This document shows positions 1 through 43,628 of a stretch of DNA of 43,628 nt, piece by piece (positions within the stretch are counted from its first letter, which is position 1; each line of letters begins with the position of its first letter). The notes under the pieces are model-generated. The model searched no databases and was not told where the DNA came from. It worked only from the letters and a program-made list of their open reading frames with translations. The translations under genes were made by a program, and so were the position numbers. Origin of the DNA: an uncultured Eubacteriales bacterium (lineage in GTDB: Bacteria > Bacillota > Clostridia > Christensenellales > CAG-138); contig CADBRR010000028.1 in NCBI GenBank assembly GCA_902797145.1, positions 1 to 43,628 on the forward strand. Direction: 5' to 3'.

Positions 1-300
1 GATACGGTTGCAAGAATTGTAGTTGAACATGGTGATAAAAATATGTTGGCAATATCGCCAAAAAACGATATAATAGTACCTGTAAGGAAAGATGAAGGCT
101 TGAAGTTGAGTACGAGCGTTAAAATTGAACCCGATTTAGAAGCACCAATAAATAGCGATACTGTATTGGGGGAAGTAGAATTTTATGATGGCGATAGGAT
201 TATGTTGTCATGCCCACTTTATTCAATGGAGAGCATAAATAAAATTGAGGAAAGAAATTTCGGCTACTATTTCAAAGGATTGATTTCAAATTGGAATTAA
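1..300 (+). CDS. C-terminal part of a probable D-alanyl-D-alanine carboxypeptidase (DacB/DacF family, PBP5 C-terminal domain); 5'-truncated by window
   Basis: Frame open from base 1 (DTVARIVVEHGDKNM...). LEAPINSDTVLGEVEFYDG...PLYSMESI resembles the PBP5_C 'L.API..G..vG' motif, and it ends in an amphipathic helix (FGYYFKGLISNW). Position upstream of rluB is typical of dacB/dacF. Confidence 0.6.
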   Translation, partial: DTVARIVVEHGDKNMLAISPKNDIIVPVRKDEGLKLSTSVKIEPDLEAPINSDTVLGEVEFYDGDRIMLSCPLYSMESINKIEERNFGYYFKGLISNWN

Positions 301-321
301 ATGCCGATACAGGTGTTTAAT

Positions 322-1050
322 ATGCGTCTTCAAAAATTTATGGCAGAGGCAGGAATAGCTTCACGAAGAAAATGCGAAGAATTTATAAATGACGGCAAAG
401 TTAGAGTAAACGGAAATACAGCAACAATAGGATGTGTTGTTGATCCCGAAAACGATATAATTGAATATGACGGAAAAAGGATTTTAATACAAGAAAAAAA
501 GATTGTAATACTGTTTAATAAACCTAAAGGTGTTATCTGCTCAAATACAGACCCACAGGGCAGGAAAACAACGAGTGATTTTTTCCGTCAGATACCATAT
601 AGACTTTATAATATAGGAAGGCTTGATTATGATACGGAAGGGCTGCTGCTTATAACAAACGATGGCGATCTTGCGTATAAAATGATGCACCCAAGCTTTC
701 AGATAGATAAAGTCTATTATGTTGTTTGTAGCGGTAATCCAAGCGAAGATGATTTTAAAGCGCTTGAGAAAGGCGTTATGCTCGATGATGGCATGACTGC
801 GCCTGCAAAAATCGAGAATGTAAGAAAAAACGATAGAGGCAATACATCTTTTTATATAACTATCCACGAGGGCAGGAATAGGCAGGTTAGAAGAATGGTT
901 GAAAAAATAGGTTGTAAGACTTTGTTGCTTAGAAGAGTAAAGATAGGTTCAGTATCGCTTGGAAAGCTTGAACGAGGCGAGTGGCGATATCTTGATGAAC
1001 AAGAAATAGAAAAACTATATAACAGTATGCTGCATAATAGTACAAAGTAA
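322..1050 (+). CDS. rluB: 23S rRNA pseudouridine synthase (RluB/RsuA family)
   Basis: S4 domain MRLQKFMAEAGIASRRKCEE; catalytic GRLDYDTEGLLL; EGRNRQVRRM. Start moved to ATG 322 (AGGTG SD upstream). Confidence 0.9.
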   Translation: MRLQKFMAEAGIASRRKCEEFINDGKVRVNGNTATIGCVVDPENDIIEYDGKRILIQEKKIVILFNKPKGVICSNTDPQGRKTTSDFFRQIPYRLYNIGRLDYDTEGLLLITNDGDLAYKMMHPSFQIDKVYYVVCSGNPSEDDFKALEKGVMLDDGMTAPAKIENVRKNDRGNTSFYITIHEGRNRQVRRMVEKIGCKTLLLRRVKIGSVSLGKLERGEWRYLDEQEIEKLYNSMLHNSTK

Positions 1051-1079
1051 GCGAATTTGTAAAATTTTCAAAATAAAAG

Positions 1080-1108
1080 TTGAAATAATGCGGTCAATTT
1101 TGTATACT
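1080..1108 (+). promoter_or_regulatory. SigA-type promoter for plsX
   Basis: TTGAAA-17 bp-TATACT upstream of the plsX SD (GGAG 1141). Confidence 0.6.
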
Positions 1109-1152
1109 AAATTGTAGGAATTATATTTTTAAATTTACAGGAGAATATTTTA

Positions 1153-2169
1153 ATGAAAATAGTTGTTGATGCTTTCGGCGGCGATAATGCACCGAACGCA
1201 ATAATTGAAGGCACTATAATGGCAATGTCACAAAATCCTGAAATAGAAATAATATTTACAGGAATTAAAGACGTTATTGAAAAAGAGCTTGAAAAGTATA
1301 CATACGACAAATCAAAGGTCGAAATAGTCGATGCTCCGGAAATTATAACTTGTGAAGAAAAGCCAACTGTTGCCATAAAAAAGAAAAAGGAATCGTCACT
1401 TGTAAAGGCTTTGCAGATTGTTGCAGATAAGAAAGCTGATTGCTTCGTATCAGCAGGCAGTACTGGCGCAGTTCTTGCAGGTGCAACGCTTATAGTAAGG
1501 CGCATAAAAGGCGTAAAGCGTCCGGCACTTGCGCCAATCATACCAACTGTAAAGGACGATACAAAAGTTTTGCTTATAGATTGTGGCGCAAATGTAGATT
1601 GTAAACCACAGTATTTGCAGCAGTTTGCAGTTATGGGAAGCGCATATATGAAGTATGTAGAGCATACAGAAAATCCGAGAGTAGGACTTATAAATAATGG
1701 CGCAGAAGAAGAAAAAGGCAATGACCTTACAAAAACAACATACCAGTTGCTCAAAAATAGTACACCGGTAAATTTTGTTGGTAATTGCGAAGCAAGAGAA
1801 ATAAATTCAGGCGATTTTGATGTAGTCGTTTGCGATGGATTCGTCGGCAATGTTGCACTCAAGCTTATGGAAGGCGTTGCAGGAATGTTGATGAGTATGT
1901 TAAAATCGGAGCTTAAGGCTAATGTCAAGACAATGGTTGGCGCAAAATTGAGCATGGGCGCATTTAAAAATCTTAAAAAAAAGATGGATTATACAGAATA
2001 TGGCGGAGCACCGTTGCTTGGAATTGATGGCGGAATAATTAAAGCGCATGGAAGCTCAAATGCAAAAGCGTTTGCGGCTGCAATAAATCAGGCATATATG
2101 TTTACAAAAGGAAATATTGTAGAGGTTATAAGAGAAGCAATAATTGATATGGAACCCGTTGAGGATTGA
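1153..2169 (+). CDS. plsX: Phosphate acyltransferase PlsX
   Basis: VDAFGGDNAP, SAGSTGA, RPALAP, DCGAN, CDGFVGNVALK, KAHGSS motifs. Confidence 0.97.
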   Translation: MKIVVDAFGGDNAPNAIIEGTIMAMSQNPEIEIIFTGIKDVIEKELEKYTYDKSKVEIVDAPEIITCEEKPTVAIKKKKESSLVKALQIVADKKADCFVSAGSTGAVLAGATLIVRRIKGVKRPALAPIIPTVKDDTKVLLIDCGANVDCKPQYLQQFAVMGSAYMKYVEHTENPRVGLINNGAEEEKGNDLTKTTYQLLKNSTPVNFVGNCEAREINSGDFDVVVCDGFVGNVALKLMEGVAGMLMSMLKSELKANVKTMVGAKLSMGAFKNLKKKMDYTEYGGAPLLGIDGGIIKAHGSSNAKAFAAAINQAYMFTKGNIVEVIREAIIDMEPVED

Positions 2170-2194
2170 CATATTTTGATATTTGTTTTAAACT
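2166..2194 (+). promoter_or_regulatory. SigA-type promoter for acpP-rnc-smc-ftsY
   Basis: TTGACA-17 bp-TAAACT overlapping the plsX stop codon. Confidence 0.6.
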
Positions 2195-2266
2195 ATAAAC
2201 TGAATATTTCTTTATGGAATTATAAAATTATTAAAAATATTTGTATTATTGAAAGGTGGAATTATT

Positions 2267-2497
2267 ATGACTTTTGAAGAAATTCGTAAAGCTATTGCAG
2301 ATCAGCTCGGGATAGCTGAAGAAAAAGTAACAATGGATTCAAATCTTGTAGACGACCTCAATGCAGATTCACTCGATGTTGTTGAACTTATGATGGATCT
2401 TGAAGAAAACAGCGGTGTTGAGATACGTGATGAAGATCTTGTAAATATCAAGACAGTAGGCGATATAGTAAAATATATTGAAGAACATAAAGAGTAA
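2267..2497 (+). CDS. acpP: Acyl carrier protein
   Basis: Small acidic protein with [11 protein letters not shown] phosphopantetheine site; SD AGGTGG before ATG 2267. Confidence 0.96.
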
Positions 2498-2512
2498 AAT
2501 TCGGTACTATAA

Positions 2513-2536
2513 TGCCCGCATTTTATAATGCGGGCA
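2513..2536. promoter_or_regulatory. Stem-loop between acpP and rnc (no U-tract)
   Basis: TGCCCGCATT-TTAT-AATGCGGGCA, a perfect 10-bp inverted repeat followed by A's. Confidence 0.55.
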
Positions 2537-2582
2537 AAAAGTGTATATAAGATATAAATAAACACAGGAGATAAACGGTTAA

Positions 2583-3320
2583 TTGTTTATGGATGTTAAA
2601 AGGCGAGAAAAACTTGAATATGTACAAAGCAAGATAGGTTATACCTTTGATGATATAACTTTTCTTGATATTGCGCTTACTCATACATCATATGTAAAGG
2701 GCGAGGGCAGAAGGCTTACGCATAATGAGAGAATGGAATTTTTAGGCGATGCAGTTCTTGAATTTTGTGTGAGCGAATTTCTTTATGAAAATTTCCCTGA
2801 AATGGATGAAGGGACTATGACACGAATAAGGGCATATACTGTATGTGAAAGCGCACTTTATGAAGTGTCAAAAATGTTTGGGATAGGGGAAGCACTTTTA
2901 TTAAGTCATGGCGAAGAACATTCGGGAGGTAGACGCAAGCCATCGATTTGCTCGGATGCGACAGAGGCAGTTATTGGTGCGATTTTCCTTGACGGTGGCA
3001 TAAAGAATGCAAAATCGTTTGTTTTGAGCTTTGCGACTGAGTTTGTATATAAGGCTGTTAAGATGGCGAGCACGAAGGATTATAAAACTCTTCTTCAAGA
3101 AAAGATTCAGAGTACCCATGCAGGAACATTGCATTATGAATTAAGAGGTGAAAAAGGACCGGATCATAAGAAGACTTTTATGATGGACGTTCTGCTAAAT
3201 AATGATGTTGTCGGAAGTGGTGAAGGCGGCAGCAAGCAGGAAGCAGGACAACAGGCTGCAAAAGCGGCACTTGAATTTATAAACAGGGGCGTAAACAAAG
3301 GTGAGATTAACAAAGCTTGA
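2583..3320 (+). CDS. rnc: Ribonuclease III
   Basis: NERMEFLGDAVL signature, DATEAVIGAIFLD, C-terminal dsRBD (DYKTLLQE...SKQEAGQQAA). Start is TTG 2583 or ATG 2589. Confidence 0.97.
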   Translation: MFMDVKRREKLEYVQSKIGYTFDDITFLDIALTHTSYVKGEGRRLTHNERMEFLGDAVLEFCVSEFLYENFPEMDEGTMTRIRAYTVCESALYEVSKMFGIGEALLLSHGEEHSGGRRKPSICSDATEAVIGAIFLDGGIKNAKSFVLSFATEFVYKAVKMASTKDYKTLLQEKIQSTHAGTLHYELRGEKGPDHKKTFMMDVLLNNDVVGSGEGGSKQEAGQQAAKAALEFINRGVNKGEINKA

Positions 3321-6300
3321 AATAAACGGTTTTAAATCATTTGCAAAAAAGACAGATATAAGGTTTGAAGATGGAATAACGGCTATTGTAGGACCTAACG
3401 GAAGTGGAAAGAGCAATATTGTTGATTCTATCAGGTGGGTGCTTGGCGAACAAAGCGCAAAAGCGTTAAGAGGCACGAAGATGGAAGATGTAATTTTCGA
3501 TGGCACAGAGAAGTTAAGACCACTTTCATATTGTTCTGTTACCTTGACTTTTGATAATAGTGATGGCAGATTGCCTATTGATTTTTCGGAAGTCAGTGTT
3601 ACAAGGAAAGCTTATCGATCGGGTGAAAGCGAGTATGTTCTTAATGGAAGAACTTGTAGGCTAAAAGAAATTAATGAATTGTTTCGTGATACAGGCATTG
3701 GAAAAGAAGGCTATTCTATAATTGGACAAGGTAGAGTTGACGAGATACTTTCGGATAAGTCGAATGCAAGGCGACAAGCGTTTGAAGAAGCTGCTGGCGT
3801 AATGAAATATAGAACACGAAAGGAAGAAGCTGAAAGAAAACTTGATAATACGAGAAAAAACCTTGAAAGAATAGGCGATATACTTTCAGAGCTTGAACAG
3901 CGTGTTGAACCGCTTCGTGAACAGAGTGAAAAGGCAAAACAATATCTTGTTTTTCGTGACGAATTAAGAGATCTTGACTTGAATGTTTTTCTTGTTCAGC
4001 ATGAAAAACTCAATGAAAGAATAAAAGGATATAATGAAACAATAGTCGGAATAGATAGCGATATTGCTTTTCGTGATGAAGAATTTATACAAGTTTCAAA
4101 AAAATGTGATGATGGCGAAGTGGAAGAAAGAAAACTTGTAGATGAAATAAATGGCATTCAGACAGAGCTTATTGAGATTTCATCTCAAATTCAGGAAAAG
4201 GTTGGCGAATCCAACGTTTTAAAGGAAAAAAAGAATGCCGATGAAAAGCAGATAGAAAGAATTGAATTGAGCGATAAGCAAAGCGAAGAAAAGCTTATAG
4301 AATCAATAAATGTAATCGAAGAAAATAAAAAAACACTCGATGAAAAAAAGCTTGAGCATGAAAAACTCAATACGCAGCTTAGTGATTTTGAGCAGCAGTT
4401 TAATTCTTTGAATCAAGAAATAGTAGAAAACGAAGAAATGCTTGATTTGAAGCAGAACGCTGCATACGAAGCAATGAATAGGCTTTCTGAAGCAAAAACA
4501 AATATGTCAAGGCTTGAAACAATGAAAACAGCGCTTGGCGATAGACTCAATAAAACTTTCGGGCTTATAGAAGATTCGAAACAGGAAAACAAAGAGCTTA
4601 ACGAAGAACTTGAAGACGAAAATAAAAAGCTTGAAAAAATAAAAAATGAATGCAAAGAATCTGTTTTAAAGCTTGATGAATCAAGAAAAGTTATGGATTC
4701 ATACAACGAAGAATATAAAAGTTCAGAAAGAAATACGCATATTCTTGAACAACAGCTTAATACTGAACGATCAAGAAAACGTGTTTTGACCGAGCTTAAG
4801 GATTCGTATGAAGGTTACTATTCAAGCGTAAAAAATGTTTTGCGTGATAGCAAACGTGACATGGAACTTGCAAAGCATATAGAAGGCGTTATTGCAGAAA
4901 TAATTTCTGTGCCTGATGAACTTGAATCAGCTATAGAAATGGCGCTCGGTTCTGCGATGCAAAACATTGTTACTAAAACGGAATACGATGCAAAATATGT
5001 AATCGAATATCTTCGCTCAAGGAAATATGGAAGAGCGACCTTTATGCCGCTATCTTCTATGAGTTCAAGAACTTTAAGCAGAGATGAACGAAATATAATT
5101 GCAGTAAATGGCTGTTTGGGAGTTGCAAGCGAGCTAATTGGTTATGATGAAAAGTTCAGGAATGTAATTGAAAATCTTCTTGGAAGAACAATTATAACTG
5201 AGAATCTCGATATCGGTATAGAGCTTAATAAGAAGCTTAGGTCTTCATTGAGAATTGCAACACTTAAAGGCGATATAATAAATCAAGGCGGTTCAATGAC
5301 TGGCGGTAGCCTTCAGAAGCGTGAATTTAGCATTCTTGGAAGAGAACGAGAAATCAACGAACTCAATAAGATTTGTTCGGATATTGAAAGCAAAATTTCT
5401 GCTGAAAAGAAAAAACTTGATGATATTAAGAAAAAAGCTGATTTATCATATGAACTGTTCGATAAAGCAGGCAAAGAAGTTCATGAAAACGATATTGCCG
5501 TATCGAAGCAGAGCGATAAAATAAAAGTTTTGGAAAAATATATCGCTGAAAGTGATAAAAAAATTTTAGAACTTACACTCGAAAAAGAACAGCTTGAAGA
5601 TAATTTAAAAGACGTTGAATCGCAGATAAATGAAGCTGCCAACGCAAGCGAAACAATTGAAAAGGGTAGTGATTCTTCTAAAGACGATATAAAGCTTATG
5701 CAAAAGAACTTGACGACTATGCGTGAAAGGTTGAATGGTTTGAGCAATTCTGTTTCAGAAACGAAAATAAAGCTTGTAGCGAACGAAAAGGAAATTTCAG
5801 GAATAGAAAAGGAAAATTCGAGAGTTCGTGATGAAATTGAAAATAGAAAGAATGCAAAAGCGAAAGGTATTGATGAAATATCGGAGCTTAAAAATGAGAT
5901 TGAGAACTTGAGCGTAAAGCTTGAAGCGGTAGAAAAGACTATTGCCGCTGATATGCTTGAAAAACAAAAACTCGATGATAAACTTAAAAATATTGATAAT
6001 CTCAAAAATCAGCATATTGAAAAGCTAAATAATTATCGAATAAAGCGAGATGAGCTTAACCAAGAAATCCAGCAGTTGCGTGAACGAAGACATAGAATTG
6101 AATTGAATCTAAACAAATCCGAAATGGAATTACAGCAGATGCAGGATAGAATATGGAACGATTATCAGCTTACATATGATAATATCAATCCTGTTACGAA
6201 AATTACAAGCGTTTCTGCTGCACATCTAAGAATTGATGAGCTGAAAAAGCTTATAAGGGAATTGGGTAGCGTTAATGTTGATTCTATAGAGGATTATGAA

Positions 6301-6864
6301 AATGTTAAATCGAGATATGATGAGCTGAAAAAACAAAATGATGATTTGTTGAAAGCTGAGAATGATTTGAATACACTTATAAACGAATTATCAAAGACGA
6401 TAGAAAGTGTGTTTAAGCAACAGTTCCGATTGATACAAAAGAATTTTACAGAGGTATTTACGGAATTGTTCGGTGGCGGAAGAGCAGAACTTTCGTTGAC
6501 GGATAATAACGATGTTCTTAACTGTGGCATAGAAATAACAGCGCAACCACCAGGAAAGAACTTGAAATTGTTATCTCTGTTGTCAGGCGGTGAACGTGCG
6601 CTTACAGCTATTGCACTTTTGTTTGCAATGCTGAAATTAAAACCAACAGCTTTTTGTATACTCGATGAGATAGAAACATCACTTGATGAAGTTAATGTCT
6701 CAAACTTTGCGAATTACCTGAAAGACTATTCTCAGGATACGCAGTTTATTGTAATAACACACAGAAAAGGAAGCATGGAGGTTTGTAATGCAATTTATGG
6801 CGTAGCTATGGAAGAAAAAGGTGTTTCTAAGATAATTTCAGCAAAATTTGATAATATTGCATAG
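3301..6864 (+). CDS. smc: Chromosome segregation protein SMC
   Basis: Walker A GPNGSGKSN, long coiled coils, hinge GRATFMPL, signature LSGGE, Walker B ILDEI; overlaps rnc by 20 nt. Confidence 0.98.
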   Translation: MRLTKLEINGFKSFAKKTDIRFEDGITAIVGPNGSGKSNIVDSIRWVLGEQSAKALRGTKMEDVIFDGTEKLRPLSYCSVTLTFDNSDGRLPIDFSEVSVTRKAYRSGESEYVLNGRTCRLKEINELFRDTGIGKEGYSIIGQGRVDEILSDKSNARRQAFEEAAGVMKYRTRKEEAERKLDNTRKNLERIGDILSELEQRVEPLREQSEKAKQYLVFRDELRDLDLNVFLVQHEKLNERIKGYNETIVGIDSDIAFRDEEFIQVSKKCDDGEVEERKLVDEINGIQTELIEISSQIQEKVGESNVLKEKKNADEKQIERIELSDKQSEEKLIESINVIEENKKTLDEKKLEHEKLNTQLSDFEQQFNSLNQEIVENEEMLDLKQNAAYEAMNRLSEAKTNMSRLETMKTALGDRLNKTFGLIEDSKQENKELNEELEDENKKLEKIKNECKESVLKLDESRKVMDSYNEEYKSSERNTHILEQQLNTERSRKRVLTELKDSYEGYYSSVKNVLRDSKRDMELAKHIEGVIAEIISVPDELESAIEMALGSAMQNIVTKTEYDAKYVIEYLRSRKYGRATFMPLSSMSSRTLSRDERNIIAVNGCLGVASELIGYDEKFRNVIENLLGRTIITENLDIGIELNKKLRSSLRIATLKGDIINQGGSMTGGSLQKREFSILGREREINELNKICSDIESKISAEKKKLDDIKKKADLSYELFDKAGKEVHENDIAVSKQSDKIKVLEKYIAESDKKILELTLEKEQLEDNLKDVESQINEAANASETIEKGSDSSKDDIKLMQKNLTTMRERLNGLSNSVSETKIKLVANEKEISGIEKENSRVRDEIENRKNAKAKGIDEISELKNEIENLSVKLEAVEKTIAADMLEKQKLDDKLKNIDNLKNQHIEKLNNYRIKRDELNQEIQQLRERRHRIELNLNKSEMELQQMQDRIWNDYQLTYDNINPVTKITSVSAAHLRIDELKKLIRELGSVNVDSIEDYENVKSRYDELKKQNDDLLKAENDLNTLINELSKTIESVFKQQFRLIQKNFTEVFTELFGGGRAELSLTDNNDVLNCGIEITAQPPGKNLKLLSLLSGGERALTAIALLFAMLKLKPTAFCILDEIETSLDEVNVSNFANYLKDYSQDTQFIVITHRKGSMEVCNAIYGVAMEEKGVSKIISAKFDNIA

Positions 6865-6893
6865 TACATTTTATAAAATGAAAGGAGATAATT

Positions 6894-8174
6894 ATGGCAA
6901 AGAAAGAAGGCTTTTTTTCAAAGCTGTTTTCAAAAAAGGAAAAAGAAAATAATGCACCCGTTAAAGAAACGGAAAATGTAAAAAAATCTTTTGAAGCAAC
7001 AGAAAAAGAAGAACCGATTAAAGAACTTGATGAAACAGTTGAGGAAATTGAAACTGTAACTGAAACGGTTGCAGAGCAGGAAATAGGCAACGAAAATGAA
7101 ATCAATGATGTTGAACCGATTGTTGAACAACAGGAAATTGAACCCGATGCAGGAAATGAAGCCCAGTTTGAAAACGAGCTTGAAAGTGAAATAACTTCTA
7201 ATAATGAGGTTATAGAAAATACAATCGAAGAAATTTCAGCAGAACCCGAAAACAATAACTCTGAAAAGAAAAAAGGCTTTTTTGCAAAGCTTCGTGATGG
7301 ACTTGCAAAGACAAGAAATTCAGTTGGCGGTGTGTTTGATGCGATTTTTTCAGGCGCAGGAAAACTCTCTGATGATTTTTATGATGAGCTTGAAGAGGCA
7401 ATGATTATGGCTGATATGGGCATGGAAACGACATCAAAGCTTCTTGAAAAACTTAAACAAATCGTAAAGGAAGAAAAGATGACAGAAACTGCCCAGGCAA
7501 AGCAGGTGCTTAAAAAGATTCTTGCAGATGAAATGCGTCCTGAAGATAATTTCCTTGAAAATGCCGATAAGGCAGTTATACTTATCGTTGGCGTAAATGG
7601 CGTAGGTAAAACAACATCTATCGGTAAGCTTTCAAACTATTATGTTTCAGAGGGTAAAAAACCACTTCTTGCAGCAGCGGATACATTCAGGGCAGCAGCA
7701 GCAGAACAGCTTACAGTATGGGCTGAAAGAGCTGATGTTCCGATAGTAAAACACGGGGAGGGTGCAGATCCTGCCGCAGTTGTGTTCGATGCAATAGCAT
7801 CATATAAGGCAAAAAAGAGAGATTATCTCATTTGCGATACAGCAGGCAGGCTTCATAATAAAAAGAACCTTATGGATGAACTTGCTAAAATTAGAAGAGT
7901 AATAGCAAGGGAGCTTCCGGATGTTCCTTGCGAAGTGCTCCTCGTGCTCGATGCAACAACAGGGCAGAATGCTATTGCGCAGGCTAAAACTTTCGGAGAA
8001 TCAACAGGACTTACCGGTATTATTTTAACAAAGCTTGATGGTACTGCAAAAGGCGGAGTAGTTGTTGCTGTAAAAGACGAACTCAACCTGCCCGTAAGGT
8101 TCATTGGTGTTGGCGAAGGAATAGACGATTTACAGCCGTTTGATGCAGATGCTTTTGTTGAAGCACTGTTCTAA
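6894..8174 (+). CDS. ftsY: SRP receptor FtsY with acidic N-terminal extension
   Basis: GVNGVGKTT, DTFRAAA, DTAGRL, TKLDGTAKGG; about 120-aa Glu-rich N-terminal region. Confidence 0.97.
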   Translation: MAKKEGFFSKLFSKKEKENNAPVKETENVKKSFEATEKEEPIKELDETVEEIETVTETVAEQEIGNENEINDVEPIVEQQEIEPDAGNEAQFENELESEITSNNEVIENTIEEISAEPENNNSEKKKGFFAKLRDGLAKTRNSVGGVFDAIFSGAGKLSDDFYDELEEAMIMADMGMETTSKLLEKLKQIVKEEKMTETAQAKQVLKKILADEMRPEDNFLENADKAVILIVGVNGVGKTTSIGKLSNYYVSEGKKPLLAAADTFRAAAAEQLTVWAERADVPIVKHGEGADPAAVVFDAIASYKAKKRDYLICDTAGRLHNKKNLMDELAKIRRVIARELPDVPCEVLLVLDATTGQNAIAQAKTFGESTGLTGIILTKLDGTAKGGVVVAVKDELNLPVRFIGVGEGIDDLQPFDADAFVEALF

Positions 8175-8203
8175 TAAAAAAATAAAAAATTAGCAAAAAA
8201 TGC

Positions 8204-8232
8204 TTGACATTTGCATAAAAAGCGTGTATCAT
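8204..8232 (+). promoter_or_regulatory. SigA-type promoter for the ylxM-ffh operon
   Basis: TTGACA-17 bp-TATCAT. Confidence 0.7.
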
Positions 8233-8237
8233 ATCTA

Positions 8238-8265
8238 TGGTGTAAAGGTTGTAGCCTTTACACCA
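8238..8265 (+). promoter_or_regulatory. Inverted repeat in the ylxM leader (operator or 5' hairpin)
   Basis: TGGTGTAAAGG-TTGTAG-CCTTTACACCA, perfect 11-bp arms starting at the predicted transcription start. Confidence 0.6.
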
Positions 8266-8285
8266 CCAAAAAAGTAGGTGGTTTT

Positions 8286-8642
8286 GTGGAAAAAAACGTT
8301 GAGCTTGGGGTGTTGCTTGATTATTATGGTGACTTTCTCACAGATAGGCAAAAAAAGCTCATGGAATATCATGTAGCTGATGATTTGTCGCTTGCGGAGA
8401 TTGCAGAAATGGAAAATATCTCAAGACAAGGCGTGAGGGATGCGCTTATTCGCGGTGAGCAGCAGCTCAGAGATATGGAAAAAAAGCTCGGAATTGTTGC
8501 AAAGACATTTTCTACTGTCCAAAAACTTTCGGAGATTGAGAAGCTAATTAATGATTATGATTGCTCAGATTTGTTAAAAAATGAATTAAAGGCTGTCATA
8601 AAGGAAGTAGTTGACATATGGGAGGATAATCATGGCATTTGA
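8286..8642 (+). CDS. ylxM: YlxM family HTH protein (UPF0122, SRP-associated)
   Basis: LLDYYGDFLTDRQ...DDLSLAEIAE...ISRQGVRD; located between ftsY and ffh; GTG start 8286 after AGGTGG. Confidence 0.92.
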   Translation: MEKNVELGVLLDYYGDFLTDRQKKLMEYHVADDLSLAEIAEMENISRQGVRDALIRGEQQLRDMEKKLGIVAKTFSTVQKLSEIEKLINDYDCSDLLKNELKAVIKEVVDIWEDNHGI

Positions 8643-9975
8643 CGGACTTTCCTCAAAATTGCAGAATATATTCAAGAATCTTAGAAATAAGGGTAAGCTT
8701 AGCGAAAAAGATGTAAAAGATGTAATGCGTGAGATAAAGCTTGCATTGCTCGAAGCTGACGTAAACTTTACCGTTGTTAAAGATTTTATAAAGAAGACAA
8801 CTGAACGTGCAGTAGGCTCAGAAGTTCTTGAAAGCCTCACACCTGCACAACAGGTCATAAAAATAGTAAATGAAGAACTGACATCGCTTATGGGCGGTAC
8901 GGTTTCGAAAATAGAGTTTGGCTCTCAAAATCCATCGGTTATATTGCTTGCAGGTCTTCAAGGCGCAGGTAAGACAACTATGGCAGGTAAGCTTGCAAAC
9001 TATTTGAGGAAGCAGTATGGAAAAACTCCGTTGCTCGTTGCTTGTGATGTTTATAGACCGGCTGCTGTAAAACAGTTGCAGGTTGTTGGTGAAAAGTTGG
9101 ATGTACCTGTTTTTGAAAGAGGGCAGGAAGATCCAATAGAAACTTCAAGGCTTGCAATAGAATATGCAAAACGCAACCTCATGGACTTGGTTATTGTCGA
9201 TACGGCTGGACGACTTCATATTGATGAAAATATGATGGATGAGATTGCCAAAATAAAGGAAACTGTAAAGCCTGCTGAAATATTGCTTGTAGTAGATGCG
9301 ATGACGGGTCAGGATGCAGTAAATGTTGCAAAATCATTCCATGAAAAGCTTGAGCTTACCGGTGTTATTTTGACAAAGCTTGACGGCGATACAAGGGGTG
9401 GCGCAGCGCTTTCTGTAAAGGCTGTTACAGGAAAGCCGATTAAATTTTCGGGAATTGGTGAAAAGCTTACAGAAATTGAACCGTTCCATCCTGATAGAAT
9501 GGCTTCAAGAATATTGGGAATGGGCGATATGCTCACCCTCATTGAAAAAGCTGAACAGGCATTTAATGAAAAAAAAGCTCAGGAGCTTGTTGGAAAAATC
9601 AAGAAAGATGAATTTACTCTTGAGGATTTCCTTGAACAGTTTGAGCAGATGAAGAGTATGGGTTCAATGCGAGATATTCTTGGAATGATGCCGGGCATGG
9701 ACTCAAGCAAGCTTGACGATGTAGAGATTGATGAAAAGGCGACAGCAAGAATGACCGCTATAATCAAATCTATGACGAAGCAGGAAAGGCTCAAGCCTGA
9801 TATAATAAATGCAAGCAGGCGCAAGCGAATTGCCAGAGGCAGCGGAACGAGCATACAGGAAGTAAATAAGCTTCTTAACCAGTTTGATAGCACGAGAAAA
9901 CTTATGAAACAGTTTACTGGTGGCAAAAAAGGTAAGAAGAGAGGCAAGTTTAGATTGCCGTTTGGAAAATTTTAA
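8632..9975 (+). CDS. ffh: Signal recognition particle protein Ffh
   Basis: GLQGAGKTT, DTAGRL, TKLDGDTRGG, Met-rich M domain with SRRKRIARGSG; SD GGAGG before ATG 8632. Confidence 0.98.
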   Translation: MAFDGLSSKLQNIFKNLRNKGKLSEKDVKDVMREIKLALLEADVNFTVVKDFIKKTTERAVGSEVLESLTPAQQVIKIVNEELTSLMGGTVSKIEFGSQNPSVILLAGLQGAGKTTMAGKLANYLRKQYGKTPLLVACDVYRPAAVKQLQVVGEKLDVPVFERGQEDPIETSRLAIEYAKRNLMDLVIVDTAGRLHIDENMMDEIAKIKETVKPAEILLVVDAMTGQDAVNVAKSFHEKLELTGVILTKLDGDTRGGAALSVKAVTGKPIKFSGIGEKLTEIEPFHPDRMASRILGMGDMLTLIEKAEQAFNEKKAQELVGKIKKDEFTLEDFLEQFEQMKSMGSMRDILGMMPGMDSSKLDDVEIDEKATARMTAIIKSMTKQERLKPDIINASRRKRIARGSGTSIQEVNKLLNQFDSTRKLMKQFTGGKKGKKRGKFRLPFGKF

Positions 9976-10074
9976 GATATTAAGTTATAAAACAGCAGAT
10001 AACGGAAACCGCAATTATCGGTGATACCGTTTCAATAAAAATATATTTATTTGTATTTTCAGGAGGAAACTATT

Positions 10075-10317
10075 ATGTTGAAAATCAGACTTCGTAGAAT
10101 GGGCGCAAAAAAAGCACCTTTTTACCGTATCGTAGTTGCTGATTCAAATGCTCCCCGTGATGGCGCATTTGTTGAAGAAATCGGTTACTACAATCCTATT
10201 TCAGAACCCGTTGAACTCAGAGTTGACAATGAAAAGGCAGCTCAGTGGATCAAGAACGGCGCACAGCCTACAGATACAGTAAGAGCACTTCTCAAGAAGA
10301 GTGGAGCTATTAAGTAA
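10075..10317 (+). CDS. rpsP: 30S ribosomal protein S16
   Basis: [24 protein letters not shown]...GAQPTDTV; SD AGGAGG. Confidence 0.98.
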
Positions 10318-10577
10318 TGGCTGAAGAAAACATTTCAAAGGCTGAAAGCATCAAGGAACTTGTAAGATTCGTTGCAGAGAGCCTTGTTGATAAGCCCGAA
10401 GAGGTAAGCGTTACGCTTAAAGAAGAAGAAACTTCCGTTACAGTACAGCTTTCTGTTGCACAGGATGATATGGGCAAAGTAATAGGAAAGCAGGGCAGAA
10501 TAGCAAAAGCAATAAGAACTGTTGTAAAAGCAGCGTCTGTAAAGGAAGATAAAAAGTATATCGTAGAAATTCTTTGA
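10317..10577 (+). CDS. khpA: KH-domain RNA-binding protein KhpA (YlqC)
   Basis: DMGKVIGKQGRIAKAIRTV KH motif; located between rpsP and rimM. Confidence 0.93.
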   Translation: MAEENISKAESIKELVRFVAESLVDKPEEVSVTLKEEETSVTVQLSVAQDDMGKVIGKQGRIAKAIRTVVKAASVKEDKKYIVEIL

Positions 10578-10602
10578 TTTAATCTTGTAAAAAGGGTGCA
10601 GA

Positions 10603-11136
10603 ATGGACAACACTAACTATCTCAGAGTAGGATTTATACTTCGTCCGCACGGAGTTCATGGAGCTGTAAAAATACAGTCGTTGACAGACGATAACTCAAG
10701 GTTTAAAAAGCTCAGCGATGCGTTTATAGAATTGAACGGAAAGATTAACCCTATTAAAGTTCAAAAAACTAACGTTCAGCAAGATGATATATTTGTAGAG
10801 ATAGAAGGCATTGATGATAGGAATGCAGCCGAAAAGCTCAGGAATGCATATATTTGTGTCGACAGAGAGCATGCAGTCAAACTTCCTGAAGGTATGTATT
10901 TTGTTGTCGATATAATAGGATGTAATGTGTTTTTAAGTGACGGAGTAGAAGTCGGAAAAGTGCAGGATGTTCTTGAAACAGGTGCAAATGATGTGTATGT
11001 CATAAAAGGAATTTCATCAACAGGAACCATAATGATACCAGCACTTAAAAAACTGCTTGTAGATGTTGACATCGAGCAAAAGAAGATAGTACTTGATAAA
11101 GATGTCTTTGAGGAGGTAGCACTCGTTGAAGATTGA
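10603..11136 (+). CDS. rimM: Ribosome maturation factor RimM
   Basis: RPHGVHGAVK, ETGANDVYVI (PRC barrel); conserved synteny. Confidence 0.96.
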   Translation: MDNTNYLRVGFILRPHGVHGAVKIQSLTDDNSRFKKLSDAFIELNGKINPIKVQKTNVQQDDIFVEIEGIDDRNAAEKLRNAYICVDREHAVKLPEGMYFVVDIIGCNVFLSDGVEVGKVQDVLETGANDVYVIKGISSTGTIMIPALKKLLVDVDIEQKKIVLDKDVFEEVALVED

Positions 11137-11857
11137 TATATTGACTATTTTCCCTGAAATGTTTGGTGGAGTTATAAATTCGAGTATAACTAAAAGAGCG
11201 GTTGAAAAAGGCATACTTGAATTTAATATTCATAACATACGTGATTTTTCACTTAATAAGCATAAGAATACCGATGATTATCCATTTGGTGGTGGGCCGG
11301 GAATGGTGATGATGGCTCAGCCAATAATGGATGCTATCGAAAGCATAGAAGGCTATGAGAGCGCAAGAAAGATTTATTTAAGTCCAAGAGGGCGTGTGCT
11401 TTCAACAGAAGTTGCAAAAGAGCTTTCTAAAGATGAACATCTTATTCTTTTATGCGGTCATTATGAGGGAATTGATGAAAGGGTAATGACGCTCATTGAT
11501 GAAGAAATTTCAATAGGCGACTATATCCTGACAGGTGGTGAACTACCTGCAATGGTACTTATAGATTGCGTAAGCAGATTTATAGACGGAGTACTTGGTT
11601 GCGAAGAATCTGCACAGGATGAATCGTTCGGGGATGGGTTGCTTGAATACCCACAGTATACAAGACCATCGGAATATCGAGGAATGAAAGTTCCAGAAGT
11701 CCTACTAAATGGCAATCATGCACTGATAGCCAAATGGCGAAGGGAACAATCGCTTCTTAAGACGCTTGAAATGCGACCCGAACTTATAGATAAGTGTGAA
11801 CTCACAAAATCTGATAAGAAATTTTTAGACGATATAAGCAAAAGTAAGGAAAAATAA
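11126..11857 (+). CDS. trmD: tRNA (guanine37-N1)-methyltransferase TrmD
   Basis: DDYPFGGGPGMVM, CGHYEGIDER, SIGDYILTGGE, LEYPQYTRP; TTG start with GAGGAGG SD. Confidence 0.98.
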   Translation: MKIDILTIFPEMFGGVINSSITKRAVEKGILEFNIHNIRDFSLNKHKNTDDYPFGGGPGMVMMAQPIMDAIESIEGYESARKIYLSPRGRVLSTEVAKELSKDEHLILLCGHYEGIDERVMTLIDEEISIGDYILTGGELPAMVLIDCVSRFIDGVLGCEESAQDESFGDGLLEYPQYTRPSEYRGMKVPEVLLNGNHALIAKWRREQSLLKTLEMRPELIDKCELTKSDKKFLDDISKSKEK

Positions 11858-11889
11858 CTTGTAAAATTAGGCAAAAAATAAAAAAAGCC

Positions 11890-11918
11890 TTGAAAACTAA
11901 TAATTGGTATGTTATAAT
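11890..11918 (+). promoter_or_regulatory. SigA-type promoter for rplS
   Basis: TTGAAA-17 bp-TATAAT with extended TG. Confidence 0.75.
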
Positions 11919-11932
11919 TGCGTTTATGAGAT

Positions 11933-11967
11933 AAGCGGTCCTCTGTAGGAACACGACATGAACGCTT
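11933..11967 (+). ncRNA. Probable ribosomal protein L19 leader (cis-regulatory RNA)
   Basis: AAGCG-GTCCTCTG...ATGAA-CGCTT closing stem in the rplS 5' UTR; resembles the Firmicutes L19 leader pattern as I recall it. Confidence 0.6.
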
Positions 11968-11986
11968 TGTAGAAGGGAGTAAAACT

Positions 11987-12340
11987 ATGTCTGACATCAT
12001 CAGAGAATTAGAAAAAGAACAGCTTCGCACCGATCTTCCTAAGATCCAGATTGGTGATACAGTTCGTGTATATGTAAAAGTTATTGAAGGTACTCGTGAA
12101 AGACTTCAGAATTTTGAAGGAACAGTAATTAAAATGCAGGGTGGCGGCATCCGTAAAACATTCACAGTTCGCAGAATGTCATACGGTGTTGGCGTTGAAA
12201 GAACATTCCCCTATCATAGTCCGAGAATCGGTCGTATCGAAGTAGTTCGTCACGGTCGTGTACGTAGAGCTAAGTTGTATTACATCCGTAACCGTGTAGG
12301 TAAGGCTGCTAAGATCGTTGAAAAGTTTGAAGAAAAGTAA
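11987..12340 (+). CDS. rplS: 50S ribosomal protein L19
   Basis: GDTVRV...[10 protein letters not shown]...GVGVERTFP...[12 protein letters not shown]. Confidence 0.98.
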
Positions 12341-12356
12341 TTTGAAATTTTAACAG

Positions 12357-12410
12357 GTGGTGTCACTATTCATAAGCGTCAAATGATGCTTGTTAAGTGA
12401 CATCATTTTT
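12357..12410 (+). terminator. Long imperfect intrinsic terminator after rplS
   Basis: GTGGTGTCACT/AGTGACATCAT outer stem plus ATAAGCGTCA/TGATGCTTGT inner stem, followed by TTTT. Confidence 0.65.
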
Positions 12411-12443
12411 ATTATAAAAGAAATAAGAAAAAGGAAGAGAAAA

Positions 12444-13361
12444 GTGTTAATACAGTGGTATCCGGGACATATGGCGAAAGCACGCCGTATGTTGATAGAA
12501 AATTTAAAGATTATAGATGTAGTTGTTGAAATAATTGATGCCCGTGCGCCTTTGTCAACAAGGAATCCAGATTTTGATGACTTGTTTGTGCAGAAAAAAA
12601 GGGTAATAATAATGAACAAAAGCGATCTTGCATCACCAGTTCAAACAAAGCGATGGATAGAGTATTACAAGAAAAATGGAATACAAGCTATTGAATTTGT
12701 GGCTACAAATTCTTCACGCAAAAAGAATGCTGTAGATTTAATTGAAAAGGCAGCGGAAGATGAGGTCGTGAGATTGAAACAAAAAGGTGTAAGCAAAACA
12801 GTCAGGGCAATGGTAGTTGGAATCCCTAATGTAGGAAAATCAACATTTATAAATAGAATAGCAGGTGCTACAAGGGCGCAGGTAGGTGATAAACCAGGTG
12901 TTACAAAGGGAAAACAATGGGTTAAAATTACTCCATATCTTGAACTAATGGATACACCGGGGCTTTTGTGGCCAAAGCTTGAAATTGAAAAATATGCACA
13001 GCATCTTGCTTTTATAGGTTCTGTAAAAGATGATGTAATGGATGTCGAAAGGCTTGCAAATTACTTGCTTGGAGAGCTTGTTTTAGTATGCAAAGATGAT
13101 GTCGCTTTAAGATATAAGAAAATTGGCAATATAGAAAATATCGAATATATAATTAGTAATATCGAGTCAAATTATGATTTGCTTGAAGCTGTAGCAAGGA
13201 GTAGAGGTTTTATTTTAAGCGGTAATGAACCTGATACTGAAAGGGCAGCAAGAATAGTGCTAGATGAATTTAGAGCAGGCAAGATTACAAAAATTACACT
13301 TGATAGAATAGAAGATATCGGAAAATACGATAACGTAGAGGATAATAATAATGAAAAATAA
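12444..13361 (+). CDS. rbgA: Ribosome biogenesis GTPase RbgA (YlqF)
   Basis: IQWYPGHMAKA, NKSDL, GIPNVGKST, DTPGLLWPK (circularly permuted GTPase); GTG start 12444. Confidence 0.96.
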   Translation: MLIQWYPGHMAKARRMLIENLKIIDVVVEIIDARAPLSTRNPDFDDLFVQKKRVIIMNKSDLASPVQTKRWIEYYKKNGIQAIEFVATNSSRKKNAVDLIEKAAEDEVVRLKQKGVSKTVRAMVVGIPNVGKSTFINRIAGATRAQVGDKPGVTKGKQWVKITPYLELMDTPGLLWPKLEIEKYAQHLAFIGSVKDDVMDVERLANYLLGELVLVCKDDVALRYKKIGNIENIEYIISNIESNYDLLEAVARSRGFILSGNEPDTERAARIVLDEFRAGKITKITLDRIEDIGKYDNVEDNNNEK

Positions 13362-13989
13362 AATCAGCGAAGCCGAGCGATTGTACAATATGACGGAGCA
13401 TGAAAGAATGTTCTGGAATAAAGGAATAATCGTGGCAGGTATGGACGAGGTTGGCAGAGGTCCACTTGCAGGACCGGTAGTTGCAGCTTGCGTTGCACTA
13501 AATGGAGATGCGCTTATTGAGTATGTCAATGACTCGAAAAAAGTAACAGAGTTGCGCAGAAAAAAGTTATCGCCTATTATTAAAGAAAATGCTATTGCAT
13601 ATGGAATAGGATATGTCGATAACGAAGTGATTGATGAAATAAATATTCTTAATGCGACGAAGCAAGCATTTAAAATAGCTTTCGAGCAAATGAATAGCGG
13701 TGATATTAAAATAAGGAATGTGCTTGTAGATGCTGTAAAGGATCTCGATATCGACGCAGAGCAACATCCATTGATTCATGGCGATGCATTAAGCTACCTT
13801 ATTGCGGCAGCATCAATCATAGCTAAAGTAGATAGAGATGAATATATGATGAAAATGCACGAAATATATCCAGAATATGGATTTGATAAAAATAAAGGTT
13901 ATGGAACGAAACAGCATATTGATGCGCTTAAAAAATATGGTCCATGTCCGATTCATAGAAAAAGTTTTATAAAGAACTTTGTTAAATAA
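13351..13989 (+). CDS. rnhB: Ribonuclease HII
   Basis: GMDEVGRGPLAGPV, NDSKK, IAAASIIAKV, NKGYGT. Confidence 0.97.
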   Translation: MKNKISEAERLYNMTEHERMFWNKGIIVAGMDEVGRGPLAGPVVAACVALNGDALIEYVNDSKKVTELRRKKLSPIIKENAIAYGIGYVDNEVIDEINILNATKQAFKIAFEQMNSGDIKIRNVLVDAVKDLDIDAEQHPLIHGDALSYLIAAASIIAKVDRDEYMMKMHEIYPEYGFDKNKGYGTKQHIDALKKYGPCPIHRKSFIKNFVK

Positions 13990-13990
13990 T

Positions 13991-14350
13991 ATGTTTGATA
14001 AAATTAAAATAGGTAGTAACGGAGAAAAAATAGCGCTGAGATATTTAAAAAAACAAGGATATAAGCTGCTTGAAAAGAATTATCGAAAACTCAGATGTGA
14101 AATAGATTTAATAATGTATGATAAAAATACAAATTATTTAGTATTTGTCGAGGTAAAGACAAGAAGCGGCGATACATATGGTAGCGGTGCTGAAGCTGTG
14201 ACAAATTTAAAGCAGGAAAATATTATTAAGGCAACAACAGTGTATTTGAGAGAAAATAATTATTTTAACGAAAAAATACGATTTGATGTAGTCGAAGTTA
14301 ATGCTGAAAATAAAAATGTAAAACATATTATTTCTGCATTTACTTTATAG
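13991..14350 (+). CDS. yraN: YraN family (UPF0102) PD-(D/E)XK nuclease
   Basis: GEKIALRYL...EIDLIM...VFVEVKTR...RFDVV; follows rnhB. Confidence 0.92.
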   Translation: MFDKIKIGSNGEKIALRYLKKQGYKLLEKNYRKLRCEIDLIMYDKNTNYLVFVEVKTRSGDTYGSGAEAVTNLKQENIIKATTVYLRENNYFNEKIRFDVVEVNAENKNVKHIISAFTL

Positions 14351-14358
14351 AAAAAATT

Positions 14359-14378
14359 TGCTATTATTTGTAATAGCA
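14359..14378. promoter_or_regulatory. Inverted repeat upstream of the glycosyltransferase gene
   Basis: TGCTATTA-TTTG-TAATAGCA, perfect 8-bp arms, no U-tract. Confidence 0.35.
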
Positions 14379-14409
14379 GTAAAATTTCAAATGAAAGGAA
14401 AACAGTAAA

Positions 14410-17400
14410 ATGAAAAGAACACTTAGCTTTATTATTGTTGCTGTAATGGTGTTGATGGCGGTTTGTCCAACAGTTCTTGCTGAGAATAAGAACATATTCA
14501 AGGTGGATTTTAACACTGCTGTTTACGGCGATAATAATATTCCGAACGGATGGTCAACGCATGAATACGATTCGGGTATAAGTATGTTCCTTGTTGAAAA
14601 TGATGATACAAAGGGAAAATGTGTAAAAATAAGCAGTGGCTCTGAAAACGATGCAAGGCTTTGTTATGAACTTGCTGTTGAACCTAATACAAGATACAGA
14701 ATTAAATGCGAAGCAAAAGCTGTAAATGTAAAAGATGGGGCAGGTGTTTGCATTTCTGTACTTGGAACTTATGCGGTAAGTGATGGACTTCATGGCAACA
14801 CCGATTGGCAAGAACTCGAACTTGTAGGAAAAACTGATGCAAATCAGAAAAGTATGACGATATCACTTGCACTTGGCGGTTATAGCGCAACTTCGAGCGG
14901 TAATGCTTTGTTCAGTTCCGTTTCAGTTGAAACATTAACAGATGAGTATGCTGGAGAGGTAAAGGAGTTTTCGTATCCCCAAAATAATTCTAAAGCAAAT
15001 AACGATTCAGAAACTAATCCTTACTTAAAAGAAGGCAGAGTTCCGTATCTTGGTTATATCATTTTAATTGCTATAGTTTCTGCTATTGCCTTTACATTCA
15101 TTTATGGCAGAAGCATAAAGCCCAAAAATGTAATTAGTAATCCTGATAATGGTAGAAACAATATTACGGAAGTAATATGCTTTTTAGTGATAGCTTTGAT
15201 TTTTAGATTCATTCTATCGTTTGTATTTGTCGGGCATCCGACCGATATAGCTTGCTTTAAAGGTTGGTCAAATCTTGTATACGAAAAGGGATTCAGTAAT
15301 TTCTATACATCGGGTGTATTTACAGACTATCCACCAGGATATATGTATGTGTTGTGGGTAGTAGGATTTATTGCTGATATATTTGGATTGAAATCAGGTG
15401 CAGGATTTACATTGCTTGTAAAATTGCCTGCAATTATTGCAGATATTGCAAGCGCCTATATGGTATATAGAATTGCAAGAAGGATGAATCTTTCACATAA
15501 TAAATCGCTTGTTCTTATGGTTGTAATGGCACTCAATCCTATGATGGCATTTGTTTCGGGTGCATGGGGTCAGATTGATTCAATACTTACACTCTTGCTG
15601 ATAGCTGTTTGTCTGTGCTTTACAAATAAAAAGATTATTCTTGCAGGCGCAGTTTATGGTCTTGCAATTCTTGTAAAGCCCCAAGCGCTTATTGCTGGCC
15701 CAGTGCTTGCTGTAGCATATTTTGCGTTAATATTTGAGAAAGATTCTGAAGAGAAAATAAAGAATCCGATATTGAAAATATTGCTTGCAGTAGCTTCGGC
15801 TGTAGCTGTAATATTTGTTTTATCTCTCCCATTCAAGGGGAGTCAAGACCTGTTCTGGATAGTAGATAAATATGTTTCGACATCTACATCTTATCCATAC
15901 GCAACGGTAGAAGCTTATAATCTATTCGGATTGCTTGGAGGAAATTGGGAAAAAGTTGAAACAGCAGTTCCTATAATTGGAATAAGCTATAAGCTCCTCG
16001 GAACTATACTTATTGCACTCTCAATAGTGTTCGCAATGTATATGTACATAAATGCTCGCAAGAGTAATAAAAAAGGTGCTTTACTGTTGTCAATGGCATT
16101 TGCATATAGTGCAGTATTTTCACTTGGTCATTATATGCACGAAAGATATTTATATCCTGCAATCGTATTAACTTTATTTGCATTTTTGTACTATAATGAC
16201 AGAAGGCTGTTTAAGTGCTTTGCAATACAAACTATAGGAATGCTTATAAATGTTTTGGCAGTATTTGCAATTTCAGCAGGCAACGAGTTTAGAGGCGATG
16301 AATATAATGCAGTTGTTTATGTAGGGTCTGCAATAAATGTTCTAAGCTTCATTTACTTCACATATGTTTGCACAGACATAATGCTGTGCAAGAGGATTTC
16401 TCCTGCTTATGAAGGCAATAGAAAGGAAAAACAACTTCCGCCTGAAGAACAGGAAAAAGTAAAAGAACAAGAAAAACAGTCAAAACTTGAATCAATTTTT
16501 GCACCACGTGATACAAAATTGAATTTGACGAAAAAAGATATATTTATTTGCCTTGCGCTTACAGTAGTGTATGGATTTATTGCACTAACTAACCTTGGAA
16601 CAACACAAGCGCCTGTAACACAATGGGCTGCTAACTCTGCCGATGAAGAAATCGTATTTGACTTTGGCGGAACTGTTAATATAGCAGAAATACGAGCATT
16701 TGGCGGAATAGCAAGAAACGGTGTTCTTAAGTTTACTGACGATGCTGGTAATGAATATTCTCATAAGCAGGAATATACACAGATGTATAGGTGGTACAAG
16801 CTTCTTGATGCTAATACAAAGATACAAACATCAAAGCTTAAACTCGAAGTTAGCAGGGGTAGTGCTTTATATAATGAAATAGCATTTATAGATAACGATG
16901 GTAAGTATATACCTGTAAAAATAATATCGGGCGATGAAAGCGCATTGTTGCTTATAGATGAACCTGAACAAGTTCCTGCAAATCCATCAAATATGAACGG
17001 TATGTATTTTGATGAATTGTACCATGCAAGAACAGCTTATGAGCATCTTCATAATTTAGAACCATATGAAATAACTCATCCACCGCTTGGAAAGATTATA
17101 ACAATGGTTGGTGTTGCAATATTCGGTATGAATGCTTTTGGCTGGAGAGTTATGCCTGCATTGTTTGGAATATTTATGGTTCCGATAATGTATATGTTCG
17201 GTAAACGATTGTTTAAAAAATCCGAATATGCACTATTGATGGCTGGACTGTTCGCATTTGACTTCATGCATTTTGTTCAGACAAGAATATCAACTATTGA
17301 CGTTTATGGCGTATTCTTTATAATTTTGATGTTCTATTATATGTATCAATATTATAATATGAGCTTTTTTGCAGATGGATTGAAGAAGACCCTCAAACCG

Positions 17401-18243
17401 CTTGCGCTTGCAGGATTGTTCTTCGGTCTTGGAATTTCATCTAAGTGGATATGCTTCTATGCAGGCGGCGGACTTGCTGTTATATTGCTCATATCGCTTA
17501 TTAAGCGTTATAAAGAGTATAAGTTCGTTATGAAAGAAGGGGACGAGGAGCAGAAGAAAATTGTCAGAAAGTATTGGATAAATGTTATTAAGACATTATT
17601 GTGGTGCTGTGTTTTCTATCTTGCAGTTCCTGCTGTTATATATGTTGCATCATACTTGCCATATATGATTTTTGAGAACAATTATAGCTTGTCTGTTGTT
17701 ATTGAAAATCAAAAATATATGTTCAATTATCATAGTCAGCTTGTATCAACTCATCCATATGAATCTGAATGGTGGAAGTGGATAGTAATGATGAGGCCAA
17801 TGTGGTATTATAAGGGAGCATTTGCTTCAAGTGGAAACGGACAATCAATATCTGCGTTCGGTAATCCTGCTGTATGGTGGGGCTGCTTGATAGCTGTAAT
17901 TGCACTTATTGGAACGGTCGCTAATAACAAGAAGAAAACTAATAATGTTACTACAATAGCATTTATTGGAATAATAGCAAACCTGCTTCCATGGGTATTT
18001 ATATCTCGTTCAACATATATTTATCATTATTTTGCAACTGTTCCGTTTATAATCATATGTGGCGTAGAAATGATAAAGAATCTTGACGAAAAATATCCTA
18101 AATTTAAATGGATAAAGTGGGTATGGCTTGCATTGACTATTGCATTGTTTGTTGTATTCTATCCTGTTTTAACAGGAATAGAAGTACCTGTAACATACTT
18201 AAACTCACTTGAATTGTTTAAGAGTTGGGTATTTATGAATTAG
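14410..18243 (+). CDS. Multidomain membrane glycosyltransferase: signal peptide + CBM-like domain + GT-C (ALG6/8- or GT87-like) + GT39 protein O-mannosyltransferase (PMT)
   Basis: Signal peptide ending VLA-E; beta-sandwich PNGW...VEPNTRYRI...TDWQELE. First polytopic unit has DYPP, WGQIDS, KPQA and HERY. Second unit has PMT motifs YFDELYH, HPPLGK, FGWR, HPYESEWW, GNPAVWW and YHY. Confidence 0.85.
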   Translation: MKRTLSFIIVAVMVLMAVCPTVLAENKNIFKVDFNTAVYGDNNIPNGWSTHEYDSGISMFLVENDDTKGKCVKISSGSENDARLCYELAVEPNTRYRIKCEAKAVNVKDGAGVCISVLGTYAVSDGLHGNTDWQELELVGKTDANQKSMTISLALGGYSATSSGNALFSSVSVETLTDEYAGEVKEFSYPQNNSKANNDSETNPYLKEGRVPYLGYIILIAIVSAIAFTFIYGRSIKPKNVISNPDNGRNNITEVICFLVIALIFRFILSFVFVGHPTDIACFKGWSNLVYEKGFSNFYTSGVFTDYPPGYMYVLWVVGFIADIFGLKSGAGFTLLVKLPAIIADIASAYMVYRIARRMNLSHNKSLVLMVVMALNPMMAFVSGAWGQIDSILTLLLIAVCLCFTNKKIILAGAVYGLAILVKPQALIAGPVLAVAYFALIFEKDSEEKIKNPILKILLAVASAVAVIFVLSLPFKGSQDLFWIVDKYVSTSTSYPYATVEAYNLFGLLGGNWEKVETAVPIIGISYKLLGTILIALSIVFAMYMYINARKSNKKGALLLSMAFAYSAVFSLGHYMHERYLYPAIVLTLFAFLYYNDRRLFKCFAIQTIGMLINVLAVFAISAGNEFRGDEYNAVVYVGSAINVLSFIYFTYVCTDIMLCKRISPAYEGNRKEKQLPPEEQEKVKEQEKQSKLESIFAPRDTKLNLTKKDIFICLALTVVYGFIALTNLGTTQAPVTQWAANSADEEIVFDFGGTVNIAEIRAFGGIARNGVLKFTDDAGNEYSHKQEYTQMYRWYKLLDANTKIQTSKLKLEVSRGSALYNEIAFIDNDGKYIPVKIISGDESALLLIDEPEQVPANPSNMNGMYFDELYHARTAYEHLHNLEPYEITHPPLGKIITMVGVAIFGMNAFGWRVMPALFGIFMVPIMYMFGKRLFKKSEYALLMAGLFAFDFMHFVQTRISTIDVYGVFFIILMFYYMYQYYNMSFFADGLKKTLKPLALAGLFFGLGISSKWICFYAGGGLAVILLISLIKRYKEYKFVMKEGDEEQKKIVRKYWINVIKTLLWCCVFYLAVPAVIYVASYLPYMIFENNYSLSVVIENQKYMFNYHSQLVSTHPYESEWWKWIVMMRPMWYYKGAFASSGNGQSISAFGNPAVWWGCLIAVIALIGTVANNKKKTNNVTTIAFIGIIANLLPWVFISRSTYIYHYFATVPFIIICGVEMIKNLDEKYPKFKWIKWVWLALTIALFVVFYPVLTGIEVPVTYLNSLELFKSWVFMN

Positions 18244-18260
18244 TAAAGAAGTTAGCTTAA

Positions 18261-18317
18261 ATACAGGTGGTTTTGCAATTTGTTTAAAGCAAATTGCAAA
18301 ATCTACTTGTATATTTT
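18261..18317 (+). terminator. Long hairpin after the PMT gene (probable terminator or processing site)
   Basis: TTTTGCAATTTG/CAAATTGCAAAA perfect 12-bp stem, extended by ATACAGGTGG/CTACTTGTAT (G-U pairs), then ATTTT. Confidence 0.6.
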
Positions 18318-18334
18318 AAAATATGTGGTAGAAT
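18307..18334 (+). promoter_or_regulatory. Possible SigA-type promoter for gtrA-comM-dprA
   Basis: TTGTAT-16 bp-TAGAAT with extended TG. Confidence 0.4.
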
Positions 18335-18378
18335 ATTGAATTATATAATAAAGTTGTAATTTCGTTCGGAGGGTAAAA

Positions 18379-18837
18379 ATGCTAAAGAAAATTTTACAGT
18401 TTATAAAATTTGGTATAGTTGGAGTAATGAATACTCTTGTAGATTTTATTGTTTTCACATTAATATGCACAATTTTTGCAGTTGATAAGGATTCAGGATC
18501 TTTAATTGTAACAGTTATCAACCTAATAGCTTATTCTTGCGGTGTAGCAAATAGTTATTTCTTCAATACAAGATGGACATTTAAAGGTGAACGAAACGAA
18601 AACAGAAAAAAGGAACTTATACTTTTTATTGTTATTAATATAATTTCATATGTAGTAAATAATATGGTGCTCCTTCTCTGTAAGAGTATTCCGGCAATAA
18701 GCGGTATTGAACTGTTCGGAATAGAGCAATTCGGATTCTATGTATGTAAACTGATAGCAACAGCTGTTGGAATAATAGTCAATTTTGCAGGAAACAAGTT
18801 GTTTGTATTTAAAACAACTGATAAGATAGAAAAATAA
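18379..18837 (+). CDS. GtrA family lipid-linked sugar flippase
   Basis: QFIKFGIVGVMNTLVDF...NSYFFNTRWTF...KLIAT...VNFAGNKLFVF; four TM segments. Confidence 0.92.
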   Translation: MLKKILQFIKFGIVGVMNTLVDFIVFTLICTIFAVDKDSGSLIVTVINLIAYSCGVANSYFFNTRWTFKGERNENRKKELILFIVINIISYVVNNMVLLLCKSIPAISGIELFGIEQFGFYVCKLIATAVGIIVNFAGNKLFVFKTTDKIEK

Positions 18838-18854
18838 TATTAAAAGGGAAACAT

Positions 18855-20387
18855 ATGCTTTCAAAAATAAAAAGTCACGGATTAAACGGAATTAGTGGTT
18901 ATCCTATTCAAATAGAAGTAGATATATCAAATGGACTACCATCGTATGAGACAGTAGGGTTGCCTGATGCCGCCGTACGAGAGTCAAAAGAAAGAGTCCG
19001 TTCAGCGATAAAAAACTCAGGTTATGAATATCCTATGAGTAAGATAACTGTAAATCTTGCTCCTGCTGATACTAAAAAAGAAGGTTCTGTATATGATTTG
19101 GCTATAGCCGTGGGCATACTTGCAGCAACAAATCAAATAAAAAGTCTTAAATTTGAGGAGTTCTGCTTTTTCGGGGAACTTGCACTTGATGGAACAGTAA
19201 GATGCGTATCGGGTATACTTCCTATGATAATTGATGCTTATAATAATGGGAATACAAAGTGCATAGTTCCATATGAAAATGCCGCTGAAGCAGCGTATAT
19301 AGCTGGTACAACGATTATTCCAGTTAAAAATCTTGGTCAGGCAGTCAGGTATTTTAATGGTGAAGAAGATATAGAACCATATCCATTGAAATCGTGGAAT
19401 AATTCTGAAAATATAGTGCGTATGGATTTTTCTGAAATAAAAGGTCAGAATATTGCAAAAAGGGCAGCGGAAATAGCAGTATCGGGCGGTCATAATATTT
19501 TGCTTATAGGAACTCCGGGTTCAGGCAAAACTATGCTTGCAAGAAGCATTCCATCTATATTGCCTGATTTGACTTTTGAAGAAGCACTTGAAATTACAAA
19601 AATCCATTCCATAATTGGTGAAATAAAGGGGAATAATGGCATAGTAAATGAAAGGCCATTTAGAGCACCGCATCATTCAGCATCGCTTCCATCGCTTATC
19701 GGTGGAGGGTCAAAAGCATTGCCTGGAGAAATTAGCCTTGCGCATTATGGTGTGTTGTTCCTTGATGAATTGCCAGAGTTTAATAAAAGCGTTCTTGAAG
19801 CGTTAAGGCAACCGCTTGAAGATGGATTTGTAACAGTTACAAGGGCAAATGCGAAATCTGTATATCCGTCCGATTTTATGCTTGTAGCTGCAATGAATCC
19901 ATGCCCATGCGGAAATTATGGTTCAAGGATAAATGAATGCAGATGTACTCAGGTGCAGGTTCAGAGATACCAATCTAAAATAAGCGGACCGTTACTTGAC
20001 AGAATTGACATCCATGTAGAAATGACAGAGGTTGGATATTCCGATTTATCACAGGCAAAGCCATCTGAAAACTCTGCAACAATAAGGGAAAGAGTGAATA
20101 AGGCGAGGAAAATACAACGAGATAGATTTGAAAAAGATGGTATTATATATAATTCGCAGATGACTTCTGCGCTTATGAGAAAATATTGTAAGCTTGATAA
20201 AAAAGCTGAAACAATACTTAATGCGGCTTTCGATAACCTTCATTTGAGCGCAAGGGCGCATAGTAGAATACTCAAAGTTGCAAGGACGATTGCGGATGTA
20301 GAAGGTCAAAAGAATATTACTTCTGATAATATAATAGAAGCAATTCAGTATAGAAGCCTTGATAGAAAATATTGGGGTAATTTTTAG
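18855..20387 (+). CDS. comM: ComM/YifB family Mg-chelatase-like AAA+ DNA helicase
   Basis: VGLPDAAVRESKERV, NLAPADTKKEG, GTPGSGKTMLA, RPFRAPHH, LFLDELPEF, AAMNPCPCG. Confidence 0.93.
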   Translation: MLSKIKSHGLNGISGYPIQIEVDISNGLPSYETVGLPDAAVRESKERVRSAIKNSGYEYPMSKITVNLAPADTKKEGSVYDLAIAVGILAATNQIKSLKFEEFCFFGELALDGTVRCVSGILPMIIDAYNNGNTKCIVPYENAAEAAYIAGTTIIPVKNLGQAVRYFNGEEDIEPYPLKSWNNSENIVRMDFSEIKGQNIAKRAAEIAVSGGHNILLIGTPGSGKTMLARSIPSILPDLTFEEALEITKIHSIIGEIKGNNGIVNERPFRAPHHSASLPSLIGGGSKALPGEISLAHYGVLFLDELPEFNKSVLEALRQPLEDGFVTVTRANAKSVYPSDFMLVAAMNPCPCGNYGSRINECRCTQVQVQRYQSKISGPLLDRIDIHVEMTEVGYSDLSQAKPSENSATIRERVNKARKIQRDRFEKDGIIYNSQMTSALMRKYCKLDKKAETILNAAFDNLHLSARAHSRILKVARTIADVEGQKNITSDNIIEAIQYRSLDRKYWGNF

Positions 20388-20418
20388 TTGCATATAAAAA
20401 AATAAAGGAATGACATTT

Positions 20419-21531
20419 ATGTACGAATATAAGGAGGAAGAGCGTTATATTTTATGGCTTAATCTCGTATTAGGACCAGATATTAAAAAATATAACGATA
20501 TAATGGAATATTATGGAAGTGCCAAAGAAGCGTTCTATGATTGTTTGAAAAACTCGTCAGGCTTTTCAAAGATGAATGGCTTAAAGGTCGCAAAAGAAAA
20601 GCTTGCTCCGAGGGCAAATGAAAAAGAGATTGATACTTATTTGAAACAACTTGAAGCGGCAAATGTTAAAGCGGTAACGTTGGAATCAAAAGGCTACCCT
20701 GAGCTTTTAAAACAAATACAGGATCCACCATTTGTTTTATATATAAAAGGAACTCTAAGACCAGATATTAAACTTCCAATTGCGGTAATTGGGTCAAGGG
20801 CGTGTAGCGATTATGGTAGAAGAGTTACAAGAATGCTTACAACAGAGCTTGTGCAAAATGGCGCGTGTATAATTTCAGGTCTTGCAACAGGTATTGATTC
20901 AATTGCAGCAGAAGCAGCGCTTGAATGCAGTAACAGCGATTATCCTACTGTAGCCGTTTTAGGTTCGGGAATTGACGTAGTTTATCCTGCAAGTAATAAG
21001 CAACTGTATAATAAAATTATCGAGCGTGGTGCGGTTATTTCAGAATATACTATAGGAACAAGAGCAGAAAAATATTATTTTCCGATAAGAAATAGAATAA
21101 TTAGCGGAATGGCAAAAGGTGTTCTTGTTACGGAAGCAAGAGAAATGAGTGGTACGAGAATCACTGTAAATTATGCACTTGAAAATGGCAGGGATGTATT
21201 TGCAGTTCCAGGTAGAATAACTGACATAAAGAGCAATGGCACAAATAAAATGATAAAAGAAGGAAATGCAAAGTTTGTAACTTGTGTTGCTGATATTTTA
21301 GAAGAATACCAAATTTATTCGGGAAACTCAAGGGTTGCTAATATCGTAGATGTTTCAAGTCTTGATGAAAATGAAAAAATGGTATATAATTTGCTTGAAC
21401 TCGGTGAAAAATCATTTGACGAAATTTGCGAAAAAACTGATTTTTCTCCTGTTAAGTTAGGGCTAATACTTACATCAATGGAGTTTGCAAATATAGTAAG
21501 AAAATTGCCGGGTAACATTTATAGTTTATAA
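20419..21531 (+). CDS. dprA: DNA-processing protein DprA
   Basis: DPPFVLYIKG, IGSR, SGLATGID, FPIRNRIISG, RDVFAVPG; C-terminal winged helix. Confidence 0.96.
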   Translation: MYEYKEEERYILWLNLVLGPDIKKYNDIMEYYGSAKEAFYDCLKNSSGFSKMNGLKVAKEKLAPRANEKEIDTYLKQLEAANVKAVTLESKGYPELLKQIQDPPFVLYIKGTLRPDIKLPIAVIGSRACSDYGRRVTRMLTTELVQNGACIISGLATGIDSIAAEAALECSNSDYPTVAVLGSGIDVVYPASNKQLYNKIIERGAVISEYTIGTRAEKYYFPIRNRIISGMAKGVLVTEAREMSGTRITVNYALENGRDVFAVPGRITDIKSNGTNKMIKEGNAKFVTCVADILEEYQIYSGNSRVANIVDVSSLDENEKMVYNLLELGEKSFDEICEKTDFSPVKLGLILTSMEFANIVRKLPGNIYSL

Positions 21532-21578
21532 TGAATTAATTAAAATATTTTAAAATATAATATATGGAGGAATACCCC

Positions 21579-23693
21579 ATGTCTGATGTATTGGTTATCG
21601 TAGAATCACCAGCAAAGGCTAAAACTATAGGAAAATTTCTTGGAAGTAAATATAAAGTAATTGCTTCAAACGGACATATAAGGGATTTGCCAAAAAGTCA
21701 GCTCGGTGTTGATGTTGATAATAATTTTGAACCTAAATATATAACACTTCGTGGCAGAGGCGATGTTTTAGAAAAGATAAGAAAGGAAGCAAAAGCTGCA
21801 AACAAAATTCTTCTTGCAACCGACCCTGACCGTGAAGGTGAGGCAATATCGTGGCATCTTGCGAAGATTTTGAAGCTTGACGATAATTCAAAATGCCGTA
21901 TAGTGTTTAATGAGATAACGTCAAATGCTATAAAAAAATCTGTTAAAAACCCACGTGCAATAGATATAAATCTTGTAGATGCGCAGCAGGCAAGGCGTGT
22001 TCTTGATAGACTTGTAGGTTATAAAATAAGTCCTATTTTGTGGGCAAAGGTTAGAAAGGGTCTTTCCGCTGGCAGGGTTCAATCTGTTGCCACACGAATA
22101 TTATGTGAACGAGAGCAGGAAATAACAAACTTTGTCCCTGAAGAGTATTGGAATATAACAGCAACTTTAAAGGATAATAAGTCAAGGCGCAATATCGAAG
22201 CGAAGTTCTATGGCATAAATGGCGAAAAGACAGATGTCAAGAATGAGCAGCAGGCAAATGAAATAATAGAGAAAGCAAGCAAAGGCGAATTTGTCGTTGC
22301 GGATGTTAAAACGCAAGTGAAATCAAAGCACGCACCTGCACCGTTTACTACAAGTAGTTTGCAGCAGGAAGCATCGAGGAAGTTGAACTTTACAACAAAG
22401 CATACAATGCTTATAGCTCAACAGTTATATGAGGGTATTGAAATACATGGCAAAGGACTTACTGGTCTTGTTACATATATACGTACTGACTCTGTAAGGA
22501 TTTCAGAAGAAGCGCAGGCTCAGGCTATTGAGTTTATAAAGGATAAATATGGTGATAAATACGTTCCTGAAAAGCCCAATATATATAAAGGTCGTAAGAA
22601 TGCGCAGGATGCACATGAAGCAATAAGACCATCTAATGTTAATAATACGCCGCAGGAATTGAAAGCGTCACTTAATAATAATCAGTATAGACTGTATAAA
22701 CTTATATATGATAGATTTATCGCAAGTCAGATGACAGAAACGAAGTATGAAACAAATACTGTAACAATAAATTCTGACGATTGCACATTTAAGGCAAATG
22801 GAATTAAGACACTCTTTGATGGATATACAGTAGTTTATACTGAAGGAAAGGATGAACAGGAGGAAAAAGAAACATCTTTGCCGGAGCTTGAAAAGAACGA
22901 TACACTCAAGCTTATGAAGATTGCTTCCGACCAAAAATTTACTCAGCCTCCATCAAGATATACAGAAGCATCTCTTGTAAAACTGTTGGAAGAAAAGGGG
23001 ATTGGAAGACCGAGTACATATGCTCCGACAATTTCTACTATAATCGAAAGAGGATACGTTGAGAGAGAAAAGAAGATGCTTAAACCAACAGAGCTGGGAT
23101 TTGTTGTTACAAAAATTATGAAAGATAATTTCAGCGAGATTGTTGATATTAAATTTACTGCCGATATGGAAGAAAAGCTCGATGAGGTTGAAGAAGGCAA
23201 AATCGAGTGGAAAAATGTAATAGGTGAGTTCTATGTTCCATTTAAAAACAATCTTGATATTGCATCGAAGAATATCGAAAAGGTTGATATTCCCGATGAA
23301 GTATCGGACGTTGTGTGCGATAAATGCGGTGCAATGATGGTATATAAGAGCGGAAGATATGGAAGATTCCTTGCCTGTCCGAATTTCCCTGAATGTAAGA
23401 ATACAAAGCCTATAATTGAAAAGATTGAAGTAAAATGCCCCAAATGCGGTGGCGATATTATAAAAAGAAAATCTAAAAAAGGCAAAGCCTTCTACGGTTG
23501 TGAACATTATCCGGATTGTGATTTTGTATCATGGGATAGACCTACTGCACAAAAATGTCCAAAATGCGATAGTATGATGGTTCAGAAAATAGGGCTTCAT
23601 GGAGCGTACCTTATGTGTTCAAATAAGGATTGCGCCTATGTAGCAAAGACGATTAAAAATGAGTCGTCAAAGGAGCAAAAGATAGATGAATGA
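21579..23693 (+). CDS. topA: DNA topoisomerase I
   Basis: IVESPAKAK, ATDPDREGEAI, SAGRVQS, catalytic TYIRTD, three C4 zinc ribbons; SD GGAGG. Confidence 0.98.
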   Translation: MSDVLVIVESPAKAKTIGKFLGSKYKVIASNGHIRDLPKSQLGVDVDNNFEPKYITLRGRGDVLEKIRKEAKAANKILLATDPDREGEAISWHLAKILKLDDNSKCRIVFNEITSNAIKKSVKNPRAIDINLVDAQQARRVLDRLVGYKISPILWAKVRKGLSAGRVQSVATRILCEREQEITNFVPEEYWNITATLKDNKSRRNIEAKFYGINGEKTDVKNEQQANEIIEKASKGEFVVADVKTQVKSKHAPAPFTTSSLQQEASRKLNFTTKHTMLIAQQLYEGIEIHGKGLTGLVTYIRTDSVRISEEAQAQAIEFIKDKYGDKYVPEKPNIYKGRKNAQDAHEAIRPSNVNNTPQELKASLNNNQYRLYKLIYDRFIASQMTETKYETNTVTINSDDCTFKANGIKTLFDGYTVVYTEGKDEQEEKETSLPELEKNDTLKLMKIASDQKFTQPPSRYTEASLVKLLEEKGIGRPSTYAPTISTIIERGYVEREKKMLKPTELGFVVTKIMKDNFSEIVDIKFTADMEEKLDEVEEGKIEWKNVIGEFYVPFKNNLDIASKNIEKVDIPDEVSDVVCDKCGAMMVYKSGRYGRFLACPNFPECKNTKPIIEKIEVKCPKCGGDIIKRKSKKGKAFYGCEHYPDCDFVSWDRPTAQKCPKCDSMMVQKIGLHGAYLMCSNKDCAYVAKTIKNESSKEQKIDE

Positions 23694-24993
23694 TGAAATT
23701 GTTTCTGTAGTTGGGGCTGGTCTTGCAGGTTGCGAAGCTGCATACCAGATTGCAAAGCGTGGAATTAAAGTAAAGCTTTATGAAATGAAACCTGAAAGAA
23801 AATCGCCTGCGCATAAAAGCGATGACTTTGCAGAGTTGGTATGTTCAAATTCTCTGCGTTCAGATAGAATACAGAATGCTGTAGGACTGCTTAAAGAGGA
23901 AATGCGTAAGCTCGATTCGCTCATAATGCGTATTGCGGATAAGACGAGAGTTCCAGCTGGTGGCGCACTTGCTGTTGATAGAGTTGGTTTTTCAAAGGCA
24001 ATAACAGAAGAAATCAAAAATAATCCGTTGATTGAAGTAGTGAATGAGGAAGTAGAGAGTATACCTCAATCACCTGTAATCGTTGCAACAGGACCATTAA
24101 CTGATGGAAAACTTATGGACGATATATCGGAAAAGCTTGGAGAAGGTCTGCATTTTTTTGATGCAGCTGCACCAATTGTTACATATGAATCGCTCGATAT
24201 GAATAGAGTTTTTAGAGGTTCAAGATACGATAGAGGCGATGATTATCTCAATTGCGCAATGACGAGAGATGAATATTTCGCATTTGTAAACGAACTTATA
24301 AATGCTGAAACAGCACCACTTAAAGAATACGAAAACTTCAAGGTTTTTGAAGGATGTATGCCTGTTGAGGTTATGGCAAAGCGTGGAATAATGACGCTTG
24401 CGTTCGGACCACTTAAACCAGTTGGAATAACGTGCGAGAATATGAGTGAAAAGCCGTTTGCTGTTGTGCAGTTAAGGCAAGATGATGCAGATGGTAGACT
24501 CTATAATATTGTAGGTTTTCAAACAAACCTTAAATTTCCTGAACAAAAGAGAGTTTTCGGCTTGATTCCGGGACTTGAAAAAGCGGATTTTGTAAGGTAT
24601 GGTGTTATGCACAGGAATACATTTATAAATTCGCCAGGGAAACTTGGATATGACTATCAGTCAAAGAAGTACGACGGAGTATATTTTGCAGGACAGATAA
24701 CGGGTGTTGAAGGCTATATAGAAAGTGCATCAAGCGGACTCGTTGCAGGAATAAATATTGCAAGGAAAATAAAGGGTGAATCTGCGATTGATTTTACGAG
24801 GAAAACATCAATAGGAGCTTTAACACATCATGTGTCCGAATATTGCGGAAGCGATTTTCAGCCTATGAACGCAAATTTCGGGATTATGGATTCAATAGAA
24901 AATCCGCCTCGCAATAAACAGGAGAGATATACACTCATAGCAAATAGAGCGCTTTCGTTTATTGATGAATTGATAGAGGCGAATGGGATATAA
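23686..24993 (+). CDS. trmFO: Folate/FAD-dependent tRNA (uracil54-C5)-methyltransferase TrmFO (Gid)
   Basis: GAGLAGCEAA, AELVCSNS, FEGCMP, FAGQITGVEGY. Confidence 0.97.
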   Translation: MNDEIVSVVGAGLAGCEAAYQIAKRGIKVKLYEMKPERKSPAHKSDDFAELVCSNSLRSDRIQNAVGLLKEEMRKLDSLIMRIADKTRVPAGGALAVDRVGFSKAITEEIKNNPLIEVVNEEVESIPQSPVIVATGPLTDGKLMDDISEKLGEGLHFFDAAAPIVTYESLDMNRVFRGSRYDRGDDYLNCAMTRDEYFAFVNELINAETAPLKEYENFKVFEGCMPVEVMAKRGIMTLAFGPLKPVGITCENMSEKPFAVVQLRQDDADGRLYNIVGFQTNLKFPEQKRVFGLIPGLEKADFVRYGVMHRNTFINSPGKLGYDYQSKKYDGVYFAGQITGVEGYIESASSGLVAGINIARKIKGESAIDFTRKTSIGALTHHVSEYCGSDFQPMNANFGIMDSIENPPRNKQERYTLIANRALSFIDELIEANGI

Positions 24994-25024
24994 TTTTATA
25001 ATGTAAAGGGAGGAAAATACTTAT

Positions 25025-25561
25025 ATGGAACAGATGAAAGGTACTACAATAATTGCCGTAAGAAAAGACGGTAAATGTGCCGTAGCTGGCGATGGCCAAG
25101 TTACAATGGGTCAGGCTACAATTATGAAAAACTCAGCTAAAAAAGTACATAGAATATATAACAATGAGGTCGTTATAGGTTTTGCAGGTTCAGTAGCTGA
25201 TGCTTTTTCGCTCAGAGAAAGATTCGAAACTAAGCTTGAAGAATATAGCGGAAGCTTAAAGCGTGCAGCAGTTTCACTTGCACAGGATTGGAGAAGCGAT
25301 AAGGTTATGCGTCAGCTTGAGGCATTGCTAATCGTTGCAAATAAAGATGATTTGCTTATTTTGTCAGGAACAGGTGAAGTTATTGAACCCGATAACGGAA
25401 TTGCTGCAATAGGTTCAGGTGGAAATTATGCTTATGCTGCTGCAAAGGCATTGAGCGAAAATACAGAGCTCCCTGCTGATGAAATTGCAAAAAAAGCTTT
25501 GCTTATTGCATCGCAGATATGCGTTTACACAAACGACAATATAGTTTGTGAGATAGTTTAA
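25025..25561 (+). CDS. hslV: ATP-dependent protease peptidase subunit HslV (ClpQ)
   Basis: [30 protein letters not shown]. Confidence 0.97.
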
Positions 25562-25573
25562 GGAGGTAGTGAT

Positions 25574-26977
25574 ATGATGACTCCAAGAGAAACAGTCGAA
25601 GCACTCGACAAATATATCGTAGGTCAGGAAAAAGCTAAAAAAGCTGTTGCAATTGCGCTCAGAAATCGTTATAGAAGAAGCAGACTCACTGAAGAATTGC
25701 GTGATGAAATTACGCCTAAAAATATAATTATGGTAGGTCCTACAGGTGTAGGTAAGACAGAAATTGCAAGAAGGCTTGCAAAACTCGTTGACGCACCGTT
25801 TATTAAGGTCGAAGCTACAAAATTTACAGAAGTAGGTTATGTTGGCAGAGATGTTGATTCCATGATAAGGGATTTAGTTGAAACATCAATAAGAATATGT
25901 AAGTCAAAGAAGCAGGAAAGCGTTAAACTTGTTGCGCAAGCCGCAGCAGAGGAAAGAATTATCAAGATTTTGACCGATGAAGAAAATGGCGAGAGCAAAG
26001 ATAACGATAATATGAATAACGAAATGTCGCCACTGCATATGTTGTTTGGTGGGGCACAGAAAAAAAGTGAACCAGTTCTTAGCGAAGAGGAAAAGCTTGA
26101 GCTTAAAGAAAAGAAAAAATCTGTTACAGAAAGACTTAGAAATGGCGAACTTGAAGATAAGCTTATTTCTGTTGAAGTAGAAACAAGCGCAACAGGAGGA
26201 AATGATGCATTCCTCGCAATGGGCATTGATATAAATGTTAATGAAATACTTGGCGGAGTTCTTCCTAAAAAGAAAAAACAGCGCAAAGTAACAATTAAAG
26301 AAGCAAGGCGAATATTTACTCAGGAGGAAAGTGAAAAGCTTATTGATATGGATGAAGTTATTCGTGAAGCTGTAGAAAAAACAGAGCAGGACGGCATAAT
26401 TTTCATTGATGAAATTGATAAGATTGCAGGCGCAGACAGAAAAAATGGTCCTGATGTTTCAAGAGAAGGCGTGCAGAGGGATATTCTTCCTATCGTTGAA
26501 GGAAGTACTGTAAACACGAAGTATGGTCCTATAAGAACTGATTTTATTCTCTTTATTGCAGCAGGTGCATTCCACGTATCGAAAGTATCGGATTTGATAC
26601 CTGAATTACAGGGAAGATTCCCGATTAAGGTAAATCTTGAACCGCTTTCTGTTGAAGCTTATAAGAGCATTCTCGTAAAGCCTAAAAACGCTATTACAAA
26701 GCAGTATGCTGAACTTTTGAAGACAGATAACATAAATCTTACATTCACAGATGATGCACTTGATGCAATAGCAGAACACGCTTATATGGCAAATGCAACG
26801 AGTGAGAATATTGGCGCAAGACGATTGCATACTATTGTTGAAAACTTACTTGAAGATATTTCGTTCAATGCAGGCGGCAATTATCCTGAAACTGATGTCA
26901 AGATTGATAAGGATTATGTAATCGAGCATTTAAAGGGCATAAATGACGATGATGATTTGCAGAAATACATTATTTAA
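25574..26977 (+). CDS. hslU: ATP-dependent protease ATPase subunit HslU (ClpY)
   Basis: GPTGVGKTEIARR, TEVGYVGRD, FIDEIDK, GARRL. Confidence 0.98.
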   Translation: MMTPRETVEALDKYIVGQEKAKKAVAIALRNRYRRSRLTEELRDEITPKNIIMVGPTGVGKTEIARRLAKLVDAPFIKVEATKFTEVGYVGRDVDSMIRDLVETSIRICKSKKQESVKLVAQAAAEERIIKILTDEENGESKDNDNMNNEMSPLHMLFGGAQKKSEPVLSEEEKLELKEKKKSVTERLRNGELEDKLISVEVETSATGGNDAFLAMGIDINVNEILGGVLPKKKKQRKVTIKEARRIFTQEESEKLIDMDEVIREAVEKTEQDGIIFIDEIDKIAGADRKNGPDVSREGVQRDILPIVEGSTVNTKYGPIRTDFILFIAAGAFHVSKVSDLIPELQGRFPIKVNLEPLSVEAYKSILVKPKNAITKQYAELLKTDNINLTFTDDALDAIAEHAYMANATSENIGARRLHTIVENLLEDISFNAGGNYPETDVKIDKDYVIEHLKGINDDDDLQKYII

Positions 26978-27005
26978 TGTTTAAAATTAACAAAATAAGG
27001 CAACT

Positions 27006-27036
27006 ATAATATCGCAGCAATGCGATATTATTTTTT
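27006..27036 (+). terminator. Intrinsic terminator after hslU
   Basis: ATAATATCGCA-GCAA-TGCGATATTAT, an 11-bp stem with GNRA loop followed by TTTTT. Confidence 0.75.
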
Positions 27037-27052
27037 GTGGAAGGAAATGTAT

Positions 27053-29239
27053 ATGGAAGCAATAATTATTTCAAGAAAATGCAATGAGTTAGAACCATTA
27101 AACGATAAATCGTCAGATTTGCTATTAAATGTTGTCAATAAAAGAATTATTGACTATATAATCGGATTTTTGAACAATAACGGTATTCATAAAACAACTA
27201 TAATTACCGATAATAATATAACTGATTTGCGAAACTATATAGATAAAAACTATCAAGAAAACAAAAACAATATAAGCATAGAATATCTGAGTCAAGAAAA
27301 AAATCCGATTAGCTTGCTTGAAACATATGTAAACGATACAACGCTTTTAATAAATGGCAACATAATTACAGATTGCGATATATCTTATGCGATTGATTTT
27401 CATAAACGGAGAAATTCTATATTTACAATTATTACTAAAAATTGCAACAATAAATCGGAGTTTGGATATGTGCTTACTGACTATGACGGACTTGTCGTGG
27501 AATGTTCAGATAAAAGAGGTATAAGTGATATAGTGAATTGCGGAATTTATATCATCGAACCATATGCTTTTGAAAATAAAGATTTGTCAAGCATAGAAAA
27601 AGAACTCATACCGCACCTTGTTTCTACAAACGAAATGGTATTTGGCTGTGAAATTGCGGAATATTGGGCGAACATATGTAATTTAAAAACATATTCATCC
27701 GCTTTTAGCGATATTCTTGATGGAAAATGCAATACTTTTAAAATGGTTAAAGATAAATATGGAAATTATATTGGCAATAATGTAAGAGTTTCCCAGAACG
27801 CAAGGATTAAACCACCGGTGTTTATAGGTGATAATGTTACAGTTGGAGAACATACAGTAATAGAGCCGTATTCGTTTATTGGAGAAGGAACGATTATCGG
27901 TCGAAATAACAATATAAAGAACTCTATAATAATGAAGCATACGAGCATAGGCGATAGCATAACAATAAGGGGTGCTGTAATAGGAAAAAATTGTATTATT
28001 TCCAATGGAGTAAATATATATGAGAATGTGGTTTTAGCAGATAATGTATCGGTTGGAGAATGGACAAATATATTTGAATCCGTCAAAGTGTGGGAAAATA
28101 AAATACTTGCGCCAAGAAAAGACTATAATTCCGATATAAAATGGAGTGACAATTACGAAGTAACAGAAAATGTTGGAAACCTACTTAATACGGAATCAGC
28201 ATTAAAAATTGGAAAATATATTGCTTATATAAATAATGTGGGCAGTTATGATAATGTAATTGCATTATCAACAGATGGGAATCCCATAAGTGTTATGCTT
28301 TTGCATAGTGCAGTGTCGGGAGTTATATCGTCAGGGGCAGATGCTATAAAAATAAGCCCTGCGCCTGTTTTTGTTTTAAAGCATATGATAAAACAAAATT
28401 ATTTTGCAGGCGGAATCTATTTATTATATGATGAAGAAAATAATAAACCATGTGCTATCATATTCGATGAAAGTGGTAGGGAATATGATTTAAATAAATT
28501 TATGATAAATGCACTTAAAGTAAATTATAAGGATAATAACATTTATGGTGTGGGTATTATTGAAGATTTGCAAGCTGGACCATATGAATACATATCTGAA
28601 ATTATGGAAAAAGCAGATGTTGATTCTATGCGAAATTATGGTGGTGTATTGCTGATATCCGCCGATTTAATTACAAAAAGAATGATATCTGAATTGTTTT
28701 ATAGATTAGGATGGAAGTGTATTTATACCGATAAATCCGAAGAAGAACTATTGCGTGAAAAAAATATAATCGGTGCAGATATAGCCTGTGAATTGAGAAG
28801 AATGGAAATGAAATTATATTACGAACATAAATTGGATAATTCAGTGCTTGATAATATAATAAAGAATTATAAAAACAGTGACAACAAAGAATATGATATC
28901 GTTGAAAAACTTGTAATAATTTCAGAACTGATTTCGAAAGGCTTGTTCAATGAACTTTATGAATTAAACAATAACATAAAGGAATCTATAAAAACATTAA
29001 GTTGTAACGAAGATGAAAGGGCAAAAATTATTAGAACAGTATCGGAAAACGCATATAAAGACGATATATGGGTAAATGAAAATGATTTTGAAATAAATGA
29101 AAAAAACGGAAAAGTTAAAATAACAAATTCTGTAAATGGAAAAATAAAAATAATAGCAAGTAACGCAAATTATGAATATGCCCAGGAATTATGCGATATA
29201 TACGACAAGCGTTTAAGAAATATATTATATCATAATTGA
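27053..29239 (+). CDS. Degenerate mannose-1-phosphate guanylyltransferase-like domain + left-handed beta-helix + phosphomannomutase-like fusion (probable pseudoenzyme)
   Basis: Nucleotidyltransferase scaffold (AIDFHK, EFGYV, VNCGIYIIEP, YW.NI), hexapeptide repeats (IGNNVRV..ARIKPPVFIGDNVTVG..) and PGM domain-I-like ESALKIG...STDG...AGGIY. Catalytic motifs are absent. SD AAGGA before ATG 27053. Confidence 0.75.
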   Translation: MEAIIISRKCNELEPLNDKSSDLLLNVVNKRIIDYIIGFLNNNGIHKTTIITDNNITDLRNYIDKNYQENKNNISIEYLSQEKNPISLLETYVNDTTLLINGNIITDCDISYAIDFHKRRNSIFTIITKNCNNKSEFGYVLTDYDGLVVECSDKRGISDIVNCGIYIIEPYAFENKDLSSIEKELIPHLVSTNEMVFGCEIAEYWANICNLKTYSSAFSDILDGKCNTFKMVKDKYGNYIGNNVRVSQNARIKPPVFIGDNVTVGEHTVIEPYSFIGEGTIIGRNNNIKNSIIMKHTSIGDSITIRGAVIGKNCIISNGVNIYENVVLADNVSVGEWTNIFESVKVWENKILAPRKDYNSDIKWSDNYEVTENVGNLLNTESALKIGKYIAYINNVGSYDNVIALSTDGNPISVMLLHSAVSGVISSGADAIKISPAPVFVLKHMIKQNYFAGGIYLLYDEENNKPCAIIFDESGREYDLNKFMINALKVNYKDNNIYGVGIIEDLQAGPYEYISEIMEKADVDSMRNYGGVLLISADLITKRMISELFYRLGWKCIYTDKSEEELLREKNIIGADIACELRRMEMKLYYEHKLDNSVLDNIIKNYKNSDNKEYDIVEKLVIISELISKGLFNELYELNNNIKESIKTLSCNEDERAKIIRTVSENAYKDDIWVNENDFEINEKNGKVKITNSVNGKIKIIASNANYEYAQELCDIYDKRLRNILYHN

Positions 29240-29247
29240 AATATATC

Positions 29248-29275
29248 TTGAAAAAAATATAAAAAATGGTAAAAT
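29248..29275 (+). promoter_or_regulatory. SigA-type promoter for trmL
   Basis: TTGAAA-16 bp-TAAAAT with extended TG. Confidence 0.5.
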
Positions 29276-29340
29276 ATAGATATATTAAATTGGATTAGTT
29301 TAATTATATTGTCATAATTGACGATAGATTGGAGATAGTT

Positions 29341-29802
29341 TTGTTCAATATTGTATTGGTTGAGCCGGAAATACCGCAGAATACAGGTAATATTTCAAGA
29401 ACTTGCGCAGTAACAGGTAGTGCACTGCATCTTGTAAGACCATTAGGGTTTAGTGTTGATGATAGATATTTGAAACGTGCAGGTCTTGATTATTGGAAAG
29501 ATTTGGAGCTGCACTATTATGATAGCTTTGATGAACTTGTTGAAAAAAATAAAGGTGCAAGGTTTTTCCTTGCATCGACTCACGCAGAAAAAAATTATGC
29601 GGATTTTGAATATAAAGATGGAGATTTTATAGTTTTTGGTAAGGAAACAGCAGGGTTAGGACCGAGAATATTATCAATGTTTCCCGAAACATCAATACGT
29701 ATTCCTATGCGCCCGCAGCAGCGATCGCTAAATCTATCAAATTCGGTGGCAATTGTACTATATGAAGCACTCAGGCAAAACGGATTTAATGGAATGAATT
29801 GA
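29341..29802 (+). CDS. trmL: tRNA (cytidine/uridine34-2'-O)-methyltransferase TrmL
   Basis: PEIPQNTGNI.RTC, KRAGLDYW, FGKETAGL, RSLNLSNS (SPOUT); TTG start after GGAG. Confidence 0.94.
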   Translation: MFNIVLVEPEIPQNTGNISRTCAVTGSALHLVRPLGFSVDDRYLKRAGLDYWKDLELHYYDSFDELVEKNKGARFFLASTHAEKNYADFEYKDGDFIVFGKETAGLGPRILSMFPETSIRIPMRPQQRSLNLSNSVAIVLYEALRQNGFNGMN

Positions 29803-29833
29803 CAATAGATATTTAGATGAAAGGAACTTAGAT

Positions 29834-30370
29834 ATGAAGCATATCCCAAATATTCTATCAACTTTAAGGATTCTTATGGCAGTAGGGTTTGCTATATTCT
29901 TCTTTAATCATATGTATGTCGAAAGTCTTGTAATTTATGTAATTGCGTTCATTACAGATTTACTCGATGGTTATCTTGCAAGAAAATATAACTGGATAAG
30001 TGATGTGGGTAAGGTTCTTGACCCACTTGCAGACAAGCTTATGCTTATTTGTGCGCTTGTATGCTTCTGCTTGAATGCGTGGGTTCCGTGGGCAATGGCT
30101 GCTGTTGTTGTTCTCAAAGAATTGCTTATGATTATAGGAGGAGCGTGGCTTTATAAGAAAAAAGTTGTTGTCTATGCAGATTTTTTTGGAAAATTCGCAA
30201 CTGGTATGTTCAACGTGGCAATAGTTCTTACGTTTCTTAAAAATGCTCTTAATTGGGAATGGCTTGGAATTTCAAACCTTGTAGTTCTTTCAATAGCAAT
30301 TATTTGCGCAATAATAGCCTTAGTTCATTACGCTAAGGCTAATGGGTTGCTTCCATCAAAAAAAAGTTGA
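29834..30370 (+). CDS. CDP-alcohol phosphatidyltransferase (PgsA-like)
   Basis: PNILSTLR and the D..DGYLAR...G..LD..AD signature. Confidence 0.88.
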   Translation: MKHIPNILSTLRILMAVGFAIFFFNHMYVESLVIYVIAFITDLLDGYLARKYNWISDVGKVLDPLADKLMLICALVCFCLNAWVPWAMAAVVVLKELLMIIGGAWLYKKKVVVYADFFGKFATGMFNVAIVLTFLKNALNWEWLGISNLVVLSIAIICAIIALVHYAKANGLLPSKKS

Positions 30371-30375
30371 TTTAA

Positions 30376-30963
30376 CTATAAAACAATATCCGATAATGAT
30401 TTTATATCAAAAGCATCGAAATATTTGTTTTCAAGCGGAATCCATAAATTTGTGAATTTTTCAAGCGATTCAGCTCCGTTTCTTTCAAGGATTCGGAGCT
30501 TTTGTGTTTCATAATCAATATCCGTAAATATCTTTAAATCATAAAATCCCTGAAGTGTGGGGTGCATACTGTATGATCCCTCTATAATGTTAAGCTTTTC
30601 GGGAGTAACGAATATCTCTTTTGAAAAGTCGCATATAGAGCAATCATATACCCTGTATGAAAATGGTTTGTTACTCTGTATACCATTTATGACTTCCTCA
30701 TAAAACCTTTCGTGGTCTACATTCTCACCCGGTGTTGATAGTCGCTCTGCTGTTCTCATAGATGGAGTGAGAAAAAAATCATCCATATGAAAAACATTTG
30801 CATCATATCTATCTGATATTAGCTTCGCAAGTGTCGTTTTACCGCTTGCACTTTTACCATCAATTGCAACGATAATATTATTCCTGTTAGAATTTAATAG
30901 TAAATCTATTTTGCAGAAAATATTTTCAATTTCAGTTGAGCTTGCTGAGAAATTTTTCAACAT
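30376..30963 (-). CDS. Uridine kinase/phosphoribulokinase-like P-loop kinase
   Basis: IDGKSASGKTT Walker A, HMDDFF, IIEGSYS. Start uncertain (overlaps the upstream gene by 32 nt). Confidence 0.75.
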   Translation of the reverse strand: MLKNFSASSTEIENIFCKIDLLLNSNRNNIIVAIDGKSASGKTTLAKLISDRYDANVFHMDDFFLTPSMRTAERLSTPGENVDHERFYEEVINGIQSNKPFSYRVYDCSICDFSKEIFVTPEKLNIIEGSYSMHPTLQGFYDLKIFTDIDYETQKLRILERNGAESLEKFTNLWIPLENKYFDAFDIKSLSDIVL

Positions 30964-31306
30964 TTATAATAAACCTTTCATGTGTGCCTGTGCCTATAAT
31001 ACCAGTTTCATCTGAAGCTTTAACTTTGAAAACGAGACGCTTTCTGTCAATTTCGATAAGCTCGCTTGTGCAAATAACTTCCTTGCCAATAGGAGTAGCC
31101 TTTATGTGGCTAACATCAATATGAGTACCGACTGTGTCCATACCTTCTTCCATAAATGGAGCAACACTCTCGCTTGCCGTGTATTCCATAAGTGCAATCA
31201 TTGCAGGTGTAGCAAATACATCAAGATGTCCACTTTTATATTTTGATGCAGTATTAGTGCTGTCAACTGTTATTTTTTGAGTTCCTTTAATTCCTGTTTC
31301 TAACAT
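30932..31306 (-). CDS. Hotdog-fold thioesterase (fluoroacetyl-CoA thioesterase FlK-like)
   Basis: VFATPAMIALME, VSH.KATP, GTHERF (Thr/Glu/His/Arg of the FlK family); SD AAGGA. Confidence 0.87.
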   Translation of the reverse strand: MLETGIKGTQKITVDSTNTASKYKSGHLDVFATPAMIALMEYTASESVAPFMEEGMDTVGTHIDVSHIKATPIGKEVICTSELIEIDRKRLVFKVKASDETGIIGTGTHERFIINVEKFLSKLN

Positions 31307-31336
31307 AGTGTTTTTCCTTTCATAAGTTATATTTAA

Positions 31337-31400
31337 ATAATAACACGATTTTTTAAATCAATCAACAGGTATTGATTTTTTACAAAATTGACTATAAAAT
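31337..31400. promoter_or_regulatory. Back-to-back SigA-type promoters (thioesterase operon on -, ogg on +)
   Basis: Minus: TTGATT(31365-31360)-17-TATTAT with TG. Plus: TTGATT(31372-31377)-17-TAAAAT. Confidence 0.5.
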
Positions 31401-31435
31401 ATTATTTATCGACAATATGTACGGAGAATAATTTT

Positions 31436-32293
31436 ATGTATGAAGTTAATTTTATTGATAATAAAGCAGTAATCACCAATCTAAAAAATTTCGACCTTGC
31501 AAAATGTTGTAGTTGCGGACAATCTTTTAGATGGACAGAGAATAATGGTATATGGTCTGCTGTTGCACTTAATAGATTTATTTGCGCTGAGCAGGTTGGC
31601 GAAACACTGACTATCTATCCATGTAACGAAGAAGATTTCGATTTATGGAAAAAGTATTTTGACCTTGATAGGGACTATGATAGAATAGAAAATGACGTTA
31701 GGAATGATAAAACGCTTGCACCTTGCGTAGAATATGCAAACGGAATAAGGATTTTTTCGCAAGACCCGTTTGAAACATTAATTTCATTTATAATTTCAGC
31801 AAATAATAATATCAAAAGAATAAGCAGCTCAATAGATAAGCTTTCACGACTTGCGGGTGAACTTATGGAGGATAATGAACATTATATGTTCCCAACACCT
31901 GATGCAATTGTAAATTTAACAGAAGATGAAATTCGTTCGTGTGGCGTAGGGTTTAGGGCTCCGTATATAAAAGAATCTGCAAAGATGGTGCGTGATGGAT
32001 TTGACTTAAAAAAGCTTAAGGATATGGAACTTGACGAGGCGAGAAAAGAGCTTCAGAAGTTTCCGGGCGTAGGTCCTAAGGTCGCAGATTGCGTATTGCT
32101 GTTTTCACTTTCGCACTATGATGCTTTCCCGATGGATGTGTGGATGGGAAGAGCAATGAGATATTTGTATTTTAAGGATTGCGAACCGACTAAAAAACAG
32201 ATGAATGATACAATAAAAGCACTCGGAAAAGAAGCCGGAATAATACAGCAATACATTTTCCATTATGCTCGTGAGAATAGCATAAAAAACTAA
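31436..32293 (+). CDS. ogg: 8-oxoguanine DNA glycosylase (OGG1-like, HhH-GPD)
   Basis: CGQSFRW, QDPFETLISFIISANNNI, HhH FPGVGPKVAD, FPMDVW, QQYIF; SD GGAG before ATG 31436. Confidence 0.92.
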   Translation: MYEVNFIDNKAVITNLKNFDLAKCCSCGQSFRWTENNGIWSAVALNRFICAEQVGETLTIYPCNEEDFDLWKKYFDLDRDYDRIENDVRNDKTLAPCVEYANGIRIFSQDPFETLISFIISANNNIKRISSSIDKLSRLAGELMEDNEHYMFPTPDAIVNLTEDEIRSCGVGFRAPYIKESAKMVRDGFDLKKLKDMELDEARKELQKFPGVGPKVADCVLLFSLSHYDAFPMDVWMGRAMRYLYFKDCEPTKKQMNDTIKALGKEAGIIQQYIFHYARENSIKN

Positions 32294-32352
32294 TATAGGG
32301 TAGTTTAGGTAGTAAAATTTGCAAAAAAATTACTTTTTATATTCAATAGGTA

Positions 32353-32381
32353 TTGACCCATTGCAAATTTACTGATAAAAT
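32353..32381 (+). promoter_or_regulatory. SigA-type promoter for the EF-G paralog
   Basis: TTGACC-17 bp-TAAAAT with extended TG. Confidence 0.65.
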
Positions 32382-32448
32382 GGAATAAATGCAAATTGTA
32401 TTTATTAATTTGTTATACATAATTCCACCTCAGGGGGTATAATCTACA

Positions 32449-34521
32449 ATGAAAGATTACACAGCTAAAAACATTCGTAACATCGGTATCTTCGGTCATG
32501 GCGGCGAAGGTAAGACAACTTTGACAGAAGCTATGCTTTTCAATGCAGGCGTTATTGAAAGAGTAGGCAAGGTTGAAAACGGAACAACAGTTACTGACTA
32601 CGATCCCGAAGAAAAGAAGCGTAGCATTTCTATCAATGCAGCAATCGCTCCTATCGAATGGAAAGACGTTAAAATTAACCTTATCGATGCACCAGGCTTT
32701 TTTGACTTCTATGGCGAAGTTGCAGCAGCAATGGAACTTGCAGATGCAGCACTTATCGTTGTTGGTGCTGTTTCAGGCCCGGTAGTAGGCGCTGAAAAGG
32801 CAATGAAGATGTGCCATAAGAAGGGTAAGGCACGCATGATGGTAGTAAATCAGATGGATCGTGAAAATGCTAACTTCGAAAAAGTTATGGAGCAGATAAA
32901 CGAAAAGTTTGGTCCTTCAGTAGTTCCTGTACAGCTTCCTATCGTTGAAGGCGGCGCATTCAAGGGCTATGTTGATGTAGTAAATCAGACAGCATATATG
33001 TTTGATGGTAAGGGCGAAAAGGAAGTAGCAATTCCTGCAAATCTCCAGAGCGAAGCAGAAGATTTCTATGGTAAGCTCACAGAAGCAGCTGCTGAAACAG
33101 ATGAAGAACTCATGGAAAAATACTTTGAAACGATGGAACTTTCAAAAGAAGAAATTATTGCAGGTCTTAATAAGGGCGTAAAGAGTGGTGACATTACTCC
33201 TGTTTGCTGCTGTGCTGCACAGCCCAATATCGGTATCGCAACATTGCTTGATAACCTTGTTAAGTATATGCCTTCACCTGATATGGTTCCTGCACGTAAA
33301 GCTGTTGATGCAAAGACAGGTGAACCTGTAGAAATCAAGATGGATGGCAAGTTTGCAGCTCAGGTTATAAAGACAGTTGTTGATCAGTTTGGTAAGTACT
33401 CAATCGTTAAGGTATATTCAGGCGAACTCAATTCAAGTGTTGCTGCATATAATGCAAATGCAGAAAACACAGAAAAGCCAGGTACTGTATATATGATGAG
33501 AGGCGCAAAGAATATTCCTGTTGATAAGATTATCGCAGGCGATATAGGCGCAATGTCAAAGCTTCAGTACACAAAGACAGGCGATACACTTTGTGATGCA
33601 TCAGCTCCTGTTAAGTTTGAAGCAATTGAATTCCCGAAGCCTTGCATTTCACTTGCTGTAACAGCAAAGAAGCAGGGTGAAGAAGATAAGGTATTTGCAG
33701 GACTCAATAAGCTTCTTGAAGAAGATCCTACAGTTTCAATGGAAAAGAACGTTGAAACAGGCGATGTTCTCTTGAATGGTCTTGGCGAAATGCACCTTGA
33801 TGTTATCTGCGCTAAGCTCAAGAACAAGACAGGCGTTGAAGCACAGCTCTCAGATCCGAGAATCGCATATCGTGAAACAATCAGAGCAACAGCTTCAGCA
33901 GAAGGTAAGCATAAGAAGCAGTCGGGCGGTTCAGGTCAGTTTGGTGTTGTACAGATGAAGTTTGAACCTCTCACAAATGGCGAAGATTTCGAGTTCGTAA
34001 ACGCAATCGTAGGCGGTGTAGTTCCTAAGGAATATATCCCTGCTGTTGAAAAGGGTACACGTGAAGCTCTCCTTAAGGGCGTTCTCGCAGGATATCCGAT
34101 GATTGGAGTTAAGGCTACACTTTATGATGGTAAGTATCATCCTGTTGATTCAAAGGAAGTTGCATTTAAGAGTGCTGCAAGGCTCGCTTATAAGGCAGCT
34201 TGTGCAAAGGCAAGCCCTGCTCTTATCGAACCTATCAATTGCTACTATATCACAGTTCCTAACGATTGTACAGGTGATGTAATGGGCAACCTTTCAAGCC
34301 GTCGTGGACGTGTGCTTGGTATGAACCCTGTTGAAGAAGGCACAGAAATCGTTGCAGAAGTTCCTTATTCAGAAATGTTCAAGTATGCAACAGACTTGCG
34401 TTCAATGACACAGGCTCGTGGTTCGTTCAGATATGAATTTGTTCGTTACGAAGATGTTCCTGCAAACGTTGCACAGAAGATCATCGAACAGGCAAAGAAG
34501 GACGAGGAAGAAGAAGAATAA
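32449..34521 (+). CDS. Elongation factor G paralog (EF-G2 / EFG II type)
   Basis: Full five-domain EF-G layout (GLGEMHL, YRETI, HKKQSGG.GQF, DGKYHPVDS, LRSMTQARG) with divergent G motifs; not in an rpsL-rpsG-tuf operon. Confidence 0.92.
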   Translation: MKDYTAKNIRNIGIFGHGGEGKTTLTEAMLFNAGVIERVGKVENGTTVTDYDPEEKKRSISINAAIAPIEWKDVKINLIDAPGFFDFYGEVAAAMELADAALIVVGAVSGPVVGAEKAMKMCHKKGKARMMVVNQMDRENANFEKVMEQINEKFGPSVVPVQLPIVEGGAFKGYVDVVNQTAYMFDGKGEKEVAIPANLQSEAEDFYGKLTEAAAETDEELMEKYFETMELSKEEIIAGLNKGVKSGDITPVCCCAAQPNIGIATLLDNLVKYMPSPDMVPARKAVDAKTGEPVEIKMDGKFAAQVIKTVVDQFGKYSIVKVYSGELNSSVAAYNANAENTEKPGTVYMMRGAKNIPVDKIIAGDIGAMSKLQYTKTGDTLCDASAPVKFEAIEFPKPCISLAVTAKKQGEEDKVFAGLNKLLEEDPTVSMEKNVETGDVLLNGLGEMHLDVICAKLKNKTGVEAQLSDPRIAYRETIRATASAEGKHKKQSGGSGQFGVVQMKFEPLTNGEDFEFVNAIVGGVVPKEYIPAVEKGTREALLKGVLAGYPMIGVKATLYDGKYHPVDSKEVAFKSAARLAYKAACAKASPALIEPINCYYITVPNDCTGDVMGNLSSRRGRVLGMNPVEEGTEIVAEVPYSEMFKYATDLRSMTQARGSFRYEFVRYEDVPANVAQKIIEQAKKDEEEEE

Positions 34522-34548
34522 TTCTATTTGTACAGAATTTAAACCTAT

Positions 34549-34581
34549 GTGGGTGTGCATCCGTGCGCACCCACTTATTTT
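34549..34581 (+). terminator. Intrinsic terminator after the EF-G paralog
   Basis: GTGGGTGTGCA-TCCG-TGCGCACCCAC followed by TTATTTT. Confidence 0.85.
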
Positions 34582-34586
34582 GATAT

Positions 34587-35477
34587 ATGAAAAATAAAGA
34601 TAAAGATATAGAAAAATATAATAACGAAATATTGAATAGATTGAGCATTTTTCTTAATGATATTCCCAAAAGCATAAAGAAAAACGATGTAGAAGATATA
34701 GAAATTCAATTTAATCTCAGCAAAAAAGAAGCTTTCTCTATATTGCTTGGAGCTTGCCTCGGTCTTGATATTGCGGATAATAAATTCGATAGAGAAATAT
34801 ATAACCTCTATTTTTCTAATATGATTCATTTTGAGGATATAAAAAAATACCACGATGATTTGTATTATAAAAACATAAGGTTCAATGATATTTCAAACGG
34901 AAAATGGACTTTAAAATTTGAAACGATTGATGCTTATGAACCATTTGTATGCGACGATATGGTTGAAATGGATGATGGTAGAGTTATCCCACAAATAGGA
35001 TTTTTTGATTGTGAATATAGATTTCCTGCAGTACTTGAAAATGACAGGGAATGGATGACGCTACTTCCTAATGAAACAAATTCGCAAAAAGAAGCGATAG
35101 ATGAAGCTTTCGGTAATGTTGTAACATATGGAATGGGACTGGGGTATTTTGCATATATGGTTTCTCAAAAAGAAAATGTTAAACAAGTCACCGTTGTTGA
35201 AAGAGATGAATCCGTTGTTGATTTGTTTAAAAAGCATATTTTGCCACAGTTTGATAATAAGGATAAAATTAAAATTATAGTATGCGATGCTTTTGAATAC
35301 GCAGAGAAGATTGCGCCACAGCAGAAGTTCGATTTTATGTTTGCCGATATATGGCATGATGTCGATGACGGAATAGATTTATATAAGCGTTTTAAAAATC
35401 TTGAATATTTGAACGCAAATACGAAATATATGTATTGGCTAGAAAAGACGATGAAATGCTATTTAAAGAATATATAA
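34587..35477 (+). CDS. Uncharacterised class I SAM-dependent methyltransferase-fold protein (spermidine synthase-like)
   Basis: YGMGLGYF motif I, VTVVERD motif II, CDAF, FDFMFADIW. Confidence 0.65.
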   Translation: MKNKDKDIEKYNNEILNRLSIFLNDIPKSIKKNDVEDIEIQFNLSKKEAFSILLGACLGLDIADNKFDREIYNLYFSNMIHFEDIKKYHDDLYYKNIRFNDISNGKWTLKFETIDAYEPFVCDDMVEMDDGRVIPQIGFFDCEYRFPAVLENDREWMTLLPNETNSQKEAIDEAFGNVVTYGMGLGYFAYMVSQKENVKQVTVVERDESVVDLFKKHILPQFDNKDKIKIIVCDAFEYAEKIAPQQKFDFMFADIWHDVDDGIDLYKRFKNLEYLNANTKYMYWLEKTMKCYLKNI

Positions 35478-35489
35478 ATTAAATAGTTA

Positions 35490-35518
35490 TTGAGAAATTA
35501 TCGGGTAAATGTTATAAT
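35490..35518 (+). promoter_or_regulatory. SigA-type promoter for the ftcD-hutI-fchA cluster
   Basis: TTGAGA-17 bp-TATAAT with extended TG. Confidence 0.75.
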
Positions 35519-35622
35519 ATAAATGTGCATAGATTTTGCGCATATGTGATTAAAGAAATAAAAAAACAAAAATATATATGAAAGGGCATATTGCGATACT
35601 CGCATTGTAAAGGTATTAGAAA

Positions 35623-36588
35623 ATGTCAAAACTTATTGAATGTATTCCGAATGTAAGTGAAGGAAGAAGAATGGACGTTGTTGAAGAACTCATCAATGTA
35701 GTAAGAAGCGTAAACGATGTAAAACTTCTTGACTATTCATCAGATGCAAGCCATAACCGTAGCGTTATTACATTCGTTGGAACACCCGAAGGCGTTGAAG
35801 AAGCAGCAGTAAAGCTTGCAAAGGCTGCAAGCGAGAAAATCGACCTTACAAAGCATACTGGTGAACATCCGAGAATGGGCGCAATTGATGTAGTTCCGTT
35901 CGTTCCGATAAGTGATGTAACAATGGAAGATTGTATCGAGATTTCAAAGAAAGTTGCTGAAAGAATATATAACGAAGCAGGAATACCTGTATTCCTTTAT
36001 GAAGAATCAGCATCAGCTCCTCACAGAAAGAACCTTGCAGAAATTCGTAAGGGTCAGTTTGAAGGTATGGCAGAAAAGGTAAAAGAACCAGAATGGATAC
36101 CTGACTTTGGCGGAAGTAAGATTCATCCGACAGCAGGCGTAGTAGCAGTTGGCGCAAGAATGCCACTCGTAGCATATAACATTAACCTCAATACTTCAGA
36201 TGTTAAGATTGCAAAGACTATTGGTAAGATTATTCGTGAAAAGAGTGGCGGATTCAGGGCAGTAAAGGCTCTTGGCATCATGCTTGAAGATAAGAATATT
36301 GCACAAGTTTCAATCAATATGTGTAACTATGAACAGACTCCTCTTTATAGAGTATATGAAACAGTAAAGATGGAAGCTGCTCGCTATGGCGTTGAAGCAA
36401 TCAATAGCGAAATCATTGGTCTTACTCCGAGAAACGCTCTTGTACAGTCCGCAGAATATTACCTTATGCGTGATGGTAAGTTCACAGGCAAAGAAACACC
36501 TGAAGAAATGGTTGATGCAGCAAAGATGTACCTTAAACTCGATGAATTTGACGAAGAAGGTCAGGTTCTTGAAAACCGTATGAAGTAA
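35623..36588 (+). CDS. ftcD: Glutamate formimidoyltransferase
   Basis: ECIPNVSEGRR, SHNRSVIT, GEHPRMGAIDVVPFVP, HPTAG..AVGAR, QVSINM. Confidence 0.95.
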   Translation: MSKLIECIPNVSEGRRMDVVEELINVVRSVNDVKLLDYSSDASHNRSVITFVGTPEGVEEAAVKLAKAASEKIDLTKHTGEHPRMGAIDVVPFVPISDVTMEDCIEISKKVAERIYNEAGIPVFLYEESASAPHRKNLAEIRKGQFEGMAEKVKEPEWIPDFGGSKIHPTAGVVAVGARMPLVAYNINLNTSDVKIAKTIGKIIREKSGGFRAVKALGIMLEDKNIAQVSINMCNYEQTPLYRVYETVKMEAARYGVEAINSEIIGLTPRNALVQSAEYYLMRDGKFTGKETPEEMVDAAKMYLKLDEFDEEGQVLENRMK

Positions 36589-36594
36589 TTCAAA

Positions 36595-37845
36595 ATGGAT
36601 ATACAGGACAGAATTATTTATAATATAGGCGTTCTTGCAACAGCAGAGGGCAGAACGCCTCATAAAGGTAAGGAACAAGGCGATATTAAACAGATAGAAA
36701 ATGCCTATATTGCAATTAAAGATGGAATTATATCAAAAATAGGTTCAGGCGAAGTAGATAAAAATCTCATAGGCAAAAATACAGAGCTTATAGATGCACA
36801 GGGAAAGCTTGTAACGGCAGGACTTGTTGATGCACATACACATCTTGTGTTCGGCGGCTGGCGTGAACACGAGCTTGCATTAAAACTTAAAGGTGTTCCG
36901 TATCTTGATATTTTAAGACAGGGCGGAGGAATTTTAAGCACTGTAAGAAGTACGAGAAGTTCGAGTGAAGATGAACTTTATGAAAAAACGAGTGAAGCAC
37001 TTGAAGAAATGCTCAAGCTTGGAACTACTACTTGTGAAGCAAAGAGCGGTTACGGACTCTCACTTGAACATGAAATAAAGCAGCTTAATGTTGTAAAAAG
37101 GCTTAACGAAAGCCAGCCAATAGAGCTTGTGTCTACATTTATGGCAGCTCATGCAGTACCGGAAGAATATAAGGACAATAAGCAAGGCTATGTTGATCTT
37201 ATTATAAATGATATGCTTCCTTTTGTAGCGGAGAATAAGCTTGCACAGTATTGTGATGTTTTTTGCGAAACAGCAGTATTTGATAAGGAAGAATCAAGAA
37301 AAATTCTTACAACTGCGCAGAAACTCAATATGGGTGCCAAAATTCATGCTGATGAAATTGATGCAATTGGCGGTTCACAGCTTGCGGGTGAAATTCATGC
37401 AGTTTCTGCAGAACATCTTATAGTAGCACCTGATGAAGGCATAAAGTCAATGGCTGATGGTGGTACTATTGCAGTATTGTTGCCGTCTACATCATTTTAT
37501 CTTGATAAGACTTTTGCACGTGCAAGGGAAATGATAAATCAGGGTGTTCCGGTAGCAGTTGCAAGCGATTTTAATCCGGGTTCGACACCGAATTTATCAA
37601 TGCAGCTTACAATGAATATTGCAAGCTATAAATATAAAATGACACCTGAAGAAGTCCTTACAGCGGCAACGCTTAACGCAGCCTGCGCTATTGGTAAAGC
37701 CGATAAAGTAGGAACTGTTGAGGTTGGAAAACAGGCTGATTTGCTTATATGGAATGCGCCAAACCTTGATAGGATATTCTATAGATATGGACATAATCAG
37801 GTAAAGACCGTAATCAAATGCGGTAATATAGTTGTAAATAATTGA
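36595..37845 (+). CDS. hutI: Imidazolonepropionase
   Basis: GLVDAHTHLVF, GGGILSTV, EAKSGYGL, HADEI, ASDFNPGS. Confidence 0.96.
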   Translation: MDIQDRIIYNIGVLATAEGRTPHKGKEQGDIKQIENAYIAIKDGIISKIGSGEVDKNLIGKNTELIDAQGKLVTAGLVDAHTHLVFGGWREHELALKLKGVPYLDILRQGGGILSTVRSTRSSSEDELYEKTSEALEEMLKLGTTTCEAKSGYGLSLEHEIKQLNVVKRLNESQPIELVSTFMAAHAVPEEYKDNKQGYVDLIINDMLPFVAENKLAQYCDVFCETAVFDKEESRKILTTAQKLNMGAKIHADEIDAIGGSQLAGEIHAVSAEHLIVAPDEGIKSMADGGTIAVLLPSTSFYLDKTFARAREMINQGVPVAVASDFNPGSTPNLSMQLTMNIASYKYKMTPEEVLTAATLNAACAIGKADKVGTVEVGKQADLLIWNAPNLDRIFYRYGHNQVKTVIKCGNIVVNN

Positions 37846-37864
37846 TTTGAGAGGATAAGATAAT

Positions 37865-38497
37865 ATGAGCAAGAAATTAACAGAGCTTACAGTTAAAGAA
37901 TTTGTTGATGTTGTAAAGTCGGACGCTCCTGCTCCGGGTGGTGGATCTGTATCTGCTGTAGCAGCTGCAATGGGCGTTGCGTTAGGTTCAATGGTTGCAA
38001 GCCTTACTTTGAGCAAGAAAAAGTACGAAGAATATAAGGAAATCATGGAAGAAATAGTAAGGGACTGCGAACCTATACTCGTAAATGTTATTGACGGTGT
38101 TGATACTGATACAGAAGCTTTTAATGAAGTTACTGATGTATTTGCAATGCCTAAAGATACCGACGAACAGAAAGCAGTTCGTAAAGAAGCTATGCAGAAA
38201 GCATTGAAATCATGTACAGTTGTTCCTTATAGGCTTATCGAAAATTGCGAAAAGGCACTCACTATAATCAGCCAGGAAATCGGCAGGTTTAATACAACTG
38301 CCGCAAGCGATTTGGGTGTTGCAGCTTTGAACCTTAAATCAGCAGCATATGGTGCATGGCTTAATGTTCTTATCAATGTTGGCGGCATTAAGGATGAAAA
38401 ATTTGCAAACGAGCATAGAACACATGGTAAGGAAATGCTTGAAAATATAACAAAGATGGCTGACGCTATCTATGAAGAAGTTCTTAAATATATGTAA
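37865..38497 (+). CDS. fchA: Formimino-THF cyclodeaminase / methenyl-THF cyclohydrolase (FTCD_C, FchA family)
   Basis: SDAPAPGGGSVSA, DTEAFN, SDLGVAA, AWLNVLIN. Confidence 0.85.
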   Translation: MSKKLTELTVKEFVDVVKSDAPAPGGGSVSAVAAAMGVALGSMVASLTLSKKKYEEYKEIMEEIVRDCEPILVNVIDGVDTDTEAFNEVTDVFAMPKDTDEQKAVRKEAMQKALKSCTVVPYRLIENCEKALTIISQEIGRFNTTAASDLGVAALNLKSAAYGAWLNVLINVGGIKDEKFANEHRTHGKEMLENITKMADAIYEEVLKYM

Positions 38498-38506
38498 TTT
38501 ATAACA

Positions 38507-38536
38507 GGGCATATTTTGCACTTGCATTTTATGCCC
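38507..38536. promoter_or_regulatory. Stem-loop between fchA and hutD
   Basis: GGGCATA...TATGCCC outer stem with TGC/GCA inner stem; no U-tract. Confidence 0.45.
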
Positions 38537-38548
38537 ATAAAAATCATT

Positions 38549-39109
38549 ATGAAATACTTATTGATACACGAAAAAGATGCTCAAGTAAGTAATTGGTCGG
38601 GCGGATGTACGACACAGTTATATATTTATCCGGAAAGCTCGGAATATAAAAAACGCAATTTCAAATATAGGTTAAGTATGGCTGTTGCCTTTGAAGAGTT
38701 TTCAACTTATACGTCACTTCCGGGGGTTGAGCGTCACCTTATATCGCTTGAAAATAAAGCCATAGTTTCGCATAATGGGAAATATGATGTTTGTCTTGAA
38801 CCATATAAGATAGTAGATGTCTTCGATGGAGGATGGGAAACTACCGCACAAGGAAAAATTAAGGATTTTAATCTGATGACCGCAAATGGCGCAAAAGGTA
38901 AAATGCAGGTATTTGATGAAGAAACAGTATTTTGTTACGAAATGAATTGTCATCATGCGTTTTATATTGGGGAGGGTCAGGCACAAGTAAACGGAATAAA
39001 TCTTAATAAAGGCGATTTGCTGCTGATTTATGAGATTGGGGACGATGAAAGGCTTGAAGTTAAAGAAAATCAAAATTCAAAAATAATTTATTGCAGTATT
39101 TCGTTATAG
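38549..39109 (+). CDS. hutD: HutD/Ves family protein
   Basis: WSGGCTTQL, F.YRLS.A, LPGVER, FDGGW, DFNLM; lies within the hut cluster; no clear SD. Confidence 0.85.
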   Translation: MKYLLIHEKDAQVSNWSGGCTTQLYIYPESSEYKKRNFKYRLSMAVAFEEFSTYTSLPGVERHLISLENKAIVSHNGKYDVCLEPYKIVDVFDGGWETTAQGKIKDFNLMTANGAKGKMQVFDEETVFCYEMNCHHAFYIGEGQAQVNGINLNKGDLLLIYEIGDDERLEVKENQNSKIIYCSISL

Positions 39110-39142
39110 TATAATAAATATCTTTGGGAGCTGATAGAGAAT

Positions 39143-39982
39143 ATGAGAATTATAAAAGGTATAGATGTAGCAAATTCAATAAATGAGGAAATATTTTCGA
39201 AAACTGCACAGGTTTTAAAAAAACCATGCCTTGCAACTGTAAGAATTGGCGAGCGTGGCGATGATATATCGTATGAAAAAGGTGCTGTCAAGAAGATGAA
39301 CAAACTCAACCTTGAACATAAATCATTCGTTTTTGATGCAGATATATCAAATGAACAGTTCTTGAAAGAGCTTTCCAAAATCAATAATAATGACGAAATT
39401 GATGGAATATTACTTTTTAGACCACTTCCGAAGCAGATTGATGAAAAAGCGGTTATTGATATTATAAATCCTGATAAGGATATTGATTGCATTAGTAGAG
39501 AAAACATAGCAAAGCTATTTATTGGTGAAAGCGATGGTTTTGTACCGTGTACAGCACAGGCTGTAATGGAGGCTGTTCATTTTGCGGGAATTGATTTGAA
39601 TGGGAAAAAAGTTGTCGTTCTTGGCAGGAGTATGGTCATAGGCAAGCCTTTGTCAATGCTTATGTTAAAAGAAAATGCAACAGTAACTATTTGCCATTCT
39701 AAAACAAAGCAACTTAAAGATGAGTGTAAAAGAGCGGATATACTCGTGTGCGCAATAGGTAAAAGCAAGTTCATAGATGATAAATTTGTAAAAGACGGAG
39801 CAGTTGTAATTGATGTAGGAATTAATGTTGATGAAAACGGAAATATAACAGGCGATGTCGATTTTGATAAGGTAGCCGAGAAAACATCGGTTATAACACC
39901 TGTTCCGGGAGGAATAGGAGCTATTACTACATCAGTGCTTGCAAAACAGCTTGTAAAAGCATATTTTAAGCAGAATGTTTGA
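39143..39982 (+). CDS. folD: FolD-family methylene-THF dehydrogenase (probably monofunctional)
   Basis: KDIDC, PCTAQA, GRSMVIGKP, IDVGIN, GDVDF, TPVPGGIG; YxxxK and Gln cyclohydrolase residues substituted. Confidence 0.92.
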   Translation: MRIIKGIDVANSINEEIFSKTAQVLKKPCLATVRIGERGDDISYEKGAVKKMNKLNLEHKSFVFDADISNEQFLKELSKINNNDEIDGILLFRPLPKQIDEKAVIDIINPDKDIDCISRENIAKLFIGESDGFVPCTAQAVMEAVHFAGIDLNGKKVVVLGRSMVIGKPLSMLMLKENATVTICHSKTKQLKDECKRADILVCAIGKSKFIDDKFVKDGAVVIDVGINVDENGNITGDVDFDKVAEKTSVITPVPGGIGAITTSVLAKQLVKAYFKQNV

Positions 39983-40007
39983 CACTTTTATTTGAAAGTG
40001 TTACCAT
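39979..40007 (+). promoter_or_regulatory. SigA-type promoter for hutH-hutU with overlapping palindrome
   Basis: TTGACA-17 bp-TACCAT with extended TG; ACACTTT-N6-AAAGTGT spans the spacer. Confidence 0.7.
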
Positions 40008-40041
40008 AAATATATTAGTTAGATTTACATAGGAGATTTTT

Positions 40042-41589
40042 ATGATAGTTAATCCCATTAATATTAAACACGTTGTAATCAATGGTCATGATTTGACTAT
40101 TGAAGAACTCGTTGCAGTTGCAAGATTTGGCGCAACGGTTGAAGTAAGTGATGAAGCTGTTGAAGCAATGAAAGAAAGCCGTGCGCTCGTTGAAAAAATC
40201 CTTGAAGAAAATCGTGTAGCTTACGGCATAAGTACAGGCTTTGGCGAATTTAGTAAGGTGTCAATCGGTCGTGATAAGAGCGGTACACTCCAGGAAAACC
40301 TTATTCTCAGCCATTGTGTAGCGTGCGGAGAACCATATAGCGAAGAAATCGTTCGTGCTATGATGTTGCTTCGTGCAAATGCACTCTGCGGCGGTCATTC
40401 AGGGATAAGACCTGAAATAGTTCTTGCACTCGTAGAAATGATAAATAGAAGAGTTCATCCGGTTGTTCCGCAGAAAGGCTCACTCGGCGCAAGCGGAGAT
40501 CTTGCACCTCTTGCACATATGGCACTCGTTTTGCTCGGAAGAGGCGAAGCATATTATAACGGTGAAAGAATTGACGGCGGCGAAGCTATGGAAAAGGCTG
40601 GTATACAGACTTTTAGCCTTCAGGCAAAAGAAGGGCTTGCACTTATAAATGGTACACAGGCAATGACAGCAGTAGGCACACTTGCTTATTACGATACACT
40701 TCGTGCAGCAAGGCTTTCGGATATTATAGCTTCAATGAGCATGGAAGCTCTCACAGGTCTTAAAAATGCGTTCGATGCAAGAGTACAGGGCGTAAGACCT
40801 CATCCGGGTCAGCAGCTCGTTGCAAGCAATATTAGAATGCTCATAGATGGTAGTGAGATCATAGATGCTTCACAGAACCTCAGAGTTCAGGATGCATATG
40901 CTATTCGTTGTATACCTCAGGTTCATGGCGCTATTCGTGATGCACTTGAACATATAAAGGGTAAGATAGATATAGAAATGAATTCAGTTACTGATAACCC
41001 GTTGCTGTTCCTTGATGATGAAAGCGTTATTTCAGGCGGTAACTTCCATGGCGAACCTATGGCACTTGCTTTCGATTATCTTGGAATAGCTGCATCAGAA
41101 ATTGCAAATATTTCAGAAAGGCGACTTGAAAGACTTGTAAATCCTGCACTCAGTAACGGACTTCCGGCATTCTTAACACCTAATGGCGGACTTAATTCAG
41201 GTTATATGATTTGCCAGTATAGCGCAGCTTCAATGGTATCTGAAAACAAGGTTCTTGCACATCCTGCAAGCGTTGATTCAATACCGAGTTCAGCTAACCA
41301 GGAAGACCATGTAAGCATGGGTACAACAGCTGCAAGGAAAGCAAGGCAGATAGTAGAAAATACTTTGTCAACTCTTGGATTTGAACTTATGGCAGCAGTT
41401 CAGGGCATAGATTTGAGAGGCGGTAATGTATCACCTGTTCATAAGGCTGTATATGATATAGTTCGTGATAAGATTAAATTCTTTGATAAGGATAGAGAAA
41501 TAAGAATTGATATTGCAAATATGGAAAAGCTTATCAGAAGCGGTGTTATTGAAAACACAGTAAGCGATATGCTTGAACAGTTCTGCTAA
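40042..41589 (+). CDS. hutH: Histidine ammonia-lyase
   Basis: YGISTGFG, LILSH (HAL specificity), GASGDLAPL (MIO), KEGLALINGT, QDAYAIRC.PQV, NQEDHVSMG. Confidence 0.97.
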   Translation: MIVNPINIKHVVINGHDLTIEELVAVARFGATVEVSDEAVEAMKESRALVEKILEENRVAYGISTGFGEFSKVSIGRDKSGTLQENLILSHCVACGEPYSEEIVRAMMLLRANALCGGHSGIRPEIVLALVEMINRRVHPVVPQKGSLGASGDLAPLAHMALVLLGRGEAYYNGERIDGGEAMEKAGIQTFSLQAKEGLALINGTQAMTAVGTLAYYDTLRAARLSDIIASMSMEALTGLKNAFDARVQGVRPHPGQQLVASNIRMLIDGSEIIDASQNLRVQDAYAIRCIPQVHGAIRDALEHIKGKIDIEMNSVTDNPLLFLDDESVISGGNFHGEPMALAFDYLGIAASEIANISERRLERLVNPALSNGLPAFLTPNGGLNSGYMICQYSAASMVSENKVLAHPASVDSIPSSANQEDHVSMGTTAARKARQIVENTLSTLGFELMAAVQGIDLRGGNVSPVHKAVYDIVRDKIKFFDKDREIRIDIANMEKLIRSGVIENTVSDMLEQFC

Positions 41590-41604
41590 TATATGGAGGT
41601 TAAT

Positions 41605-43623
41605 ATGTTGTTTGATGTTGAAAACGCAATGACTATAAAACTTGATAAAGTGCTTCCTGAATACCCTAAATTCCAGGAGGGCATTAGAAGAGCGCCGAGA
41701 AGAGAATCACACCTTAGTGAAAAGGATATGCAAACTGCACTCAAAAATGCTTTGCGATATATTCCTACAGAGCTCCATGAACAGCTTGCTGAGGAATTTA
41801 TGCAGGAACTTAAAGAACATGGTAGAATTTATGGCTATCGTTTCCGTCCCGAAGGCAGACTTTATGGTAAACCCATTGATGAATATAAAGGAAATTGTAT
41901 AGAGGGTAAGGCTTTTCAGGTTATGATTGATAATAACCTTGATTTTGAGGTTGCACTTTATCCTTATGAACTCGTTACATATGGCGAAACAGGTCAGGTT
42001 TGCCAAAACTGGATGCAGTATAGACTTATCAAGAAATATCTTGAAGTGCTGAGAGATGATCAAACACTCGTTATAGAATCAGGCCATCCGCTCGGACTTT
42101 TCAAGTCGCATAAGTTTGCACCGAGAGTTGTCATAACAAACGGACTCATGGTTGGTATGTTCGATAATCAGGCAGATTTCAATCGTGCAGCAGCAATGGG
42201 CGTTGCAAATTATGGTCAGATGACAGCAGGCGGTTGGATGTATATTGGTCCACAGGGCATAGTTCATGGTACATTCAATACTTTACTTAACGCAGGTAGA
42301 CTTAAATTAGGTATTCCGCAGAACGAAAACCTCGCAGGCAAACTTTTCGTTTCCGCAGGATTGGGCGGAATGAGTGGCGCACAAGGTAAGGCTGCTGAAA
42401 TTGCAGGCGCAGTTTCAATTATAGCAGAAGTTGACTTGTCAAGAATTATGACAAGATATAACCAAAAGTGGGTTAGCACATATTCTGATAGTCTCGAAGA
42501 ATGCGTAAAAATGGCAAAGGAAAAACTTGAAAAGAAAGAACCCTATGCTATTGCATACCATGGCAATGTTGTTGACTTGCTTGAATATCTTATAAATAAT
42601 AATATTCATGTTGACTTACTTTCAGACCAGACATCATGCCACGTTCCTTATGACGGAGGATATTGCCCGCAGGGAATTTCATTTGAAGAACGTACACGCT
42701 TGCTTGATGAGGATAAGGAAACATTTGTTAAACTCGTTAATAAGACACTCCGTCATCATTATGAGCTTATTAAGGAACTCGATAAGAGAGGAACATATTT
42801 CTTCGATTATGGCAATAGCTTCCTTAAAGCAGTATACGATGCAGGTGAAAAGGAAATCTGTAAGAATGGCGTTGATGAAAAAGATGGATTTATCTTCCCG
42901 TCATATGTTGAAGATATTCTCGGACCACAGTTGTTTGACTATGGTTATGGTCCGTTCCGTTGGGTATGCTTGAGCGGAAAGCCTGAAGACCTCGATGCAA
43001 CAGATAAGGCTGCTATGGAATGTATCGACCCGAATAGACGTTATCAGGATCTTGATAACTATGTATGGGTTCGTGATGCAAAGAAGAATAATATGGTAGT
43101 CGGCACACAGGCAAGAATACTTTATCAGGACGCTATGGGAAGAACTAAGATTGCATTGAAGTTCAATGAACTTGTAAGAGAAGGCAAGATTGGTCCCGTT
43201 ATGCTCGGCAGAGATCATCACGATACAGGCGGAACAGATTCACCTTTCCGTGAAACATCAAATATTAAAGATGGATCAAATATTATGGCAGATATGGCAA
43301 CACAGTGCTTTGCAGGAAATGCAGCACGTGGTATGAGCCTTATCGCACTCCACAATGGCGGCGGTGTAGGAATCGGAAAGTCAATAAACGGTGGCTTTGG
43401 TATGGTTCTTGACGGAAGTGAAAGGGTTGATACAATTCTTTCAATGGCAATGCCGTGGGATACAATGGGCGGTGTAGCTCGTAGATCGTGGGCAAGGAAT
43501 GAAAACTCAATTTCAACTTGTATCGAGTTTAATGAAACACATAAGGATACAGACCATATAACTTTGCCTTATGTAGCAGATGAAGAACTCGTTAAAAAGA
43601 CGGTTGAAAAGGTTATGAAGTAA
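41605..43623 (+). CDS. hutU: Urocanate hydratase (long form)
   Basis: YGQMTAGGWMYIGPQGIVHGT, GLGGMSGAQ, SDQTSCH, GPFRWVC, GRDHHD, HNGGGVG; SD GGAGG before ATG 41605. Confidence 0.97.
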   Translation: MLFDVENAMTIKLDKVLPEYPKFQEGIRRAPRRESHLSEKDMQTALKNALRYIPTELHEQLAEEFMQELKEHGRIYGYRFRPEGRLYGKPIDEYKGNCIEGKAFQVMIDNNLDFEVALYPYELVTYGETGQVCQNWMQYRLIKKYLEVLRDDQTLVIESGHPLGLFKSHKFAPRVVITNGLMVGMFDNQADFNRAAAMGVANYGQMTAGGWMYIGPQGIVHGTFNTLLNAGRLKLGIPQNENLAGKLFVSAGLGGMSGAQGKAAEIAGAVSIIAEVDLSRIMTRYNQKWVSTYSDSLEECVKMAKEKLEKKEPYAIAYHGNVVDLLEYLINNNIHVDLLSDQTSCHVPYDGGYCPQGISFEERTRLLDEDKETFVKLVNKTLRHHYELIKELDKRGTYFFDYGNSFLKAVYDAGEKEICKNGVDEKDGFIFPSYVEDILGPQLFDYGYGPFRWVCLSGKPEDLDATDKAAMECIDPNRRYQDLDNYVWVRDAKKNNMVVGTQARILYQDAMGRTKIALKFNELVREGKIGPVMLGRDHHDTGGTDSPFRETSNIKDGSNIMADMATQCFAGNAARGMSLIALHNGGGVGIGKSINGGFGMVLDGSERVDTILSMAMPWDTMGGVARRSWARNENSISTCIEFNETHKDTDHITLPYVADEELVKKTVEKVMK

Positions 43624-43628
43624 GAATA

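Follow-up and report, generated by a model that had tools for sequence, protein, structure and literature searches.

A conserved fusion of two lipid-sugar-dependent glycosyltransferases in a gut Clostridia bacterium, one probably starting sugar chains on secreted proteins and the other lengthening them

An open reading frame of 1277 amino acids from an uncultured gut Clostridia bacterium, carried on a DNA stretch of 43,628 nucleotides (the window), raises the question of whether a single polypeptide can hold two membrane glycosyltransferases of the GT-C type and, if so, on what they act. The original prediction described the chain as a tandem GT-C protein followed by a gtrA gene, and proposed that it both primes secreted proteins with a sugar and extends the glycan. 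Both open reading frames were recovered as predicted, as were the DYPP, HERY and FDE motifs, beginning at residues 306, 577 and 867, together with HPPLGK at residue 890, HPY at 1115 and GNP at 1151. From the N to the C terminus the protein consists of a signal peptide, a CBM4/CBM70-like beta-sandwich, GT-C module 1, a K/E-rich linker and a PMT (GT39) module with a CBM32/discoidin-like insert (Table 1). We conclude that two distinct lipid-sugar-dependent glycosyltransferases are joined in this protein, of which one probably initiates glycans on secreted proteins that the other lengthens.

Table 1. Positions in the window of the fusion gene, its encoded parts and gtrA
Feature	Position	Strand	Basis
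Tandem GT-C fusion protein, 1277 aa	14410..18243	+	ORF, Pfam, homologues
Signal peptide, residues 1-24, probable cleavage after VLA	14410..14481	+	Sequence reading, hydrophobic segment 5-23
Extracytoplasmic CBM4/CBM70-like beta-sandwich, residues 26-181	14485..14952	+	Fold match
Extra transmembrane helix, residues 213-236, returning the chain to the cytoplasm	15046..15117	+	Hydropathy; model helix 214-236
GT-C module 1, ALG6/ALG3/PIG-M/GT87-like, residues 249-666	15154..16407	+	Pfam GT87, structure matches
DYPP motif, first outer loop; D306, Y307, P309, Y311 invariant	15325..15336	+	Alignment
HERY motif, residues 577-580, invariant	16138..16149	+	Alignment
K/E-rich linker, residues 667-705, low confidence, gap-rich in alignment	16408..16524	+	pLDDT <50 for 674-700
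GT-C module 2, PMT (GT39) type, residues 706-1277	16525..18240	+	Pfam PMT, PMT_2, PMT_4TMC; fold
CBM32/discoidin-like beta-sandwich in PMT loop 1, residues 734-840	16609..16929	+	Strands at model residues 50-151
FDE (DE motif), residues 867-869, invariant; followed by HPPLGK, 890-895	17008..17016	+	Alignment
gtrA, 152 aa, GtrA/DPMS transmembrane family	18379..18837	+	PF04138 E 1.4e-23; GtrA_DPMS_TM 83.8 bits

Two confident structure models (pLDDT 89.0 and pTM 0.85; pLDDT 89.3 and pTM 0.91) were compared with known structures, and it was found that modules 1 and 2 have different GT-C folds, confirming that the proposed tandem comprises two GT-C modules, each complete and of its own class, and not one. 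DYPP and HERY had suggested a first module of the ALG6/ALG8 type, and module 1 is indeed closest in fold to ALG6 (6snh_X, Z 25.9), followed by ALG3 (Z 24.3) and PIG-M (Z 24.0), with 358-394 residues aligned at 11-14% identity; PimE came behind these (Z 18.8) and PMTs reached only about Z 15. Pfam GT87 was matched over residues 304-564 (33.0 bits, cut-off 25), and relatives of the module carry MptA_B_family, GT87 and Alg6_Alg8 signatures, the last above its cut-off. As modelled, the module is akin to enzymes whose role is to lengthen glycans on lipids or proteins. Module 2 is a true PMT-type module, the complete PMT that had been expected, both by Pfam (PMT on residues 891-1082, 73.3 bits; PMT_2, 65.8 bits; PMT_4TMC on residues 1097-1273, 77.5 bits) and by fold, its nearest structures being fungal PMTs (Z 33.3-35.4, rmsd 2.5-2.7, 417-428 residues aligned) and the next best ArnT (Z 23.9). 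Against the NCBIfam protein O-mannosyltransferase equivalog the fusion protein scores 77.8 bits, with a cut-off of 800 bits. In a profile search of the genome the two halves of the fusion were the only PMT_2 matches and its first half the only GT87 match; YfhO had no match.

The extracellular CBM-like domain and the second soluble domain ahead of the DE loop, both of which had been predicted, have carbohydrate-binding-type folds. Residues 26-181 match the hyaluronan-binding CBM70 module 4d0q (Z 16.5, rmsd 2.6, 144 residues aligned; Foldseek E 3.1e-6, PDB profile match 2.5e-6). It is thus the fold that identifies this CBM, as Pfam CBM_4_9 was weak on the protein itself (E 0.089), while exceeding its cut-off in the relatives P0202 and P0266. 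The inserted domain (model residues 45-140, protein residues 734-829) matches the CBM32 entry 7d2a_A (Z 8.6, rmsd 2.3, 93 residues aligned), and Pfam F5_F8_type_C was found at its place in relatives. The N terminus has a K/R start, a hydrophobic core and a VLA/EN cleavage site, with A24 conserved in at least 90% of alignment rows, and from these residues the signal peptide is probably cleaved after VLA; the linker between the modules would be cytoplasmic.

The best 120 homologues (1211-1385 aa, 42-48% identity, query coverage 94-100%) all have the full architecture, which therefore is not a product of chance. Both sets of catalytic motifs (D306, Y307, P309 and Y311 with H577-Y580; F867-D868-E869 with HPP.GK) show no variation in any of the 120 aligned full-length proteins. 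As had been claimed, gtrA follows directly, 135 nucleotides downstream, with no terminator-like site in the gap; the two such sites in 13900..19000, at 17401 and 17461, both lie inside the fusion ORF. Of 80 related loci, 71 have a gtrA homologue immediately 3' of the fusion, and in most of the 80 related species genomes the pair belongs to a housekeeping block that is itself conserved (rplS-rbgA-rnhB-yraN-[fusion]-gtrA-comM-dprA-topA), in which the fusion is a vertically kept core gene.

The GT2 synthase had been expected outside the window. All seven PF00535 matches in the genome lie off its contig, and so the window holds no GT2 gene; likewise none was found in the flanks of the 80 related loci. 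A GtrB-like GT2 was sought in the genome, as the original prediction had suggested, and two unlinked candidates emerged, a 312-aa GtrB/PgfS-like protein (contig C148) scoring best against the PgfS model (258 bits, cut-off 500) and ArnC, and a 350-aa GT2-GtrA fusion (contig C74) scoring best against PpgS and AglJ. Since the locus and the related flanks lack a GT2, the assignment rests on co-occurrence: among 301 genomes of the order, the GtrB-like GT2 is present in 113 of 154 with a strong fusion match and in 11 of 147 others, and the GT2-GtrA protein in 84 and 2, respectively, these being counts over related, not independent, genomes with a threshold for a strong match set post hoc. In one relative (G001) the fusion, a GtrB-like GT2 and GtrA form an operon in that order. 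Mannose, the sugar originally proposed, appears doubtful from these profile searches, as the best-scoring models for both GT2 candidates are HexNAc or hexose enzymes and the GDP-mannose pyrophosphorylase model TIGR01479 had no match in the genome, which is 91.6% complete, so that the missing match is no proof of absence.

We propose, with a probability of roughly 0.5, that both modules are active, face outward and use polyprenyl-phosphate monosaccharide donors, the PMT module priming secreted proteins and the ALG6/PimE-like module extending the glycan. An unlinked GT2, for which the two proteins above are candidates, would load a sugar onto undecaprenyl phosphate at the cytoplasmic side, and the neighbour-encoded GtrA would aid the passage of the lipid-sugar to the outer leaflet. 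The C-terminal module would then attach the first sugar to Ser/Thr of secreted proteins or lipoproteins, its discoidin-like domain helping to hold the acceptor, and the N-terminal module would lengthen the O-glycan so begun, with the N-terminal CBM holding the glycosylated acceptor. Of the original prime-and-extend proposal, the two complete GT-Cs with their invariant motifs stand, with a direct precedent in Pmt and PimE as a review presents them (PMC12757957); a protein rather than a wall polymer as acceptor is, like the donor lipid and the order of the steps, what we infer. By analogy with mycobacterial Pmt and PimE and with Cbes_1864 of Caldicellulosiruptor, priming followed by extension is plausible. 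Possible acceptors include lipoproteins on contigs C120 and C85, with S/T-rich linkers directly after the lipobox, and secreted proteins on C90, C4 and C79 with S/T-rich linkers, which we read from sequence fragments as putative wall hydrolases. Such linkers are widespread in Firmicutes, and those found here are short and few.

The carbohydrate-binding-type folds of both extra domains fit an acceptor that is a glycan or wall polymer no less well than one that is a protein. It is possible, if tentative, that the fusion makes or decorates an envelope glycopolymer (a lipoglycan, teichoic acid or secondary wall polysaccharide) and not proteins, one module beginning a chain or branch and the other extending it, while the two CBMs grip the glycan as it grows, in the manner of EmbC and AftD, which are GT-Cs that bear CBMs. 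The families matched by relatives of module 1 act on glycans, a core gene kept in a housekeeping block fits a structural envelope role, and the genome has a TagF-like fragment and a 539-aa sulfatase-family gene (possibly LtaS-like), so that teichoic-acid-type acceptors may exist. Teichoic acids or wall polysaccharides are also often the targets of GtrA-linked three-component systems in Firmicutes, and YfhO homologues with this role are mentioned in PMC12041528. However, module 2 has PMT_4TMC and is at least 10 Z units nearer to PMTs than to ArnT, Emb, Aft or OST, those GT39 enzymes considered here from PMC12757957 and PMC6151902 act on proteins, including one Clostridia member with a described layout like that of module 2, and a literature search on Christensenella found no such polymer described.

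Less likely still is that the modules act independently on two acceptors, such as proteins and a wall polymer, perhaps with separate GT2 products, and were fused for co-expression or co-localisation alone. This would agree with two GT2 candidates of differing types that both co-occur with the fusion, with a binding domain on each module, with the long, low-confidence linker and with the commonness of each half as a stand-alone protein. The precedent of Pmt and PimE favours sequential action on one product (PMC12757957), however, and the fusion is maintained across homologues with 42-48% identity, while in the two genomes where the halves are split (G297 and G067) they are still adjacent. That one module is a non-catalytic scaffold like PIG-U, a GT-C-fold subunit without transferase activity, so that the protein would be only one enzyme, the other domain being its structural partner, is very improbable, for although PIG-U matches module 1 (chain 7w72_U, Z 18.6) and its Pfam family is matched by some relatives, the loop-1 Asp of DYPPGY and HERY are invariant in all 120 rows and the active enzymes ALG6, ALG3 and PIG-M outscore it.

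The fusion that probably primes and extends protein glycans can be set beside several known systems. The eukaryotic ER enzymes ALG6, ALG3 and PIG-M give the best structure matches to module 1 and share with it a first outer loop that holds a conserved Asp, but the identity is low, as given above, and the acceptor of a bacterial protein cannot be a eukaryotic-type dolichol-PP-oligosaccharide or GPI. Like the three-component Gtr systems (GtrA, GtrB and a GT-C), the locus has gtrA beside a GT-C, with the full set as an operon in G001; here, however, the GT2 lies outside the locus and the 80 related flanks, and a double enzyme stands in the place of the GT-C. Gtr systems are as a rule carried by phages or islands, whereas the fusion-gtrA pair lies within a housekeeping block. 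Streptococcal Pgf (PgfS, PgfM1, PgfM2, PgfE) and GtrB/PgtC2 likewise combine a GtrB-type GT2 with outward GT-Cs, and they place O-glycans on disordered, Ser/Thr-rich regions of membrane-associated proteins (PMC12041528). Pgf also has two GT-Cs whose mutants differ in phenotype, as deletion of pgfS or pgfM1 in S. mutans removed GalNAc glycoproteins and deletion of pgfM2 only made PrsA run faster in gels (PMC12041528), and it is the PgfS model that the C148 GT2 scores best against. The streptococcal GT-Cs, however, are separate proteins of the YfhO family, which is unmatched in the genome here.

In actinobacteria, outward GT39 PMT-type and GT87-like GT-Cs are similarly fed polyprenyl-phosphate sugar by a GT2, Ppm1 (PMC12757957), and in M. 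smegmatis Pmt primes the O-mannose that PimE elongates (PMC12757957). In contrast, the two GT-Cs are here joined in a single chain, a carbohydrate-binding-type domain belongs to each, gtrA is attached, the fold of module 1 lies nearer to those of ALG6, ALG3 and PIG-M (Z 24-26) than to that of PimE, the Pmt equivalog cut-off is missed, the sugar is doubtfully mannose and the host belongs to a Clostridia lineage. For the PMT half, the earlier statement that no functional characterisation exists in Firmicutes is outdated, as deletion of Cbes_1864 in Caldicellulosiruptor bescii abolished the glycosylation of secreted proteins (PMC6151902). This Clostridia GT39 is described as having an N-terminal transmembrane helix or signal, followed by a CBM-like loop 1 (aa 32-124) and then the GT-C region (aa 169-558). 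Module 2 (572 aa) has its parts in this order too, and its homology to Cbes_1864 rests on family assignment and described layout and not on alignment; Cbes_1864 differs as a stand-alone protein of 556 aa inside a glucan-degradation locus (PMC6151902). Both component parts are of already known kinds; the fusion itself is previously unstudied.

The original prediction had placed two polytopic glycosyltransferases on one chain, the first with DYPP and HERY motifs and the second of the PMT type, and every motif that it named was found in place: DYPP at residue 306 (nt 15325), HERY at 577 (nt 16138), FDE at 867 (nt 17008), HPPLGK at 890, HPY at 1115 and GNP at 1151. The order of the parts was read from hydropathy together with two AlphaFold2 models, one of residues 1-700 (pLDDT 89.0, pTM 0.85) and one of residues 690-1277 (pLDDT 89.3, pTM 0.91). 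A lipobox at C19 (M-A-V-C) was considered and found to be a poor match; judging by the sequence, signal peptidase I cleavage after VLA seems preferable. In GT-C enzymes the catalytic loop points away from the cytoplasm, and this rule, taken with hydropathy and the models, suggests that the chain runs outside, inside, outside.

Parts of the fusion protein and its gtrA neighbour (nucleotide positions in the window, residue numbers in the fusion)
Feature	Position	Strand	Basis or remark
Fusion ORF, 1277 aa	14410..18243	+	translation
gtrA ORF, 152 aa	18379..18837	+	translation
Signal peptide (predicted)	residues 1-24		read from sequence
Outer beta-sandwich	residues 26-181		hydropathy and model
Extra TM helix, predicted to bring the chain back to the cytoplasm	residues 214-236		hydropathy and model
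GT-C module 1	residues ~249-666		DYPP in first outer loop
K/E-rich linker, low confidence	residues 667-705		model
TM helix	residues 711-729		start of module 2
Second beta-sandwich	residues ~734-840		between TM helix 711-729 and DE motif
DE motif, then rest of GT-C module 2	to residue 1277		

Module 2 was matched by Pfam PMT (residues 891-1082, 73.3 bits against a cut-off of 22.7) and by PMT_4TMC (residues 1097-1273, 77.5 bits, cut-off 32.4). PMT_2 was also over its cut-off on the fusion, and when run on the genome this profile matched each half of the protein separately, with 43.3 and 49.6 bits. The modelled fold was closest to the fungal Pmt4 and Pmt1-Pmt2 enzymes (Z 33.3-35.4, rmsd 2.5-2.7 over 417-428 residues; Foldseek E 4.9e-13 against PMTs), followed by ArnT with Z 23.9; OST, Emb and Aft enzymes likewise fell far below the PMTs. 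For the NCBIfam equivalog NF058602, 'protein O-mannosyltransferase', the cut-off is 800 bits and the score was 77.8, and module 2 is therefore not an orthologue of actinobacterial Pmt. Its inserted beta-sandwich resembled the CBM32 module 7d2a_A (Z 8.6, rmsd 2.3, 93 residues), and F5_F8_type_C was found at the same place in relatives, over cut-off in the homologues P0169, P0170 and P0229; the same family is precomputed for several stand-alone homologues.

Module 1 was matched by Pfam GT87 at residues 304-564 (33.0 bits against a cut-off of 25, and 38.2 bits in the genome scan). Its best structural match was yeast ALG6 (6snh_X, Z 25.9, rmsd 3.5, 394 residues), with ALG3 (Z 24.3) and the GPI mannosyltransferase I PIG-M (Z 24.0) next, and PimE of GT87 (9dm5, Z 18.8), PIG-U (18.6), ArnT (18.0) and the PMTs (~15) lower; Foldseek gave ALG6 at E 4e-6 and PIG-M at E 8.3e-5. 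Pfam Alg6_Alg8 was absent from the matches of the fusion itself at E up to 1, and was over its 25-bit cut-off in the relatives P0130, P0141, P0207, P0262, P0123 and P0139. In the ESM Atlas, module 1 falls among Bacillota clusters carrying GT87, PMT_2, Alg6_Alg8 and MptA_B_family (PF26314). Pfam and the separate folds thus bear out two complete GT-C modules and not one, and since the best folds are ALG6-type for one and PMT-type for the other, the chain combines two GT-C classes and is not a duplication. The N-terminal domain was most like the hyaluronan-binding CBM70 module 4d0q (Z 16.5), with CBM4, CBM16, CBM22 and CBM61 modules matched too. A phmmer search of the whole fusion against the PDB gave weak matches only; a profile search with the family was clearer and matched 4d0q by sequence (E 2.5e-6).

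Of 8000 candidates scored in a word-index search, 810 had E values no higher than 0.001. The best 120 of these are 1211-1385 aa long, 42-48% identical (query left out) and cover 94-100% of the query. In the 120-row alignment, D306, Y307, P309, Y311, M576 and H577-E578-R579-Y580 of module 1 were invariant, as were H890-P-P, G894-K895, H1115, G1151, P1153 and W1156 of module 2 and its DE motif (F867-D868-E869, 120/120 rows), which lies in the first extracytoplasmic loop after TM helix 711-729 and the inserted domain. The acidic residue of GT-C enzymes in the first outer loop after TM1, placed by hydropathy and the models at D306 and at D868-E869, is thus among the invariant positions of each module, and from this conservation both modules look catalytically competent.

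The wider family was approached by a HMMER scan with residues 205-700, which gave 4595 cluster representatives within an E limit of 0.001, of which 717 were also within 1e-30. By length it comprises proteins of ~1200-1460 aa laid out as in the fusion, a group of ~940-1135 aa in which the match begins at the N-terminus, a group of ~610-810 aa, presumably made of the CBM and module 1, and one of ~365-535 aa, presumably module 1 by itself. Among 33 proteins scanned with Pfam, out of 150 listed, PMT, PMT_2 and PMT_4TMC were present in 11/11 proteins of 1010-1079 aa and GT87 (E up to 0.001) in seven of these; proteins of 439-526 aa (n=11) carried GT87 in nine cases and Alg6_Alg8 in six, over cut-off in four of the six. 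Stand-alone module 2 is common, with 1910 matches shorter than 702 aa, including named Paenibacillus and Bacilli records, and many of these forms are ~590-600 aa long and 41-45% identical over 95-100% of the module. On one 3.6-kb contig (locus L088, 102..2468), in which no module 1 was detected, a CBM-like match lies ~570 nt ahead of where the module 2 match begins; a CBM may be joined directly to a PMT here, or the match may fall on the loop-1 domain. Adjacent halves in separate open frames were seen in two relative genomes, with 720 and 696 aa in G297 and 707 and 674 aa in G067. That these are true separate genes was considered; in G297 the two ORFs lie in different frames and share 136 nt, so a frameshift or an assembly error is possible there.

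Upstream of the fusion lie the genes for L19, a YlqF/RbgA-type GTPase, RNase HII and UPF0102 (YraN), and downstream those for a Mg-chelatase-like ComM/YifB protein, DprA and topoisomerase I. The gtrA product was matched by Pfam GtrA_DPMS_TM (83.8 bits, cut-off 26.1, E 1.4e-23), and its translation has four hydrophobic stretches. GtrA proteins are assumed to translocate polyprenyl-P-sugars across the membrane, the evidence being genetic only. With each species represented by one genome, 251 stretches encoding relatives were found, and counts were made on the best 80 of these loci, some of them on short contigs. All 80 belong to uncultured Clostridia, with labels including Christensenellales, Christensenella, Pelethousia and 'Oscillospiraceae'. 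Module 2 came immediately after module 1 in 75 of the 80, and a GtrA homologue immediately after the fusion in 71; ComM was present in 74, and YraN and RNase HII in 66 each. The neighbourhood being kept in this way, fusion and gtrA are a vertically kept core pair and not an island. Of 301 genomes sampled from the order, 182 had a match to the fusion at E up to 1e-20; these represent 99 of the 151 genera, and within the family of the window 13/14 genomes had one.

Elsewhere in the window, within 28001..32000, GC drops to 0.305 at 28-30 kb, and at 30-32 kb GC skew falls to 0.061 with a negative AT skew; the window's only minus-strand ORF of at least 150 aa outside longer plus-strand ORFs is found here (30376..30963). 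DNA near-identical to 14300..18900 was seen in ruminant gut metagenome runs of three studies, with 0.75 of sampled words in one run (X1), which may be the source sample itself, and 0.42-0.44 in three others (X2-X4).

The genome of the window (1.96 Mb, 162 contigs, 91.6% complete) has PMT_2 matches only in the two halves of the fusion and a GT87 match only in the first half, and no YfhO was matched in it. It was predicted that the lipid-sugar synthase would be encoded outside the window, and indeed none of the seven PF00535 matches in the genome is on the window's contig. Two of the seven resemble polyprenyl-P-sugar synthases, so that the search for a GtrB-like GT2 yielded candidates on contigs C148 and C74. 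The first (312 aa) scored best against the PgfS (258 bits, cut-off 500) and ArnC-type models, and the second, a 350-aa GT2-GtrA fusion, against PpgS and AglJ. The GT2-GtrA gene (locus L010 on C74, 1486..2538, minus strand) is divergent from a class A PBP-type (PBP1-type) transglycosylase gene (2678..3358, plus strand); PBP1a is a glycosylated target in streptococci, according to the accessible part of the published report (PMC12041528).

In the flanks of the 80 related loci, no homologue of either GT2 candidate was found (0/80). One operon in the relative genome G001, of the same order, does join the three functions (L095 on G001:C13, 5394..9855, minus strand): it encodes a fusion of 1039 aa without the CBM, a GT2 of 320 aa that is 51% identical to the C148 protein, and a GtrA of 156 aa. 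This operon is not in the comM neighbourhood, and an Orn/Lys/Arg decarboxylase gene is next to it. When the 154 genomes of the 301 with a strong fusion match (best E up to 1e-70) were set against the other 147, a GtrB-like GT2 (E up to 1e-60) was present in 113 and 11, respectively, GT2-GtrA (E up to 1e-50) in 84 and 2, and either candidate in 130 and 11; the thresholds were picked after the data had been seen and the genomes are related, not independent, and the co-occurrence is therefore an association and not a test.

Mannose had been proposed as the sugar. This is now doubtful, because the TIGR01479 GDP-mannose pyrophosphorylase model had no match in the genome, 91.6% complete, and both GT2 candidates lean to HexNAc or hexose enzymes by model scores; we therefore write glycosylation in place of mannosylation and leave the sugar unspecified. 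Enzymes of other types exist, and the genome is not complete. Matches of the GalU model in the genome were all under the cut-off. A scan for S/T-richness, the first pass of which was dominated by spurious antisense ORFs, was redone on a non-overlapping ORF set. The candidate acceptors are lipoproteins on contigs C120 and C85, with S/T-rich linkers right behind the lipobox, and secreted proteins on C90, C4 and C79 with S/T-rich linkers, which sequence fragments suggest are putative wall hydrolases. Mycobacterial Pmt substrates show a linker of this kind behind the lipobox; being short and common, such linkers are weak evidence for protein acceptors.

Thus, a tandem GT-C machine with GtrA proved real and conserved, mannose became doubtful, and priming followed by extension on proteins is the best-supported mechanism, with a probability of about one half. 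A fuller proposal, that of a single-chain two-site O-glycosylation machine as a core trait of this order of Christensenellales-like gut Clostridia, is put forward tentatively. In it, lipoproteins and secreted wall enzymes would receive a first sugar on their Ser/Thr-rich linkers from the PMT module and a second, different one from the ALG6-like module, and the GtrB-like GT2 and the GT2-GtrA protein would be the lipid-sugar synthases, one for each module. Ranked next is a wall-polymer or lipoglycan role, possible and somewhat unlikely. A TagF-type CDP-glycerol glycerophosphotransferase match (G000:C113:8536-8994, minus strand, 132 bits) in a 155-aa open frame of the window's genome hints at the production of a teichoic-acid-like polymer by the organism; the match spans only positions 210-366 of the 367 in the profile, so the gene looks truncated. 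Together with a sulfatase-family gene in the same genome, this fragment leaves room for polymer acceptors. It is improbable that the two modules act independently. A natural fusion of PMT-type and ALG6/PimE-type enzymes is evidence of the 'Rosetta stone' kind for joint action of the enzymes that prime and those that extend in lipid-sugar-dependent O-glycosylation. That one module is dead is very improbable, the motifs of both being invariant.

If the two-site reading is true, a general bacterial protein O-glycosylation pathway with ER-like parts would exist outside Actinobacteria. GT39-type glycosylation, so far a matter of Actinobacteria, fungi, animals and one thermophile, would be widened to a broad group of Clostridia. 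The host lineage is abundant in animal guts and biochemically almost unstudied. One gene, mutable site by site, would give access to the coupling of the steps, the sugars used and the surface protein or polymer targets. Were the acceptor a wall polymer, it would be the first non-protein substrate of a PMT-type enzyme among the published cases found.

In the literature covered, with most subscription journals outside it, we found no GT39-GT87/ALG6-like fusion, no GT39 study in Clostridia besides C. bescii, and nothing on Christensenella lipoglycan or relevant wall chemistry. In streptococci, the accessible part of the report describes GtrB-type GT2s and YfhO-family GT-Cs that O-glycosylate Ser/Thr-rich disordered regions, and Pgf deletions that differ in effect, the pgfM1 mutant being without GalNAc glycoproteins and the pgfM2 mutant having a faster-running PrsA (PMC12041528). 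Three-component Gtr-type systems have a GtrB-type GT2 encoded with GtrA and the GT-C, a feature absent at the window's locus and present in G001. As far as the available text of PMC6151902 describes it, Cbes_1864 of C. bescii is a 556-aa GT39 protein that starts with a signal or TM helix, carries a CBM-like domain within loop 1 and goes on to a GT-C, and its deletion abolished extracellular protein glycosylation; by this published description, not by alignment, its layout is identical to that of module 2. In M. smegmatis, Pmt (GT39) puts mannose on proteins and PimE (GT87) extends it, and in other actinobacteria GT87 members appear to extend Pmt mannose likewise, according to the part of PMC12757957 that was accessible. 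Pmt and PimE are separate proteins there, and the fusion would be their fused counterpart.
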